Below, in pieces: positions 1-64,000 of a stretch of DNA of 64,000 bases (its first letter is position 1; each line of letters starts with the position of its first letter). The position numbers and the translations under genes were made by a program. Source of the DNA: Selaginella moellendorffii (Eukaryota; Plantae; Lycopodiophyta); assembly GCF_000143415.4 (NCBI RefSeq), contig NW_003314261.1:5988822-6052821 (forward strand). Direction: 5' to 3'. Below the pieces are notes generated by a model. The model ran no database searches. It saw only the letters and a list, made by a program, of their open reading frames with translations, and was not told the DNA's origin.

Positions 1-680
1 ATACCAGGCGTGGCTCAACAAAACCTCGCTCTAAGCCCATGGCTAGAGCACCCAAGGACGGAAGGTGGGGAGAGTACCTAGGTGGCTTGTGTAAGGCCAT
101 GGTGTTCCGAAATGTTGCCCCAAAGGCCCGGACTGTGGAAAGGAAGAGGAGCAGTCCTCTGGGGTAGTGACCAAGGACACAGTCGTGTGGTGAGGAAGTC
201 CTAGAGGACCGTGGGACTTAGTGGTCGGGCCTGTGGGCCTCGATCCAGTGGCAGTGCTGGCAAACACAGCCAAGGGCAGATAGGGACTTAATGGGGACTG
301 ACAGAGGGATATTGGGGAAGGCTGTTCCCCTTGTCGGTGGGCATCCTAAGGATGCTAAGGAGTGGATCTGGGTTGACCACTCATGGATGGTGGGCCCAGT
401 CTTGGAGAGCCAAGATTGTGATGCAAGTGGTATTGGATTACCAGCGTGGCAAAGGTGATTGGGCATGGCTTTAGCATAACAGGCTGCTATGTCAGTGGTA
501 CCTTTGAGTGTCGATCGTGGGATCGGACACATGGAGCACTAGGACCAGGTGCAAAGGTTGAGTGGCATGGATGCCATTCTTGGGGCTAGCAAGTCCCAAG
601 TCCTGGATTGGACTTATGGAGGTTGTGAATGAGACTCCTCCATGTGGTCGGAGGTGTGGTTAAGTGACTAGTCGCTTACA
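1..680 (+). mobile_element. 3' part of an LTR (family A, GAGTCC-repeat LTR), truncated by the window edge
   Basis: Colinear with 3490-4188. Ends in GTCGCTTACA at 680 like the complete LTR, but is followed by GAGTCC repeats rather than a PBS. Confidence 0.8.
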
Positions 681-1200
681 CCGAGATGGAGTCCGAGATG
701 GAGTCCGAGCTGGAGTCCGAGGTGGACCCGAGATGGAGTCCGAGATAGAGTCCGAGCTGGAGTTTGAGATGGACCTGAGATGGAGTCCAAGATGGAGTCC
801 GACATAGAACCAAGACCAAGACTGAGACCAAGACCGAGACTGAGACCAAGACCGAGACCGAGTTCGAGTCAGAATCCGGGACCGAGACCGAGTCCGAGTT
901 CGAGTCCGAGTCCGAGTCCGAGTCCGAATACTAATACAGGCAATTGGGTGAAAGCCCAAAGCGATTGTCCCCCAGGGGGGGTTAGGGGGGGTTCCAAAAG
1001 TATAGTAAGGAGAGTGTGGGGGTTGGAGCCCAGTGGAGCCAGTTTGGCTAGGAAAGGCCAGTTTGTCCCAGGAAGGCCATACCCAACTGTTAGGTGATGG
1101 GATGACCACTGGGAAGTCCAAGACTAGAGTGAATACATACAGACAAGTGGGGTAGCTTGGTGAAGTGTTCAAAAGCATGTAAAGGCCTATAAGTAGCAAC
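681..1200 (+). mobile_element. Internal fragment of a family A LTR (repeat block plus promoter-like block)
   Basis: GAGATGGAGTCC/GAGACC repeats, then GGTGAAAGCCCAAAGCG...GTATAGTA; colinear with ~2900-3410. Confidence 0.7.
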
Positions 1201-1254
1201 ATTAATCCCAGTGTGTGGGATTATAAAGTGAGCATACCCAGATTGAGGAACCAT

Positions 1255-2299
1255 TGTAACCGACTAAATTTTCCATTCTACTTTAGTCACTTAACCACAC
1301 CTCCGACCATTTGGAGGAGTCTCATTCACAACCACCATAAGTCCAATTTAGGACTTGGGACTTGCTTGCATCGAGAACGGCATCCCTGCCACTCAACCTT
1401 TGCACTTGGTCCAAGTGCTCCACATGTCCGATCCCATGACCGACACTCAAAGGTACCATCGACATAGCAGCCTGTTACGCTAAAGCCATGCCCAATCACC
1501 TTTGCCACACTGATGGTCCAATACCACTTGCATCACAGTCTTGTCTCTCCAAGACTGGGCCAACCATCCATGAGTGGTCATCCCAAATCCACTCCTTAGC
1601 ATCCTTAAGATGCCCACCAACAAGGGGAACAGCCTTCCCCAATATCCTTCTTTCAGTCCCCACCAAGTCCCGTCCTACCTATAGCCGTGTTCACCAACAT
1701 TGCCACTGGGTCAAGGCCCACAAGCCCGACCACTAAGTCCCAATGTCCTTTGGGACTTCCTCACCATGTGACTGTATCCTTAGTCACTACACTAGAGGTT
1801 TGCTCCTCTTCCTTTCCACCGTCTGGGACTTTGGGGCAACATTTCAAAACACCGTGGCCTTATGCGAACCACCTAGGTATTCTCCCTACCTTCTGCCTTT
1901 GGGTGCTCTAGCCATGGGCTTAGAGTGAGGTTTTGTTGAGCCACGCCAGGTATCCAAATAGGTAGTGCCACCCACACTTGGACTGGGAGCATCGACCATT
2001 CGATCTCCCAGGGGAACTAGAGCCAACTCTTGAAAACTTCACCAAGCTACCCCACTTGTCTGTCCATATTCACTTTAGTCTTGGACTTCCCAATGGTTAT
2101 CCCATCACCCAATAGCTAGGTATGGCCGTTCCTAGCGAAACTGGCTCCACTGGGCTCCAAGCCCCACACTCTCCCTACTATACTTTTGGAACCCCCTACA
2201 GCAAACCCCCCCCCCCCATCTCCATCTCGGATCCATCTTGGACTCCATCTCGGATCCATCTTGGACTCCGTCTCGGACTCCGTCTCGGACTCCATCTCA
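1255..2299 (-). mobile_element. Inverted, 5'-truncated family A LTR
   Basis: Reverse complement of ~2950-4188 (TGTAACCGACTAAATTTTCC at 1255 is the LTR 3' end). It breaks off inside its GGACTC repeat block, where the next LTR starts. Confidence 0.8.
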
Positions 2300-2300
2300 G

Positions 2301-3045
2301 TGTGAGACACAAAATCCCTAGGCCCCAAAGTGGAGCTGGAAGGGCGCCACATGGTAGTGGCCGAAGCGAGAGCCAAACGAGCGTAACACGTTTGGACCAA
2401 AAGCTCCGACTTGAAAAGTCAAGAGCGGGAGTGGAACTCCCAACGAAGTGCTCGAGGAACGAGCACGAAGCGAGCAAAAGGCGAGGCTCCAAAAAGGGAC
2501 CCAAAAGGACCAACACATGACACGTGGGAGTGTCCGAGATGGATTCGACTTAGAGTCCGAAGTGGAGTCCGAGATGGACTCGAGTTGGAGTCCAAAGTGG
2601 AGTCCGAGATGGACCCGAGTTGGAGTCCGAAGTGGAGTCCAAGATGGACCCGAGATGGAGTCCGAGATGGAGTCCGAAGTGGAGTCTGAGGTGGACCCGA
2701 GATGGACCCGAGTTGGAGTCCGAAGTGGAGTCCGAGATGGAGTCCGAGATGGAGTCCGAGTTGGAGTCCGAGGTGGACCCGAGATGGACCCGAGTTGGAG
2801 TCCGAAGTGGAGTCCGAGATGGACCCGAGATGGAGTCCGAGATGGAGTCCGAGATGGAGTCTGAGGTGGACCCGAGATGGACCCGAAATGGAGTCCGAGA
2901 TGGAGTCCGAGATGGACCCGAGATGGAGTCCGAGATGGAGTCCAAGATGGACCCGAGATGGACCCGAGATGGAGTCCGAGATGGAGTCCGAGATGGAGTC
3001 CGAGATGGAGTCCGAAGTCAAGACCGAGACCGGGACCGAGACCGG

Positions 3046-3082
<37 letters not shown>

Positions 3083-4188
3083 GCCGAGGCCGAGACCGAG
3101 CCCGAGCCCGAGTCCGAGTCCGAATCCGAGTCTGAGTCCGAGTCCGAGTCCGAGTTCGAGTCCGAGTCCGAGTTCGAGTCCGGAGCCTGAGAGGGTGAAA
3201 GCCCAAAGCGTTCGTCTCCCAGACCCTGGGGGGTTTGGTGAGACCCAAAAGTATAGTAGGGGGGAGGACTGCAGTGGAGCCAGTTTGGCCAGGAAAGGCC
3301 AGTTTGGCCCAGGAAGGCCAGACCCAGTGTTGGGTGATGAACTGACCACTAGGAAGTCCAAGACTAGAGTGAATACGGACCGACAAGCGGGGTAGCTTGG
3401 TGAAGTGTTCAAGGGCCGGCTCTAGTTCCCCCGGGAGATCGACTGGCCGATGCTCCCAGTCCAAGTGTGGGTGGCACTACCTACTTGGATACCAGGCGTG
3501 GCTCAACGGAACCTCGCTCTAAGCCCATGGCTAGAGCACCTAAAGGCGAAAGGCGGGGAGAGTACCCAGGTGGCTCGCGTAAGGCCACGGTGTTCCGAAA
3601 TGTTGTCCCAAAGGCCCAGACTGTGGAAAGGAAGAGGAGCAGTCTTCTGGGGTAGTGACCAAGGACACAGTCGTGTGGTGAGGAAGTCCCAGAGGACCGT
3701 GGGACTTAGTGGTCAGGCCTGTGGGCCTGGATCAAGTGGCAGTGTTGGCAAACATAGCCATGGACAGAAAAGGGACTTGGTAGGAACTGACAAAGGGACT
3801 TTGGTGAAGGCTAATCCCCAGGTCTGTGGGCATCCTAAGGATGCTAAGGAGTGGATCTAGGATGACCACTCATGGACGGATGGCCCAGTCTTGGAGAGAC
3901 GGGATTGTGATGCAAGTGGTATTGGACCACTAGTGCGGCAAAGGTGAATGGGCATGGCCTTAGCGTAACGGGCCGATATGTCAGTGGTACCTTTGGGTGT
4001 CGGTCTTGGGACCGGACACGTGGAGCACTTGGACCAGGTGCAAGTGTTGAGTGGCATGGATGCCATTCTTGGGGCTAGCAAGTCCCAAGTCCTGAATTGG
4101 ACTTATGGAGGTTGTGAATGAGACTCCTCCAAGTGGTCGGAGGTGTGGTTAAGTGACTAAAGTAGAATGGAAAAATTAGTCGCTTACA
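2301..4188 (+). mobile_element. Complete 5' LTR of family A retrotransposon (TG...CA, ~1.9 kb)
   Basis: Starts TGTGAGAC, ends CGCTTACA, and is followed after 3 nt by a tRNA-iMet PBS. Confidence 0.8.
2530..3181 (+). repeat. Degenerate 6/12-mer tandem repeat (GAGATGGAGTCC / GAGACC / GAGTCC) inside the LTR
   Basis: Directly visible. It generates the spurious ESE/SPRW/RTR ORFs in all frames. Confidence 0.95.
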
Positions 4189-4191
4189 ATT

Positions 4192-4203
4192 TGGTATCGG
4201 AGC
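4192..4203 (+). other. Primer binding site (tRNA-iMet), TGGTATCGGAGC
   Basis: One mismatch to canonical TGGTATCAGAGC, directly downstream of the LTR end. Confidence 0.85.
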
Positions 4204-5080
4204 TGTTCCTTAGTCCGACTTTTATTGGTGCTCAAGTATATCACCACTGGTGTTGGCAACAGAAGGTCCAAGAAGTGGGCCTATCCTTGAGGAGTAGCAG
4301 GTCGGGAAGACATGGCTCTCCATTACAGTTCATGTGTGAACTTGTAGACAAGGTGGTGGATAGAAAAGGGGCCAATAATGGAACGACTTTGGGATCTTGG
4401 GAACAGTGCAAGGTTTTCCTCATTGAGTTGAGGAGGTGATCCAGATGAGCGTTTGACCCAGCAAACGGGCTAATGTAGTTGGGGTAAACAACTATAGTTG
4501 GGATCACGGGGAAGATAGAGACTCTAAAAACAATAAAGGAGTCACGAGTTTATCCTCACATGGTTGAGGCTGGTGCTCATAAAGGTGAGACCGGAATGGA
4601 TGACCGTGAGAGGTCAAGTATGGATGAGGACACGAGTCAAGCTCTATTTTGTTAAAGTGGGAATTGTCATTATCCCACTTGTAAAATAAGGTTTCCAAAC
4701 CTTTATATAGTATATAAATATAACAAAATTCAACTGCATTGAGGCACATGCCATTTTATTTTAAACAAGGAAATTTCTACTCAATCACTTCTCCTCCCCC
4801 TGCCACTGCTTCACCTCTCTCTTCTCCTTGTCATCGTCGTCCAATTTCTTTCCATCCTTTTAATATTGGCTCAGTTGCTCCAAGTCTAGGTGGAGCCCAA
4901 GTCCCCATTCAATCTTTACTTTCCCATTATTAATAAAACAACTTCGTAGACTTCCAATAACATGCTGTAACACTTCTAGTATAATGCAAATCCTCTCAAA
5001 GAATTGTCTTTTAATATTAATACAATTGCATGGAACACCATGCCATAATAAGTTACATTTTTAAATAAATACATGCCATC

Positions 5081-8000
5081 TCAGACTGTTATTTTTTGCC
5101 TCCAACGCCTATACAATAATCTTGGAATTTCATCACTCTCCACACTATCAGGATTTAAACCCAATAGTAATGCCATCTCTTCTCTAATACGTCCACGCTC
5201 ATGTTCAGTGGTTGAAGAACCCATCCGGTTGAGTAGATTATGGAGATGCGGATAGTGCTTGGCTAGACAATATACATGCCATAAATGATGACTGGTGTCT
5301 GTCCGATCAAATGGCTTCTGATATACCGTTCCATCTGCCATTTGGTTGATTTCTGCAGCCACCTCCTGGACTGGCCGGTTCTCTATCACCATCGCTCCAA
5401 GCCGTTTTGCAAGGTCCCCCAGAACATACGGTTTCTTCTCCCTAGTTTCCATACTGCAAGAGATGGGGTGCACTGCATATGTGTGCGTGTTCGCTGCAGT
5501 TTTAATCGGCGAGTCATCGATGATGAGGATTTCACTTGAGCTAGCAGTCCGGTTCATCACTACAGCCTCTGGCTTGACGAAGATGGGCTTGCTACCCCTC
5601 ACATGGACCATAGTCAAGCAATCCTCCTGCGTTAGGAGAAAGTCAAATGGTAATATTACTCGCGTCTGATCGTGCATCATCTGTAGCAACGTTAATGCAT
5701 TGTGGCGCATCATGGATGTCCAAACTCCCAATTGCAAATTGAACCCGGCCCTCTGTTTTAAGTGTCGCATGGTCATTATTAGATCCCGCAGTTTCTCCCG
5801 TGTGATTAATGTGAATCTGTCTCTTTTGACCAACTTGCGACCGCAGGCTTTGGAGGGTGCAATGACATTCGAGGACGAGCCACGCTCATGGGAGAAAAGG
5901 ACACCGTTCAGATCAAAAACGATACAGTACCTTCGCCGTGACTCTGAAATGAAATGCGTCAGCATAAAAAATGGTACAAGTCAATTTTACCATCTACAAT
6001 ATTAGCGAATGTTGCTCCCGATGGTCGTTGAGAGGGTTTTGGTCGAGGAAACGTGAAGGGCGGAAATACTCTCCTCTGCAATGTGGGGTCAATTGCATCC
6101 GATGGCGTGTGGGCACATGCCATTTCAGCTGTAGACTCTGGTACAACTGGCTCAACAGTGGCATGGGGTGGTTCCGATGGCGTGTGATCACACGCCATTT
6201 CAGCTGGTGCCTCCGTTGGCAAAGTGGACATGACCGAACAAGCAGCAGGGGCGGTGTAGGGAGGTTCCAACGGCGCGTAGTCAGACGATTGGGCACACGT
6301 TGAGTCCGTTGGAAATGAGGATACGACCGGCTCGGCGGCTGGGGCGGCCTCATGTGGGTCCAATGGCGCCTGGTCACCGTCAGTTGGATACGTGGACAAG
6401 ATTGACTTAGTGGTATGGGCAGCATCAAGTGGAGCGTGGTCAGCTTGCTTGGCGTTGATATGTATAGTAGCCTCCACCAGCTCTGATGACTCTTGCAGCC
6501 AAGTAGAGTCCACTGGCGGATCCATATGCATGTCCAAATATCTCCCTTCGATTGAGATGGTATCCTCCCGTGCTACTAAAAACAAACTCATTAGCACATT
6601 GAATCGACTATACTGTATTTACCATCAACTGCTATTGAGGAACTAGGACCGATATCACTTGGGCGCACTGCTGATTCTGAAGGATTAGACATATGTTTCG
6701 ACCCTTGCTTGGCACTATCCTTCCTCGACACTAAAGGCTAGAGTTTGTAAATTCAACTGAATAATCTCTACTTACCATTTGCTCTGCGACCTACATGGAC
6801 AATGTTAGAAATGGTAAAAGGTTAGGAATGGATGTATTATTATTTACCTGATGGTTTGTCTTGTATGACCTTCCTCCGCCGCTCTTTGGCCACCTCAGGC
6901 TGGCCATCGTCGTCATCATCGTCGTCGTCGTTATTGTGATCGTCACCATTGTGAGGACCATCCAAGTCCTCTTCATCCTCCTCTTCTTCGTCCTCCTCTT
7001 CTTTGTCCTCCTCTTCGTCCTTCTGCTCTTCTTGCTCATTATCTTTCTCTGGCTCCTCATCCCCCTCCTGCATTTCTTCCATAGGCTGCTCAGGCTGGAT
7101 GGCTTGTTCTTCCAGGACCATCTTGGGAAAATCATCTGGCCGAGTCTCCATCTCAAAATACAAGACATCCATAGCCTGTTTTAGTGCGTGACCTAGGACC
7201 GTATCCTCACCCGACTGTCTTAACATGGTTTCTGCACGTTCTTGCACCCTTCGAAGACGACGAGATGAGAAAAACGTGGCCCTGCCTTGAAAAGCTTCCC
7301 TCATCCATTGTACCTCTCCATTGAGATTGGGGAAGGGGAGTCCGCCATAGGAATCTGAGTCATGAGGTGGTGACTGCCTGCTTTCACTCAGCCCTTGATC
7401 TGCAATGAATGGCATGAGCACACACGCCATAACCGCGAGGCATTACCTATCATCTTTTCGTTGCCCTTCTTCCTTTTCGAATCAAACGCCTCTGATCTCG
7501 ACGACTGTCCAACGTGCTTTCGCTTTTTATGACCACTGTCAGTTTGAGCTTGGCTGGTGCTTGCCTGTTTTGCCTTTGAAGAAGTTTCTCCTGCAAGGAA
7601 TGGCATGAGACCACACGCCATTGCAAATATAATTTGTACCTCCTTTTTTCCTATTGCTTTTCTGTTTGTCCTTCTTCGATGCGCCACCAGTGCGCTTTTC
7701 AGTCCTCGTGTCTAAATATTCACAACGATCTATAATCAAAATGGCGTGAGGCCTCACGTGACCTTACCTTGTGCAGGTTGTGAGCTCGGCCCAACATGGG
7801 TATCTTCAATAGTAGCTGTTAACGCCGTTTCAGCATCTGGGGGTGGCCACGCTCCTGCATACAGAGCTTGTGAGATAACATTTAAACTTAAAGTGTGTAC
7901 TCACCAGGTTCACAGAGAAGATACTGTTTTTCTTTGGCAACTGTAATTATATGCTCCATTGAAGTCATCTCTTCAATGGAGTTTGTCACCGCAACACAAG

Positions 8001-10703
8001 GGACACCCTTGAGTAGTGCGGCTCGAAAGAATAGTCCGCCGCAGTTGTACTCGACAACACATTTGCCCTTGGAGTCAGAAGCAGATGACCCACCCGCTAT
8101 TGCGTTGAAGACCCAGCTGAGCATTTCCCATGCTGCACCTGGAGCTTTCTTTGGATTCGAAAGCTCCATAGCCGTCTTCAGTTCCTCAGGCACGGGTAAA
8201 TTGACCTCCCTCAGATCAATTCGATTGGCCTTGTCGAACGAAGCTGGGAAGTCACTCCAGTCCCACTCTGCTGCAGGACCAATAACAAGGGCGAGTGTGA
8301 AGATGCGGACATTCGTCGGTATCTTCTTCTTAGCCATTATCCCATGGATCTCCCGCATCTCCTTGCCTTTCAACCGAGCCTTCACCTCGTTCAAGGCCTT
8401 CCAGAACTTGTGATAGGATTCGGAGTCGTAGATCATATAGTGGACTGAAGATTCCACCTCCGCAAGTCCCACCATTAAGTCAATGATGGAGCTGACTTTG
8501 TCTGCATGAGTGATCTCCTCGTTTGTGAAGTCCATCACACAAAAGATGTTCTTGACCTGCTCATCTCCGCGGGAAACGATGCTCCTCCACCTTTGATCCT
8601 CATCCGAATTCAAGTATACCCGGTAAGGTTCTCGATAGGCCTCTGCTGTGGGGTCGAGTTGTTTCTGAAGCCGGCGGTCGACATCAATCTTAATGAAATT
8701 TGGATACTGATCCAACTTCTCAGCTTTACTTTTCGTGGCATCCCGCAGCAGATCGATGAACTTGGGGGCCCCCTTCACGTACTCGTCGATGTCTTCATTT
8801 GACAACTCCAGCGCTTCCATCATCTCTTGCGTGGTGTCGATGCTCACCCTCTCCATGGCCACTTGCTCGAAGATCCAATCCTTCAATAGCGCACGAGCTC
8901 TCAGAGTCGTGCACAAGTCCTCGTATGTCACAATATGGCCGGGAGTCATTTTGGTCTTGTTGAAGACTACCTCACCACGTAGAAGAGCATTAGCCACTGT
9001 CAGAAGGTCGTCGTCGTCTAGAGACCGCGAGAAACGCAAGGCGTTGAGCTTCAAATCATTGGGCTTCCGACCGTCCTCCACACCCATTGAGTTTGGCAAC
9101 TCCCCGTCATGGTACCTCCTCAACACATCTACCCATTTGTCAAAAACAACTTTTGTCGCGAGTAGAATGTTATGGATGCTGAGTGTGTCATTGACCCCCA
9201 GTGTTTTCGAGAGAAGACTCGAGAATTCCTGCAATGGAAATGGCGTGAGGCCACATGCTATGCCACATGCAACGAGGCTTACCTGCCAGGCGCTAGTTGC
9301 TAGTGCACGTCCTTGTCCTGGTTTTTGTGGCTTCTTCAGTTGAACCCAGAGCTTCCGTGTTCGTGCCAATGTCTCGTGCAGACCCGATTTGTAGCACGTT
9401 TCTTGCTTGACATTCTGCGCGTGGGAGATGTATATGATAGATCGGAGGGGCGAGTTGCCTTTTATCAGGCGGACAACTCTTGTCTTGAAGACTTTCTTCA
9501 CCTCCTCGCCCACCATAATATCCACAACTATCTCTTGCATCGCCAAGCTAGAATGCTGCCCGGAGACGGCATAGAACCGGATGTTCTGATCGTCCAACAC
9601 CTTCCTATTGATCAAGTCTGGAAACCTCGTCTCGCCCTTCATTGTTCGGTAGTAGGGGATCACGTCTGCGATGTCGGGTGTTACTGGACTTGCCAGCATC
9701 TTCTGCTTCAGTTTCTCCACCCACTCATCAGATACTAGCCTGTGGTTGTATTTGCTTTGGATGTCGATACGGCTCACGTCGATTGTATATACATTGTTGG
9801 AATAGTAACAAGTACTATTATCTGCGACGATTTTTGCTGCCTCTTCTTGCTCTTTCTGCTCTTTGCGGCTCTTCTTTTTGGTGGGTGTAGTGTTCGAACC
9901 CGAGGCAATGGCATCACTGAGTAGCTTCTTTTTTGGAGCAGGAGAGTCAGACGTCGGCTTGAGCTTGACCACCCTTTTCTGCTTCGAGGTAGTTTCTAGA
10001 TCGACCCCCTTCCCCTTTGCTTCGCGAACTGGAGTCACTCTCAACGGCTCAATGTTGGAATATAGTTTTTGAACATCGCCGTAGGTGAGGTCCGTGGATT
10101 CCATGTGATCTTCATAGACCCGCAGCGTCTTTGAAATTGTGGGCCTCCTGGACAACCTCTCCCTAGCTCCCTCTAGGAATTCCTCATAGCCGCTGCCCCC
10201 CTCCGGGAAGCCGCTAGGATGTGCAAGGTGGATCTTGAAGGCAGACGCTGTCTCTACCACAAGTGCCAGTCCATATTCTTGCATGGAACTGCATGGAGTG
10301 TCTGTCACTTGGATGAGGATCCCCATGCATTCTTTTCTCCTACCATCTGTGTTGTACAGCCTCAGATCCTCGCCTTCCATCCCGAAAGTCCAACTGGTGA
10401 GCTCCTCCCCCTTCTCTGCATCCACATTGACAGTGGCTGGAAGAAGAACGCAATTCCTCGCCTGTTCAGAAATGCACAACAATTAGAGCTGACAGATGAA
10501 AAGCTAGTAGCTGGAAATAACGTGAGGCCACACGCCATTCACCACTGCATCAGCTGTCTTGAGGCTGCATCCTAAGATGGCGTGAGGCTACACGCCATCT
10601 GTAACCGGACTGCACTCGAGAGCCCAATCGGTGCATGCCAATGTTGCTACTGAATGGCATGTGGCCTCATGCCATTTTCTACTTGGCCTAAAAGACTTAC
10701 CAT
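5081..10703 (-). CDS. Predicted 11-exon cargo gene, ~1,643 aa: ParB/DGQHR-like + degenerate N4/N6 DNA-MTase fold + acidic linker + FCP1/NIF-like HAD phosphatase domain
   Basis: Exons (minus): 10703-10701, 10461-9283, 9228-7905, 7854-7768, 7711-7640, 7590-7447, 7399-6848, 6790-6776, 6730-6623, 6575-5991, 5943-5081. All introns are GT-AG (45-57 bp, first 239 bp) and the joined frame is open. Motifs: NHRLVSDEWVEKL...FYAVSGQHS; NPKKAP...CVVEYNCGG...AALLKGVPCVAV; IVFDLNGVL...VWTS...IIDDSP. Confidence 0.75.
10517..10675. promoter_or_regulatory. Cluster of three ATGGCRTG-N6-CAYGCCAT palindromes in intron 1 of the cargo gene
   Basis: Sites at 10517-10538, 10577-10598 and 10654-10675. Regulatory role is inferred. 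Confidence 0.6.
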
Positions 10704-11477
10704 TTGAAGCCGAATGGAGGCGTGACAACCGGACTCGCTGGCGAATGTGCACTGTGTGTGCAGCGGATTGTAGCAGCAAGGCTACTCTGCCACTTACAGT
10801 TGGAGAGTGGCGCTGAAATCTCCCGGGACGCCAAGTGGGCTGCGTGTGGGTGGCGGAGTGGGCGGCGGAGTTGGCGGCGAAGTTACAAACTGGGTGTGTC
10901 TTGAAGTGGACGCCGATGCACACGAGCGCGATGCGAGCGCGAGTGTGATGCAAGCGCGAGTGGACGCCGATGCACACGAGAAACCTGTAGAGAAGTGGGA
11001 GCGCGAGTGGGAGCGCGATGCGAGCGCGAGTGTGCGAGCGCGAGTACGAAGCAAAATGCAAAACCTAACCTCACACGCGCGAAATGTCACGACGGTTGGT
11101 AATCCCGCCACGTCATCATTTCTCGGACTTGGGCGCCACCATTAATTTCTGGATCGGCGCGCGCATGCGTGAAATCCAAAAGAAATCCGCAACGTCATCA
11201 TTCCTCGGACTGCATGCACACGAAATCCAAAAGAAAGATCATGATTGGGATATCATTTAATACCCTCGCTATATTTATACCATGCATGATTGGATATTCC
11301 AAAGCATCTTGTATTTCCAAAAATGCCAGATGTTCAGCTAAATAAATTGTCAGAGGATTTGATGTGACGTTCAAGCATGTGGGCTCATGCAATTTTGATC
11401 CCAAAAAATGCACCAAAAAATGCTCGGCGTCATCTGGCGTTATCTCTTGAATGGCGTGGGGCCGCATGCCATTTTCA

Positions 11478-13328
11478 GGAGCACATAGGAGTATATTCCT
11501 AGAATATTCTGACACGCGCGAGATTGTTTTGAGTTTCCTGGAGATCCAACCGTTAGATCGCAACTAGATTTTACAGAATGGTATACAATGTCCTTCTTGA
11601 TGACCCTGCAAAGAAGCATCTTGATCGGACACCACATGAGACCACACGAGCATTACAATGTTTCAGGGGCATTTGCCATAGATCCGACCGTTATTTTGCT
11701 CCAAGATTCTACAGTTTGGTGTGCATTGACCTTTCCATCGACACTGCAAAGGGACATCACAATCAGATGCGGGATCACAAGAAACCAACTTCACTAACTC
11801 TGGTTTCACCAAGATCTACGTAAGGAGTTATGAAATGAAAGGACCCTCTTTATTGAAATGTGTTTATGGTCCTAGGGGCATTGTGACATATCCAAGGATT
11901 TTGCATCAAGTTCTGTATTTGCATGTTTATCAAGCTACTGAATTGCTAAACCCTAAACCCTAAACCCTAAACATGTGGCAAATGTTGCGTGAAGAAAGAT
12001 GCCCTTTCTGGGCAAATGCTGTAAGAGGCAGATGCCGAGCAGATGTATCTCAGGCTAGTGAAGGGGACAAACGAAAGCTAGCAACCAAAGGAATGTAAGC
12101 AACCAAAGGAATGTAAGTAGAGCATGTGTTTGTAAGTTTAAAAATGCCTCAACCACTTAAATTCCCAAGTAAATAAAGCTATTTCTATTTTTGGTACAGG
12201 TAAACTTTATTGCGTGTGGGCTCATGCAATTTTGAACCCAAAAATGCACCAAAAAATGCTCGACTAGCATTATTCTTTGAATGGCGTGTGGCCTTATATT
12301 GCCATAAATGACACAGCATAATTATTCCTTTACACGGCGAATAATCTTGGAGCACATAGGAGTATATTCCTAGAATATTCTGATACGCGCGAGATTGTTT
12401 TGAGTTTCCTGGAGATCCAACCGTTAGATCGCAACTAGATTTTTCAGAATGGTATACAATGTCCTTCTTGATGACCCTGCAAAGAAGCATCTCGATCGGA
12501 CACCACATGAGACCACACGAGCCTTACAATGTTTCAGGGGCATTTGCCATAGATCCGACCGTTATTTTGCTCCAAGATTCTACAGTTTGGTGTGCATTGA
12601 CCTTTCCATCGACACTGCAAAGGGACATCACAATCAGATGCGGGATCACAAGAAACCAACTTCACTAACTCTGGTTTCACCAAGATCTACGTAAGGAGTT
12701 ATGAAATGAAAGGACCCTCTTTATTGAAATGTGTTTATGGTCCTAGGGGCATTGTGACATATCCAAGGATTTTGCATCAAGTTCTGTATTTGCATGTTTA
12801 TCAAGCTACTGAATTGCTAAACCCTAAACCCTAACCCTAAACATGTGGCAAATGCTGCGTGAAGAAAGATGCCCTTTCTGGGCAAATGCTGTAAGAGGCA
12901 GATGCCGAGAAGATGTATCTCAGGCTAGCGAAGGGGACAAACGAAAGCTAGCTATAAACATGACGGGATGCAAATAGATTACTAGGCTGGTCCTGCGAAA
13001 ATCAAAAACCATAATTGAAAACATTGAAAATGCAAAAAGAAAGGTTTATAATATTTTTGAATTTTAAGCAACCAAAGGAATGTAAGTAGGGCATGTGTTT
13101 GTAAGTTTAAAAATGCCTCAACCACTTAAATTCCCAAGTAAATAAAGCTGTTTCTATTTTTGGTACAGGTAAACTTTATAGCGTGTGGGCTCATGCAATT
13201 TTGAACCCAAAAATGCACCAAAAGATGCTCGACTAGCATTATTCTTTGAATGGCATGTGGCATTATATTGCCATAAATGGACGTACACACACAGCATAAT
13301 TATTCCTTTACACGGCGAATAATCTTGG
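11478..13328. repeat. ~0.9 kb tandem duplication in the intergenic spacer of the transposon
   Basis: 11478-12348 is repeated at 12349-13328 (offset 871 at the start). Copy 2 has an analogous duplication with offset 852 (46309/47161). Confidence 0.9.
11946..11972. repeat. Plant telomere-type (AAACCCT)n / telobox tract
   Basis: CTAAACCCTAAACCCTAAACCCTAAAC. Also at 12817-12842, 46666-46685 and 47518-47537. Confidence 0.85.
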
Positions 13329-13864
13329 CGCGGATCGCTGACATGGCATGGCAAAGTTCGAATCACTGACATGGCACAGCTGGATCGAGGCAAGGACATG
13401 ATGTGACAAAGTTCAACCTCCGACAGCAAAGTCTAGAAGCTACTCAGTTTGAAATTTGTCAGAGGAATCATAAGATCTGGTTTGTCAGAGGATTTGATGT
13501 GACGTTCAAGCGTGTGTTATTTTTGAATTCTCGAACTCATTCCTAGGTCTATCATTTTTGTGCGCCGTGTTCTTGGTTCCGCTGAGCGCAGTGAGCGCTG
13601 CTTGTGTAAGCGGCGTTGTGAGCTGTGGTTTATGCGTCTACAAGCGGTTGCGGCATTGCGAGCGCCATTGCGAGCGGCAGTTTATGCGAGTGGCAGTTTG
13701 TGCAAGCGGCGCTACGAGCAGTTGCGGTGTTGCGAGCGGCGCTACGAGTAGTTGCGGTGTTGCGAGCGGCACTGTCTTTGGTGTGGCTACCGCTTCCTCT
13801 TGATATTCGGCACTTGTGCTTCCTGGTATGTTCACCATGGAATGGTTTAGGACCACATTTAGAA

Positions 13865-14054
13865 ATGGCATGAGGCCACATGCCATCTTGGGCCCTTGCA
13901 ATTTCATGGCTAGCGTATTGTCATGTATGTTTTTACTTGCCTGCAGCTGTGTGTATATCAAGATGGCATGAGGCCTCATGCCAATTTTGTGAATGCGAAA
14001 TTTCATGTGGGTGTCAATAGCATGTTTGAATAATGGCATGTGGCCTCATGCTAT
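13865..14054. promoter_or_regulatory. Cluster of three palindromes in a probable 5'UTR intron of the transposase
   Basis: Sites at 13865-13886, 13963-13984 and 14033-14054. Candidate intron runs from GT 13826 to AG 14135, just before ATG 14137. Confidence 0.6.
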
Positions 14055-14136
14055 TGAGGTTGTTTGGTATGTTATGATTTAGGCCATTCTCCAATCATTT
14101 TTTGTATGGTTTTAACTTCTTTTCTGCACTTTCAGA

Positions 14137-17100
14137 ATGGCCTTCAGGGTTGGGGAAAAGGTTTACATTTTGAATGGTGGGAAGAGAGTTGCAAAAGGGA
14201 CCCTTGTGTCTATGGATCGGAACTTTGTTATACACTGTCAAAGGCTTGGGGAAGGCAATGCTGCTGTATCAGTAGAGACTGTCTTCGATGGGAATGTGGT
14301 CGCTATTGAACGAGGAGAGATGGTCGTCGGGGTAAATGTTGTTGTTGCCTTGAAAAATCTTCAGAAGAAAGCAGATGTTGGGGACAGCGCAAGTGCGACG
14401 CATGTTCCCTCCGTGGATCTTAAGAACCGTGCTAGATGGATTCAGGCAAAGGTGTTTCTAAACAACCCCGAGGGGGAGGTGGTAGTTGAGGGCTTAGCCA
14501 CAGTTGTCGATCCAAGAGATGCGGTTGCTAATCAAGAATTGGGCTGGGATGATATTGGAGTTGCAATTTTAGAGGTTGTTGACACAGAAGAAAACAGTCT
14601 GACTATTGGAAGCATTGTGCGGTGGAAATTGAGGCATTTAGTGTTTGAGAATGTGAAGGATTCACAATCAAACACCACTACAACTGATGACAGAACATCT
14701 CTTCATGGGAAAAGAAAGTACACCTTCCTACAGCGCAGCCAAAGGGATCTGAGCAACGAACCGAAAAGGCAGAAAATGGCGATGGAGGTTCGAATGGTCT
14801 CGACAGTTGCTTGTTGCAAGAGGAGGTGCTGTCAACATGCTGATTGGGATGCTATTGAAGAGGAGAGAGCAAGATACAAGACATTGTCCTGGAAGGCAGC
14901 TCGCAATTTTGTGTATGAGGCATTACGGTCATCTGTTGATGCTTCAGAACATCAGGTGGGGGGCATGGTCTTCCAGAGGGGTTTGGTCTGCATGAAGGCA
15001 TGGAGAATCATTTATGGAGTCCCTCGAACCACATTCTACAGAATCAAAACTGAGTTCGAGGAACAAAGGGTTCAACAGGCAGTCCATGGGAACGACGGTA
15101 CGCACAAAACCAGGGGTCATGTTGTATATGGAGAGGCAATCTTCAAGAGGTTTGTCAAGACATGTAGCGAGCAGCAACCACATAAAACCCGCCTCTTGGA
15201 AGATGGAACACGAGACACCCAACGAGTTCTTCCTTCCATGTATACCAAGGGGGCCATATTGGAAGATGTGAATCGGGAACTCCAGAGTAATGGCTACAGG
15301 AAGCTGAGCCAATCTAGATTTAGTAGATTGTAGAGCAACAGGTTCAGGGATGTGAGTATAGGAAAGTACTCCAGCTTTTCAAAGTGTGACGAGTGCACTG
15401 CTATCAAAATGGCTTTGTCGAAGAATTCTTGCAGCGCTCAAGAGCGAGAGACGTTGGTTAGAAGGTGGCTCGACCACAACATCGAGCAGAGAAGCTGCAG
15501 GACTGCATATTATCATAACAGGATTCTCTCCATGGAGAGACCTGACTCTTACCTCTGCATCATCCACGACAAAATGGATCAGAAAAAGACGTGCTTACCT
15601 CGACTCAATCCTGCCCCCAAGGCAATCTCTTCATCCATGCAGCTGCTTGTGTCTCTGTTTGGCATAATCGCTCATGGGCATGGTGCCCAGAACTATGGGA
15701 ACTTCTTTGTACCTCTATGGGGTGGCGGGGGTGCAAACATGATGATTGCGTCCCTAGCAAAACACTTAAGGTCTCTGCAAAGTGCGCAGACTGAGCTGAA
15801 CGGCCAACCCTTGCATAAGGCCCTTGTCGATCGAACCCCATACAGGGTTCAGCTGGAGGAGGAGCAAAGGCTTGCAGTATCGCGTGGGGCCCCATGCCAT
15901 CTCAGTGAATATGTTGGCCGTCAGATTGTAGGGTTATCACGTGAGGCCTCTTGCCATTCCGACGAGGCTAGTCGCCCGGTGAATGCACAGCCTCATCCAA
16001 ATGAAGCAGAATCTCAAGGAAGTTCTTGCGGCCGATGTGGCCTTCCACCCCATCTTCTGCTCCAAACAGACAATGCTGGCAGTGAGAACAAAAACATGTA
16101 CGTCTTCGCGTACTTGGCGATGCTTGTTGCCAAAGGCATATTTGAAACGGTTACACTTGGCTTTCTCATGGTTGGGCACACTCATGAAGACGTCGATGCC
16201 ATGTTCAGTCACTTGGCAGAGTCCCTCCGGCGATCCAATGTCCTCACCCTCCCACAACTCTACGATGAATTCCAAAATTGCATCAAAGGCACTGTTGAAG
16301 CTGCACTTGTGACAGAGGTTCCAGACTTTAAGGGGTTTGTAAGAGGCTACATCAGGGACGGATCCGAAACGCTGATTGGCCACTCCAAGCCTCTTTAGTT
16401 TCATTTCAGCATGCGTGACGGTGCTCCAGTGATGAGGTACAAGATGAGAGAATGGGACACAGTGTGGCTGCCAGTGGATGGCATTGAACTCTTCAAGAGA
16501 GATCCCATAATTGGGGAACCTATGATTCCTCAGGGTTCCCCACGGCCGATGCACCCGGATGGACTCAAAGACCAGGAAAGTATAGTGGCCGGGATTAGAC
16601 AGCATATTGCCTTCTGGAAGAGGGGGTTGGTGTTTGGTGGAGAATCCTATTTTAAGAGGTGCAAGCCTTTGCTCGAATACTGGGAGAAGATTATATNNNN
16701 NNNNNNNNNNNNNNNNNNNNNNNNNNNNNNNNNNNNNNNNNNNNNNNNNNNNNNNNNNNNNNNNNNNNNNNNNNNNNNNNNNNNNNNNNNNNNNNNTTTT
16801 GGCCAGAACCCAGAGCACCAGATAGTAGCGGAACAATGTCCTCTGGAAATGCAGTGACAGATAACGATGTTGAGGATCATTATTGTGGGCCGAGGAACAA
16901 GAAGCCGGATTCAGCATTCAATCCAATACAGGTCTGCAAAGGAATGGTCGTGCTTGTCAGACCCAGTAATAAAAAACAAATGATATGGGTGGGGCGCTGC
17001 ATCACTGATGCAGAGGAGGACGCGGAAACTAACTCCTTCAATGTAACTGTGGAGTGGTTCAAGCCAAGTTCCGGATATACGAAGGATTGCCTAGAAAAGA

Positions 17101-17258
17101 GATGGGTGCTGAATCCAAGGGATCCCAGCATGAGCATATCAGTGGATAATGTTGTGCATGGTTGGATGCGGAAGCAGAGTGCCACCATCACCTTGCTAGA
17201 CCATGCAAGAGATGCAGCAAGAGCATTCATAACCCAGGTTCAAGGTGAGATTCATTAA
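14137..17258 (+). pseudogene. Sola1-like DDD/E transposase (~1,020 aa consensus), with two premature stops
   Basis: Motifs FSKCDEC, CIIHDKMDQ, LLLQTDNAGSENKN, FLMVGHTHEDVDAMFS. TAG at 15331 and 16396 correspond to TGG and CAG in copy 2. Spans the N gap. A short last exon (17297-17331) is possible. Confidence 0.85.
16697..16796. other. Assembly gap (100 N)
   Basis: N run. The equivalent segment in copy 2 is 47 bp (51345-51391). Confidence 0.99.
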
Positions 17259-17945
17259 TATTCCTTTACTAAGTTTCTAATGTATTTTATTTCAAGGTGA
17301 ACAATCCGAATCTGAATCAGAGGAGGCGTGATGGCATGTGGCCCTTTGCACTAGTATATCTTAATACCGGTCTGAGAAATAGAATGGCATGTGCCCTCAG
17401 GCCTTTTACTAAATCACCTTTGAAAGAAATGCAAGCCTCTATGTCGTAAAAAAAAGGTACTAGAGAAATTCCTTAATAATATGAATGTTATTTAGTTTCA
17501 TGAAAATACACTAAGGGTCAAATGAGTTAAATGACTTCTCCAGACTAGCAATGCCTCTTGCTACACCTTCACAATTAGATTCGTTAGAAAAAGATAACAT
17601 TGAATAATATCTAAATGTTCTCACCATTAAGTTATATGTCTGGCTAATAGGAATGACGTTCATCTTGGAAAGCTCACCACACGCTCAATGAACAAACAAA
17701 TAGTGTGTGCGCGCATGCCATCGCTCTTCTTTAGCTTCAGATTCGGCTTGTTCACCTTGACAATGAGATTTATTATACAACCAGATGGACTCAGTTTGGA
17801 CACAAAGTCACCGCGCTAGTCACCATGCCCCAGATATGTCTAGCCCCTGGACAAAAAACATATAATTTCACGTCATTTTCAAATACTTGAAAATTTGTAC
17901 CTAGTCCCATTTTACTGAATAAATCCCACTTTAACGAAATAGAGC

Positions 17946-20040
17946 TTGATGGTAGATTCTTTTTTTGACGATGATTATGCATCTCTCTTTTGTTGGGATG
18001 AGTAATGATATTTCATGATGGTTAATTGTTCTCTTTGATAGCTTATGGTTTTTCACAGTACCACATGTTTTTTGTGATTTGCTCTGGATTGGTCTTTTAG
18101 ATTTGAGATATTGGTAAGATGTTGCTGACACTTGCTTGAACAACTTTGATTCCATGGAATGCGGGTTAGCCTTCAGAATTATGCCTAGGATCCTTTTGAG
18201 TTCTATCTCGTTCAATATAGACCTGTCATCGCTCTCGTGTTCTTCCTCTTTCCTGGGATCTATTCAAATTGGCTTACTGTAATGATTCGCATGAACAAGT
18301 ATTTGTTTTCTTTGCAAAATTTATTTTGTTCTGTTGATTGTTGCTTGAGTTAGTTCTAATAGATTTGGATGTTATTTTCTTTAACTGATACATTTACGAG
18401 CATTTTGCTTGCTAGTCAATGGTACTTTGTGTTCTTGTAGTTGTTTTTTATAAGTTGTTTGGCATGCTATCTATTATTTTTGGTAGTTAAGCTTATTATT
18501 GAGTTAACTTAATAATATACTTACTATTGAATTTTATTGGATGATTAATCGCATGACTTTAACCTTTAATGATCTTGGTGGTTTTTGTATTCTATAATTC
18601 TTGTTTATCAAATGATAACTTACTTGGAATACTTTTGTGTTTTAATTTAAGATTTATTCATTGATAATTAAGTCTTTAAGCTATCATAGTTTATGACTTT
18701 GATATTATCCATCTTTTGATCTTTGAGTTTGGGTCAGTATACACAAATTGGCTTCAACAATTTGTGTGTATGGTGAAATATCTAGTTATGGGGTAACTAC
18801 TGTAAACTAGTCACATCACCCGCTTCTCTCTTGATGTTCCTTATTTCGTTAAAAGGGTGTAACCATGTAAACAACTTTAACTGCCTATTTACAGTAGTCT
18901 ATCTAAACCTTACCGATAGATTTGGTTTCTTTGCTCAAGAGGTTTAGGGCCTCTAGCTTCTCTCTCTATGCCATTTATGGGTTGGGGATACTTTTATAAG
19001 TTGGGTGACACCCAGAGCAATAAGGGTGGCTAACTCCGTTGGTCATTTCCTTATCAACGATGGCCAAAAGGTGTTTGAGTTGGTAGTGCATCTGCATTAG
19101 ATAAAGAGGTTACCCTAACTCATTTAAGTTGGTGCATTTCTTACATAATGTGATCATCGTGAACTTTTTTTAGAGTTGTTTTCTTGTTGGTGGTCTAAAC
19201 TAGGGTATGTATTGACAAGGACATCAATCTTCCCTAAGGGGGAGAGAGTGTCATGAATGTGACTATAAGTATCAAAAAATATCTATCGGCTAGTCTTTTT
19301 GAATATTTTTTCCTTACTACCATGATGGTAGAAAATTGATATTGTTGGACCCTTTATTAGTCTCTGCCTAAGCTAGTTGAGAAATTGATCCTCGTATGTG
19401 CATTTGACCAGATGAGCATAATGACGGAATTTTCAAGTGTTATTAGTCAAATATACTTGACTTGGTTAGAGAAACTCATTCGTTAACTTGCACTTGCTAG
19501 TGTTAGGAACCCCCACGATATTGAGATTGATCCCTTAATACTCGTTATATGATAACTTATTGTGTCTACTAAACACCCTTACTATTATGCCCCATATGTT
19601 AGTTCCATTCAATCCCAATTGCTATTTATAAGGGGTTCCAAATATATAATAGGGGTAGTGGGTATAGCCAACCAACCTAAGGCATAATTTAGCTCTTGCT
19701 TGCATACTTGTTTTTGCTTTGCATCTGGCTTGGGTCTAAGCCTAAGTTTCACACCATGTTAGCTAGTGGAGTACCTATATCCTCGCATTAAGCCACTAGT
19801 ATGTTGAAATAGTATCAAATTCTGTTTGGCTCTGTTTTGTATGCTAGTCCTGGCATTGAGATGCTAGATGCTCTAAGAATGTTCTAAATTGCTTCGTGCT
19901 CTTATCCTTTCACTCCTTGGGCTAAACGTTCAGAAGTCACTCTATGCTCTAGTTCCTTCACTCCTTGGTTGCAAGCTTTGGCTCCGTACCTTTATTCAGT
20001 TGTGCAAGGCCCTAAAACTTGAGTTCCCAATTCAAAAATT
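17946..20040 (+). mobile_element. 3' internal region, PPT and degenerate 3' LTR of the LARD-like family (family B)
   Basis: 17946-19248 is colinear with ~38000-39212. PPT AAGGGGGAGAGAG is followed by TG at 19249. The LTR resembles 39213 onward and 33250 onward. Confidence 0.75.
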
Positions 20041-20348
20041 CACTCCTAAAAGTCGCCACTATATTGTTTAGGAATTTGTAGAATATATGGAATCTTGATT
20101 GGATCTTGTGTTTCCTGGAGCCCGAGGGAGTGCAATTGGTCATAGTAGCTAGAGGAGGAGTCCAAGTGTGAGACTGTCCAAACTGGATGAAAAAGTCCTA
20201 TCATGTTGCTCTCCAACATCATAAACTCCAATATGGTATCACTATCGAGACTTCCTATCCAAGATGGAGACTTTGGTCTAGCTAATATCAATTATGACAC
20301 TTTCTGGGATTCTATAGCCTGCATTGAGAATGGTCACTTGTTCACTAC

Positions 20349-20640
20349 TGTAAGTCACAAATTTTTCCTTTCCAATTTGCTAGTTTACATCGTTTATCCA
20401 ACCACCATAGCCTTGGCCTTAATTAAGTTCCCTTGCCGAAGTTCCTGCCTATTATACTAGCTCTTACTTGGTCCTACTTGGTTTTACTCAAGTTGTACTT
20501 TGAGAATCCGCTTCGCAAGGACCAAGTAAGACCTTTACCCAAGGTTATCCAAGGGGAAGAAGAATACAAAGTCGAGGCCATCCTCAATGTGCACAAAAGC
20601 AAGCGACAAGGATGTGAGGTGAGGGGTGAAATTTAGTGGA
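20349..20640. mobile_element. Gypsy LTR end fragment (minus) followed by a chromodomain-like integrase tail fragment (plus)
   Basis: 20349-20490 matches 26085-26225. The translation GEEEYKVEAILNVH resembles chromovirus chromodomains. Confidence 0.5.
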
Positions 20641-21097
20641 GGGATTTTTGCAAGGTAAAACTCTATATACTTATGCAAAATTCAATTAAAGTATTTATTT
20701 AAGAAATTGAGCAATGTAATATGTTGGGACCCGAAGGTGCACTAAAGGTAAGTTAATTAGCATAGGTTAACTAGGTCAACCAGACATAGGGAACTAAGCT
20801 TGACTCCTTACAAATTCGATAATATCAAATTTGTAGACGTATTTTATGAAGGTTGTGTTCGAGTCTCAACCCTCAAGTAAAGCAAAGTTGAGCTCCAAGT
20901 CCCAACCCATACTAGGGTGTGGTGAGGTGAGGGGTATAGAGACACCTTTATTTTTTTGTCATGGGCTCTTGGTTGGGGAGGGTAATTTAGGCACATTGTT
21001 AAGTGGGGGGATGCCTCTGGAGATATGGTCAACATGTCGTAGGATTAAAAAGAGACGTTTGATGTGGGCATTAAACTTCTTCTATGGGTGATAGAGT

Positions 21098-21545
21098 TAT
21101 AAGGAACCAACTCCCCGAGGTGTTATAGGCTAAAGGATCCTTGGAATGATAAAGAGTTCATCAGATGAGACCGAGTCCAAGATCGAGTCTGAGACTGACT
21201 CTGAGACTACATTTGAGACCAAGTCCGAGATCAAATATGAGACTAACTCTGAGATTGAGTTTGAGACCGAGTCTGAGACTGAGATTGAGACTGAGTCCAA
21301 AACCAAGTCTAAGATTGAGTACGAGATAGAGTCTGAGGTTGGGTTCGAGATCAAGTCCGAGATCAAGTCTGAGACCAAGTCCGAGGTTGAGTCTGAGATC
21401 GAGTCCGAGATTGGTTGAGACTGGGGTCGGGGGCCTTGGGTGGGAGTGAGCATGGACTTAGGTGGTGCCAGTGTTAGGATGTTAGGATGTTAGGAATTTG
21501 CCAGTGTTAGGGATGTTAGAAATTTGGAGGGGATTGAGAGAAAGT
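21098..21545 (+). mobile_element. Inverted fragment of the gypsy LTR with a GAGACC/GAGTCT repeat block
   Basis: Reverse complement of ~26670-27046. Confidence 0.7.
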
Positions 21546-21829
21546 TTAGGAATCTGTAGATGGATGGTTAATGCTCTATTGCCCATGCAGCGTTCACATG
21601 GAACACAAGGTGCATCTTCCCCATCTTCCGAGGAAGTCAAAGGCGGTAAGCCACTTTACCAATTTGAGCCTCAATCTTATAAGGCCCCATGAATCTACTT
21701 AAAGAACTCAAGATTAGTTCATTTCTAGGAATATATGCATTTTACTTTTAAGTTAACTTACGGTTGATCCCGCTTAGTAACTTTAGGTTTTTGGTGTTCA
21801 GCCACACCTTCTCCCCAAGTTAGAATTCT

Positions 21830-24800
21830 ATGTCTACACATTTCTGGTTTGTGTATTTAATTTACCTTTGTTGAGCCCATTCCAAGAAATCCCTTACTAG
21901 ATTTCAAATATTGAGTCTTTCCGCCGTGAACACTTCTATTGTGGGCATGATACTTGGCCATACCAAGTTCCACAGGACCTTCAATAGCTCGCCCATTGAT
22001 GACTTCCCATGGACTCACCCTGATACTCAAATGTGGTGAACTATTATAGCAGATTTAAGCAAGTCCCAAATGACTTACCCAATCAGTCTGGTGTCCGAAA
22101 ACATAGCATCCCAAATAATCCTCTAGTTACCTATTCACTCTTTCTATTTGTCCATCGGTCAAGAAGTGTTATTCTTATCCAACTTGACTTAATAGCCAAT
22201 ACTTGTCTATGGGTGATAGGCTATGCTAAATTTCAACTTGGTGCAATATTATTCCAAGAAAGTTCTCCAGAACTTACTCATGAAGATCTTATCTTGATCT
22301 AAGATAATCTCTTCTAGTCTTCCCCACACTCAAACCGCATCCACTTCCGCTATAGTAGACATAAAATGTGCCATTTTTGAAAATTGGTCCACCACTATGA
22401 ATATCACATCAAACCTCTCACTTGGAGGGAATTCTATGATAAAGTCCATCGTAAGACATTTCCATGGATGATCTAGAATCAGGATGCTTTGTAACAAGCC
22501 CCCACTAGCCTTCGTCACAGCTTTGACTTGCTGACATGTTGAATTTGTCTTTACATAATCTTGAACGTCCTTAGCCATGGTTAGCCAGTGATACTTCCTC
22601 TTGAGTAAGCCCATCATCTTGGGCACTCCACTATCTCCCACAAGAGGTCCATCATGACACTCTTTTAAAGTTACCTTCTTTAATTTTTCTTGTAGAACAT
22701 ACATCCTTGTTTGTTTATATTAGATGAGTCCATTGCGTTCCGCATAACTTATTTTTTCTTCAGTTAGCAACTCACCTTTTTGGTGAGCATCCTACACTTC
22801 TTAGTGCCTTAACAACACTTCTTGTGCTAAACCATCATTTTTATATGTTGTCCACACATCATCTCAAAAAGTTATTGTTGCACTAGACATCATCAACTTC
22901 AAGCTTGCCTTTCAACTTAGAGCATTTGCTATGATGTTGTTCTTCCCAAGTTTATATAGAATCTCGCAATCAGACTTAGCCAAAGCATTGGCCCATCGAC
23001 CTTATTTTCCTCTTAAGTCGAGTTGTGATAAGAAGTGTTTCGTTGAGACATTATCCGTGTAAACTTTAAAGTGCTTCCTAAGGTAGTGTTGCCACTTCTT
23101 GAGCACCTTGACCACCACAGATAATTCTTTTTCGTGAGCAAGCCACTTTTGCTAAGCTTTGTCCAACTTCTTCAAGAAGAATGCCACTAAATGGTTGTCT
23201 TGCTTCAAAATTGCACCCAACGCAAAGTATAAAGTGTCCATTTTCTACCTTGAAGTCCTTACCAAAGTTTGATAACACTAATAAAGGAGTTTTCCTCAAC
23301 TTCCCTTTGAGGTGGACAAATGCCACCTAAGATTCCACTATGCATACCATCTTTCCTTTTCCCGTTTGGTCTATTAAAGGTAGAGATACTCTTAAATAGT
23401 GTTTAATAAACTTTTGATAATAGTTGCATAGCCCCAAGAACACCCTCAACTCGTGTACATTCGATAGTCATTCCCATTCTTGGACCATTTGGACCTTCTT
23501 AGGGTCCACCTTGAGCCTGTCCTTGCCCACCATATGCCCGAGAAATTTGACCTTTTGTTAAGCAAAGTTACATTTACTCTTTTTAGCATATAACTTAGTT
23601 TCTCAAACACCGTCATCAAGTGTTCGGTAAACTCCTCTAGTGTTTTGCTATAGATTAGGATATGGTTAATATAGATGATCACGAAGTGATCCAAATAGGG
23701 TAAAAAAATGTGGCTCATTAGTGCTGAAAACATTGCCAATGCATTATACAGCCCAAAGGGCATCACTAGAAACTCAAAGCTTCCATACTTTGTCCGACAA
23801 GTTGTCTTCTCGACATCTTCCTCTGCTACCCTGATTTAGTAGTATCTTGACCTTAGGTCAATTCTCAAGAAGTATTTTGTCTTTCCCAACTTATCGAACA
23901 GGTTCTCAATCCTTGGTAAAGGGTATTTGTTCTTCTTTATATACTTGTTAAGCAACCGATAGTCTATGCACATGCGCATAGATCCATTTTTCTTTTTCAC
24001 AAATAACATCGGCACCTTATATAGTGACTTGCTCAACCTAATATACCCTTTATCCACCAACTCTTCCAATTGGCACTTAAGGTCCTCAAATTCTTTTTCG
24101 TTCAAATAATAGGGGGGACAAACCACCGCCTTAGCACCCTCGACTAGCTCGATTTTATGTTCTATCAGTCATATGGGGGGTAACCCTACCGATAACTCTT
24201 CTGGCATGATATCTTGAAATTGATCCAACACCCGCCGGATCACTAAAGGTACTTTTTCTATTCCCATCTTTATATCACTCCTCATTGAGAGTAAGCACAA
24301 AAATGCTGCTTTGGTTCCTTTAGTGAGTTGTCCTCTCGTGGACACCAAGTTCAAGTAGGAGTCTTTGGTTTTACGTTGCCCTACCTTTAGATCCTAGGCT
24401 TCCATGTTGGATCGTTCTCCTTAAGCATTCGTTAGTATCATAAGGTTTCTACTTTGTTCATGTAGGGCTACAATAAATCAATTGAATCAATCCATCTTGA
24501 AGATTACATCAAATCCCGCCACATCTAATATGGTGAAATTTATATTTACTTTCTATGTCCCTACTTCGACTCTTGTTTGTCAAAGTACCTCATCGGTGCT
24601 TTGGCTACCTTAAACAAACTCTATAATCCTTGGTTCCCCTAACCACTATATCGTTAGTTCGGTTTGCCAGACTATGTTTGCAACCACAAAATTATCTGAA
24701 GCACCCGTGTCAATAAAGATCTTAACAAAGCTACTTCCGAACTTCCCTCAAAGGGTTGGTAAATGTTGCGAATGACTTTTTACCAAAGTTGCTTGCTTAA

Positions 24801-27046
24801 TGAGTAACTTTGAGCTAAGGATTGGATCACATACCTCAATTTGGATTTCACCGCACTTAATGGCCATAGCCTTCTTTGGGTAGAGATATTCTCTCAAAAA
24901 ATGTCATACTTCACCACGATTGAAGCATACGTTATTTCCTATACTACTAACCAACTTGACCTTCTTATCCTTATGTGTATCCCTTTTCACTTGACTCCCC
25001 CACATACTTGCTCGCTAGCCACCGAATCTACCTTTCTAAAACCCTAAGGACTCATTCTTAGAGAAACTCTTCTTGAATTTCTCTTTATCATATATCCCCC
25101 TTGGTTTAACTCCTTTGCTAAAAGTGGACCCCAACCCTGTTATATCCCCCTTTCGTAAGTTATCATTGAAATGCACCTTAATAGTTGCATCTAATGCTTC
25201 CTTGTAGTTGGTCGGGTTCTAATGCATTACCTCACCTTGAGCCCAAGTCTACAAGCCTGATATGAAGGCATGGAATGCATCTATATCACCCATGTCTGTG
25301 ACAAGTATTCTCTTTACCATAAACGCATTCACATACTCTTGAATGGTTCTTGTCTGCTTCAGCCTACTCAGCTTATACCTTATATGTAGAGTAGCATTCA
25401 GAGGAATGTAAGTTGCGCAGATCCTCATCTTCATCATTTCCCAAGTGGTCACAGATCCTTTGTTGGCTTTATTGTTCTCCACCAAGACTTAGCATTATCT
25501 ATGAAGTATGGTGTTTTGCACATGGACCTTCTCCGAACTCGGTAACTACAATGCTCGGAAATAATCCTCCATATCAAAAAACCAATCCTCCACTACTTTA
25601 TAGTCATTCACTCCCTTGAAAACCGGTGAAGGCTCTGATTTGTACTTAAGAATTGCTTGAGGGACTGATTCTACTTTGGTTTGTTTGACCTTGTTCGGTT
25701 CCACTTTAGTCCTTGCCAAAAGGTCCATACCTTTTGTACTACTAGCACCTGTAGCTTTTTGCTTTCTCTTCCACTTTTCATCACACTTTAGCTTGCATAC
25801 AAGAGTTTCCAACAGAGCATTGGTTTGTGCTAATTCTCCTTCTAAAATGTCCAATCAAACCTTGAACGATTGAACCTCACCACCAAACTTCTATTTAGAA
25901 GTTTCCTCACTAAACTCCTCCTCATATAAGGATTCCACATTTATAGCTTCTTGTTCTGCCGGAGGCTTCAGCTCTAGAGGAGGTTCTGTCTCCGCCTTGG
26001 TTCTTTTACACTTTACCTTTACCATCTCCCAGCAATTTGCCTCTATCCTTTGCTAGAACTAAGGAAAAGGCTTTAATACCAAATTGTAAATCACAAAATT
26101 TTCCTTTCCAAATTGCTAGTTTACCTTGTTTATCCAACCACCACGACCTTGGCCTTAGCTAAGTTCCCTCGCTAAGGTTTCTACTTATTGTATCAGCTCC
26201 TACTTAGTCCTATTTGGTTTTAGCAACTCACTACAAAAACAACAAAGCATTAGCTAGCCATTCATGCCAGCCATTCCCAAACTCTTTCCCAATCCCCCTC
26301 CCTGGGTTAGACTAAATTTAAGGTTTCGCTACACTCCCTGCATAAACAGCCAAGCACACCAAACCTTTAAATTCTTGACATCCCTTGGTACAATAAAGCT
26401 TGATCATGGTACCATCTAAATCCCAAGCCTTCGATGCAATACTTGCTTTGGGACACTAGGGGGAAACACTGTGGCATAATGGCCAGGTATGGGTACCCCT
26501 ACTCCCCCACTTCCATCCTAAAGGGAAGGCCCAAGCCTAAGAGAAATTGAGGACCAATGAACCACAATGTACTTAAGTGGGGCACCACTCTACATGAGCC
26601 AAGAGCACCGTAGTCAGTTTCCTTTCTGAGAGTGGAAGCTGCTCTTGAGCACTTCCTTGGGTGGCCCCTCCGGCACCACCTAAGTCCATGCTCACTCCCA
26701 CCTAAGCCCCTAAACCCTAGTCTCAACCTTAAGTCAGTTTGGAAGCACCACTAGAGAGTTCCTTCAAGACTAGTTCCTGGACTTCACTATCCACTCTATC
26801 TCGAACTTGATCTCAGATCTTGGACTCGGTCTTGATCTCAGTCTTGAACTCAGTCTCGAACTCAGTCTCAAAGTTGGTCTTAGACTCGATCTTAAACTCG
26901 GTCTCAGAGTCGGTCTCGAACTCGGTTTCAGAGTTGGTCTCAGACTCGATCTCAGACTCGGTCTCATCCAATGAACTCTTTATTATTTTGGTCATGCTTT
27001 CGAGGATCCTTTAGCCTATGACACTTCAAGGAGTTGGTTCCTTACA
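21830..27046 (-). mobile_element. Decayed Ty3/gypsy retrotransposon (5' LTR 27046-26085, PBS 26081-26070, gag-PR-RT-RH-IN)
   Basis: Gag fragments; protease IFIDTGASDNF (~24700); [19 protein letters not shown] and MPFGL; RNase H; integrase MDFI...VVDQFSKMAHF. Gypsy domain order, many stops and frameshifts. Confidence 0.92.
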
Positions 27047-28724
27047 ACTGCCTTGTCCAATCTACATTTGACCATGCTCAAATTTGAAAGAGCACAGAGT
27101 TGCGTCTAGCCATGGTTGGCTAAGGATCACTGATAGCACTTGTGAGGATGCTCCCAAAGCAATATAGTCCATAATCATAAAGTCAACTGTAGACTTGTGG
27201 CCATAAACCAAAATAGGTACATCACAACAAATCTCTATTGGAGTTCAGCTAAGGTCTTTAACACAATCATTGAGTTCTCGATCATCGTAAAAAGCAAGGA
27301 AGATGCCCAATCTGATGCTCTTGCCTTCAAGGATCTTAGGAATAGTTCTCTGAGACAAGGGATTTTCTATGATCTAGTTGTACCCCAAGTAAGCTTGAAA
27401 TTAGTTGACGTGATTGCAAGCCGAAACACCTAATCCAAGATAGAACTCTGGGAGGTCCATTGCCCTATGAAGAAAGTGGATAGCTTCCACCATCGGTGCA
27501 ATGTTTTGATCACTCTCCTCTCTGGAATTTGCTATGGATGATGAAGACTTGCTTGCTGACAATGCCATCTAGTAGTCAAGCTCACATCTAAACCTTGAGA
27601 ACCTTCCTCTAAATTGTGTGTAAGGGGAGCTTGTACAACAACAACACGAACAACATGTACAAATGGGCATCAAACTCCTGAGATGCACTATATGCCAGAA
27701 AATTCCTACCACTTATGCAATGAAATAAGGCTCAAAACAAAAACCCTTAAACTGCTCATAAAAAGCTCCAAAAATCATAAAACAAAACTCATTGGAAAGC
27801 TAGAAACAAGCACAACAATCTCATAGAAAAGATAAACCTAAAAATCTCATTCAAATATGCTTAAAACCCTCATAAAAACTGGCAAATACATACCCAAATG
27901 AAAAACATGAAGATCCCACAGCTACTAGATCCTAAAATCCTATTTTTGGGCTCATTAAAAGCTATATCTAGGATCTATTTAGCAGTGTAAAACAAAATCA
28001 ACTTGTACTGCTCAGATTCATGCGAGAATGCCCCAAACTTTCTCATGCTCTAAATAAAGGAGCACAAGAGAAACGTTGTAAACTGCTAGATCCCAAAGCA
28101 AAACTCACATGCAATGACTCTAGAGAAATCCTGTGAGTAGATTTATCCGACAAGCCAAAGAAAGATGGAAGATCCATTAAGCACTGAGCTTCTAAAGTGA
28201 TTACTACATGCACTATGAAGAAAACTTGTTTGCATGTTGTGCTCTAAGCACAGAATTGAGAAATTCTTGATGCTAGAATGAAGCTCTTAGCAACATCTAC
28301 AAACCCATCATCTCAATTTCCCAAATAAATCAACAATCAAAATGTGAAGAGGAGAAAATGACTATTCTTGGCCTAGAAAGAAAGAAAACTCAAGAAATCT
28401 TTAAAATTCAAATATGGTGCTTAGAATTTTGCATTTGGGCACACACATCTTTGCTTCTAAAATCTCCCTAGTACCGGTGCCATTATCACAACACAAATCT
28501 CTCATGAATTTGCCCTAAACCCCAAGAAAAACCAAAGAACATCTGGAAGAAGGAAATGAACAAAACCAAAGTTCTTCCTTTATATCTTTGTGTATTTCTT
28601 TCGTACTTGCCAATCAGGCTAGATTGAAGCTACCATTGGAGTAACCTTGCTCATGAACGTTTTCATCAATCATTCCACTCTAAACAATCAAAGTTAGTAC
28701 CGTGAATGATGAAAGAAAGCTTCT

Positions 28725-28790
28725 TGACATTTTCTCTAGTCTTAAGTCTTCCTCCGGGAAACTTGAAAAACATATTCTGCTGCTTATGGG
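28725..28790 (-). pseudogene. Short fragment resembling pre-mRNA cleavage factor Im 25 kDa (Nudix)
   Basis: NMFFKFPGGRLKTREN resembles the CFIm25 NTFxKLPGGRLKPGEN segment. The surrounding ORF is unrelated. Confidence 0.4.
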
Positions 28791-29639
28791 CAATGGCCAA
28801 CCCTACAAGATCTTCGTCCCTGTCCCTCACACCACCCTTTTCACCGACATTGGCATCACTGCTGACCGATCCCAAACTCCTAGTGGAGAATTCTTGCAGC
28901 CTTGAGATCTTCTCGTTGGTGATGCTGTTGCTGTTGCTGCTGCTGTGATTCTGACTTACATGTAGCATGAAGTTGACTCTACCATTGGGACTTCTAGATA
29001 GCCTTTCTGTCACCATACTATCATAAAAAGCTGTGACACAAAACCATACCCCAACCAAAAGACTTCCTTTAGCTATGATAGCAAAACTTAAAAGCACGAT
29101 GATTACCTGTATCCCAAAATATTCACTGACTTTCTCCAAAAAGAATAGATATTAGAGGTTCCACTTTGAAGAAAGGATCAATGTAATCACTGCTAACAAT
29201 AAAGGATATTGATACTGTAAGCGACAAGATCATATAGGTGAAATATATTCATCATTTGCCTGTATACTAGCATTTCTTCTTCAATGCCTTCATCTTCCCA
29301 ATACTTCTGATTTGTTCCTATGCAAAGACATTCAACCTACATTCCAAAGACCATAAATCACATACATACCTGTTCCAAGGCATACATTCTGGAGACTAAG
29401 AAATGGTGGTGATATAATAACAAAATGTGTTCACTAGTGAGAAAGAAACTTATCAATAGTGAAGAATCAAGCCACTGTAGGAGCTCACTCTTGTTTCCTT
29501 TCCAATGCTGCACAATGACATGAGAGAGGGTCAAACATGGAACCCCCAAATATGAACAGCCATAACCATTCTAACAAAGTGTTACATTTAAACTGTCCAT
29601 CTAAAAAATCCAAAGGTAAGAGAATAGCATTTTTAAATA

Positions 29640-30130
29640 AAGAACTATGATATTAGGATTTTGTAGATGCTAATGAAATAAAGTATCAAAACTCATTAGT
29701 ACAATTTTGGAATCTTTTAATGGTAGTAATCATCAAATGGGGCACAAAACTTGTTTCTAATATGAGGATATCTAAAATAAAGTTTTATTGTCTGTTTGAT
29801 TTTATGTGATGCTTTCTCTATTATAACACCTACAAATGCCACTTTTTATTTGTGGCTATGGAGGCCATTAAAATTCAGGTTACAAGATGATCATGGTACA
29901 ACTACTTTATTATTAAAGTTAAAGAACTTCGCTAGTCATACTATTTGGTAGGGTTTGAGACTTTAGATATATAATTTCAATGTTATTTATCATTTAGAGA
30001 GTTGTAACCTATAGGTTTGCTTAAACTTGTTGAAAACAATTTTTGCCAAGAACTCAATTGGACTCATATCACATGATTAAAGAAGTTTTGATAAATAATA
30101 AAGCTACTAGTCCTTTATGTCCAACTTTTT
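29640..30130 (+). mobile_element. Highly decayed Ty1/copia RNase H-like remnant
   Basis: GFVDAN-like motif near 29657 in AT-rich decayed sequence; no intact frame. Confidence 0.3.
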
Positions 30131-31268
30131 CTTAAAAAATTAATGCATGTAAAATTGTTGGAATGTTAAAGAGTTGCTAATGTGCTCACTTGTGTATAAA
30201 CTTTATCTAATAGGACTTTAGTTGCATCTCACCATTTTCTCAAGTTTACCCCTCAAAATCTATAATATTTTATATATAATTGATTTGTTAGGGTTAAATG
30301 GAAGATACAACCTGTGCCATTTGTCGAGGGTGTTGTCAGCCACAAGAAATTTTAAATCCTTAACTTCAAGTGGAGTCCTAATACCATGGCTTTCATCTTG
30401 AGTTTAAACTCTTTTTAAGGTTAATCTAGATAAATAACCCAAATCTTTATATATGTTATCCCTACAAATTGTATTGAAATTTTTTTGTTAGTACCTCAAG
30501 TTTCTAGAGCATAATCATGATGAAAAGTGTAACACAACCAATGTCACACATATTGCTCTATCAAGCTGTGGGCAAGGAAAAATCCTTAGCACCTAATCAA
30601 ATAACAAACCACTTTTTGTCTTTGTTTTTATAACCGCTTGAATACTTAGTTGCAAGCAAATTATACATGTAAAATAGAATGAGTTATTTTCTTGGATCTG
30701 AGAGCATATAATATATCTAGATTGGGAATTTCTGTCCCTTTTGTAGTCATTAATTGTAAAATGGTATCTAGAAATTCATATTTTGACATTGGTTCATAAG
30801 AAATTGTTAGATAATTTTTATCTATTGATATGTGTTCTTGTTGTTTGTTCCTAGTGTGTACTACTCCAATAAAGTCCACACATGTAGGTGTTGTGTTATT
30901 GTAGATTATTGTGTTTTTTATTTAACACTAGAGTTTTAGAAAGATTTTTGAACTCCATCTTCTTCAAATCCATCTTTATATATATATTTTCTTCATTTGT
31001 CAACATTGTCTCTTCAATAATTTCCATTTCCTTAGTATATATAGTTTCTTCAAATTCAATTGAAACTCCATTTATAAATATTGATTCCTATATTATCACA
31101 ATTTCATCAGCTAGATTTCACAATTTCTAGATCATCCACTTTGGACTCAATTAGGTCTTCTTTTTGGACAAGTTGATTATATCCACTATGAATTGTGGTT
31201 TTTACAATATTTTTGGTATGTAAACTAATGATAAATCTTTTAGTAGCTACTTATGGATATTGCCTCAT

Positions 31269-31939
31269 TGTAGTGCATATGATCATGGAATGAGATTTAG
31301 ATATATTATCATTGTGGATTTTTGGAACTTTAAGGGATAAATAGGGAATAAATAACTATTAAGGGCTCTTTTATCAAGCAATTGCCCCTTTTTTAATTGG
31401 TTTAAGGGAAAAAGATAAGATGCATTATATGTGGTATTAGAGTAAATAGCACGGGTTCAATTCCCATTGATTAGTAGTTATTTAAAATATAATATACCCT
31501 TGAGCAAAGTATATTCTTACCCCTAAATTTGAAATCATATATATTAGGCATTCATACATATGTCCTTCCTTTTATAGAGTATCCACAAACGAAAGTATCC
31601 ACCATAGGATTGTAGTACAGGTGGATGATTAATTACTTTACATGAAATAGCTAGTTAATATAATGGAAGGATTAGTACATTTTGTGCGGAAATGGAGGTG
31701 TTGGTTCCCCTTGGCTCTATAAAAGTTGTTAGTCAATAGTCAATGAGAACATTAATATATCTAAAGGGGGGGGGTGGTGTAGTCCATTTAATTATGGGAT
31801 GAGATTTAGATATACTATCATTATAGATCCTTGGAACTTTAGGGGATAAATGGAGATAAAATAACTATCAAAGGCTTTCTTGTTAAGCAATTGCTCATTT
31901 TCCAATTGGCTTAAAGGGAAAGAAATAGAGTGCACTACA
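31269..31939 (+). mobile_element. Complete TRIM (LTRs 31269-31429 and 31778-31939)
   Basis: ~160-bp direct repeats, PBS TGGTATTAGAG at 31432, G-rich PPT before 31778, TSD CTCAT/CTCTT (one mismatch). Confidence 0.88.
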
Positions 31940-32334
31940 CTCTTCATTTAACACATTGGCAACATGTCCATTTGTAACCACCATATCAACAATAACTCCA
32001 CTTGTGAGCACATAGTAACTTGAATTAAGAATGTAATATCTTCATTAGTAAAATTAATTATGAACAATATTTAATCAACAAGAACAATCAATCATCATAG
32101 CTTGATATAGAGCAATATTTTTGGGATAGATATGTGTTGGATTGATATTATTATTTTGGCCACTAAGTTGCTTAGTTTTTATAACATTTCCAACAAACTG
32201 TCAATATCTTGAAAGCATTTTTCAAAGAATATATTATTCATAGTTTTTTTATCTTATAGAATTCAATATTATATACCAATTATTCTTCTATTAACATTAT
32301 CTTGATTTTAGTGTGTTAACTAATTAATTTGTGT

Positions 32335-32760
32335 AACAAATGTAATTTTTACCCTTTACCTTATAGTGATTTACCATAAGATAATTATAGAGCGAAACCT
32401 ACACCCTTAGACATGTGGGCCAAGGGCAATAGAGCAAAACCAAAATTCAAGGCTTTGGGCCACTGAATGAAGAAAAAACTCCCAAGTATAACACTAAGGA
32501 GCATAGGAAACTAAAGCCTAGAACAACTCTCAAATATACAACCCAAGGAGTGAAAGGACAAAAGCATAAAATGATATTAGAATAGTTCTAAAGCTTCTAG
32601 CATCCCAATATTATGACCAATAGGCAAAACAAAACCAAATGGAATTTAGTACTATTTTAATATACTAATAGCCTATTGCAAGGATATAGGGTACTCTATC
32701 AACTAACATGGTATAAAGCCTAGATTAGACCCAAACCAAACATAAAACAAGGATGAGGCA
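32335..32760 (-). mobile_element. Degenerate inverted fragment of the family B LTR
   Basis: Reverse-complement similarity to ~33330-33797. Confidence 0.6.
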
Positions 32761-34807
32761 TGATAGTGAGGGTGTTTAGCAAATATGGTAAGCTATCATT
32801 TAGTGATATTAAAGAACTAATCTCAAAATGTGTAGGTTCTTTATAAACTCTTTCCAAGTGCTCTAACTCCATTATGCTTCAACTATCACAAACCCCTAAC
32901 TATCCAAGAGAGGCTGAGAGCCATGATCCACTTCTACAAACTCCATAGCTTGAAACTTGCTGGGGATTTTTCCCATGCCAACTCCTTGACAGCCGACAAT
33001 TGTGGTAGCCTCAATTGCATAGAACTAACCCTGACTATGTCATCCTAGCCCTATTCTTGCAGTCCAGCCAGCCTTCTCCAACATCCAAAAGCCAGGGTTC
33101 TCACAGGAGAGCAAGCCATGGCCATTGTCCCTTGACAAACTTATTTGCCCTCATCATTGTAACTAATGTGTCTATGTCGCGAATATGACTTCGGGTATCA
33201 AAAGTTACCTATCGGCTAGTCCTTACGGACACTCTTACCTTACCTGTGGGGGGTTCCAAATGTATAGTAGGGATAGTGGGTAGGTCGGGCATGGCCAACC
33301 AACCTGAGGCATAGTCTAGCTCCCACTTGCGTGCCTGTCCTTGTTTTGCGTCTAGCTTGGGTCTAAGCCCAAGTTCCATTCCATGCTAGCTGGTGGAGTA
33401 CCCATGTCCTCGCATTAGGCCACTAGTATTCCGAAATAGCGCCGGACTCTGTTTGGCTCTGTTTTGGGTGCTGGTCTTGGCATTGGGATGCTGGTTACTC
33501 TAGGACTATTCCAAGTCGCTTCGGGCTCCTATTCCTTCGCTCCTTGGGCTGAATGCTTGGGAGTTGCTCCGTGGTTCGGTTCCATCACTCCTTGGCTTCA
33601 TGCTTGGGAGTTTGGCACCGTTCCTTCGTTCAGTGGCCCAAGGCCTTGAACCTCGGGTTCCACACCACGTTCCTTTAGACACGTGGCATGTGACACATGG
33701 CATCTGTCACGTGGCACAAAGAGGGTTTAGGTTCCGCTTCGTGGTGTTATCCTATGGTAAATCACCATAGGATAAAGGGTCAAAACCGTGCGCTACATTT
33801 GGTATCAGAGCATGAGTCTCAGCGAGTGCTATCCAATGAGATTGGGCAACTAGTCTCATTGCATACACAGAGATGAAAACGATAATCCGAGTGGGTACAC
33901 GTTTGGTGCAAAGGCTTCGCAATCATTCCTTGGGTATGGTTTTTGTTACCTTTTTATACCGTGATAATGTGAGCTTGCTCTTGGGCTCATAAGAGGGATT
34001 GAGTTATTCTGTTCGTACAAGTTTGAGCTTGGACTCGTGAGTGAGGCACATTAGCAACTCAAGGTTACACTTTGAGTTTGCAGGATTCATATTAGCCTAT
34101 CGTTGGTTCCATGAGTTGTTCCATGTGCCATGGGTGAAAGTAAACCTGCCCTAGGTTTGCTATGAGTGGCAAATAGGCTAGTTTGTAGCTATTAAACATG
34201 GCACTAGTGGATCCTTCTTAGGCATGATTACAAGTGGATCAATCAAGACTGGGGATTAGTCTATTGGTTCAAGTAGTTATTGCCATGCTCTCTCATAAAC
34301 TTTTCTTGGATCAAACTGAAGGCAATGCGAAAGCAAGCTTCAGGTTTAGTCAAAGATGAGGCCGAAAAGAGAGTCATCAGGAACGAAGGATCAAACACGT
34401 AAATCATCTTCTCTTCTTGGAGAGATGATTTGCAACGAAGTGTGACTCATTGCTCATATTCACAATATGCAATCAAAAGTCCCTACCTTGATACATATTG
34501 GAAATGATAGTCTTGCAAGTGGTGAGTTGTGGGATGGATAGCAGTGAAGCGCTAAACCATTTTATCTAGACTTGCTATTGGGAGACTTGGGTTGCAATGC
34601 TCAATTCTTTTCCGGGGAACTTTGCTATTGCTCCTTGAGTATCTTGGTGTTGGATTAGTGTTGAGTTTGGTCAGATAGAGAATGGCATGAGCTTGTCCAT
34701 GTTGTGAACAAAAGTTAGTGGTGTTAGGTGTTATAAATCTCTATTGGTGGAGTGTGGCATTTATGTTACATTTTGTCAAATCGAGTTGGCACTTGATAGT
34801 CACATAG

Positions 34808-34969
34808 TGTAGCGCATGTGATCATGGGATGAGATTTGGATATACTGTCACCGTGGATCCTTAGAACCTTGGGGGATAAATGGCGATAAAATAGCCACTA
34901 AGGGCTCTCTTATTAAGCAATTGCCCCTTTTCCAGTTGGCTTAAGGGGAGAGAGATAAAATGCGCTACA
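34808..34969 (+). mobile_element. Solo LTR of the TRIM family
   Basis: TGTAGCGCAT...ATGCGCTACA ends, similar to the TRIM LTRs; TSD CATAG/CATAA. Confidence 0.85.
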
Positions 34970-35893
34970 CATAAACCTTTGAAATAATGACACTGACATT
35001 ACTTGTGTTGCTTGATTGATAATCAAGTCATTGTGATACTTATATCATATCCATGTGATAATAAGCAATGTGTTTACAAAGTTGCTTGGTTAAATGATGA
35101 TCAACCCCAAAGTAGTTGATGGTGAAGCTAGTCTATTTGCATGTAGTAGCATTGTAGTAGCTTTGACTAGATTCTTGATGGTGGTCCATTATGCTAAGCT
35201 TAAGTTGGTTCCTTGTTCCTTGAGAGTTTGCTCATTAGGTGTTGGAAAAGTATTATAACATTTATTTGTTATAGCTCATTAGTTGATCCGTTAACACTTG
35301 GAGTAGATTATTGGATGGAGAAAATGTGTAGTTGAGGCATTGACATCGCTAGCACTTGTGTTAGTGGAAGTGACATTGTTGTTTCAAGTGATGAGGATTT
35401 TCCTTAGAGCTTGATTTTCCATGTCATTTTTCTTGTTAGTGTTTTGGCTTCACATTATATCTTTAAGGTGATTGAAGAAAAGTGTTAGTGCAATGTGGAT
35501 ATCTGAAAATATGGTCTTCGTGATCAAGCCTTGGATGTTCATTTTGCATTTTTGTGGATATCAGTGTTGGATATCGGAAGTATGGGCAAAAAGATGTTCG
35601 AGGCTTAAGTATACTTTGGGTTATGAGAATTTGTGTTGAGGTGAACCTATGTGAAGTTGTTTGTAGGAGGATGTTGGTTGAATTTTTTGAAAGTTTGCAT
35701 TCCTGGACTGAGAGTCATTCTTTCTCTAGGATGGAAATTTTTCCACAAATTTTCTTAGACTTTTCTAATGGCTGATCTATTGATCACTTTGCTCGAAAAC
35801 TAATCTATTTTCGTACACCAATATAAACTAGTGAAGGAGTTGGAGTTGACTTTGGTTGGCTTAAACCTGAGTAGGTAGTTTGTATGATGCGAC

Positions 35894-36091
35894 CCGAAAG
35901 GGATGCTGACTTTTGGAGCTAAGGCAATTGAGTTGGATAGAGTCTGGAGTTAGTGTAGAAAAGTGACCCTTATGCCTTTCTTCTATAGCGTTCCGAAAGG
36001 GATGTTGACTTTTGGAGCTAAGGCAATTGAGTTGGATAGAGTCTGGAGTTAGTGTAGAAAAGTGACCCTTATGCCTTTCTTCTGTAGCGTT
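35894..36091. repeat. 99-bp tandem duplication
   Basis: CCGAAAGGGATG... unit at 35894 and again at 35993. Confidence 0.9.
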
Positions 36092-36295
36092 GTGCTTGGT
36101 GGCAGGTTGCACCTTGCATTTCGTTAAACTCTATGTGAGTAGTGAGCTCTCACTGATCTTGACTTGGTCTTAGTGGTCTTGCGCCTTGGCTAAGGAAGGT
36201 GATGTCCAACTTAGTTGTTTGTGGTTGAAATGTTGGTACCTGTACTATAGTTTTGTCTATGAGGAGGTTGTGTACTGATATGAGTTCATCTCATG

Positions 36296-36489
36296 TGTAA
36301 GCTCCTAAGTTTGGACTTCCCGAGAGGTCACCCAACCCAATACTATTCAAACCCAATGACACTTAACTTCAAGTATCCCAAGACCCTTGACCGATTGGAA
36401 AAGGGGGTGCATTCTTATTCATGGGCCCTTTCCCTCTATATTTAAACCCCATGGATCGTCTCTCGAGTCGTTCTCTTTGGTTGCTTACA
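36296..36489 (-). mobile_element. Cassandra-like solo LTR carrying a 5S rRNA-derived segment
   Basis: TGTAAGC...GCTTACA ends, perfect TSD TCATG. Minus strand 36370-36313 reads GAAGTTAAGTGT...AGTATTGGGTTGGGTGACCTCTCGGGAAGTCC, aligning with the 5S A-box/IE/C-box region. Confidence 0.88.
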
Positions 36490-39400
36490 TCATGGTCTTC
36501 ACTTTGGTTTTAGTTGAGTGTTGATCATGCATAGCTAGCCTCTTCAAGGCATGCTCAAAGCTAGTGGTTAAATGCATTAGTGAGCTTGTCGCAGTTGAGT
36601 TGGATTCGAGTGGTCATTTGGTTTGTGCTTGTCCATGAACCTTTACTTTATGCCTGAGGTATTATGTTCATGTTGGACAAATATATGACTCGATGGCATG
36701 AGTTTAGTGTTTGGGTCTCGTGAAAGCAAGTTGAAGAGTAATTATTGGTTGCTTTGCAACTAGTGGTTGCTTATAGACTTCATCCAGGATTGTGACACTT
36801 GCTTCACTCGATAATGATTTAGCGGTGATAGACTTGCTTACTGGATGGTGTTGCGAAGGATCATGTTGTTAGGCTTGCATGGTTTTTCTATGTTGGCATA
36901 TCGATTCTACCTCTGTTGATATCATTTAGTTGCGTTTAGTTTGTGGTGTTGGATTTCATTGAATCTTGGATGTGGTGCATCACTTCTTGATGAAGTGTTA
37001 TCTGTAACTAAGTTTTGCTGAAGGATTAGTCTCGAATACTGACTAAAGTATCTTCAACTTTGGTTAGCTTAGTTGTTGGAGAGCTTTGAGTGGTGATTCA
37101 CTCTTGCTTTTTTCTAGCTTTGTTATGATGTTGATAGCATTGAAGTGATACCTTGTCGTTGACATTATTAATGTTGAGATTCAAGTGAGATGAAATGTCT
37201 ATCCTTAGGATTAATATTGAGTTTCATTACTCTCAATAGAGATGGTGTTGATGATTTGGTTGTAGCTTTGTGTTATTAGCATTTGCACATTTGCTAGTTA
37301 GCAATTATGTTAACGTTCAAATGAACTAAGTGGCAAGTTTGAGTTAGTTGTGTTCTAGATGAGATTATTTAGTAGGGGTTGAGCTTTGAGCTTTTCCTTG
37401 AAAAGTGATTCAGTCATGAACCATGCTAACTCTACAAGTGGAAAGGTTAGTAATCGATATTGGAATATTTGAATTCTTATAGGATTTTAGTTGGAATATA
37501 TCGATCATTAATGATTCTTCTTGTGCTTGTTATGAAGTGAGTTACGTCTTGCTATAGATGGATTCATAAAGGATCATTTAGTGATCACTTATTGAGCATA
37601 ACTCCATTGTGCTTGGCTTTTGAATTGATGCAGATATGCTCTTCATTAGCTTTTGCATTATGAAGTTTGGCTTATGGATATGTTGAGGAGGATATTGTGG
37701 GTTGTACCATGATTTCTCTTTAGCATTGAAGTTACTTCCTGTGAGACTCGTGATCATTATTCGGCAAGATTTGGCTATAAACTTTTTCAAGCTTTTAATT
37801 CTTTGAGTTTTATGCTTATTGTTTCATTTGTTAGAAGTTGTTAGGGTAGGCATTTTGGCTCATTAGCTTCGATGTTGAAGTTGGCTTTTGCATCTAACAA
37901 TCATTGGTGATGATTGACTATCATCTAGGATAATTGATTATCGTTGTCGAAAGTTTTGCTTAATTGTTGTTGGTATAGAATGATTTGCTATTCTTCGGGA
38001 TAGTAGATTCCTTTTTTGACGATGATTATGCATCTCTCTTTTTGATAGAATGATTGATGATCTTTCATGATGGTTAATGTTCTCTTTGATGGCTTTTGGC
38101 AATACCACTTGTATTTTGTAGTTTGCTTTGGATTGATCTCTTGGGTTTGAGCCATCAGTAGGATGTTACTGACACTTGCTTGAGCAACTCTAGTTCCTTA
38201 ATATTGTTGAATGGGATATATTCAGATTGGCTAGTGTGATGGTTGGCATAAATGCTATGTTTGTTGGTCTTGCAGCATTCATTCTGTTCTATTGATTATT
38301 GCTCAAGTTAGTTCTGATAGATTGGGATGTTATTTCCTTTGGGTGATACATTCGCGAGCATTATGTTTGTCAGTCAATGATACTTTGTGTTCTTTGAGTT
38401 ATCTTTCATAAGTTGTTTGGCATACTGTCTGCCATCTTCAATAGTGCAGTTTCATCATTGTGTTTCCTTGATGATATACTTGCTATTGAATTTTGTTAGA
38501 TGGTGATTCCTATGTTTACCAATTATGATGATCTTGGTGGTTTCTATACTATACTACTGGTTTATCAGATGATAACTTACTTGGAATACTTTTGTGTTCT
38601 AATCTAAGCTATATTCATTGATAATTAAGTTTCTCAAATATCATTGTCTATGACTTTGATATTGTTCATCTATTGATCTTTGAGTTTGGGCCAGTATAGG
38701 CAAACTAGCTTTGGCACTTCGTGTGCATGGTGAAATCTCTAGTCATGGGGTAGCTACTGTCGATTAGTCATATAACCCGCCTCTTTGTCGATGTTCCTTA
38801 TTTCGTTAAAAAGGGCGTGATCGTGTAAACAACTCTAACTGCCTATTTACAGTAGTCTATCTAAACCTTACCGACGAGTTTGGTTTCTTTGCTTATGAGG
38901 GTTGGGGCCTCTGGCTTCTTTCTCTGTGTCCCTACGGGCAGGGGCGTATCACACTTTTGTAAGCTGGGTGACTCCCAGAGCAGCAAGGGTGGCTAACTCT
39001 GTTGGTCGTTTCCTTGTCGGCGACGGCCGGAAGGTGTCTGAGCTGGTAGCGCATCCGCGTTAGACAAAAAGGTTGCTCCTTAAATCATTTAAGTTGGTGC
39101 ATTTCTCACATAGTGTGAGTACTGTGAATTTTTTCTGAAGTTGTTTCCTTGGCGGTATTTTAAACTCGAGTATGCATCGATGAGGACGTCGATCTTCCCA
39201 AGGGGGGGAGAGTGTTGCGAATATGACTTCAGGTATCAAAAGTTACCTGTCGGCCAGTCTTTACGGACACTCTTACCTTACTGCCACGATGGCAGGAGGT
39301 CAGTATTGCTGATTCCCTTTATCAGCCCCTCTTGTTCAAGTGTTAGTTTACTAGGCTTAGCACCTATACGTAGCTAGATGGACATAAAGTTGGAACTCCT

Positions 39401-40048
39401 ATGTGTTTCTAGCTGAGCATACTCGGCCTGGCTCTTAGTTCTCTTTTGCTCTGTCTTGCACTGGCTTGACAAGAACCCTTGCGTATTGAGATTAGTCCCT
39501 CAATATCGCTGGATGATAGCTTACCGTGTCTGCCAAACACCCTCGCTATTATGCCCTTTGTGTTAGTCTCATCTCGGTCCCAAATGCTATTGCTCATTTG
39601 GCATATAAGCTCTATTTCGTTAAAGTGGGAATTGTCATTATCCCACTTGTAAAATAAGGTTTCCAAACCTTTATATAGTATATAAATATAACAAAATTCA
39701 ACTGCATTGAGGCACATGCCATTTTATTTTAAACAAGGAAATGTCTACTCAATCACTTCTCCTCCCCCTGCCACTGCTTCACCTCTCTCTTCTCCTTGTC
39801 ATCGTCGTCTAATTTCTTTCCATCCTTTTAATATTGGCTCAGTTGCTCCGATTCTAGGTGGAGCCCAAGTCCCCATTCAATCTTTACTTTCCCCTTATTA
39901 ATAAAACAACTTCGTAGACTTCCAATAACATGCTGTAACACTTCTAGTATAATGCAAATCCTTTTAAAAAATTGTCTTTTAATATTAATACAATGGCATG
40001 GAACCCCATGCCATAATAAGTTACATTTTTAAATAAATACATGCCATC

Positions 40049-43000
40049 TCAGACTGTTATTTTTTGCCTCCAACGCCTATACAATAATCTTGGAATTTCA
40101 TCACTCTCCACACTATCAGGATTTAAACCCAATAGTAATGCCATCTCTTCTCTAATACATCCACGCTCATGTTCAATGGTCGAAGAACCCATCCGGTTGA
40201 GTAGATTATGGAGATGCGGATAGTGCTTGGCTAGACAATATACATGTCATAAATGATGACTGGTGTCTATCTGATCAAATGGCTTCTAATATACCGTTCC
40301 ATCTGCCATTTGGTTGATTTCTGCAGCCACCTCCTAAACTGGCCGGTTCTCTATCACTATCGCTCCAAGCCGTTTTGCAAGGTCCCCCAGAACATACGGT
40401 TTCTTCTCCCTAGTTTCCATACTGCAAGAGATGGGGTGCACTGCATATGTGTGCGTGTTCGCTGCAGTTTTAATCGGCGAGTCATCGATGATGAAGATTT
40501 CACTTGACCTAGCAGTCCGGTTCATCACTACAGCCTCTGGCTTGACGAAGATGGGCTTGCTACCCCTCACATGGACCATAGTCAAGCAATCCTCCTGCGT
40601 TAGGAGAAAGTCAAATGGTAATATTACTCGCGTCTAATCGTGCATCATCTATAGCAACGTTAATGCATTGTGGCACATCATGGATGTCCAAACTCCTAAT
40701 TGCAAATTGAACCCGGCCCTCTGTTTTAAGTGTCGCATGGTCATTATTAGATCCCGCAGTTTCTCCCGTGTGATTAATGTGAATCTGTCTCTTTTGACCA
40801 ACTTGCGACCGCAGGCTTTGGAGGGTGCAATGACATTTAAGGACGAGCCACGCTTATGGGAGAAAAGGACACCGTTCAGATCAAAAACGATACAGTACCT
40901 TCGCCGTGACTCTAAAATGAAATGCGTCAGCATAAAAAATGGTACAAGTCAATTTTACCATCTACAATATTAGCGAATGGTGCACCCGATGGTCGTTGAG
41001 AGGGTTTTGGTCGAGGAAACGTGAAGGGCGGAAATACTCTCCTCTGCAATGTGGGGTCAATCGCATCCGATGGCGTGTGGGCACATGCCATTTCAGTTGT
41101 AGACTCTGGTACAACTGGCTCAACAGTGGCATGGGGTGGTTCCGATGGCGTGTGATCACACACCATTTCAGCTGGTGCCTCCGTTGGCAAAGTGGACATG
41201 ACTGAACAGGCAGCAGGGGCGGTGTAGGGAGGTTCCAACGGTGCGTAGTCAGACGATTGGGCACACATTGAGTCCGTTGGAAATGAGGATACGACTGGCT
41301 CGGCGGCTGGGGCGGCCTCATGCGGGTCCAATGGTGCCTGGTCACCGTTAGTTGGATATGTGGACAAGATTGACTCAGTGGTATGGGCAGCATCAAGTGG
41401 AGCGTGGTCAGCTTGCTTGGTGTTGATATGGATAGTAGCCTCCACCACCTCTGATGACTCTTGCAGGCAAGTAGAGTCCACTGGTGGATCCATATACATG
41501 TCCAAATATCTCCCTTCGATTGAGATGGTATCCTCCCTACTGGCTACTAAAAACAAACTCATTAGCACATTGAATCAACTATACTGTATTTACCATCAAC
41601 TGCTATTGAGGAACTAGGACCGATATCACTTGGGCACACTGCTGATTCTGAAGGATTGGACATACGTTTCAACCCTTGCTTGGCACTATCCTTCCTCGAC
41701 ACTAAAGGCTAGAGTTTGTATCTTAATTCAACTGAATAATCTCTACTTACCATTTGCTCTGCGACCTACATGGACAATGTTAGAAATGGTAAAAGGTTAG
41801 GAATGGATGTACTATTATTTACCTGATGGTTTGTCTTGTATGACCTTCCTACGCTGCTCTTTGGCCACCTCAGGCTGGCCATCGTCGTCATCATCGTCGT
41901 TGTCGTTATTGTGATCGTCACCATTGTGAGGACCATCCAAGTCCTCTTCGTCCTCCTCTTCTTCGTCCTTCTCTTCTTTGTCCTCCTCTTCGTCCTTCTG
42001 CTCTTCCTGCTCATTATCTTTCTCTGGCTCCTCATCCCCCTCCTGCATTTCTTCCATAGGCTGCTCAGGCTGGATGGCTTGTTCTTCCAGGACCATCTTG
42101 GGAAAATCATCTGGCCGAGTCTCCATCTCAAAATACAAGACATCCATAGCCTGTTTTAGTGCATGACCTAGGACCGTATCCTCACCCGACTGTCTTAACA
42201 TGGTTTCTGCACGTTCTTGCACCCTTCGAAGACGACGAGATGAGAAAAACGTGGCCCTGACTTGAAAAGCATCCCTCATCCATTGTACCTCTCCATTGAG
42301 ATTGGGGAAGGGGAGTCCGCCATAGGAATCTGAGTCAGGAGGTGGTGACTGGCTGCTTTCCCACACACACCATAACCACAAGGCATTATCTATCATCTTT
42401 TCGTTGCCCTTCTTCCTTTTCGAATCAAACGCCTCTGATCCCGACAACTGTCCAACGTGCTTTCGCTTTTTATGACCACTGTCAGTTTGAGCTTGGCTGG
42501 TGCTTGCCTGTTTTGCCTTTGAAGAAGTGTCTTCTACAAGGAATGGCATGAGACCACACGCCATTGCAAATATAATTTGTACCTCCTTTTTTCCTATTGC
42601 TTGTCTATTTGTCCTTCTTCGACGCACCACCAGTGCGCTTTTCAGTCCTCGTGTCTGAATATTCACAACGATCTATAATCAAAATGGCGTGAGGCCTCAC
42701 GTGACCTTACCTTGTGCAGGTTGTGAGCTCGGCCCAACATGGGTATCTTCAACAGTAGCTGTTAACGCCGTTTCAGCATCTGGGGGTGGCCACGCTCCTG
42801 CATACAGAGCTTGTGAGATAACATTTAAACTTAAAGTGCGTACTCACCAGGTTCGCAGAGAAGATACTGTTTTTCTTTGGCAACTGTAATTATATGCTCC
42901 ATTGAAGTCACCTCTTCAATGGAGTTTGTCACCGCAACACACAGGACACCCTTGGGTAGTGCGGCTCGAAAGAATTGTCCGCCGCAGTTGTACTCGACAA

Positions 43001-45648
43001 CGCATTTGCCCTTGGAGTCGGAAGTAGGTGACCCACCCGCTATTGCGTTGAAGACCCAGTTGAGCATTTCCCATGCTGCACCTGGAGCTTTCTCTGGATT
43101 CGAAAGCTCCATAGCCGTCTTCAGTTCCTCAGGCACGGGTAAATTGACCTCCCTCAGATCAATTCGATCGGTCTTGTCGAACGAAGCTAGGAAGTCACTC
43201 CAGTCCCACTCTGCTGCAGGACCAATAACAAGGGCGAGTGTGAAGATGCAGACATTCATCGGTATCTTCTTCTTAGCCATTATCCCATGGATCTCCTGCA
43301 TCTCCTTGCCTTTCAACCGAGCCTTCACCTCGTTCAAGGCCTTCCAGAACTTGTGATAGGATTCGGAGTCATAGATCATATAGTGGACTAAAGATTCCAC
43401 CTCCGCAAGTCCCACCATTAAGTCAATGATGGAGTTGACTTTGTCTGCATGAGTGATCTCCTCGTTTGTGAAGTCCATCACACAAAAGATGTTCTTGACC
43501 TGCTCATCTCCGCGGGAAACGATGCTCCTCCACCTTTGATCCTCATCCGAATTCAAGTATACCCGGTAAGGTTCTCGATAGGCCTCTGCTGCGGGGTCGA
43601 GCTGTTTCTGAAGCCGACGGTCGACATCAATCTTAATGAAATTTGGATACTGATCCAACTTCTCAGCTTTACTTTTCGTGGCATCCCGCAGCAGATCGAT
43701 GAACTTGGGGGCCCCCTTCATGTACTCGTCGATGTCTTCATTTGACAACTCCAGCTCTTCCATCATCTCTTGCGTGGTGTCGATGCTCACCCTCTCCACG
43801 GCCACTTGCTCGAAGATCCAATCCTTCAATAGCGCACGAGCTCTCAGAGTCGTGCACAAGTCTTCGTATGTCACAATATGGTCGGGAGTCATTTTGGTCT
43901 TGTTGAAGACTACCTCACCACGTAGAAGAGCATTAGCCACTGTCAGAAGGTCGTCATCGTCTAGAGACCGCGAGAAATGCAAGGCGTTGAGCTTCAAATC
44001 ATTGGGCTTCCGGCCGTCCTCCACACCCATTGAGTTTGGCAACTCCCCGTCATGGTACCTCCTCAGCACATCTACCCATTTGTCAAAAAAACCTTTTTTG
44101 TCGCGAGTAGAATGTTATGGATGCTGAGTGTGTCATTGACCCCCAGTGTTTTCGAGAGAAGACTCAAGAATTCCTGCAATGGAAATGGCGTGAGGCCACA
44201 TGCTATGCCACATGCAACGAGGCTTACCTGCCAGGCGCTAGTTGCTAGTGCACGTCCTTGTCCTGGTTTTTGTGGCTTCTTCAGTTGAACCCAGAGCTTC
44301 CGTGTTCGTGCCAATGTCTCGTGCAGACCCGATTTGTAGCACGTTTCTTGCTTGACATTCTGCGCATGGGAGATGGATATGATAGATCGGAGGGGCGAGT
44401 TGCCTTTTATTAGACGGACAACTCTTGTCTTGAAGACTTTCTTCACCTCCTCGCCCACCATAATATCCACAACTATTTCTTGCATCGCTAAGCTAGAATG
44501 CTGCCCGGAGACGGCATAGAACCGGATGTTCTGATCGTCCAACACCTTCCTATTGATCAAGTCTGGAAACCTCGTCTCGCCCTTCATTGTTCGGTAGTAG
44601 GGGATCACGTCTGTGATGTCGGGTGTTATTGGACTTGCCAGCATCTTCTGCTTCAGTTTCTCCACCCATTCATCAGATACTAGCCTGTGGTTGTATTTGC
44701 TTTGGATGTCGATACGGCTCACGTCGATTGTATATACTTTGTTGGAATAGTAACAAGTACTATTATCTGCGACGATTTTTGCTACCTTTTCTTGCTCTTT
44801 CTACTCTTTGCAGCTCTTCTTTTTGGTGGGTGTAGTGTACGAACCCGAGGCAATGGCATCACCGAGTAGCTTATTTTTTGGACCAGGAGAATCAGACGTC
44901 GGCTTGAGCTTGACCACCCTTTTCTGCTTCGGGGTAGTTTCCAGATCGACCCCCTTCCCCTTCGCTTCACAAACTGGAGGCACTCTCAACGGCTTAATGT
45001 TGGAATATAGTTTTTGAACATCGCCGTAGGTGAGGTCCGTGGATTCCATGTGATCTTCATAGACCCGCAGCGTCTTTGAAATTGTAGGCCTCCTGGACAA
45101 CCTCTCCCTAGCTCCCTCTAGGAATTCCTCATAGCTGCTGCCCCCCTCTGGGAAGCCACTAGGATGTGCAACGTGGATCTTGAAGGCGGACACTGTCTCT
45201 ACCACAAGTGCCAGTCCATATTCTTGCATGGAACTGCATGGAGTGTCTGTCACTTGGATGAGGATCCCCATGCATTCTTTTCTCCCACCATCTGTGTTGT
45301 ACAGCCTCAGATCCTCGCCTTCCATCCCGAAAGTCCAACTGGTGAGCTCCTCCCCCTTCTCTGCATCCACATTGACAGTGGCTGGAAGAAGAACGCAATT
45401 CCTCGCCTGTTCAGAAATGCACAACAATTAGAGCTGACAGATGAAAAGCTAGCAGCTGGAAATAATGTGAGGCCACACGCCATTCACCACTGCATTAGAT
45501 GTCTTGAGGCTGCATCCTAAGATGGCGTGAGGCTACACGCCATCTGTAACCGGACTGCACTCGAGAGCCCAATCGGTGCATGCCAATGTTGCTATTGAAT
45601 GGCATATGGCCTCATGCCATTTTCTACTTGGCCTAAAAGACTTACCAT
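40049..45648 (-). pseudogene. Disrupted copy of the ParB/MTase/FCP1 cargo gene
   Basis: Colinear with 5081-10703. Stops at 44801, 40649 and 40334, a frameshift near 44090, and a deletion near 42360 that removes a splice acceptor. Confidence 0.85.
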
Positions 45649-48600
45649 TTGAAGCCGAATGGAGGCGTGACAATCGAGGCCGGACTCACTGGCGAATGTG
45701 CACTGTGTGTGCAGCGGATCGTAGCAGCAAGGCTACTCTACCACTTACAGTTGGAGAGTGGCGCTGAAATCTCCCGGGACGCCAAGTGGGCTGCGTGTGG
45801 GTGGCGGAGTGGGCGGCAGAGTTGGCGGCGAAGTTACAAACTGGGTGTGTCTTGAAGTGGACGCCGATGCACACGAGCGCGATGCGAGCGCGAGTGTGAT
45901 GCAAGCGCGAGTGGACGCCGATGCACACAAGAAACCTGTAGAGAAGGTAGATGAGCGCGAATGTGAGCGTGATCGCGAGTGGGAGCGCGAGTGTGCGAGC
46001 GCGAGTACGATGCAAAACCTAACCTCACACGCGCGAAATGTCACGACGGTTGGTAATCCCGCCACGTCATCATTCCTCGGACTTGGGCGCCACCATTAAT
46101 TTCTGGATCACCGCGCGCATGCATGCACGTGAAATCCAAAAGAAATCCGCAACGTCATCATTCCTTGGACTGCATGCACGCGAAATCCAAAAGAAAGATC
46201 ATGATTGGGATATCATTTAATACCCTCGCTATATTTATACCATGCATGATTGGATATTCCAAAGCATCTTATATTTCCAAAAATGCCAGATGTTCAGCTA
46301 AATAAAGAATGGTATACAATGTCCTTCTTGATGACCCTGCAAAGAAGCATCTCGATCGGACACCACATGAGACCACACGAGCCTTACAATATTTCAGGGA
46401 CATTTGCCATAGATTCGACCGTTATTTTGCTCCAAAATTCTACAGTTTGGTGTGCATTGACCTTTCCATCGACACTGCAAAGGGACATCACAATCAGATG
46501 CGGGATCACAAGAAACCAACTTCACTAACTCTGGTTTCACCAAGATCTACGTAAGGAGTTATGAAATGAAAGGACCCTCTCTATTGAAATGTGTTTATGG
46601 TCCTGACATATCAAAGGATTTTGCATCAAGTTCTGTATTTGCATGTTTATCAAGCTACTGAATTGCTAAACCCTAAACCCTAAACATGTGGCAAATGCTG
46701 TGTGAAGAAAGATGCCCTTTTTGGGTAAATGCTGTAAGAGGCAGATGCCGAGCAATTACACGGCGAATAATCTTGGCGCGGATCGCTGACATGGCATGGC
46801 AAAGTTCAAATCACTGACATGGCACAGCTGGATCGAGGCAAGGACATGATGTGACAAAGTTCAACGTCCGACAGCAAAGTCTAGAAGCTACTCAGTTTGA
46901 AATTTGTCAGAGGAATTATAAGATCTGGTTTGTCAGAGGATTTGATGTGACGTTCAAGCGTGTGGGCTCATGCAATTTTGATCCCAAAAAATGCACCAAA
47001 AAATGCTCGGCGTCATCTGGCGTTATCTTTTGAATGGCGTGGGGCCGCATGCCATTTTCAGGGGCACATAGAAGTATATTCCTAGAATATTCTGACATGC
47101 GTGAGATTTTTTTTAGTTTTCTGGAGATCCAACCGTTAGATCGCAACTAGATTTTACAGAATGGTATACAATGTCTTTCTTGATGACCTTGCAAAGAAGC
47201 ATCTCGATCGGACACCACATGAGACCACACGAGCCTTACAATATTTCAGGGACATTTGCCATAGATCCGACTGTTATTTTGCTCCAAGATTTTACAGTTT
47301 GGTGTGCATTGACCTTTCCATCGACACTGCAAAGGGACATCCCAATCAGATGCAGGATCACAAGAAACTAACTTCACTAACTTTGGTTTCACCAAGATCT
47401 ACGTAAGGAGTTATGAAATGAAAGGACCCTCTCTATTGAAATGTGTTTATGGTCCTGACATATCAAAGGATTTTGCATCAAGTTCTGTATTTGCATGTTT
47501 ATCAAGCTACTGAATTGCTAAACCCTAAACCCTAAACATGTGGCAAATGCTGCGTGAAGAAAGATGCCCTTTCTGGGCAAATGCTGTAAGAGGCAGATGC
47601 CGAGCAGATGTATTTCAGGCTAGCGAAGGGGACAAACGAAAGCTAGTTATAAACATGATGGGATGCAAATAGATTACTAGGTTGGTCCTGCGAAAATCAA
47701 AAACCATAATTGAAAACATTGAAAATGCAAAAAGAAAGGTTTATAATATTTTTGAATTTTAAGCAACCAGAGGAATGTAAGTAAGGCATGTGTTTGTAAG
47801 TTTAAAAATGCCTCAACCACTTAAATTCCCAAGTAAATAAAGCTGTTTCTATTTTTGGTACAAGTAAACTTTATAGCATGTGGGCTCATGCAATTTTGAA
47901 CCCAAAAATGCACCAAAAAATGCTTAACTAGCATTATTCTTTGAATGGCGTGTGGCCTTATATTGCCATAAATGGACGTACACACACAGCATAATTATTC
48001 CTTTACACGGCGAATAATCTTGGCGCGGATCGCTGACATGGCATGGTAAAGTTCGAATCACTGACATGGCACAGCTGGATCGAGGCAAGGACATGATGTG
48101 ACAAAGTTCAACCTCCGACAGCCAAGTCTAGAAGCTACTCAGTTTGAAATTTGTCAGAGGAATCATAAAATCTGGTTTGTCAGAGGATTTGATGTGACGT
48201 TCAAGCATGTGTTATTTTTGAATTCTCGAACTCATTCCTAGGTCTATCATTTTTGTGCGCCGTGTTCTTGGTTCCGCTGAGCGCAGTGAGCGCTGCTTGT
48301 GTAAGCGGCGTTGTGAGCTGTGGTTTATGCGTCTACGAGCGGTTGCAGCATTGCGAGCGGCAGTTTATGCGAGTGGCAGTTTGTGCGAGCGGCGCTACGA
48401 GCAGTTGCGGTGTTGCGAGCGGCACTACGAGTAGTTGCGGTGTTGCGAGCGGCACTGTCTTTGGTGTGGCTACCGCTTCCTCTTGATATTCAGCAGTGTG
48501 CGCTGCTTGTGTAAGCGGCGTTGTGAGCTGTGGTTTATGCGTCTACGAGCGGTTGCAGCATTGCGAGCGGCAGTTTATGCGGCTGGCAGTTTGTGCGAGC

Positions 48601-49028
48601 GGCGCTACGAGCAGTTGCGTTGTTGCGAGCGGCACTACGAGTAGTTGCGGTGTTGCGAGCGGCACTGTCTTTGGTGTGGCTACCGCTTCCTCTTGATATT
48701 CAGCACTTGTGCTTCCTGGTATATTCACCATGTAATGGCTGAGGACCACATTTAGAAATGGCATGAGGCCACATGCCATCTTGGGCCCTTACAATTTCAT
48801 GGCTAGCAGGGGCCAAAGATAGCGTGAGGCCTCATGCCATTAGTGGTACCACTAATGGCATGAGGCCTCATGCCAATTTTGTGAATGCGAAATTTCACGT
48901 GGGTGTCAATAGCATGTTTGAATAATGGCATGTGGCCTCATGCTATTGAGGTTTTTTCGTATGTTATGATTTAGGCCATTCTCCAATCATTTTTTGTATG
49001 GTCTTAACTTCTTTTTTGCACTTTCAGA

Positions 49029-51853
49029 ATGGCCTCCGCAAGTGCGACGCATGTTCCCTCCGTGGATCTTAAGAACCGTGCTACATGGATTCAGGCAAAG
49101 GTGTTTCTAAACAACCCCGAGGGGGAGGTGGTAGCTGAGGGCTTAGCCACAGTTGTCGATCCAAGAGATGCGGTTGCTAATCAAGAATTGGGCTGGGATG
49201 ATATTGGAGTTGCGATTTAGAGGTTGTTGACACAGAAGAAAACAGTCTGACTATTGGAAGCATTGTGCGGTGGAAATTGAGGCACTTAGTGTTTGAGAAT
49301 GTGAAGGATTTACAATCAAACACCACTACAACTGATGACAGAACATCTCTTCATGGGAAAAGAAAGTACACCTTCCTAAAGCGCAGCCAAAGGGATCTGA
49401 GCAACGAACCGAAAAGGCAGAAAATGGCGATGGAGGTTCGAATGGTCTCGATAGTTGCTTATTGCAAGAGGAGGTGTTGTCAACATGCTGATTGGGATGC
49501 TATTGAAGAGGAGAGAGCAAGATACAAGACATTGTCCTGGAAGGCAGCTCGCAATTTTGTGTATGAGGCATTACGGTCATCTGTTGATGCTTCAGAACAT
49601 CAGGTGGGGGGCATGGTTTTCCAGAGGGGTTTGGTCTGCATGAAGGCATGGAGAATCATTTATGGAGTCCCTCGAACCACATTCTACAGAATCAAAACTG
49701 AGTTCGAGGAACAAAGGGTTCAACAGGCAGTCCATGGGAACGACGGTACTCACAAAACCAGGGGTCATGTTGTATATGGAGAGGCAATCTTCAAGAGGTT
49801 TATCGAGACATGTAGCGAGCAGCAACCACATAAAACCCGCCTCTTGGAAGATGGAACTCGAGACATCCAACGAGTTCTCCCTTCCATGTATACCAAGGGG
49901 GCCATATTGGAAGATGTGAATCGGGAACTCCAGAGTAATGGCTACAGGAAGCTAAGCCAATCTAGATTTAGTAGATTGTGGAGCAACAGGTTCAGGGATG
50001 TGAGTATAGGAAAGTACTCCAGCTTTTCAAAGTGTGACGAGTGCACTGTTATCAAAATGGCTTTGTCAAAGAATTCTTGCATCGCTCAAGAGCGAGAGAC
50101 ATTGGTTAGAAGGCGACTCGACCACAACATCGAGCAGAGAAGCTGCAGGACTGCATATTATCATAACAGGATTCTCTCCATGGAGAGACCTAACTCTTAC
50201 CTCTGCATCATCCACGACAAAATGGACCAGAAAAAGACGTGCTTACCTCGACTCAATCCTGCCCCCAAGGCAATCTCTTCATCCATGCAGCTGCTTGTGT
50301 CTCTGTTTGGCATAATCGCACATGGGCATGGTGCCCAGAACTATGGGAACTTCTTTGTACCTCTATGGGGTGGCGGGGGTGCAAACATGATGATTGTGTC
50401 CCTAGCAAAACACTTAAGGTCTCTGCAAAGTGCGCAGACTGAGCTGAACGGCCAACCCTTGCATAAGGCCCTTGTCGATCGAACCCCATACAGGGTTCAG
50501 CTGGAGGAGGAGCAAAGGCTTGCAGTATCGCGTGGGGCCCCATGCCATCCCAGTGAATATGTTGGCCGTCAGATTGTAGGGTTATCATGTGACGCCTCAT
50601 GCCATTCCGACGAGGCTAGTCGCCCGGTGAATGCACAGCCTCATCCAAACGAAGCAGAATCTCAAGGAAGTTCTTGCGGCCGATGTGGCCTTCCACCCGA
50701 TCTTCTGCTCCAAACAGACAATGCTGGCAGTGAGAACAAAAACATGTACGTCTTCGCGTACTTGGCGATGCTTGTTGCCAAAGGCATATTTGAAACGGTT
50801 ACACTTGGCTTTCTCATGGTTGGGCACACTCATGAAGACATCGATGCCATGTTCAGTCACCTGGCAGAGTCCCTCCGGCGATCCAATGTCCTCACCCTCC
50901 CACAACTCTACGATGAATTCCAAAATTGCATCAAAGGCATTGTTGAAGCTGCACTTGTGACAGAGGTTCCAGACTTTAAGGGGTTTGTAAGAGGCTACAT
51001 CAAGGACAGATCCGAAACGCTGATTGGCCACTCCAAGCCTCTTCAGTTTCATTTCAGCATGCGTGACGGTGCTCCAGTGATGAGGTACAAGATGAGAGAA
51101 TGGGACACAGTGTGGCTGCCAATGGACGGCATTGAACTCTTCAAGAGAGATCCCATAACTGGGGAACCTATGATTCCTCAGGGTTCCCCACGGCCGATGC
51201 ACCCGGATGGACTCAAAGACCAGGAAAGTATAGTGGCCGGGATTAGACAGCATATTGCCTTTTGGAAGAGGGGGTTGGTGTTTGGTGGAGAATCCTATTT
51301 TCAGAGGTGCAAGCCTTTGCTCGAATACTAGGAGAAGATTATATCTGCTATCCAAAATGGGCCGGTTGTATATGAAGAATTGGAAGAGTCCTTTTGGCTA
51401 GAACCCAGAGCACCAGATAGTAGCGGAACAATGTCCTCTGGAAATGCAGTGACAGATAACGATGTTGAGGATCACTATTGTGGGCCGAGGAACAAGAAGC
51501 CGGATTCAGCATTCAATCCAGTACAGGTCTGCAAAGGAATGGTCGTGCTTGTCAGACCCAGTAATAAAAAACAAATGATATGGGTGGGGCGCTGCATCAC
51601 TGATGCAGAGGAGGACGCAAAAACTAACTCCTTCAATGTAACTGTGGAGTGGTTCAAGCCAAGTTCCAGATATATGAAGGATTGCCTAGAAAAGAGATGG
51701 GTGCTGAATCCAAGGGATCCTAGCATGAGCATATCAGTGGATAATGTTGTGCATGGTTGGATGTGGAAGCAGAGTGCCACCATCACCTTGCCAGACCATG
51801 CAAGAGATGCAGCAAGAGCATTCATAACCCGGGTTCAAGGTGAGATTCATTAA
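49029..51853 (+). pseudogene. Disrupted Sola1-like transposase, copy 2
   Basis: Lacks ~240 bp of the N-terminus, has a 1-bp frameshift near 49216 and a TAG at 51329. The 688-aa core with all catalytic motifs is open. Confidence 0.85.
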
Positions 51854-54800
51854 TATTCCTTTACTAAGTTTCTAATGTATTTTATTTCAAGGTGAACAAT
51901 CCGAATCTGAATCAAAGGAGGCGTGATGGCATGTGGCCTTACGCCATTCCTAGGTGAGATGATATAAATAACAAGTATAAATTCTTAGTTGTTCTAGCAA
52001 ATCTTACTTAAAGTTCAAGGTGAACAAGCCGAATATGAATTCATCGGATTGTTATAACAAATTGCGAGGTGATGGCATGAGGCGATACGCCATTTGAGAG
52101 TGGTAGCCATTCCTATATGAGGTGAGTGAAATATTTATTAGAAATATCTCATTCAATTGTGCACTTCTAAGTCTTGGTCCACTCAGTACTGTTTGCATGC
52201 TTTTATTTTAATTCTTTCTCTAAAATGTTATTTAGCATGTGGCTTCATGCCATTGCTCTCCACAATCATGCATTGAATTTTTCTATCCTTGCATATTACT
52301 TCTCCATATATATAGCATGTGCGCACATGTGATATGGTTCATTAGGCCTGATATAGTGTGTGAGGTAAAACAAAGATGATGTGACATATGCATTTACCAA
52401 TCACACGTGCATAAATCTAATAATATGGCGTGTGGCCCATATTAATGGCACATAAACCCATATTGTGGGCTTACGTGCTTTATGTACCATCATTCCCTTG
52501 CAGCGTGTGTGTTGGTTTCCTTTTATAACACAATGAACTCCATATTTTAGGGTGAAGAGCGTTCTCATGGCAAGCACAAAATCTATAAGTGAGGCAGAAA
52601 AGGAGACGAAGAAGGAGATAGGTGAAGATGTAGAATATATAAGTCTTCCAAACTCCCCGTACTATACTCCAAGTGATCATTTTTCTGAACAAATGGCAAC
52701 ATTAACAACTATCAAGAACGCCCCAGTAACATCAGAGACAACAATCCAAAGCAAAACAACTGACCCGGAGAAGGATGATAGTACCGCTGAGAGTACCAAA
52801 AAGGAGGTGTCCACTAGCGCTTAGGCTTATAATGGCGTGTGCCCTCATGCCATTTACTTGATCACCAAATACCTTTTTCCCTTTGCACTAGTATATTTTA
52901 ATACCGGTTTGAGAAATAGAATGGCATGTGCCCTCAGGCCTTTTACTAAATCACCTTTGAAAGAAATGCAAGCCTCTATGTCGTAAAAAAAAGGTACTAG
53001 AGAAATTCCTTAATAATATGAATGCTATTTAGTTTCATGAAAATACACTAAGGGTCAAATGAGTTAAATGACTTCTCCAGACTAGCAATGCCTCTTGCTA
53101 CACCTTCACAATTAGATTCGTTAGAAAAAGATAACATTGAATAATATCTAAATGTTCTCACCATTAAGTTATATGTCTGGCTAATAGGAATGATGTTCAT
53201 CTTGGAAAGCTCACCACACGCTCAATGAACAAACAAATAGTGTGTGCGCGCATGCCATCGCTCTTCTTTAGCTTCAGATTCGGCTTGTTCACCTTGACAA
53301 TGAGATTTATTATACAACCAGATGGACTCAATCTGGACACAAAGTCACCGCGCTAGTCACCATGCCCCAGATATGTCTAGCCCCTGGACAAAAAACAAAT
53401 AATTTCACGTCATTTTCAAATACTTGAAAATTTGTACCTAGTCCCATTTTACTGAATAAATTCCATTTTAACGAAATAGAGCATATATCTACAGAATGTA
53501 GAGATTGTCCTGAACACAATGGTGTTCGTCTTGTGTCCAAATTCGCAATCTAGAGACATTCCATATTTAGTAAGTTTCAAGTTTGTCCCAGAGACTAACT
53601 CCTAATACTAAGGGAGGCTTGGGGTGAAAGCCCAAAGCGTGTGTTCCTCAAGGGGGGGGGTGGGTTCCAAATGTATAGTAGGGATAGTGGGTAGGTCGGG
53701 CATGGCTAACCAACCTGAGGCATAGTCTAGCTCCCACTTGCGTGCCTGTCCTTGTTTTGCGTCCGGCTTGGGTCTAAGCCCAAGTTCCATTCCATGCTAG
53801 TTGGTGGAGTACCCATGTCCTCGCATTAAGCCACCGGTATTCCGAAATAGCATCAGACTCTGCTTGGCTCCGTTTTGGGTGCTGGTCCTGGCATTGGGAT
53901 GTTGGTTACTCTAGGACTATTCCAAGTCACTCCGGGCTCATGTTCCTTCGCTCCTTGGGCTGAATGCTTGGGAGTTGCTCCGTGGTTCAGTTCCGTCACT
54001 CCTTGGCTCCATGCTTGGGAGTTTCGCACCGTTCCTTCATTCAGTGGCCCAAGGCTCTGAACCTCGGGTTCCACACCACATTCCTTTGGACACGTGGCAT
54101 GTGACATGTGGCATCTGTCACGTGGCACAAAGAGGGTTTAGGTTCTGCTTCATGATGTTATCCTATAGTAAATCACCATAGGATAAAGGGTCAAAACCAT
54201 GTGCACTATAGTCTATCCAAGAAGTTCTTGGGATTGAAGGAGAAGCCAATGAAGTTGACATCACTAACTACACCCTTCCCCTTTATATCCTGCAAATCTT
54301 GGTGCTATTGTGAAGAGGATGCACCATCCCCCAATAAGTAAACCAAGAGAGTATTATTTGGCAATGGCCTTTGCTAAAAAACTTGCTATTGTGGAGCTGG
54401 AGCTAATCTCTAAGACTATGCAGAACATGCTAGGTAGTCTCTCTGAACTAGCATCAATCCTCCTCATGCCCGAAACACTCGCAAAAGTCACATTGTCATC
54501 TCGGTTGAGGCATTGATCTTGCTTCCTACTTATACAAGCTTAGTGGTAACTTTCAATACCCACAATCATATTTGTGACATTTTTATTCCAACCGTCTCTC
54601 TAAATTAAATATTTATAATAGTAATTTAAATATGTAAATATGGGTCCCTCATGACCATAATTTTTTTTTCTTCTTGTGAGTATTTAAAAATTAAATTTAA
54701 AAAACTTTAAGTTAATTTTGATAAGGAACATTCATGAAATGCCCAGTGGAAAAAACTGCTTGTGAGTTTTGAGGAAGAAATCTCATCCATCAAAAATCCT

Positions 54801-55044
54801 TAGCAATAGAGCTAAGGAGTTATTATTTTTTAAAAGGTAAATACTCAATAAGTAATATTTTACATTTATATATATAATTAGCTTTAAATCTATAAGCATG
54901 TTTCTAAATGTTAAATTTTTTTCATTGAATGTATCTTTAGAATTTTTAATTAATAAGTTTCATTGCAAACTAACACACACACACACACATTAAAATTCAA
55001 AACAATTATAAATTAATAGTGGTTATAATTTATTAAATAGTAAT

Positions 55045-55950
55045 TTAGTTAAGACACAAGCTATCATTCATAATCTCTGTTTCATACCAGATTTCATTAG
55101 GATTATTCATAAGATAAGACACAAATTTACAATTGTCTAATAATGTAATATAAACTAAGATAAAACAATTTGGTTCATCACAATATTTTCCAATTGACCA
55201 AACAACTTCAAAATATTTTGTATATATAACAAGATTACCATCTCTTTGAAGTATTAGTTTACAATAGGCATATTTTCTAAATGTTGAGGTCTGCCAAATA
55301 ATATTTAGTCCTGAGTATAGAACTAAATTACAATCACTTTTCATAATTAAAATGTTTTTTCTATTTGGAGATATTAAATAATTACCAGTTTCAAGAACTT
55401 GATTATGATACAAAAAACTATTATCAAGTGTACTTAATGAAATATGACAATCACTTAGAAATGTAGATAGTTTTTTATTATAGTTTAATTTAACTTCTAA
55501 AAAAGGTGCTTTAGGCTTATTATGAATAATTATACCATACTGAATTTCATAAAATTTAGCAGTTATTTTAGCTGCATCAGCACGTTTTAAAGCCATTACT
55601 TCATAATAAGAATCAACAAGTGTATCTATTCTCTTTATTATTTCTGATCCTCTAATTGTTTTACTTGATGTTTTTCCAGTTGTACAAATTGGTAAAGATC
55701 CACCAAATCGTCTTATTGCAACACAAACTACACCTTTTGAAGTAGTAACTAAACCAAAATCATCAAATTCTAAAGGATATGGATAACTATAATTTAATTT
55801 ATATGTTAGATGTGAAAATCCTTCTCTGACTATTTTTCTTATATCCCCTTCAGTTAGTTCATCACTTTTGCCCCATTCAATATTAGTTTGCAAACTTCTA
55901 AGAATTAGTATAAGTATACAAATAAAAAAACCTATAAGATTATAAATCAT
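55045..55950 (-). CDS. Secreted or membrane-anchored protein with a C-terminal bulb-type (GNA/B-lectin) mannose-binding domain
   Basis: 301-aa intronless ORF with a hydrophobic N-terminus. Motifs LIMKSDCNLVLY...IWQT and LILQRDGNLVIY...VVWS (QxDxNxVxY). Confidence 0.8.
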   Translation of the reverse strand: MIYNLIGFFICILILILRSLQTNIEWGKSDELTEGDIRKIVREGFSHLTYKLNYSYPYPLEFDDFGLVTTSKGVVCVAIRRFGGSLPICTTGKTSSKTIRGSEIIKRIDTLVDSYYEVMALKRADAAKITAKFYEIQYGIIIHNKPKAPFLEVKLNYNKKLSTFLSDCHISLSTLDNSFLYHNQVLETGNYLISPNRKNILIMKSDCNLVLYSGLNIIWQTSTFRKYAYCKLILQRDGNLVIYTKYFEVVWSIGKYCDEPNCFILVYITLLDNCKFVSYLMNNPNEIWYETEIMNDSLCLN

Positions 55951-56689
55951 ATTCTTCTTTGTAATGTTAAAAAATTATAATATTAGAATATATGAACCTA
56001 GTTTATATAGCAACAGTTTACATTTTAATTATTTTATAATTATATTGATATTTAGTTGTATGTATCTTATAAAAAATTAATATGCTCATAAAATATATTT
56101 AATAGAATAAAAAATGTGCTATAGTATGTCATCTCTCTTCTGCCAAGTGGCTTCAGGTGCATCGATGGAGAAGGTCTTGTTGAGCAAGGGCAATGAATCC
56201 CCAAGCGTTTAGTACTTAATTTTTTTTACTTTAAATCTAAATTTATTAATGTCTTATTTTTAACTAGCATTACCTTACACCAATCTATGTTGAATAAAAC
56301 CACCTAACAGAATTGAATGATGTAGATAGAAAAACAACCAATATATAACTTTTAAAACATGCAATAATTCTTTCTTTGAATAGTGCTTTCCAAAGTGTTG
56401 AAGCCATGATTTAAAGGAGTTCTGAATCTTTAGAAGGAAAATTATAGAAGGGATGTATGTGCAGTATGCTTTACTATCTCCACATTTTCATAACACAATT
56501 GACAAAGTCACTCTCCCATGATACAAAGCTCAGGACCATTTTCCAACTAGAACCACGTTGGTTGATTTCTATATTGCCAATGCAATTAGAGACATAGAGT
56601 GTAGACAATATCCACCAATATGGTAGATAGTTAACATCTTCCTAGTTTTTTGTCCTAAGGGCCAGTATAGCTCAATAAGAATTTCCCAT

Positions 56690-56995
56690 ATGAAGTTTGT
56701 TGTGTGTGGGTGTTGCTTTTGACCACAATATAGTTGTGCTAACTATTTCATCATACTTCATACTATACATGAAAGGATGATTGGGAAGCACTTGATCTGC
56801 TACTTCATAAACTTTAACTTTTGACATAGCTACTTAAAGGCAATAGAAGCACTTCCAAACATAGTCCAAACAGTTTCAACATTATATGAAGTCATCCTTA
56901 CTGATTTTGCAAGTCAGGGAAACATAATAGGAGTCAAACAAGGATGCCCATTTTCTCCAACTCTCTCTAGCCTATACATCAATGACTTGCTCCTT
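56690..56995 (+). mobile_element. LINE reverse-transcriptase remnant
   Basis: 56930-56989 translates GVKQGCPFSPTLSSLYINDL (non-LTR RT motif). Confidence 0.65.
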
Positions 56996-57789
56996 CTAGC
57001 CTCCACTTGTTTAATGCTAGAAAAATCAAGGTCCTTGCTTGGTTGTGCAACTACATAACGTTAGCAATTATTTGCAAAAATACACTTTTGACATTAGTCT
57101 CCAAAACACATACAAAAACATTATTATACAAATAACTTGGTTATGTAATCCACCAACACACACCCTGACAAACAGGGCCATTGATCGAATCTTCATCTAA
57201 CTCTCGCTCAAGCAGCAGCAGCACGAATGGGCAGCCTCTCTGAGTAGTTGCAAGCTATGAAGAATACTCATGTCGACAACAGGCTTCACCGCCGGTTTGG
57301 ATAGTCCAGAATCTGCCACCAGATAAATATAAGGAACCGCGCGTGGTCTAACTAAATATGGGCGGTTGCAAGTATTGCCGACCACTTTCTTGAAAACCTG
57401 TGGCCTGCCACGCACCATCACCGCCCAGCTGATGGTAAAGTTGCGTATCTCCTTCTTGCTCCACCGATTGCTGCTGGAACTCCCCACCCACATCCCGCAA
57501 TCGCCATTGAACGATGATGATCATCCACGTCGCTGGCACCCGTAGAGGTCGGGATCTCAACCATGAATCAAAATGTACCTTGATCTTCGTCATCGTTGTC
57601 GAGATGATTATGGAGCTCCGGCGGCGCCGCTGCCACTTGAGCGTGTCGCCGCCCCTGGCCATGGAGCAAACGGCCAAGTCCTTGTAGTGAAACACGAGAG
57701 TCTACGGTGTTAAGTTTGTGCGAGTGATCTTGCATCTCCGTGACTTATTTCAAGCAAGCCTCACATTGTGCTGACATCGTTCACGTCCT

Positions 57790-59007
57790 CTTCCAGGTGC
57801 ATGGAGACAAAGATATGCCCGCTATCAGGGAACTGCGAGAGAAAAGAAACCGACCATTGGAAAATGATATATCAATCCGGATCATGATGGTGTTCAAGGA
57901 AACAGCTTGGAAGATCTACGTACCTTGATTGAGTTTCCAACCAAGCTGGTCACGATCTGGTGGAGCCGAACGGGATGCCCAAGGACGTCAGGGACTCTCT
58001 CAGAAACGTATGCCGCCAGCTGCAAGCACGTAAGAAACGGGATTAGAGATCTTATACAAGATTGGAGATCATTTTGCTTTGTAGCAATCTAAATAGTAAA
58101 CAAAAGCTTACTTCGATTTCTTTGTCCTTGTCCTTCGCAGAAAAGAGCGTGAGAATATTCTCAAGAATCGTGTGCAGCTTGAAAGGGACAGTCTCGAGCT
58201 CCATCCTGCCGGACTCGATCTTGGCCTGGTCCAAGACTTCGTTGATATGTTTTATAAGTTGCTTCCCACTTTCGAGGGCCGTGTGAGTGTAATCCTTCTG
58301 TGTCGAATCGAGCTTTATGTCCATGAGCATTTGCAACATGCCTGTGTAGAAGAAAAAAACAGTTAAAATTGCAAGAAGGAATCTTTCAACCATGTCTTAC
58401 GCACCAAGCGCGCCATTCATGGGAGTCCGGATCTCGTGTGATACAGTAGCCAGGAACTACATAGTTAGAAAAATCTCATGAGTCCACAGTAGAGGTGATC
58501 TAATCGTACCTGAGACTTCGCAACATCAGCCGACTCAGCTCGAACTTTAAGATCTTCCATCTTGCAATAACCCTCCTCGACTTTGGTGATGCAGTTGCCA
58601 GCCGCGTAGAAGATTTGAGTCAACCAGCAAAACAATGACAACAATTCCAAAGGTGGTGGTCCACACAACAAACGCTTCCTTGTTAAATCTGGGAGAGAAC
58701 AAATCTAAGAGTAAGCTCTTGAGAGAATTATAGACAAACTCTTGAGACTTTCTTCGAAACTTTGACATGAGAATGGAGATTTTTTTCACCTGCATCGCAT
58801 CTCATCTCATCCTTCCAGAAGGGATCCCCAAACTCAACCTGACAGACTTCGATCTCGTTTCCATCCAGAATGTTCAGGCCGTACATGACAAGCGGATTGG
58901 ACTTGTTCATGACATCATTGACATTGACAATGATGGTCTGGCTTTTGGACAGCTGCTGCAAAAGGTTCTCCACAAGCGACTTGAAGTCAAATGCTCCACC
59001 AACATAG
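57790..59007 (-). pseudogene. Truncated CHASE-domain cytokinin receptor histidine kinase (AHK/CRE1/CHK family) with introns
   Basis: YVGGAFDFKSLVENLLQQL, FGDPFWKDEMRC, RAESADVAKSQ, FLATVSHEIRTPMNG, INEVLDQAKIESG, QIVTNLVGNSIK. Frameshift in the TM exon. No N-terminal exons or receiver domain visible. Confidence 0.88.
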
Positions 59008-59770
59008 CTGCAGCACAGCCATTTCCCTTCCCATAAAAAAAAAGACAAACCTTCTATGATCTTCTTCATCTCTCTTTTTCTGTCTGTATGGTATGTGCTA
59101 ATGAGTGATGCTGGTGGTAGAGCAAGCAGTGGTATTGAGAAGATATAGACTAGTGTGAGCAGAGTTACAAACCCAAAAAATTCATAAAGAGAGAAGGAAG
59201 AGAGGAGTGGATGCTTGTTACTGTGCTTATTTGATTTGATGTTGCGCTCTACTTCAATTAGACACAAACAATCATACAAAGAATGAGAAAGAAGAATGAC
59301 TTAAATTCTATAATCCTCAATAAAGCTTTTGTCAAGGTCATGAGCAAGGATAAGATTGATTTGAGTACTTTACATCTTGAGTATGTAGATATGCATTAAT
59401 AAAGGAGGGCTAAAGTACAAAAGAGATAGGGATAGGGTTTGAGTGCTAACTCGCCCCCTGAATTAATTTTATGTGCTGGTAATTGTCATTTCCTCTTGTT
59501 CCTAAGTCTCAAGGTTTGAATCTCGAGACTCAAGATGATGTTTCTAAATACAAGATTGATTTCATATGCTTCACATGGACAAAATCAAGAAGAAAATTGA
59601 GAATATACAAATAAGTCACTCATCATCTACTATCTCTAATATCTAACAGCTGCAAAACTGTAAAGGATATATATATGGAGAGTATAATAATTATTGATAC
59701 ATTATATAAAAATGAAATCTTTTATGATTCCTTTAGAAACACAAATTTATTTTTTATATAATTTTTTATC

Positions 59771-60188
59771 TATAACACATTATATCTCTTTCCCCTTAAA
59801 TTAATTGTAATTGATTAATAAGAGAGCCTTTAGTGGTTATTTTTATCCTTACAAGGTTCTAAGGATCTATAGTAACAGTATCATAATCATATGTACTGCA
59901 CTCACCCCCCCTTTTAGAGATATCAATATTTTCGTTGATCATTAACTAATAGCCCTTGTTGAGCCAAGGGGAACTAGCACTTCCATTTTTATATTGAATA
60001 AATTAATCCTTTCATTGTATAGATTAGTTATTCCATGTGAAGCAATTAACCATTCACTCATATTGTAATCTCATGGTGGATACTTTTGTCTGTGGATGCC
60101 CTACAAAACAAAAGATGTACTTATGAATGCCAATTACATATAATTTCAATTTTTAAGGGTAGGAATATACCTTTCTCAAGGGTATATT
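59771..60188 (-). mobile_element. Truncated inverted TRIM copy (3' LTR + PPT + internal)
   Basis: Reverse-complement similarity to ~31490-31939. Confidence 0.7.
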
Positions 60189-60399
60189 CAAATTTCATTC
60201 CAACTACCATGTATAATACTATGGCTTCTTTCTAGCTGAAAAAATTGCCAATAAGCCTAATGAGGCACTGGAGTAAATACAAAATTGTATAAGGACTAGG
60301 ACATGCAAAAGAAGCCCACCTGGTCCTTCAAATACATCAGAAGTGGGAATGTGCCTACTTGAAGGAGATAAGCAGAAGTGGGGTGTTATTGTTATCATG

Positions 60400-61420
60400 A
60401 TACATAATATTTCCAATATATGGCTTGTTAGATAAATAGTTGAGATGCAATGGGGAATTTAGAGTGTATCTTGTCAATACCATGCATTAAACCTTGTTCT
60501 CAAATCATAGGCCACTTTAAACTTCATAAAGGATTGCACTAAAAAAGGAAAGTCCATTGTTTAGATAATTAAAAATTCAATGTATCTTCTCCACTTGTTC
60601 AAACAAAAGGGAGTGAAGGAGCTTATCAAACTTGTATTTATAAGGTATGTAATTATCTCATGTAGTCAAAGTTCACTAACACTAACTTTGTTTTCTCATA
60701 TTTGGCTCATAATACTACATGCTAGAACAGCTACAAGATATTCAAGAACCTTTAAGAGTTATTTTCTTTAGTGGAGACTTAAAAAAAAGTGGTTGAAGAA
60801 GCAACTAAAGGATAGTGAGACACGAAGTCAAGCTTAACAAGTTTGGGATCTTTTTCACATAAGTTGCAATCAGGTTTTGGTAGGAGGTGGATAAGATTTT
60901 GATATTGATGGAGCCAATAGTACAAGCAATCAAGTTCTTCAATAGATATACACCAAATATAGGATTAAGAAGAGACTTATGCTGGCTATACTAGCAAAAT
61001 CAAGAAGAGCATTACCTCCATAAATGTGATCTTTTTGGTGCAAATTGGTGTCTAAATCCATGCTACAAAACAATAGTAATTGACCAAATGTAGTCAAACA
61101 CTTATGGATGGCAGCCCAGAAATTTTATCTAGATAGAGAAGATTTCAATTAGAAATGCCCTATGTATGAGTAGAGGTAAGGCCCTTTTTAAGATGCAATT
61201 ATTGAACTAGTTGGGCATTTGTTCAAAGGCCTTACGTTGCCAATCCTTGGATGGCATGGGCAAGGTGCCTTGAACTGATTCAAAAGTGCATTTGTTTTGA
61301 AGGTTTGCATGTAAAATTTTTAGCTTTGCTCCTTTTAATTTTTTTGTAGATGCAACTTCAGCACATATGGAAACATTTTGACTCTCAAACAAAACAAGTG
61401 AGTTGATTGATTGGATTTTT
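60400..61420 (+). mobile_element. Decayed hAT transposase remnant
   Basis: Fragments CQYHALNLVLK (~60472), ATRYSRTF (~60730) and NFSTYGNILT (~61354) resemble hAT motifs CxxHxLNL, ATRF and ERNxS. Confidence 0.55.
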
Positions 61421-63491
61421 TATTCTTACCTGTGGTACTAACAAAATATGCCAGATTGGATCTGACAAGAACCAAGAAGCTTGTCCATATCTACCAGAAC
61501 ACTCATATATAGAATAGGAGATGGCAATAGTCCACTAATAAATCTGTGGCTAAGAAAATTGGTGTTGAATTCGAAAACTACATATAATGGAACAACACCT
61601 CTAGAGGTAGGACCTATAGCTAGAGTAATGACTAGTTGAAGTGGAAGGGATTATATTAATGTTAATGCAAATGATACATTCTCTGAGTGTGAAAATGAGC
61701 AAGATGGTGCTAAACAATTGAGAAGAAGGTTAGTAATATTATCACTTATTTTGCATGAAGAACTAAGAACTAAACCGTGCTTTGTGGTAGCAATGATGAT
61801 GAGTTGGAAACATTGTTAAGGGCACTAGATATTGGATTCGCATTCATACTATATCTCAAAAACTATCATCCCTCAAATCCAGGATGCTCCAAAAGCAATC
61901 CCTTTGGACTCAAGAGACACAAGCAGTAGTTTGCAAAGAGGAGCTCTCCCACCTGCTCCTGAGATGTAAGTATATTAGAGAAAGAGACTAAGAATAAACT
62001 TTGAAAGGAGGTGAAACAAGTAGTAGGAGAATAGAAGCTAGGGCACTAGCAATATTTTCAACTCTAGGTTCATTGCTTCTAGCTTAGGCTTAAACTTGCA
62101 ATTCTCCAATAGCTCATGCAGTTGCACAAGCTTCTTCACCAACTCAAGTGACAAATTAGAGAAAAGTTGCAAATATCAATTTCAAGGCTATAACAATAGT
62201 GTTGAAAAAACAAGTGTAAGTTTATTCATCTCTTTTTCTATTTAAGCCTTTGAATTGTTACACATTTTAGGTTTCACTTTGTTTTCTAGCAAAGTGTTAT
62301 AATGAACTTGAATGAATAGAATGAAGTTGTGTAATAGCTTTTGTACCATAGCAATCATTTTTTGTTTATATTGTATAATATATGTTCATGAACAGCTGAC
62401 CAAACCTGCCTCTGGCAGGTTTTGGCTACCAAAACGTGCCAGTCTCAAAGTTAAGTATGTATTATTAACGATAAAAATTTTTTAGGTATTAAACAATATA
62501 AAAATTTCATTTACCCTTTGAAATTCACCCTTAGCACGCACCATGAAGAAAACTTGGTTGCATTTTACATTTCAAGTACGGAATTAATTTGCAACCAAGA
62601 TGTAATGAGGAGAAAACAACTATTCTTTGCCTAAAAAAGAAGAAAACTTAAGAAATCTTTAAAATTCAAGTATAACATTTAGAATTTTACAACTGAACAC
62701 ACTCATCTTTGCTTCTAAAATCTCTCTAGCACTAATGCCATCACCACAATGTGGATCTTTTAAGAATTCCCTAAAACCCCAAGAAAACAAGACTAAAAAG
62801 TAAAGAACAAAGGGGAGGATTGTTTAGCAAGCAATCCTCCCAAAGAGAGTTGCCAAATGAGGGGAGCCTCTCAACATGGGGAGAATATATTGAAATCTAT
62901 CATCACTTAAATTAAGCTCAATTTCTTCCATGAACTCTTTTAAATCTTAGCAATGGGGGAGAAAGGGGTCATCACTCATCAAAAGTGATGACCATACAGC
63001 CGAGATGCATTTGCTACAGCCTGAATTGACAAGGAAATAAAAAATCTATTACTTAGAGAAGATTATAGGTTTCGATGAGATAGAAAAATCTAAGACCAAA
63101 CAAAAGGTACTAAAGATTAGGGAAGAACTTAAAGATGCATGGGAGTTGAACAGGCTTTTCTTTAGAGAAAAAATACATAGTTGGCTATAGAAAAATAGAT
63201 GGTATTAGGTAAAAATGGAAGCTGAGATGGCAAATACAATTACTATAACAAACTGAGGCTGAGCAAGGAACAAGATAGCCAATTATCCTTTTGAAGGTGA
63301 TGTTGCAGTAATGGAAATGGAACAAATTTTATTTGCTGAATTGTCCACCAAACTATTTTACACATAGGCTTGTGGAGAAGCAAAAAGTTAATCAAGCTTT
63401 ATAATTGAAATTACACCAAGCTTTTGAGTTTGTTAAAGATGCAAAGTATAAGATGGAGGCTTTAATTGATGCAACCTCAAATCTATTGAAA

Positions 63492-63686
<195 letters not shown>

Positions 63687-64000
63687 AATGTGCTACTTCT
63701 TTAGGTACTTTGACATTTTAGCAAATCCAAGATGCCTTATGACATTTTATCAACTTTTCCAATCTAGTGAAATTGATTAATGGCATTGTGATCAATACAA
63801 CAAAATCCAATGAGTTTTGTTTTAGAAAAAAAAAGACTAACATTGTGATAATTCTTTAGATATGTGCTTCTATGCATTCTAGCGAGGCTTTTTATTGTGA
63901 GTCATACATACCTCACAAGTGCACAGTAAGTTTTTCAACTCTAAGACTGCTTCAATATCACCATATGCTCCTGTCCCTTCACTCATTAAATTGTATGCTC

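Follow-up and report, generated by a model that had tools for sequence, protein, structure and literature searches.

Dispersed 22-bp dyads as candidate self-recognition sites in a Sola-like transposon of Selaginella moellendorffii

Which described systems come closest to a transposon that marks its own body? In the brown alga Ectocarpus, the Sola element Sola1-1_Ec32 carries an accessory gene for a ParB and methyltransferase protein, which was proposed to bind its own element; the published proposal, so far as its text was available, names no target; the string 'palindrom' is absent from the main text and has a single occurrence in the supplements, where it concerns another element (PMC12477816). 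In the VANDAL transposons of Arabidopsis, of the Mutator superfamily, non-coding DNA (introns, intergenic and terminal regions) holds motifs specific to each family, and there is a separate accessory gene, VANC, for which demethylation was demonstrated (PMC5735166, PMC10398659). ParB, Noc and KorB read palindromic sites (parS, NBS and OB) across a mobile element, and KorB controls genes far from its OB sites (PMC11790492). Spm TnpA and the AtMu1 transposase are element-encoded, sequence-specific activators with family-specific motifs at the termini (bioRxiv 10.64898/2026.08.24.746577).

The element described here is, like Sola1-1_Ec32, a giant Sola-like element with a 4-bp target duplication and an opposite-strand gene for ParB-like and amino-methyltransferase domains, here as predicted folds (Z 8–10). 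Sola1-1_Ec32 is larger (21.5 kb versus 13.9 kb), has a TIR of 282 bp where ours is short, and encodes a protein of 1104 aa whose methyltransferase is predicted to be productive, whereas the catalytic motif here is degenerate; our element further has an acidic tract and a NIF-like domain, and it presents a candidate for the target site (PMC12477816). The Sola and ParB-methyltransferase design is already published. For the dispersed palindromes we found no paper that describes them, in a search incomplete enough to have missed PMC12477816. To the published self-binding proposal this element offers a 22-bp candidate.

Architecture of the element

The window, that is the whole 64-kb stretch of DNA that was analysed, holds two copies of a Sola-like cut-and-paste transposon of 13.3–13.9 kb and high copy number (table 1). 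The Sola superfamily is recognized by a 4-bp target duplication and TIRs of 11–1124 bp (PMC10741241). Copy 2 is flanked by such a duplication, and its TIR of about 28 bp lies within that range. Contigs from runs X3, X5 and X16 start exactly at its left end, and loose ends at 53485 (runs X3, X12 and X16) join the left flank straight to the right flank, as in an empty site. Copy 1 is without a target duplication, so that its ends may stem from different insertions; the lack of the 942-bp segment is a common deletion form. The separate terminal motif, unlike the dispersed dyad, is likely the transposase site.

The transposase matches DUF7869 (E 1e-41) and has three aspartate motifs, which are candidates for the catalytic DDD. 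In copy 1, 15331 and 16396 are stops in its frame; in copy 2 the frame has a 244-bp deletion and, near 51329, a stop. The divergent accessory gene on the opposite strand is a single stop-free frame of 1643 aa in copy 1 and has 7 stops in copy 2. In run X20, which we guess to be RNA though it may be DNA, intron 1 is kept unspliced. The C>T decay of both copies is of methylation type (CG 5.9%, CHG 4.1%, CHH 1.0%), in ratios that resemble those of neighbouring repeats.

Table 1. Features of the two element copies, in window positions; gene structures are modelled and domains predicted.
Feature	Position	Strand	Remarks
Element copy 1	4639..17947		13.3 kb; N gap 16697-16796; without 942-bp segment
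Left TIR and terminal motif	4639..4680	+	AAGTGGGA-N10-TCCCACTT
Left non-coding region	4733..5046		sites 4733 (degenerate), 5025
Accessory gene	5081..10703	-	11 exons, 10 GT-AG introns (nine of 45–57 nt), modelled splicing
NIF/FCP1-like HAD domain	5483..5929	-	PF03031, E 4.4e-6; motif DLNGV
Sites 6102, 6177	6102..6198		coding, proline-rich low-complexity part of accessory protein; flanks related 13/20
47-nt intron	7400..7446	-	site 7409; CTCAT 15 nt from acceptor
49-nt intron	7591..7639	-	site 7600; CTCAT 15 nt from acceptor
56-nt intron	7712..7767	-	site 7741
Predicted beta-class N6A/N4C methyltransferase fold	7915..8649	-	DFTN replaces DPPY
Helical domain in position of ParB DNA-binding domain	8656..9303	-	candidate site reader
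54-nt intron	9229..9282	-	site 9240; CTCAC 17 nt from acceptor
Predicted ParB/Srx-like domain	9391..9810	-	homologue P0091
Accessory first intron	10462..10700	-	sites 10517, 10577, 10654
Region between divergent genes	10704..13825		internally duplicated; sites 11372, 11451, 12209, 13178, half-site 12281
AAACCCT tracts between divergent genes	11949 and 12820
Modelled intron ahead of transposase start	13826..14135	+	sites 13865, 13963, 14033
Sola-like transposase (DUF7869)	14137..17330	+	candidate DDD motifs 15565, 16066, 16183
Sites 15879, 15936	15879..15957		coding, transposase insert of lowest conservation (5% column identity)
Sites 17331, 17384, 17700	17331..17721		17331 touches modelled stop codon
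Right TIR	17900..17947	-	two TCCCAYT motifs
Target duplication of copy 2	39603..39606 (left), 53485-53488 (right)	+ (left)	ATAT, 4 bp
Element copy 2	39607..53484		13.9 kb; termini AAGCTCT...AGAGCAT; TIR about 28 bp
Copy-2 site gain	48758..48876		48819, local inverted duplicate of 48758 site plus flank
Copy-2 segment absent from copy 1	51926..52879		942 bp; sites 52072, 52232, 52312, 52832

The dyad site and its distribution

The site, ATGGCRTGWGG-CCWCAYGCCAT, is a contiguous 11+11 dyad of 22 bp, with a 6-bp spacer of invariant length. In the window 15 exact matches to the 8-6-8 pattern compare with a shuffle mean of 0.00; allowing as many as 3 mismatches gives 46, where shuffles average 0.68 and reach 3 at most. 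With a weight matrix derived from the copy 1 sites, the count is 23 for copy 1, 26 for copy 2 and 0 for the remaining ~37 kb of the window. The palindrome observed in the earlier note is confirmed. All 18 positions which that note called full or near-full fit the pattern (8 exactly, 5 with one mismatch, 3 with two, 2 with three); its list for copy 1 overlooked 11372, 12209 and 13178. Among those it called degenerate or half, 5072 is indeed a lone half-site and 12281 a left half plus spacer, but 4745 is the right arm of the degenerate site starting at 4733. Sites 48819, 52072, 52232 and 52832 are rightly described as extra to copy 2; 51926, listed with them, is the orthologue of 17331. Counterparts of 7409 and 12209 are missing from copy 2.

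How strict is the spacing? A non-circular answer comes from the 35 exact half-sites of copy 2. At a spacer of 6, the far arm matches in at least 6 of 8 positions in 26/35; at spacers of 4, 5, 7 and 8 it does so in 0/35. The constant length claimed at the outset is confirmed, but the freely varying spacer claimed with it is not borne out, as G10 (29/35), G11 (24/35), C12 (26/35) and C13 (27/35) are conserved. G-U pairs in the dyads show no strand bias, and none of the tandem arrays contains a dyad site. Strict spacing, the absence of sites from tandem arrays, mostly unrelated flanks, the lack of G-U strand bias and the predicted ParB/Noc/KorB-type fold that the element encodes all favour, as first suggested, a putative dimeric protein-binding site over a tandem repeat.

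Might local duplication and template switching have produced the sites neutrally, as a by-product? One was born by inverted duplication, and flanks are alike in a few pairs. Selection is not measurable when the two copies are compared: the expectation that arms change more slowly than spacer or flanks failed (9/344 arms, 3/131 spacer, 55/1193 flanks; p 1.0, 0.12), in what is a weak test, both copies being in decay. Against such an origin, which we rate as highly unlikely, stand flanks that are mostly unrelated (at least 12/20 identity in 5/351 pairs), the strict spacing, the avoidance of coding DNA and the recurrence of the pattern, with unrelated words, in other families.

The sites are unevenly placed. 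Copy 1 introns hold 10/23 sites in 8% of the length (binomial p 4e-6) and coding DNA 4/23 in 60% (p 3e-5), both p values being overstated because sites cluster. The remaining 9/23 lie outside both introns and exons, all four coding sites fall in variable or low-complexity segments, and most sites are kilobases away from the element ends. Host cis-elements typically cluster promoter-side and in first introns, and so do these sites. Recruitment of a host transcription factor is nonetheless scarcely probable, given sites of 22 bp, none of them in the window outside the element, and dyad words that differ from one family of relatives to another.

In three introns (47–54 nt) the dyad site occupies the branch-point slot. 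Its CTCAY lies 15–17 nt from the acceptor, and introns without a site have CTRAY at 14–16 nt. One could therefore read the dyads as RNA hairpins that hide the branch point and regulate splicing; two of the three site-bearing short introns fold with z of -1.7 and -2.5. We regard this reading as very improbable. In four of the six tested segments folding does not surpass that of shuffles, A-C mismatches on the transcribed strand (7) are nearly as frequent as G-U pairs (12), the hairpin loop would shrink to 2 nt given the conserved G10/C13, over a third of the sites are extragenic as counted above, and there is no Rfam match.

The accessory protein as candidate reader

What might read the sites? 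The structure model of the accessory core has a mean pLDDT of 62.9; a single-sequence fold (pLDDT 33) was set aside. Model residues 16–155 superpose on C. crescentus ParB with Z 10.4 (rmsd 2.3, 98 aligned), on PadC with Z 9.6 (rmsd 3.0, 99 aligned) and on KorB with Z 8.9, so that over ~98 residues the predicted structure has the ParB N-terminal fold (Z 9.6–10.4, rmsd 2.3–3.0). Foldseek ranks Noc and KorB highest (E ~2e-3) and also has phage ParB proteins among its best rows. The following helical part, a candidate for the palindrome-reading HTH domain, aligns with ParB over 145–160 residues at an rmsd of 11–12, and residues 403–647 resemble M1.HpyAVI (Z 8.4, rmsd 4.3, 168 aligned) and CcrM (Z 8.1). 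Sequence searches of Pfam, NCBIfam, PHROG and PDB name neither the ParB nor the methyltransferase part, and no homologue of the accessory protein turned up in word-indexed protein searches. Viral contigs gave no homologue of this protein or of the transposase, and metagenome contigs no exact dyad site.

The ParB arginine patch, GxxR, serves CTP. At its position our protein has SGQHS, and all aligned members have SGQHS, DGQHT or SGAHS (alignment A2, which left out the repeats P0087 and P0090 of 16 matches). Active beta-class N6A/N4C methyltransferases have the catalytic motif (D/N/S)PP(Y/F/W), in place of which the homologues carry DLRR, DSAN, DATT or DFAR, and the domain is likely inactive. 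Because the motif is degenerate, the protein would more likely be a scaffold or base reader than a writer of 4mC or 6mA; this suggests binding, and not methylation, as the function retained in the lineage. One position of the half-sites (n=54) takes CG in 17 and CA in 32. Since 5mC mimics T, putative dyad binding would likely tolerate CG methylation.

We think it rather probable, on the predicted structures, that the dyads are parS-like self-recognition sites for the element's own accessory protein, VANC-like in placement. As a dimer, the protein would contact the dyads through its predicted ParB-like and helical domains; the bound protein would coat the element, and the coat may hold off silencing by the host so that both divergent genes stay active. 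Such anti-silencing or activation is a possible function, held tentatively; KorB-like self-repression is quite unlikely, and bringing the ends together less likely still. Both copies, dead as they are, show ordinary methylation decay with no dip in C>T near dyad sites, which counts against this reading.

The analogies have limits. VANC motifs are 8–9 nt, non-palindromic and tandem-amplified, and belong to Mutator elements, whereas ours are 22-bp dyads, mostly in non-coding regions of a Sola-like element (PMC5735166, PMC10398659). From ParB, Noc and KorB the proposed system differs in a site of 22 bp versus 13–16, an altered arginine patch, no ParA partner, fused extra domains and a eukaryotic host (PMC11790492). 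Like TnpA and the AtMu1 transposase, the reader would be an element-encoded activator, a role here proposed, with body-wide dyads in place of terminal sites (bioRxiv 10.64898/2026.08.24.746577).

A wider and more doubtful picture is that Sola elements of seed-free plants have a eukaryotic parS/ParB. A family-specific 21–22-bp dyad would serve as branch point in minimal introns, a methylation-tolerant ParB-like dimer would spread from it, and the dead methyltransferase and the CTD-phosphatase-like domain would sustain transcription, as a second, independent anti-silencing system beside VANC. If self-recognition by the accessory protein is true, a bacterial or phage palindrome-reading module was recruited for transposon self-recognition in plants.

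Relatives with other words

Five relatives (L001–L005) carry three other dyad families, which adjoin the transposase gene and are absent from its coding region. CCTATGRC-N6-GYCATAGG is common to L001 and L003, and L002 has a third word. L004 has 19 matches to TTCAGCTCGASTCGAGCTGAA, 0 of them in the transposase coding region, and L005 has 8 matches to a close variant, again 0 coding. In shuffle tests chosen after seeing the data, L001 was equalled in 13/2000, and L003, where the dyad in question is another and longer one at 114, in 0/2000; the L002 word, by a test also chosen post hoc, is not above chance alone (767/2000) but is present twice. No repeated dyad was found in L006 and L008 (1.3–1.5 kb). 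L007, a relative rich in introns and animal-like, was handled separately. Support for dispersed dyads is absent from these 3/8 loci.

Could the transposase itself bind the dyads, for end pairing or self-activation? In a quick tree the words track transposase clades, a pattern that counts against the accessory reader in so far as it fits either protein. The words flank the transposase gene in 5/5 relatives; the accessory gene was not seen in the 2–4 kb contigs of four of them (L001–L003 and L005). The first 42 bp recur in a sister element, known from a loose end, in which a dyad site follows immediately, and transposases can be sequence-specific activators (bioRxiv 10.64898/2026.08.24.746577). 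We still judge a transposase reader unlikely. The element ends carry a different motif (TCCCAYT), most sites lie far from those ends, TnpA and the AtMu1 transposase bind termini (same source), and the element bears the cost of a 1643-aa gene whose predicted fold type reads palindromes.

Against the accessory protein as reader, the methyltransferase-like end in L004 (Atlas 0.84, a lead only) has no significant match to the accessory protein of the window. The relatives provide non-cognate words, which open specificity to swap experiments and, if the proposal is true, put orthogonal protein-site pairs on offer.

The palindromic site and its transposon

Is the palindrome real, and what is its form? 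ATGGCRTG-N6-CAYGCCAT occurs 15 times exactly in the window against 0.00 in shuffles, and 46 times against 0.68 when up to three mismatches are allowed. Scanning with a weight matrix yields 23 sites in copy 1, 26 in copy 2 and none elsewhere in the window. All 18 main coordinates of the earlier note stand. So does its distinction from a tandem repeat: no site lies inside a tandem array, and the flanks are mostly unrelated. With half-sites chosen by one exact half only, the far arm lies at spacer 6 for 26 of 35, and at spacers 4, 5, 7 and 8 for none, which upholds the fixed spacing. The spacer, said to vary in sequence, is itself conserved as WGGCCW. Given this conservation and the strict spacing, we describe the site as an 11+11 dyad. 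Site 48819 in copy 2 originated by inverted duplication.

The two copies are 92–98% identical. The element start, AAGCTCT, is where public contigs begin, and the family is abundant across 20 public runs under one organism code. Empty-site loose ends in such runs place copy 2 between duplicated ATAT (4 bp). Copy 1 has no target duplication and an N gap inside, and may therefore join two insertions. The plus-strand protein matches DUF7869 (E 1e-41), and its 79 matches include relatives from Ceratodon and Riccia. The element's short terminal inverted repeats, its 4-bp duplication and three candidate aspartate motifs agree with the excerpted description of Sola (PMC10741241). The copy 1 transposase carries two stops and the copy 2 accessory gene seven. 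Relative to the window copies, the majority bases of the runs show mainly A>G and T>C changes; the copies have therefore decayed by C>T.

Where do the sites lie? In copy 1, modelled introns hold 10 of the 23 in 8% of the length, coding DNA four in 60%, and other non-coding DNA nine. The four coding sites are found in low-complexity sequence and in an insert of the transposase where column identity is 5%. Three site-bearing introns (47–54 nt) place CTCAY of the site 15–17 nt from the acceptor; of six short introns that lack a site, five have CTRAY or CTCAC in the same slot.

The accessory gene and a candidate reader

Splicing ten predicted GT-AG introns out of the minus strand gives one stop-free frame of 1643 aa. 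A profile-free scan returned 16 matches, of which 14 are credible; proteins of Selaginella, Calypogeia and Riccia are among them, suggesting that the host is a seed-free land plant. The core model built with homologues has pLDDT 62.9. Its first predicted domain matches ParB, Noc, KorB and PadC (Z 8.9–10.4, rmsd 2.3–3.0), and its last, beta-class amino-methyltransferases (Z ~8, rmsd 4–5). A predicted helical part between them occupies the position of ParB's DNA-binding domain, in a loose alignment. DPPY and the arginine patch, which we take to be the reference motifs for these domains, are altered in all aligned members. Downstream of the core are an acidic tract and a NIF-like domain. In the Atlas, the ParB-like domain of one homologue (P0091, residues 120–330) groups with DUF3723 and ParB_N, the nearest named clusters being fungal DUF3723 proteins. 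Such fungal proteins are linked to Starship elements.

What reads the dyad? Because the dyad occurs only in the element and gives way to other words between families, the reader would be element-encoded. The transposase, though less probable, is a real rival: the first 42 bp recur in a sister or non-autonomous element, with the dyad directly behind (4680/39648; loose ends, runs X3 and X16). The ParB-like accessory protein is the better candidate, since the element ends carry a different motif and, in the excerpts of PMC11790492, proteins of this fold family recognise palindromic sites as dimers, and KorB controls genes from distant sites. We disfavour RNA hairpins.

Such a reader might counter silencing of the element, the outcome we favour because site placement matches that of VANC targets as excerpted from PMC5735166. 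Against this, C>T rates (CG 5.9%, CHG 4.1%, CHH 1.0%) show no fall near sites. The ratios resemble those of neighbouring repeats; one equally young repeat pair has 3–6 times higher CG change, on only 3 transversions. Nor are the arms significantly more conserved between copies than spacer or flanks, as had been claimed (changes 9/344, 3/131 and 55/1193, one half-deleted site included). Both tests are weak because the copies are dead.

Relatives and a known design

Eight relative loci were fetched through transposase similarity, and five have their own dyads; these words track transposase clades in a quick tree. L004 has 19 matches of a 21-bp word against 0–1 in shuffles: 11 within the intron modelled ahead of the transposase, seven downstream, one upstream and none in coding sequence. 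L005 has eight of a near-identical word, none coding. CCTATGRC-N6-GYCATAGG stands upstream of exon 1 and again past the stop codon in L001, and once, with two mismatches, in L003; L002 has another word twice. A convergent frame at the L004 end resembles a methyltransferase C-terminus, a lead only, and has no significant match to the window accessory protein. Introns and plant telomere-type repeats make L004, L005 and L007, filed in bacterial genome bins, look like eukaryotic contigs.

Our literature search found no paper on such palindromes, an incomplete result, since it also missed PMC12477816. As excerpted there, Sola1-1_Ec32 likewise has an opposite-strand gene with ParB and methyltransferase domains (predicted in ours), for which binding to its own element is proposed and similar proteins are cited in green and red algae; the excerpt makes no mention of palindromes for it, whereas our element has a defined dyad. 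The feature is real, and adds to the known design a defined site, its turnover between families, putative branch-point placement, and a predicted degenerate methyltransferase with a NIF-like tail.

Coordinates of features in the window and in relative loci
Feature	Sequence	Positions	Remark
GC-rich repeat	window	1-4200	direct and inverted copies; GTCCGAGATGGA / GAGTCC tandem arrays
Similar arrays	window	21166-21423, 26800-26966	
Element copy 1	window	4639-17947	
Element copy 2	window	39607-53484	
Duplicated small terminal transposase exons	window	51845-52880 (exons 51892, 52019)	site after each; segment missing in ~40% of depth, runs X3-X16
LTR retrotransposon fragments	window	22333-23835 (minus strand)	reverse transcriptase, integrase zinc-binding
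Host repeat family	window	17948-19626, 37999-39591, 53662-54072	~75% identity; flanks copy 2 on both sides and copy 1 on the right
309-aa frame	window	55045-55974 (minus strand)	weak similarity to B-lectin (E 0.0025), short of the cutoff
AAACCCT tracts of plant telomere type, ahead of transposase gene	window	11949-11972, 12820-12833, 46669, 47521	presumably telo-boxes
As preceding	L004	~3580-3680	
Arms TTTAGC...GCTAAA	L005	111-137	KorB operator arms as excerpted in PMC11790492, centre longer; probably chance
Animal-like DUF7869-type element, intron-rich	L007 (contig filed as Nitrospirales)	3435-13420	palindrome core TTGAAATTTCAA present 30 times, in arrays flanking the transposase on either side
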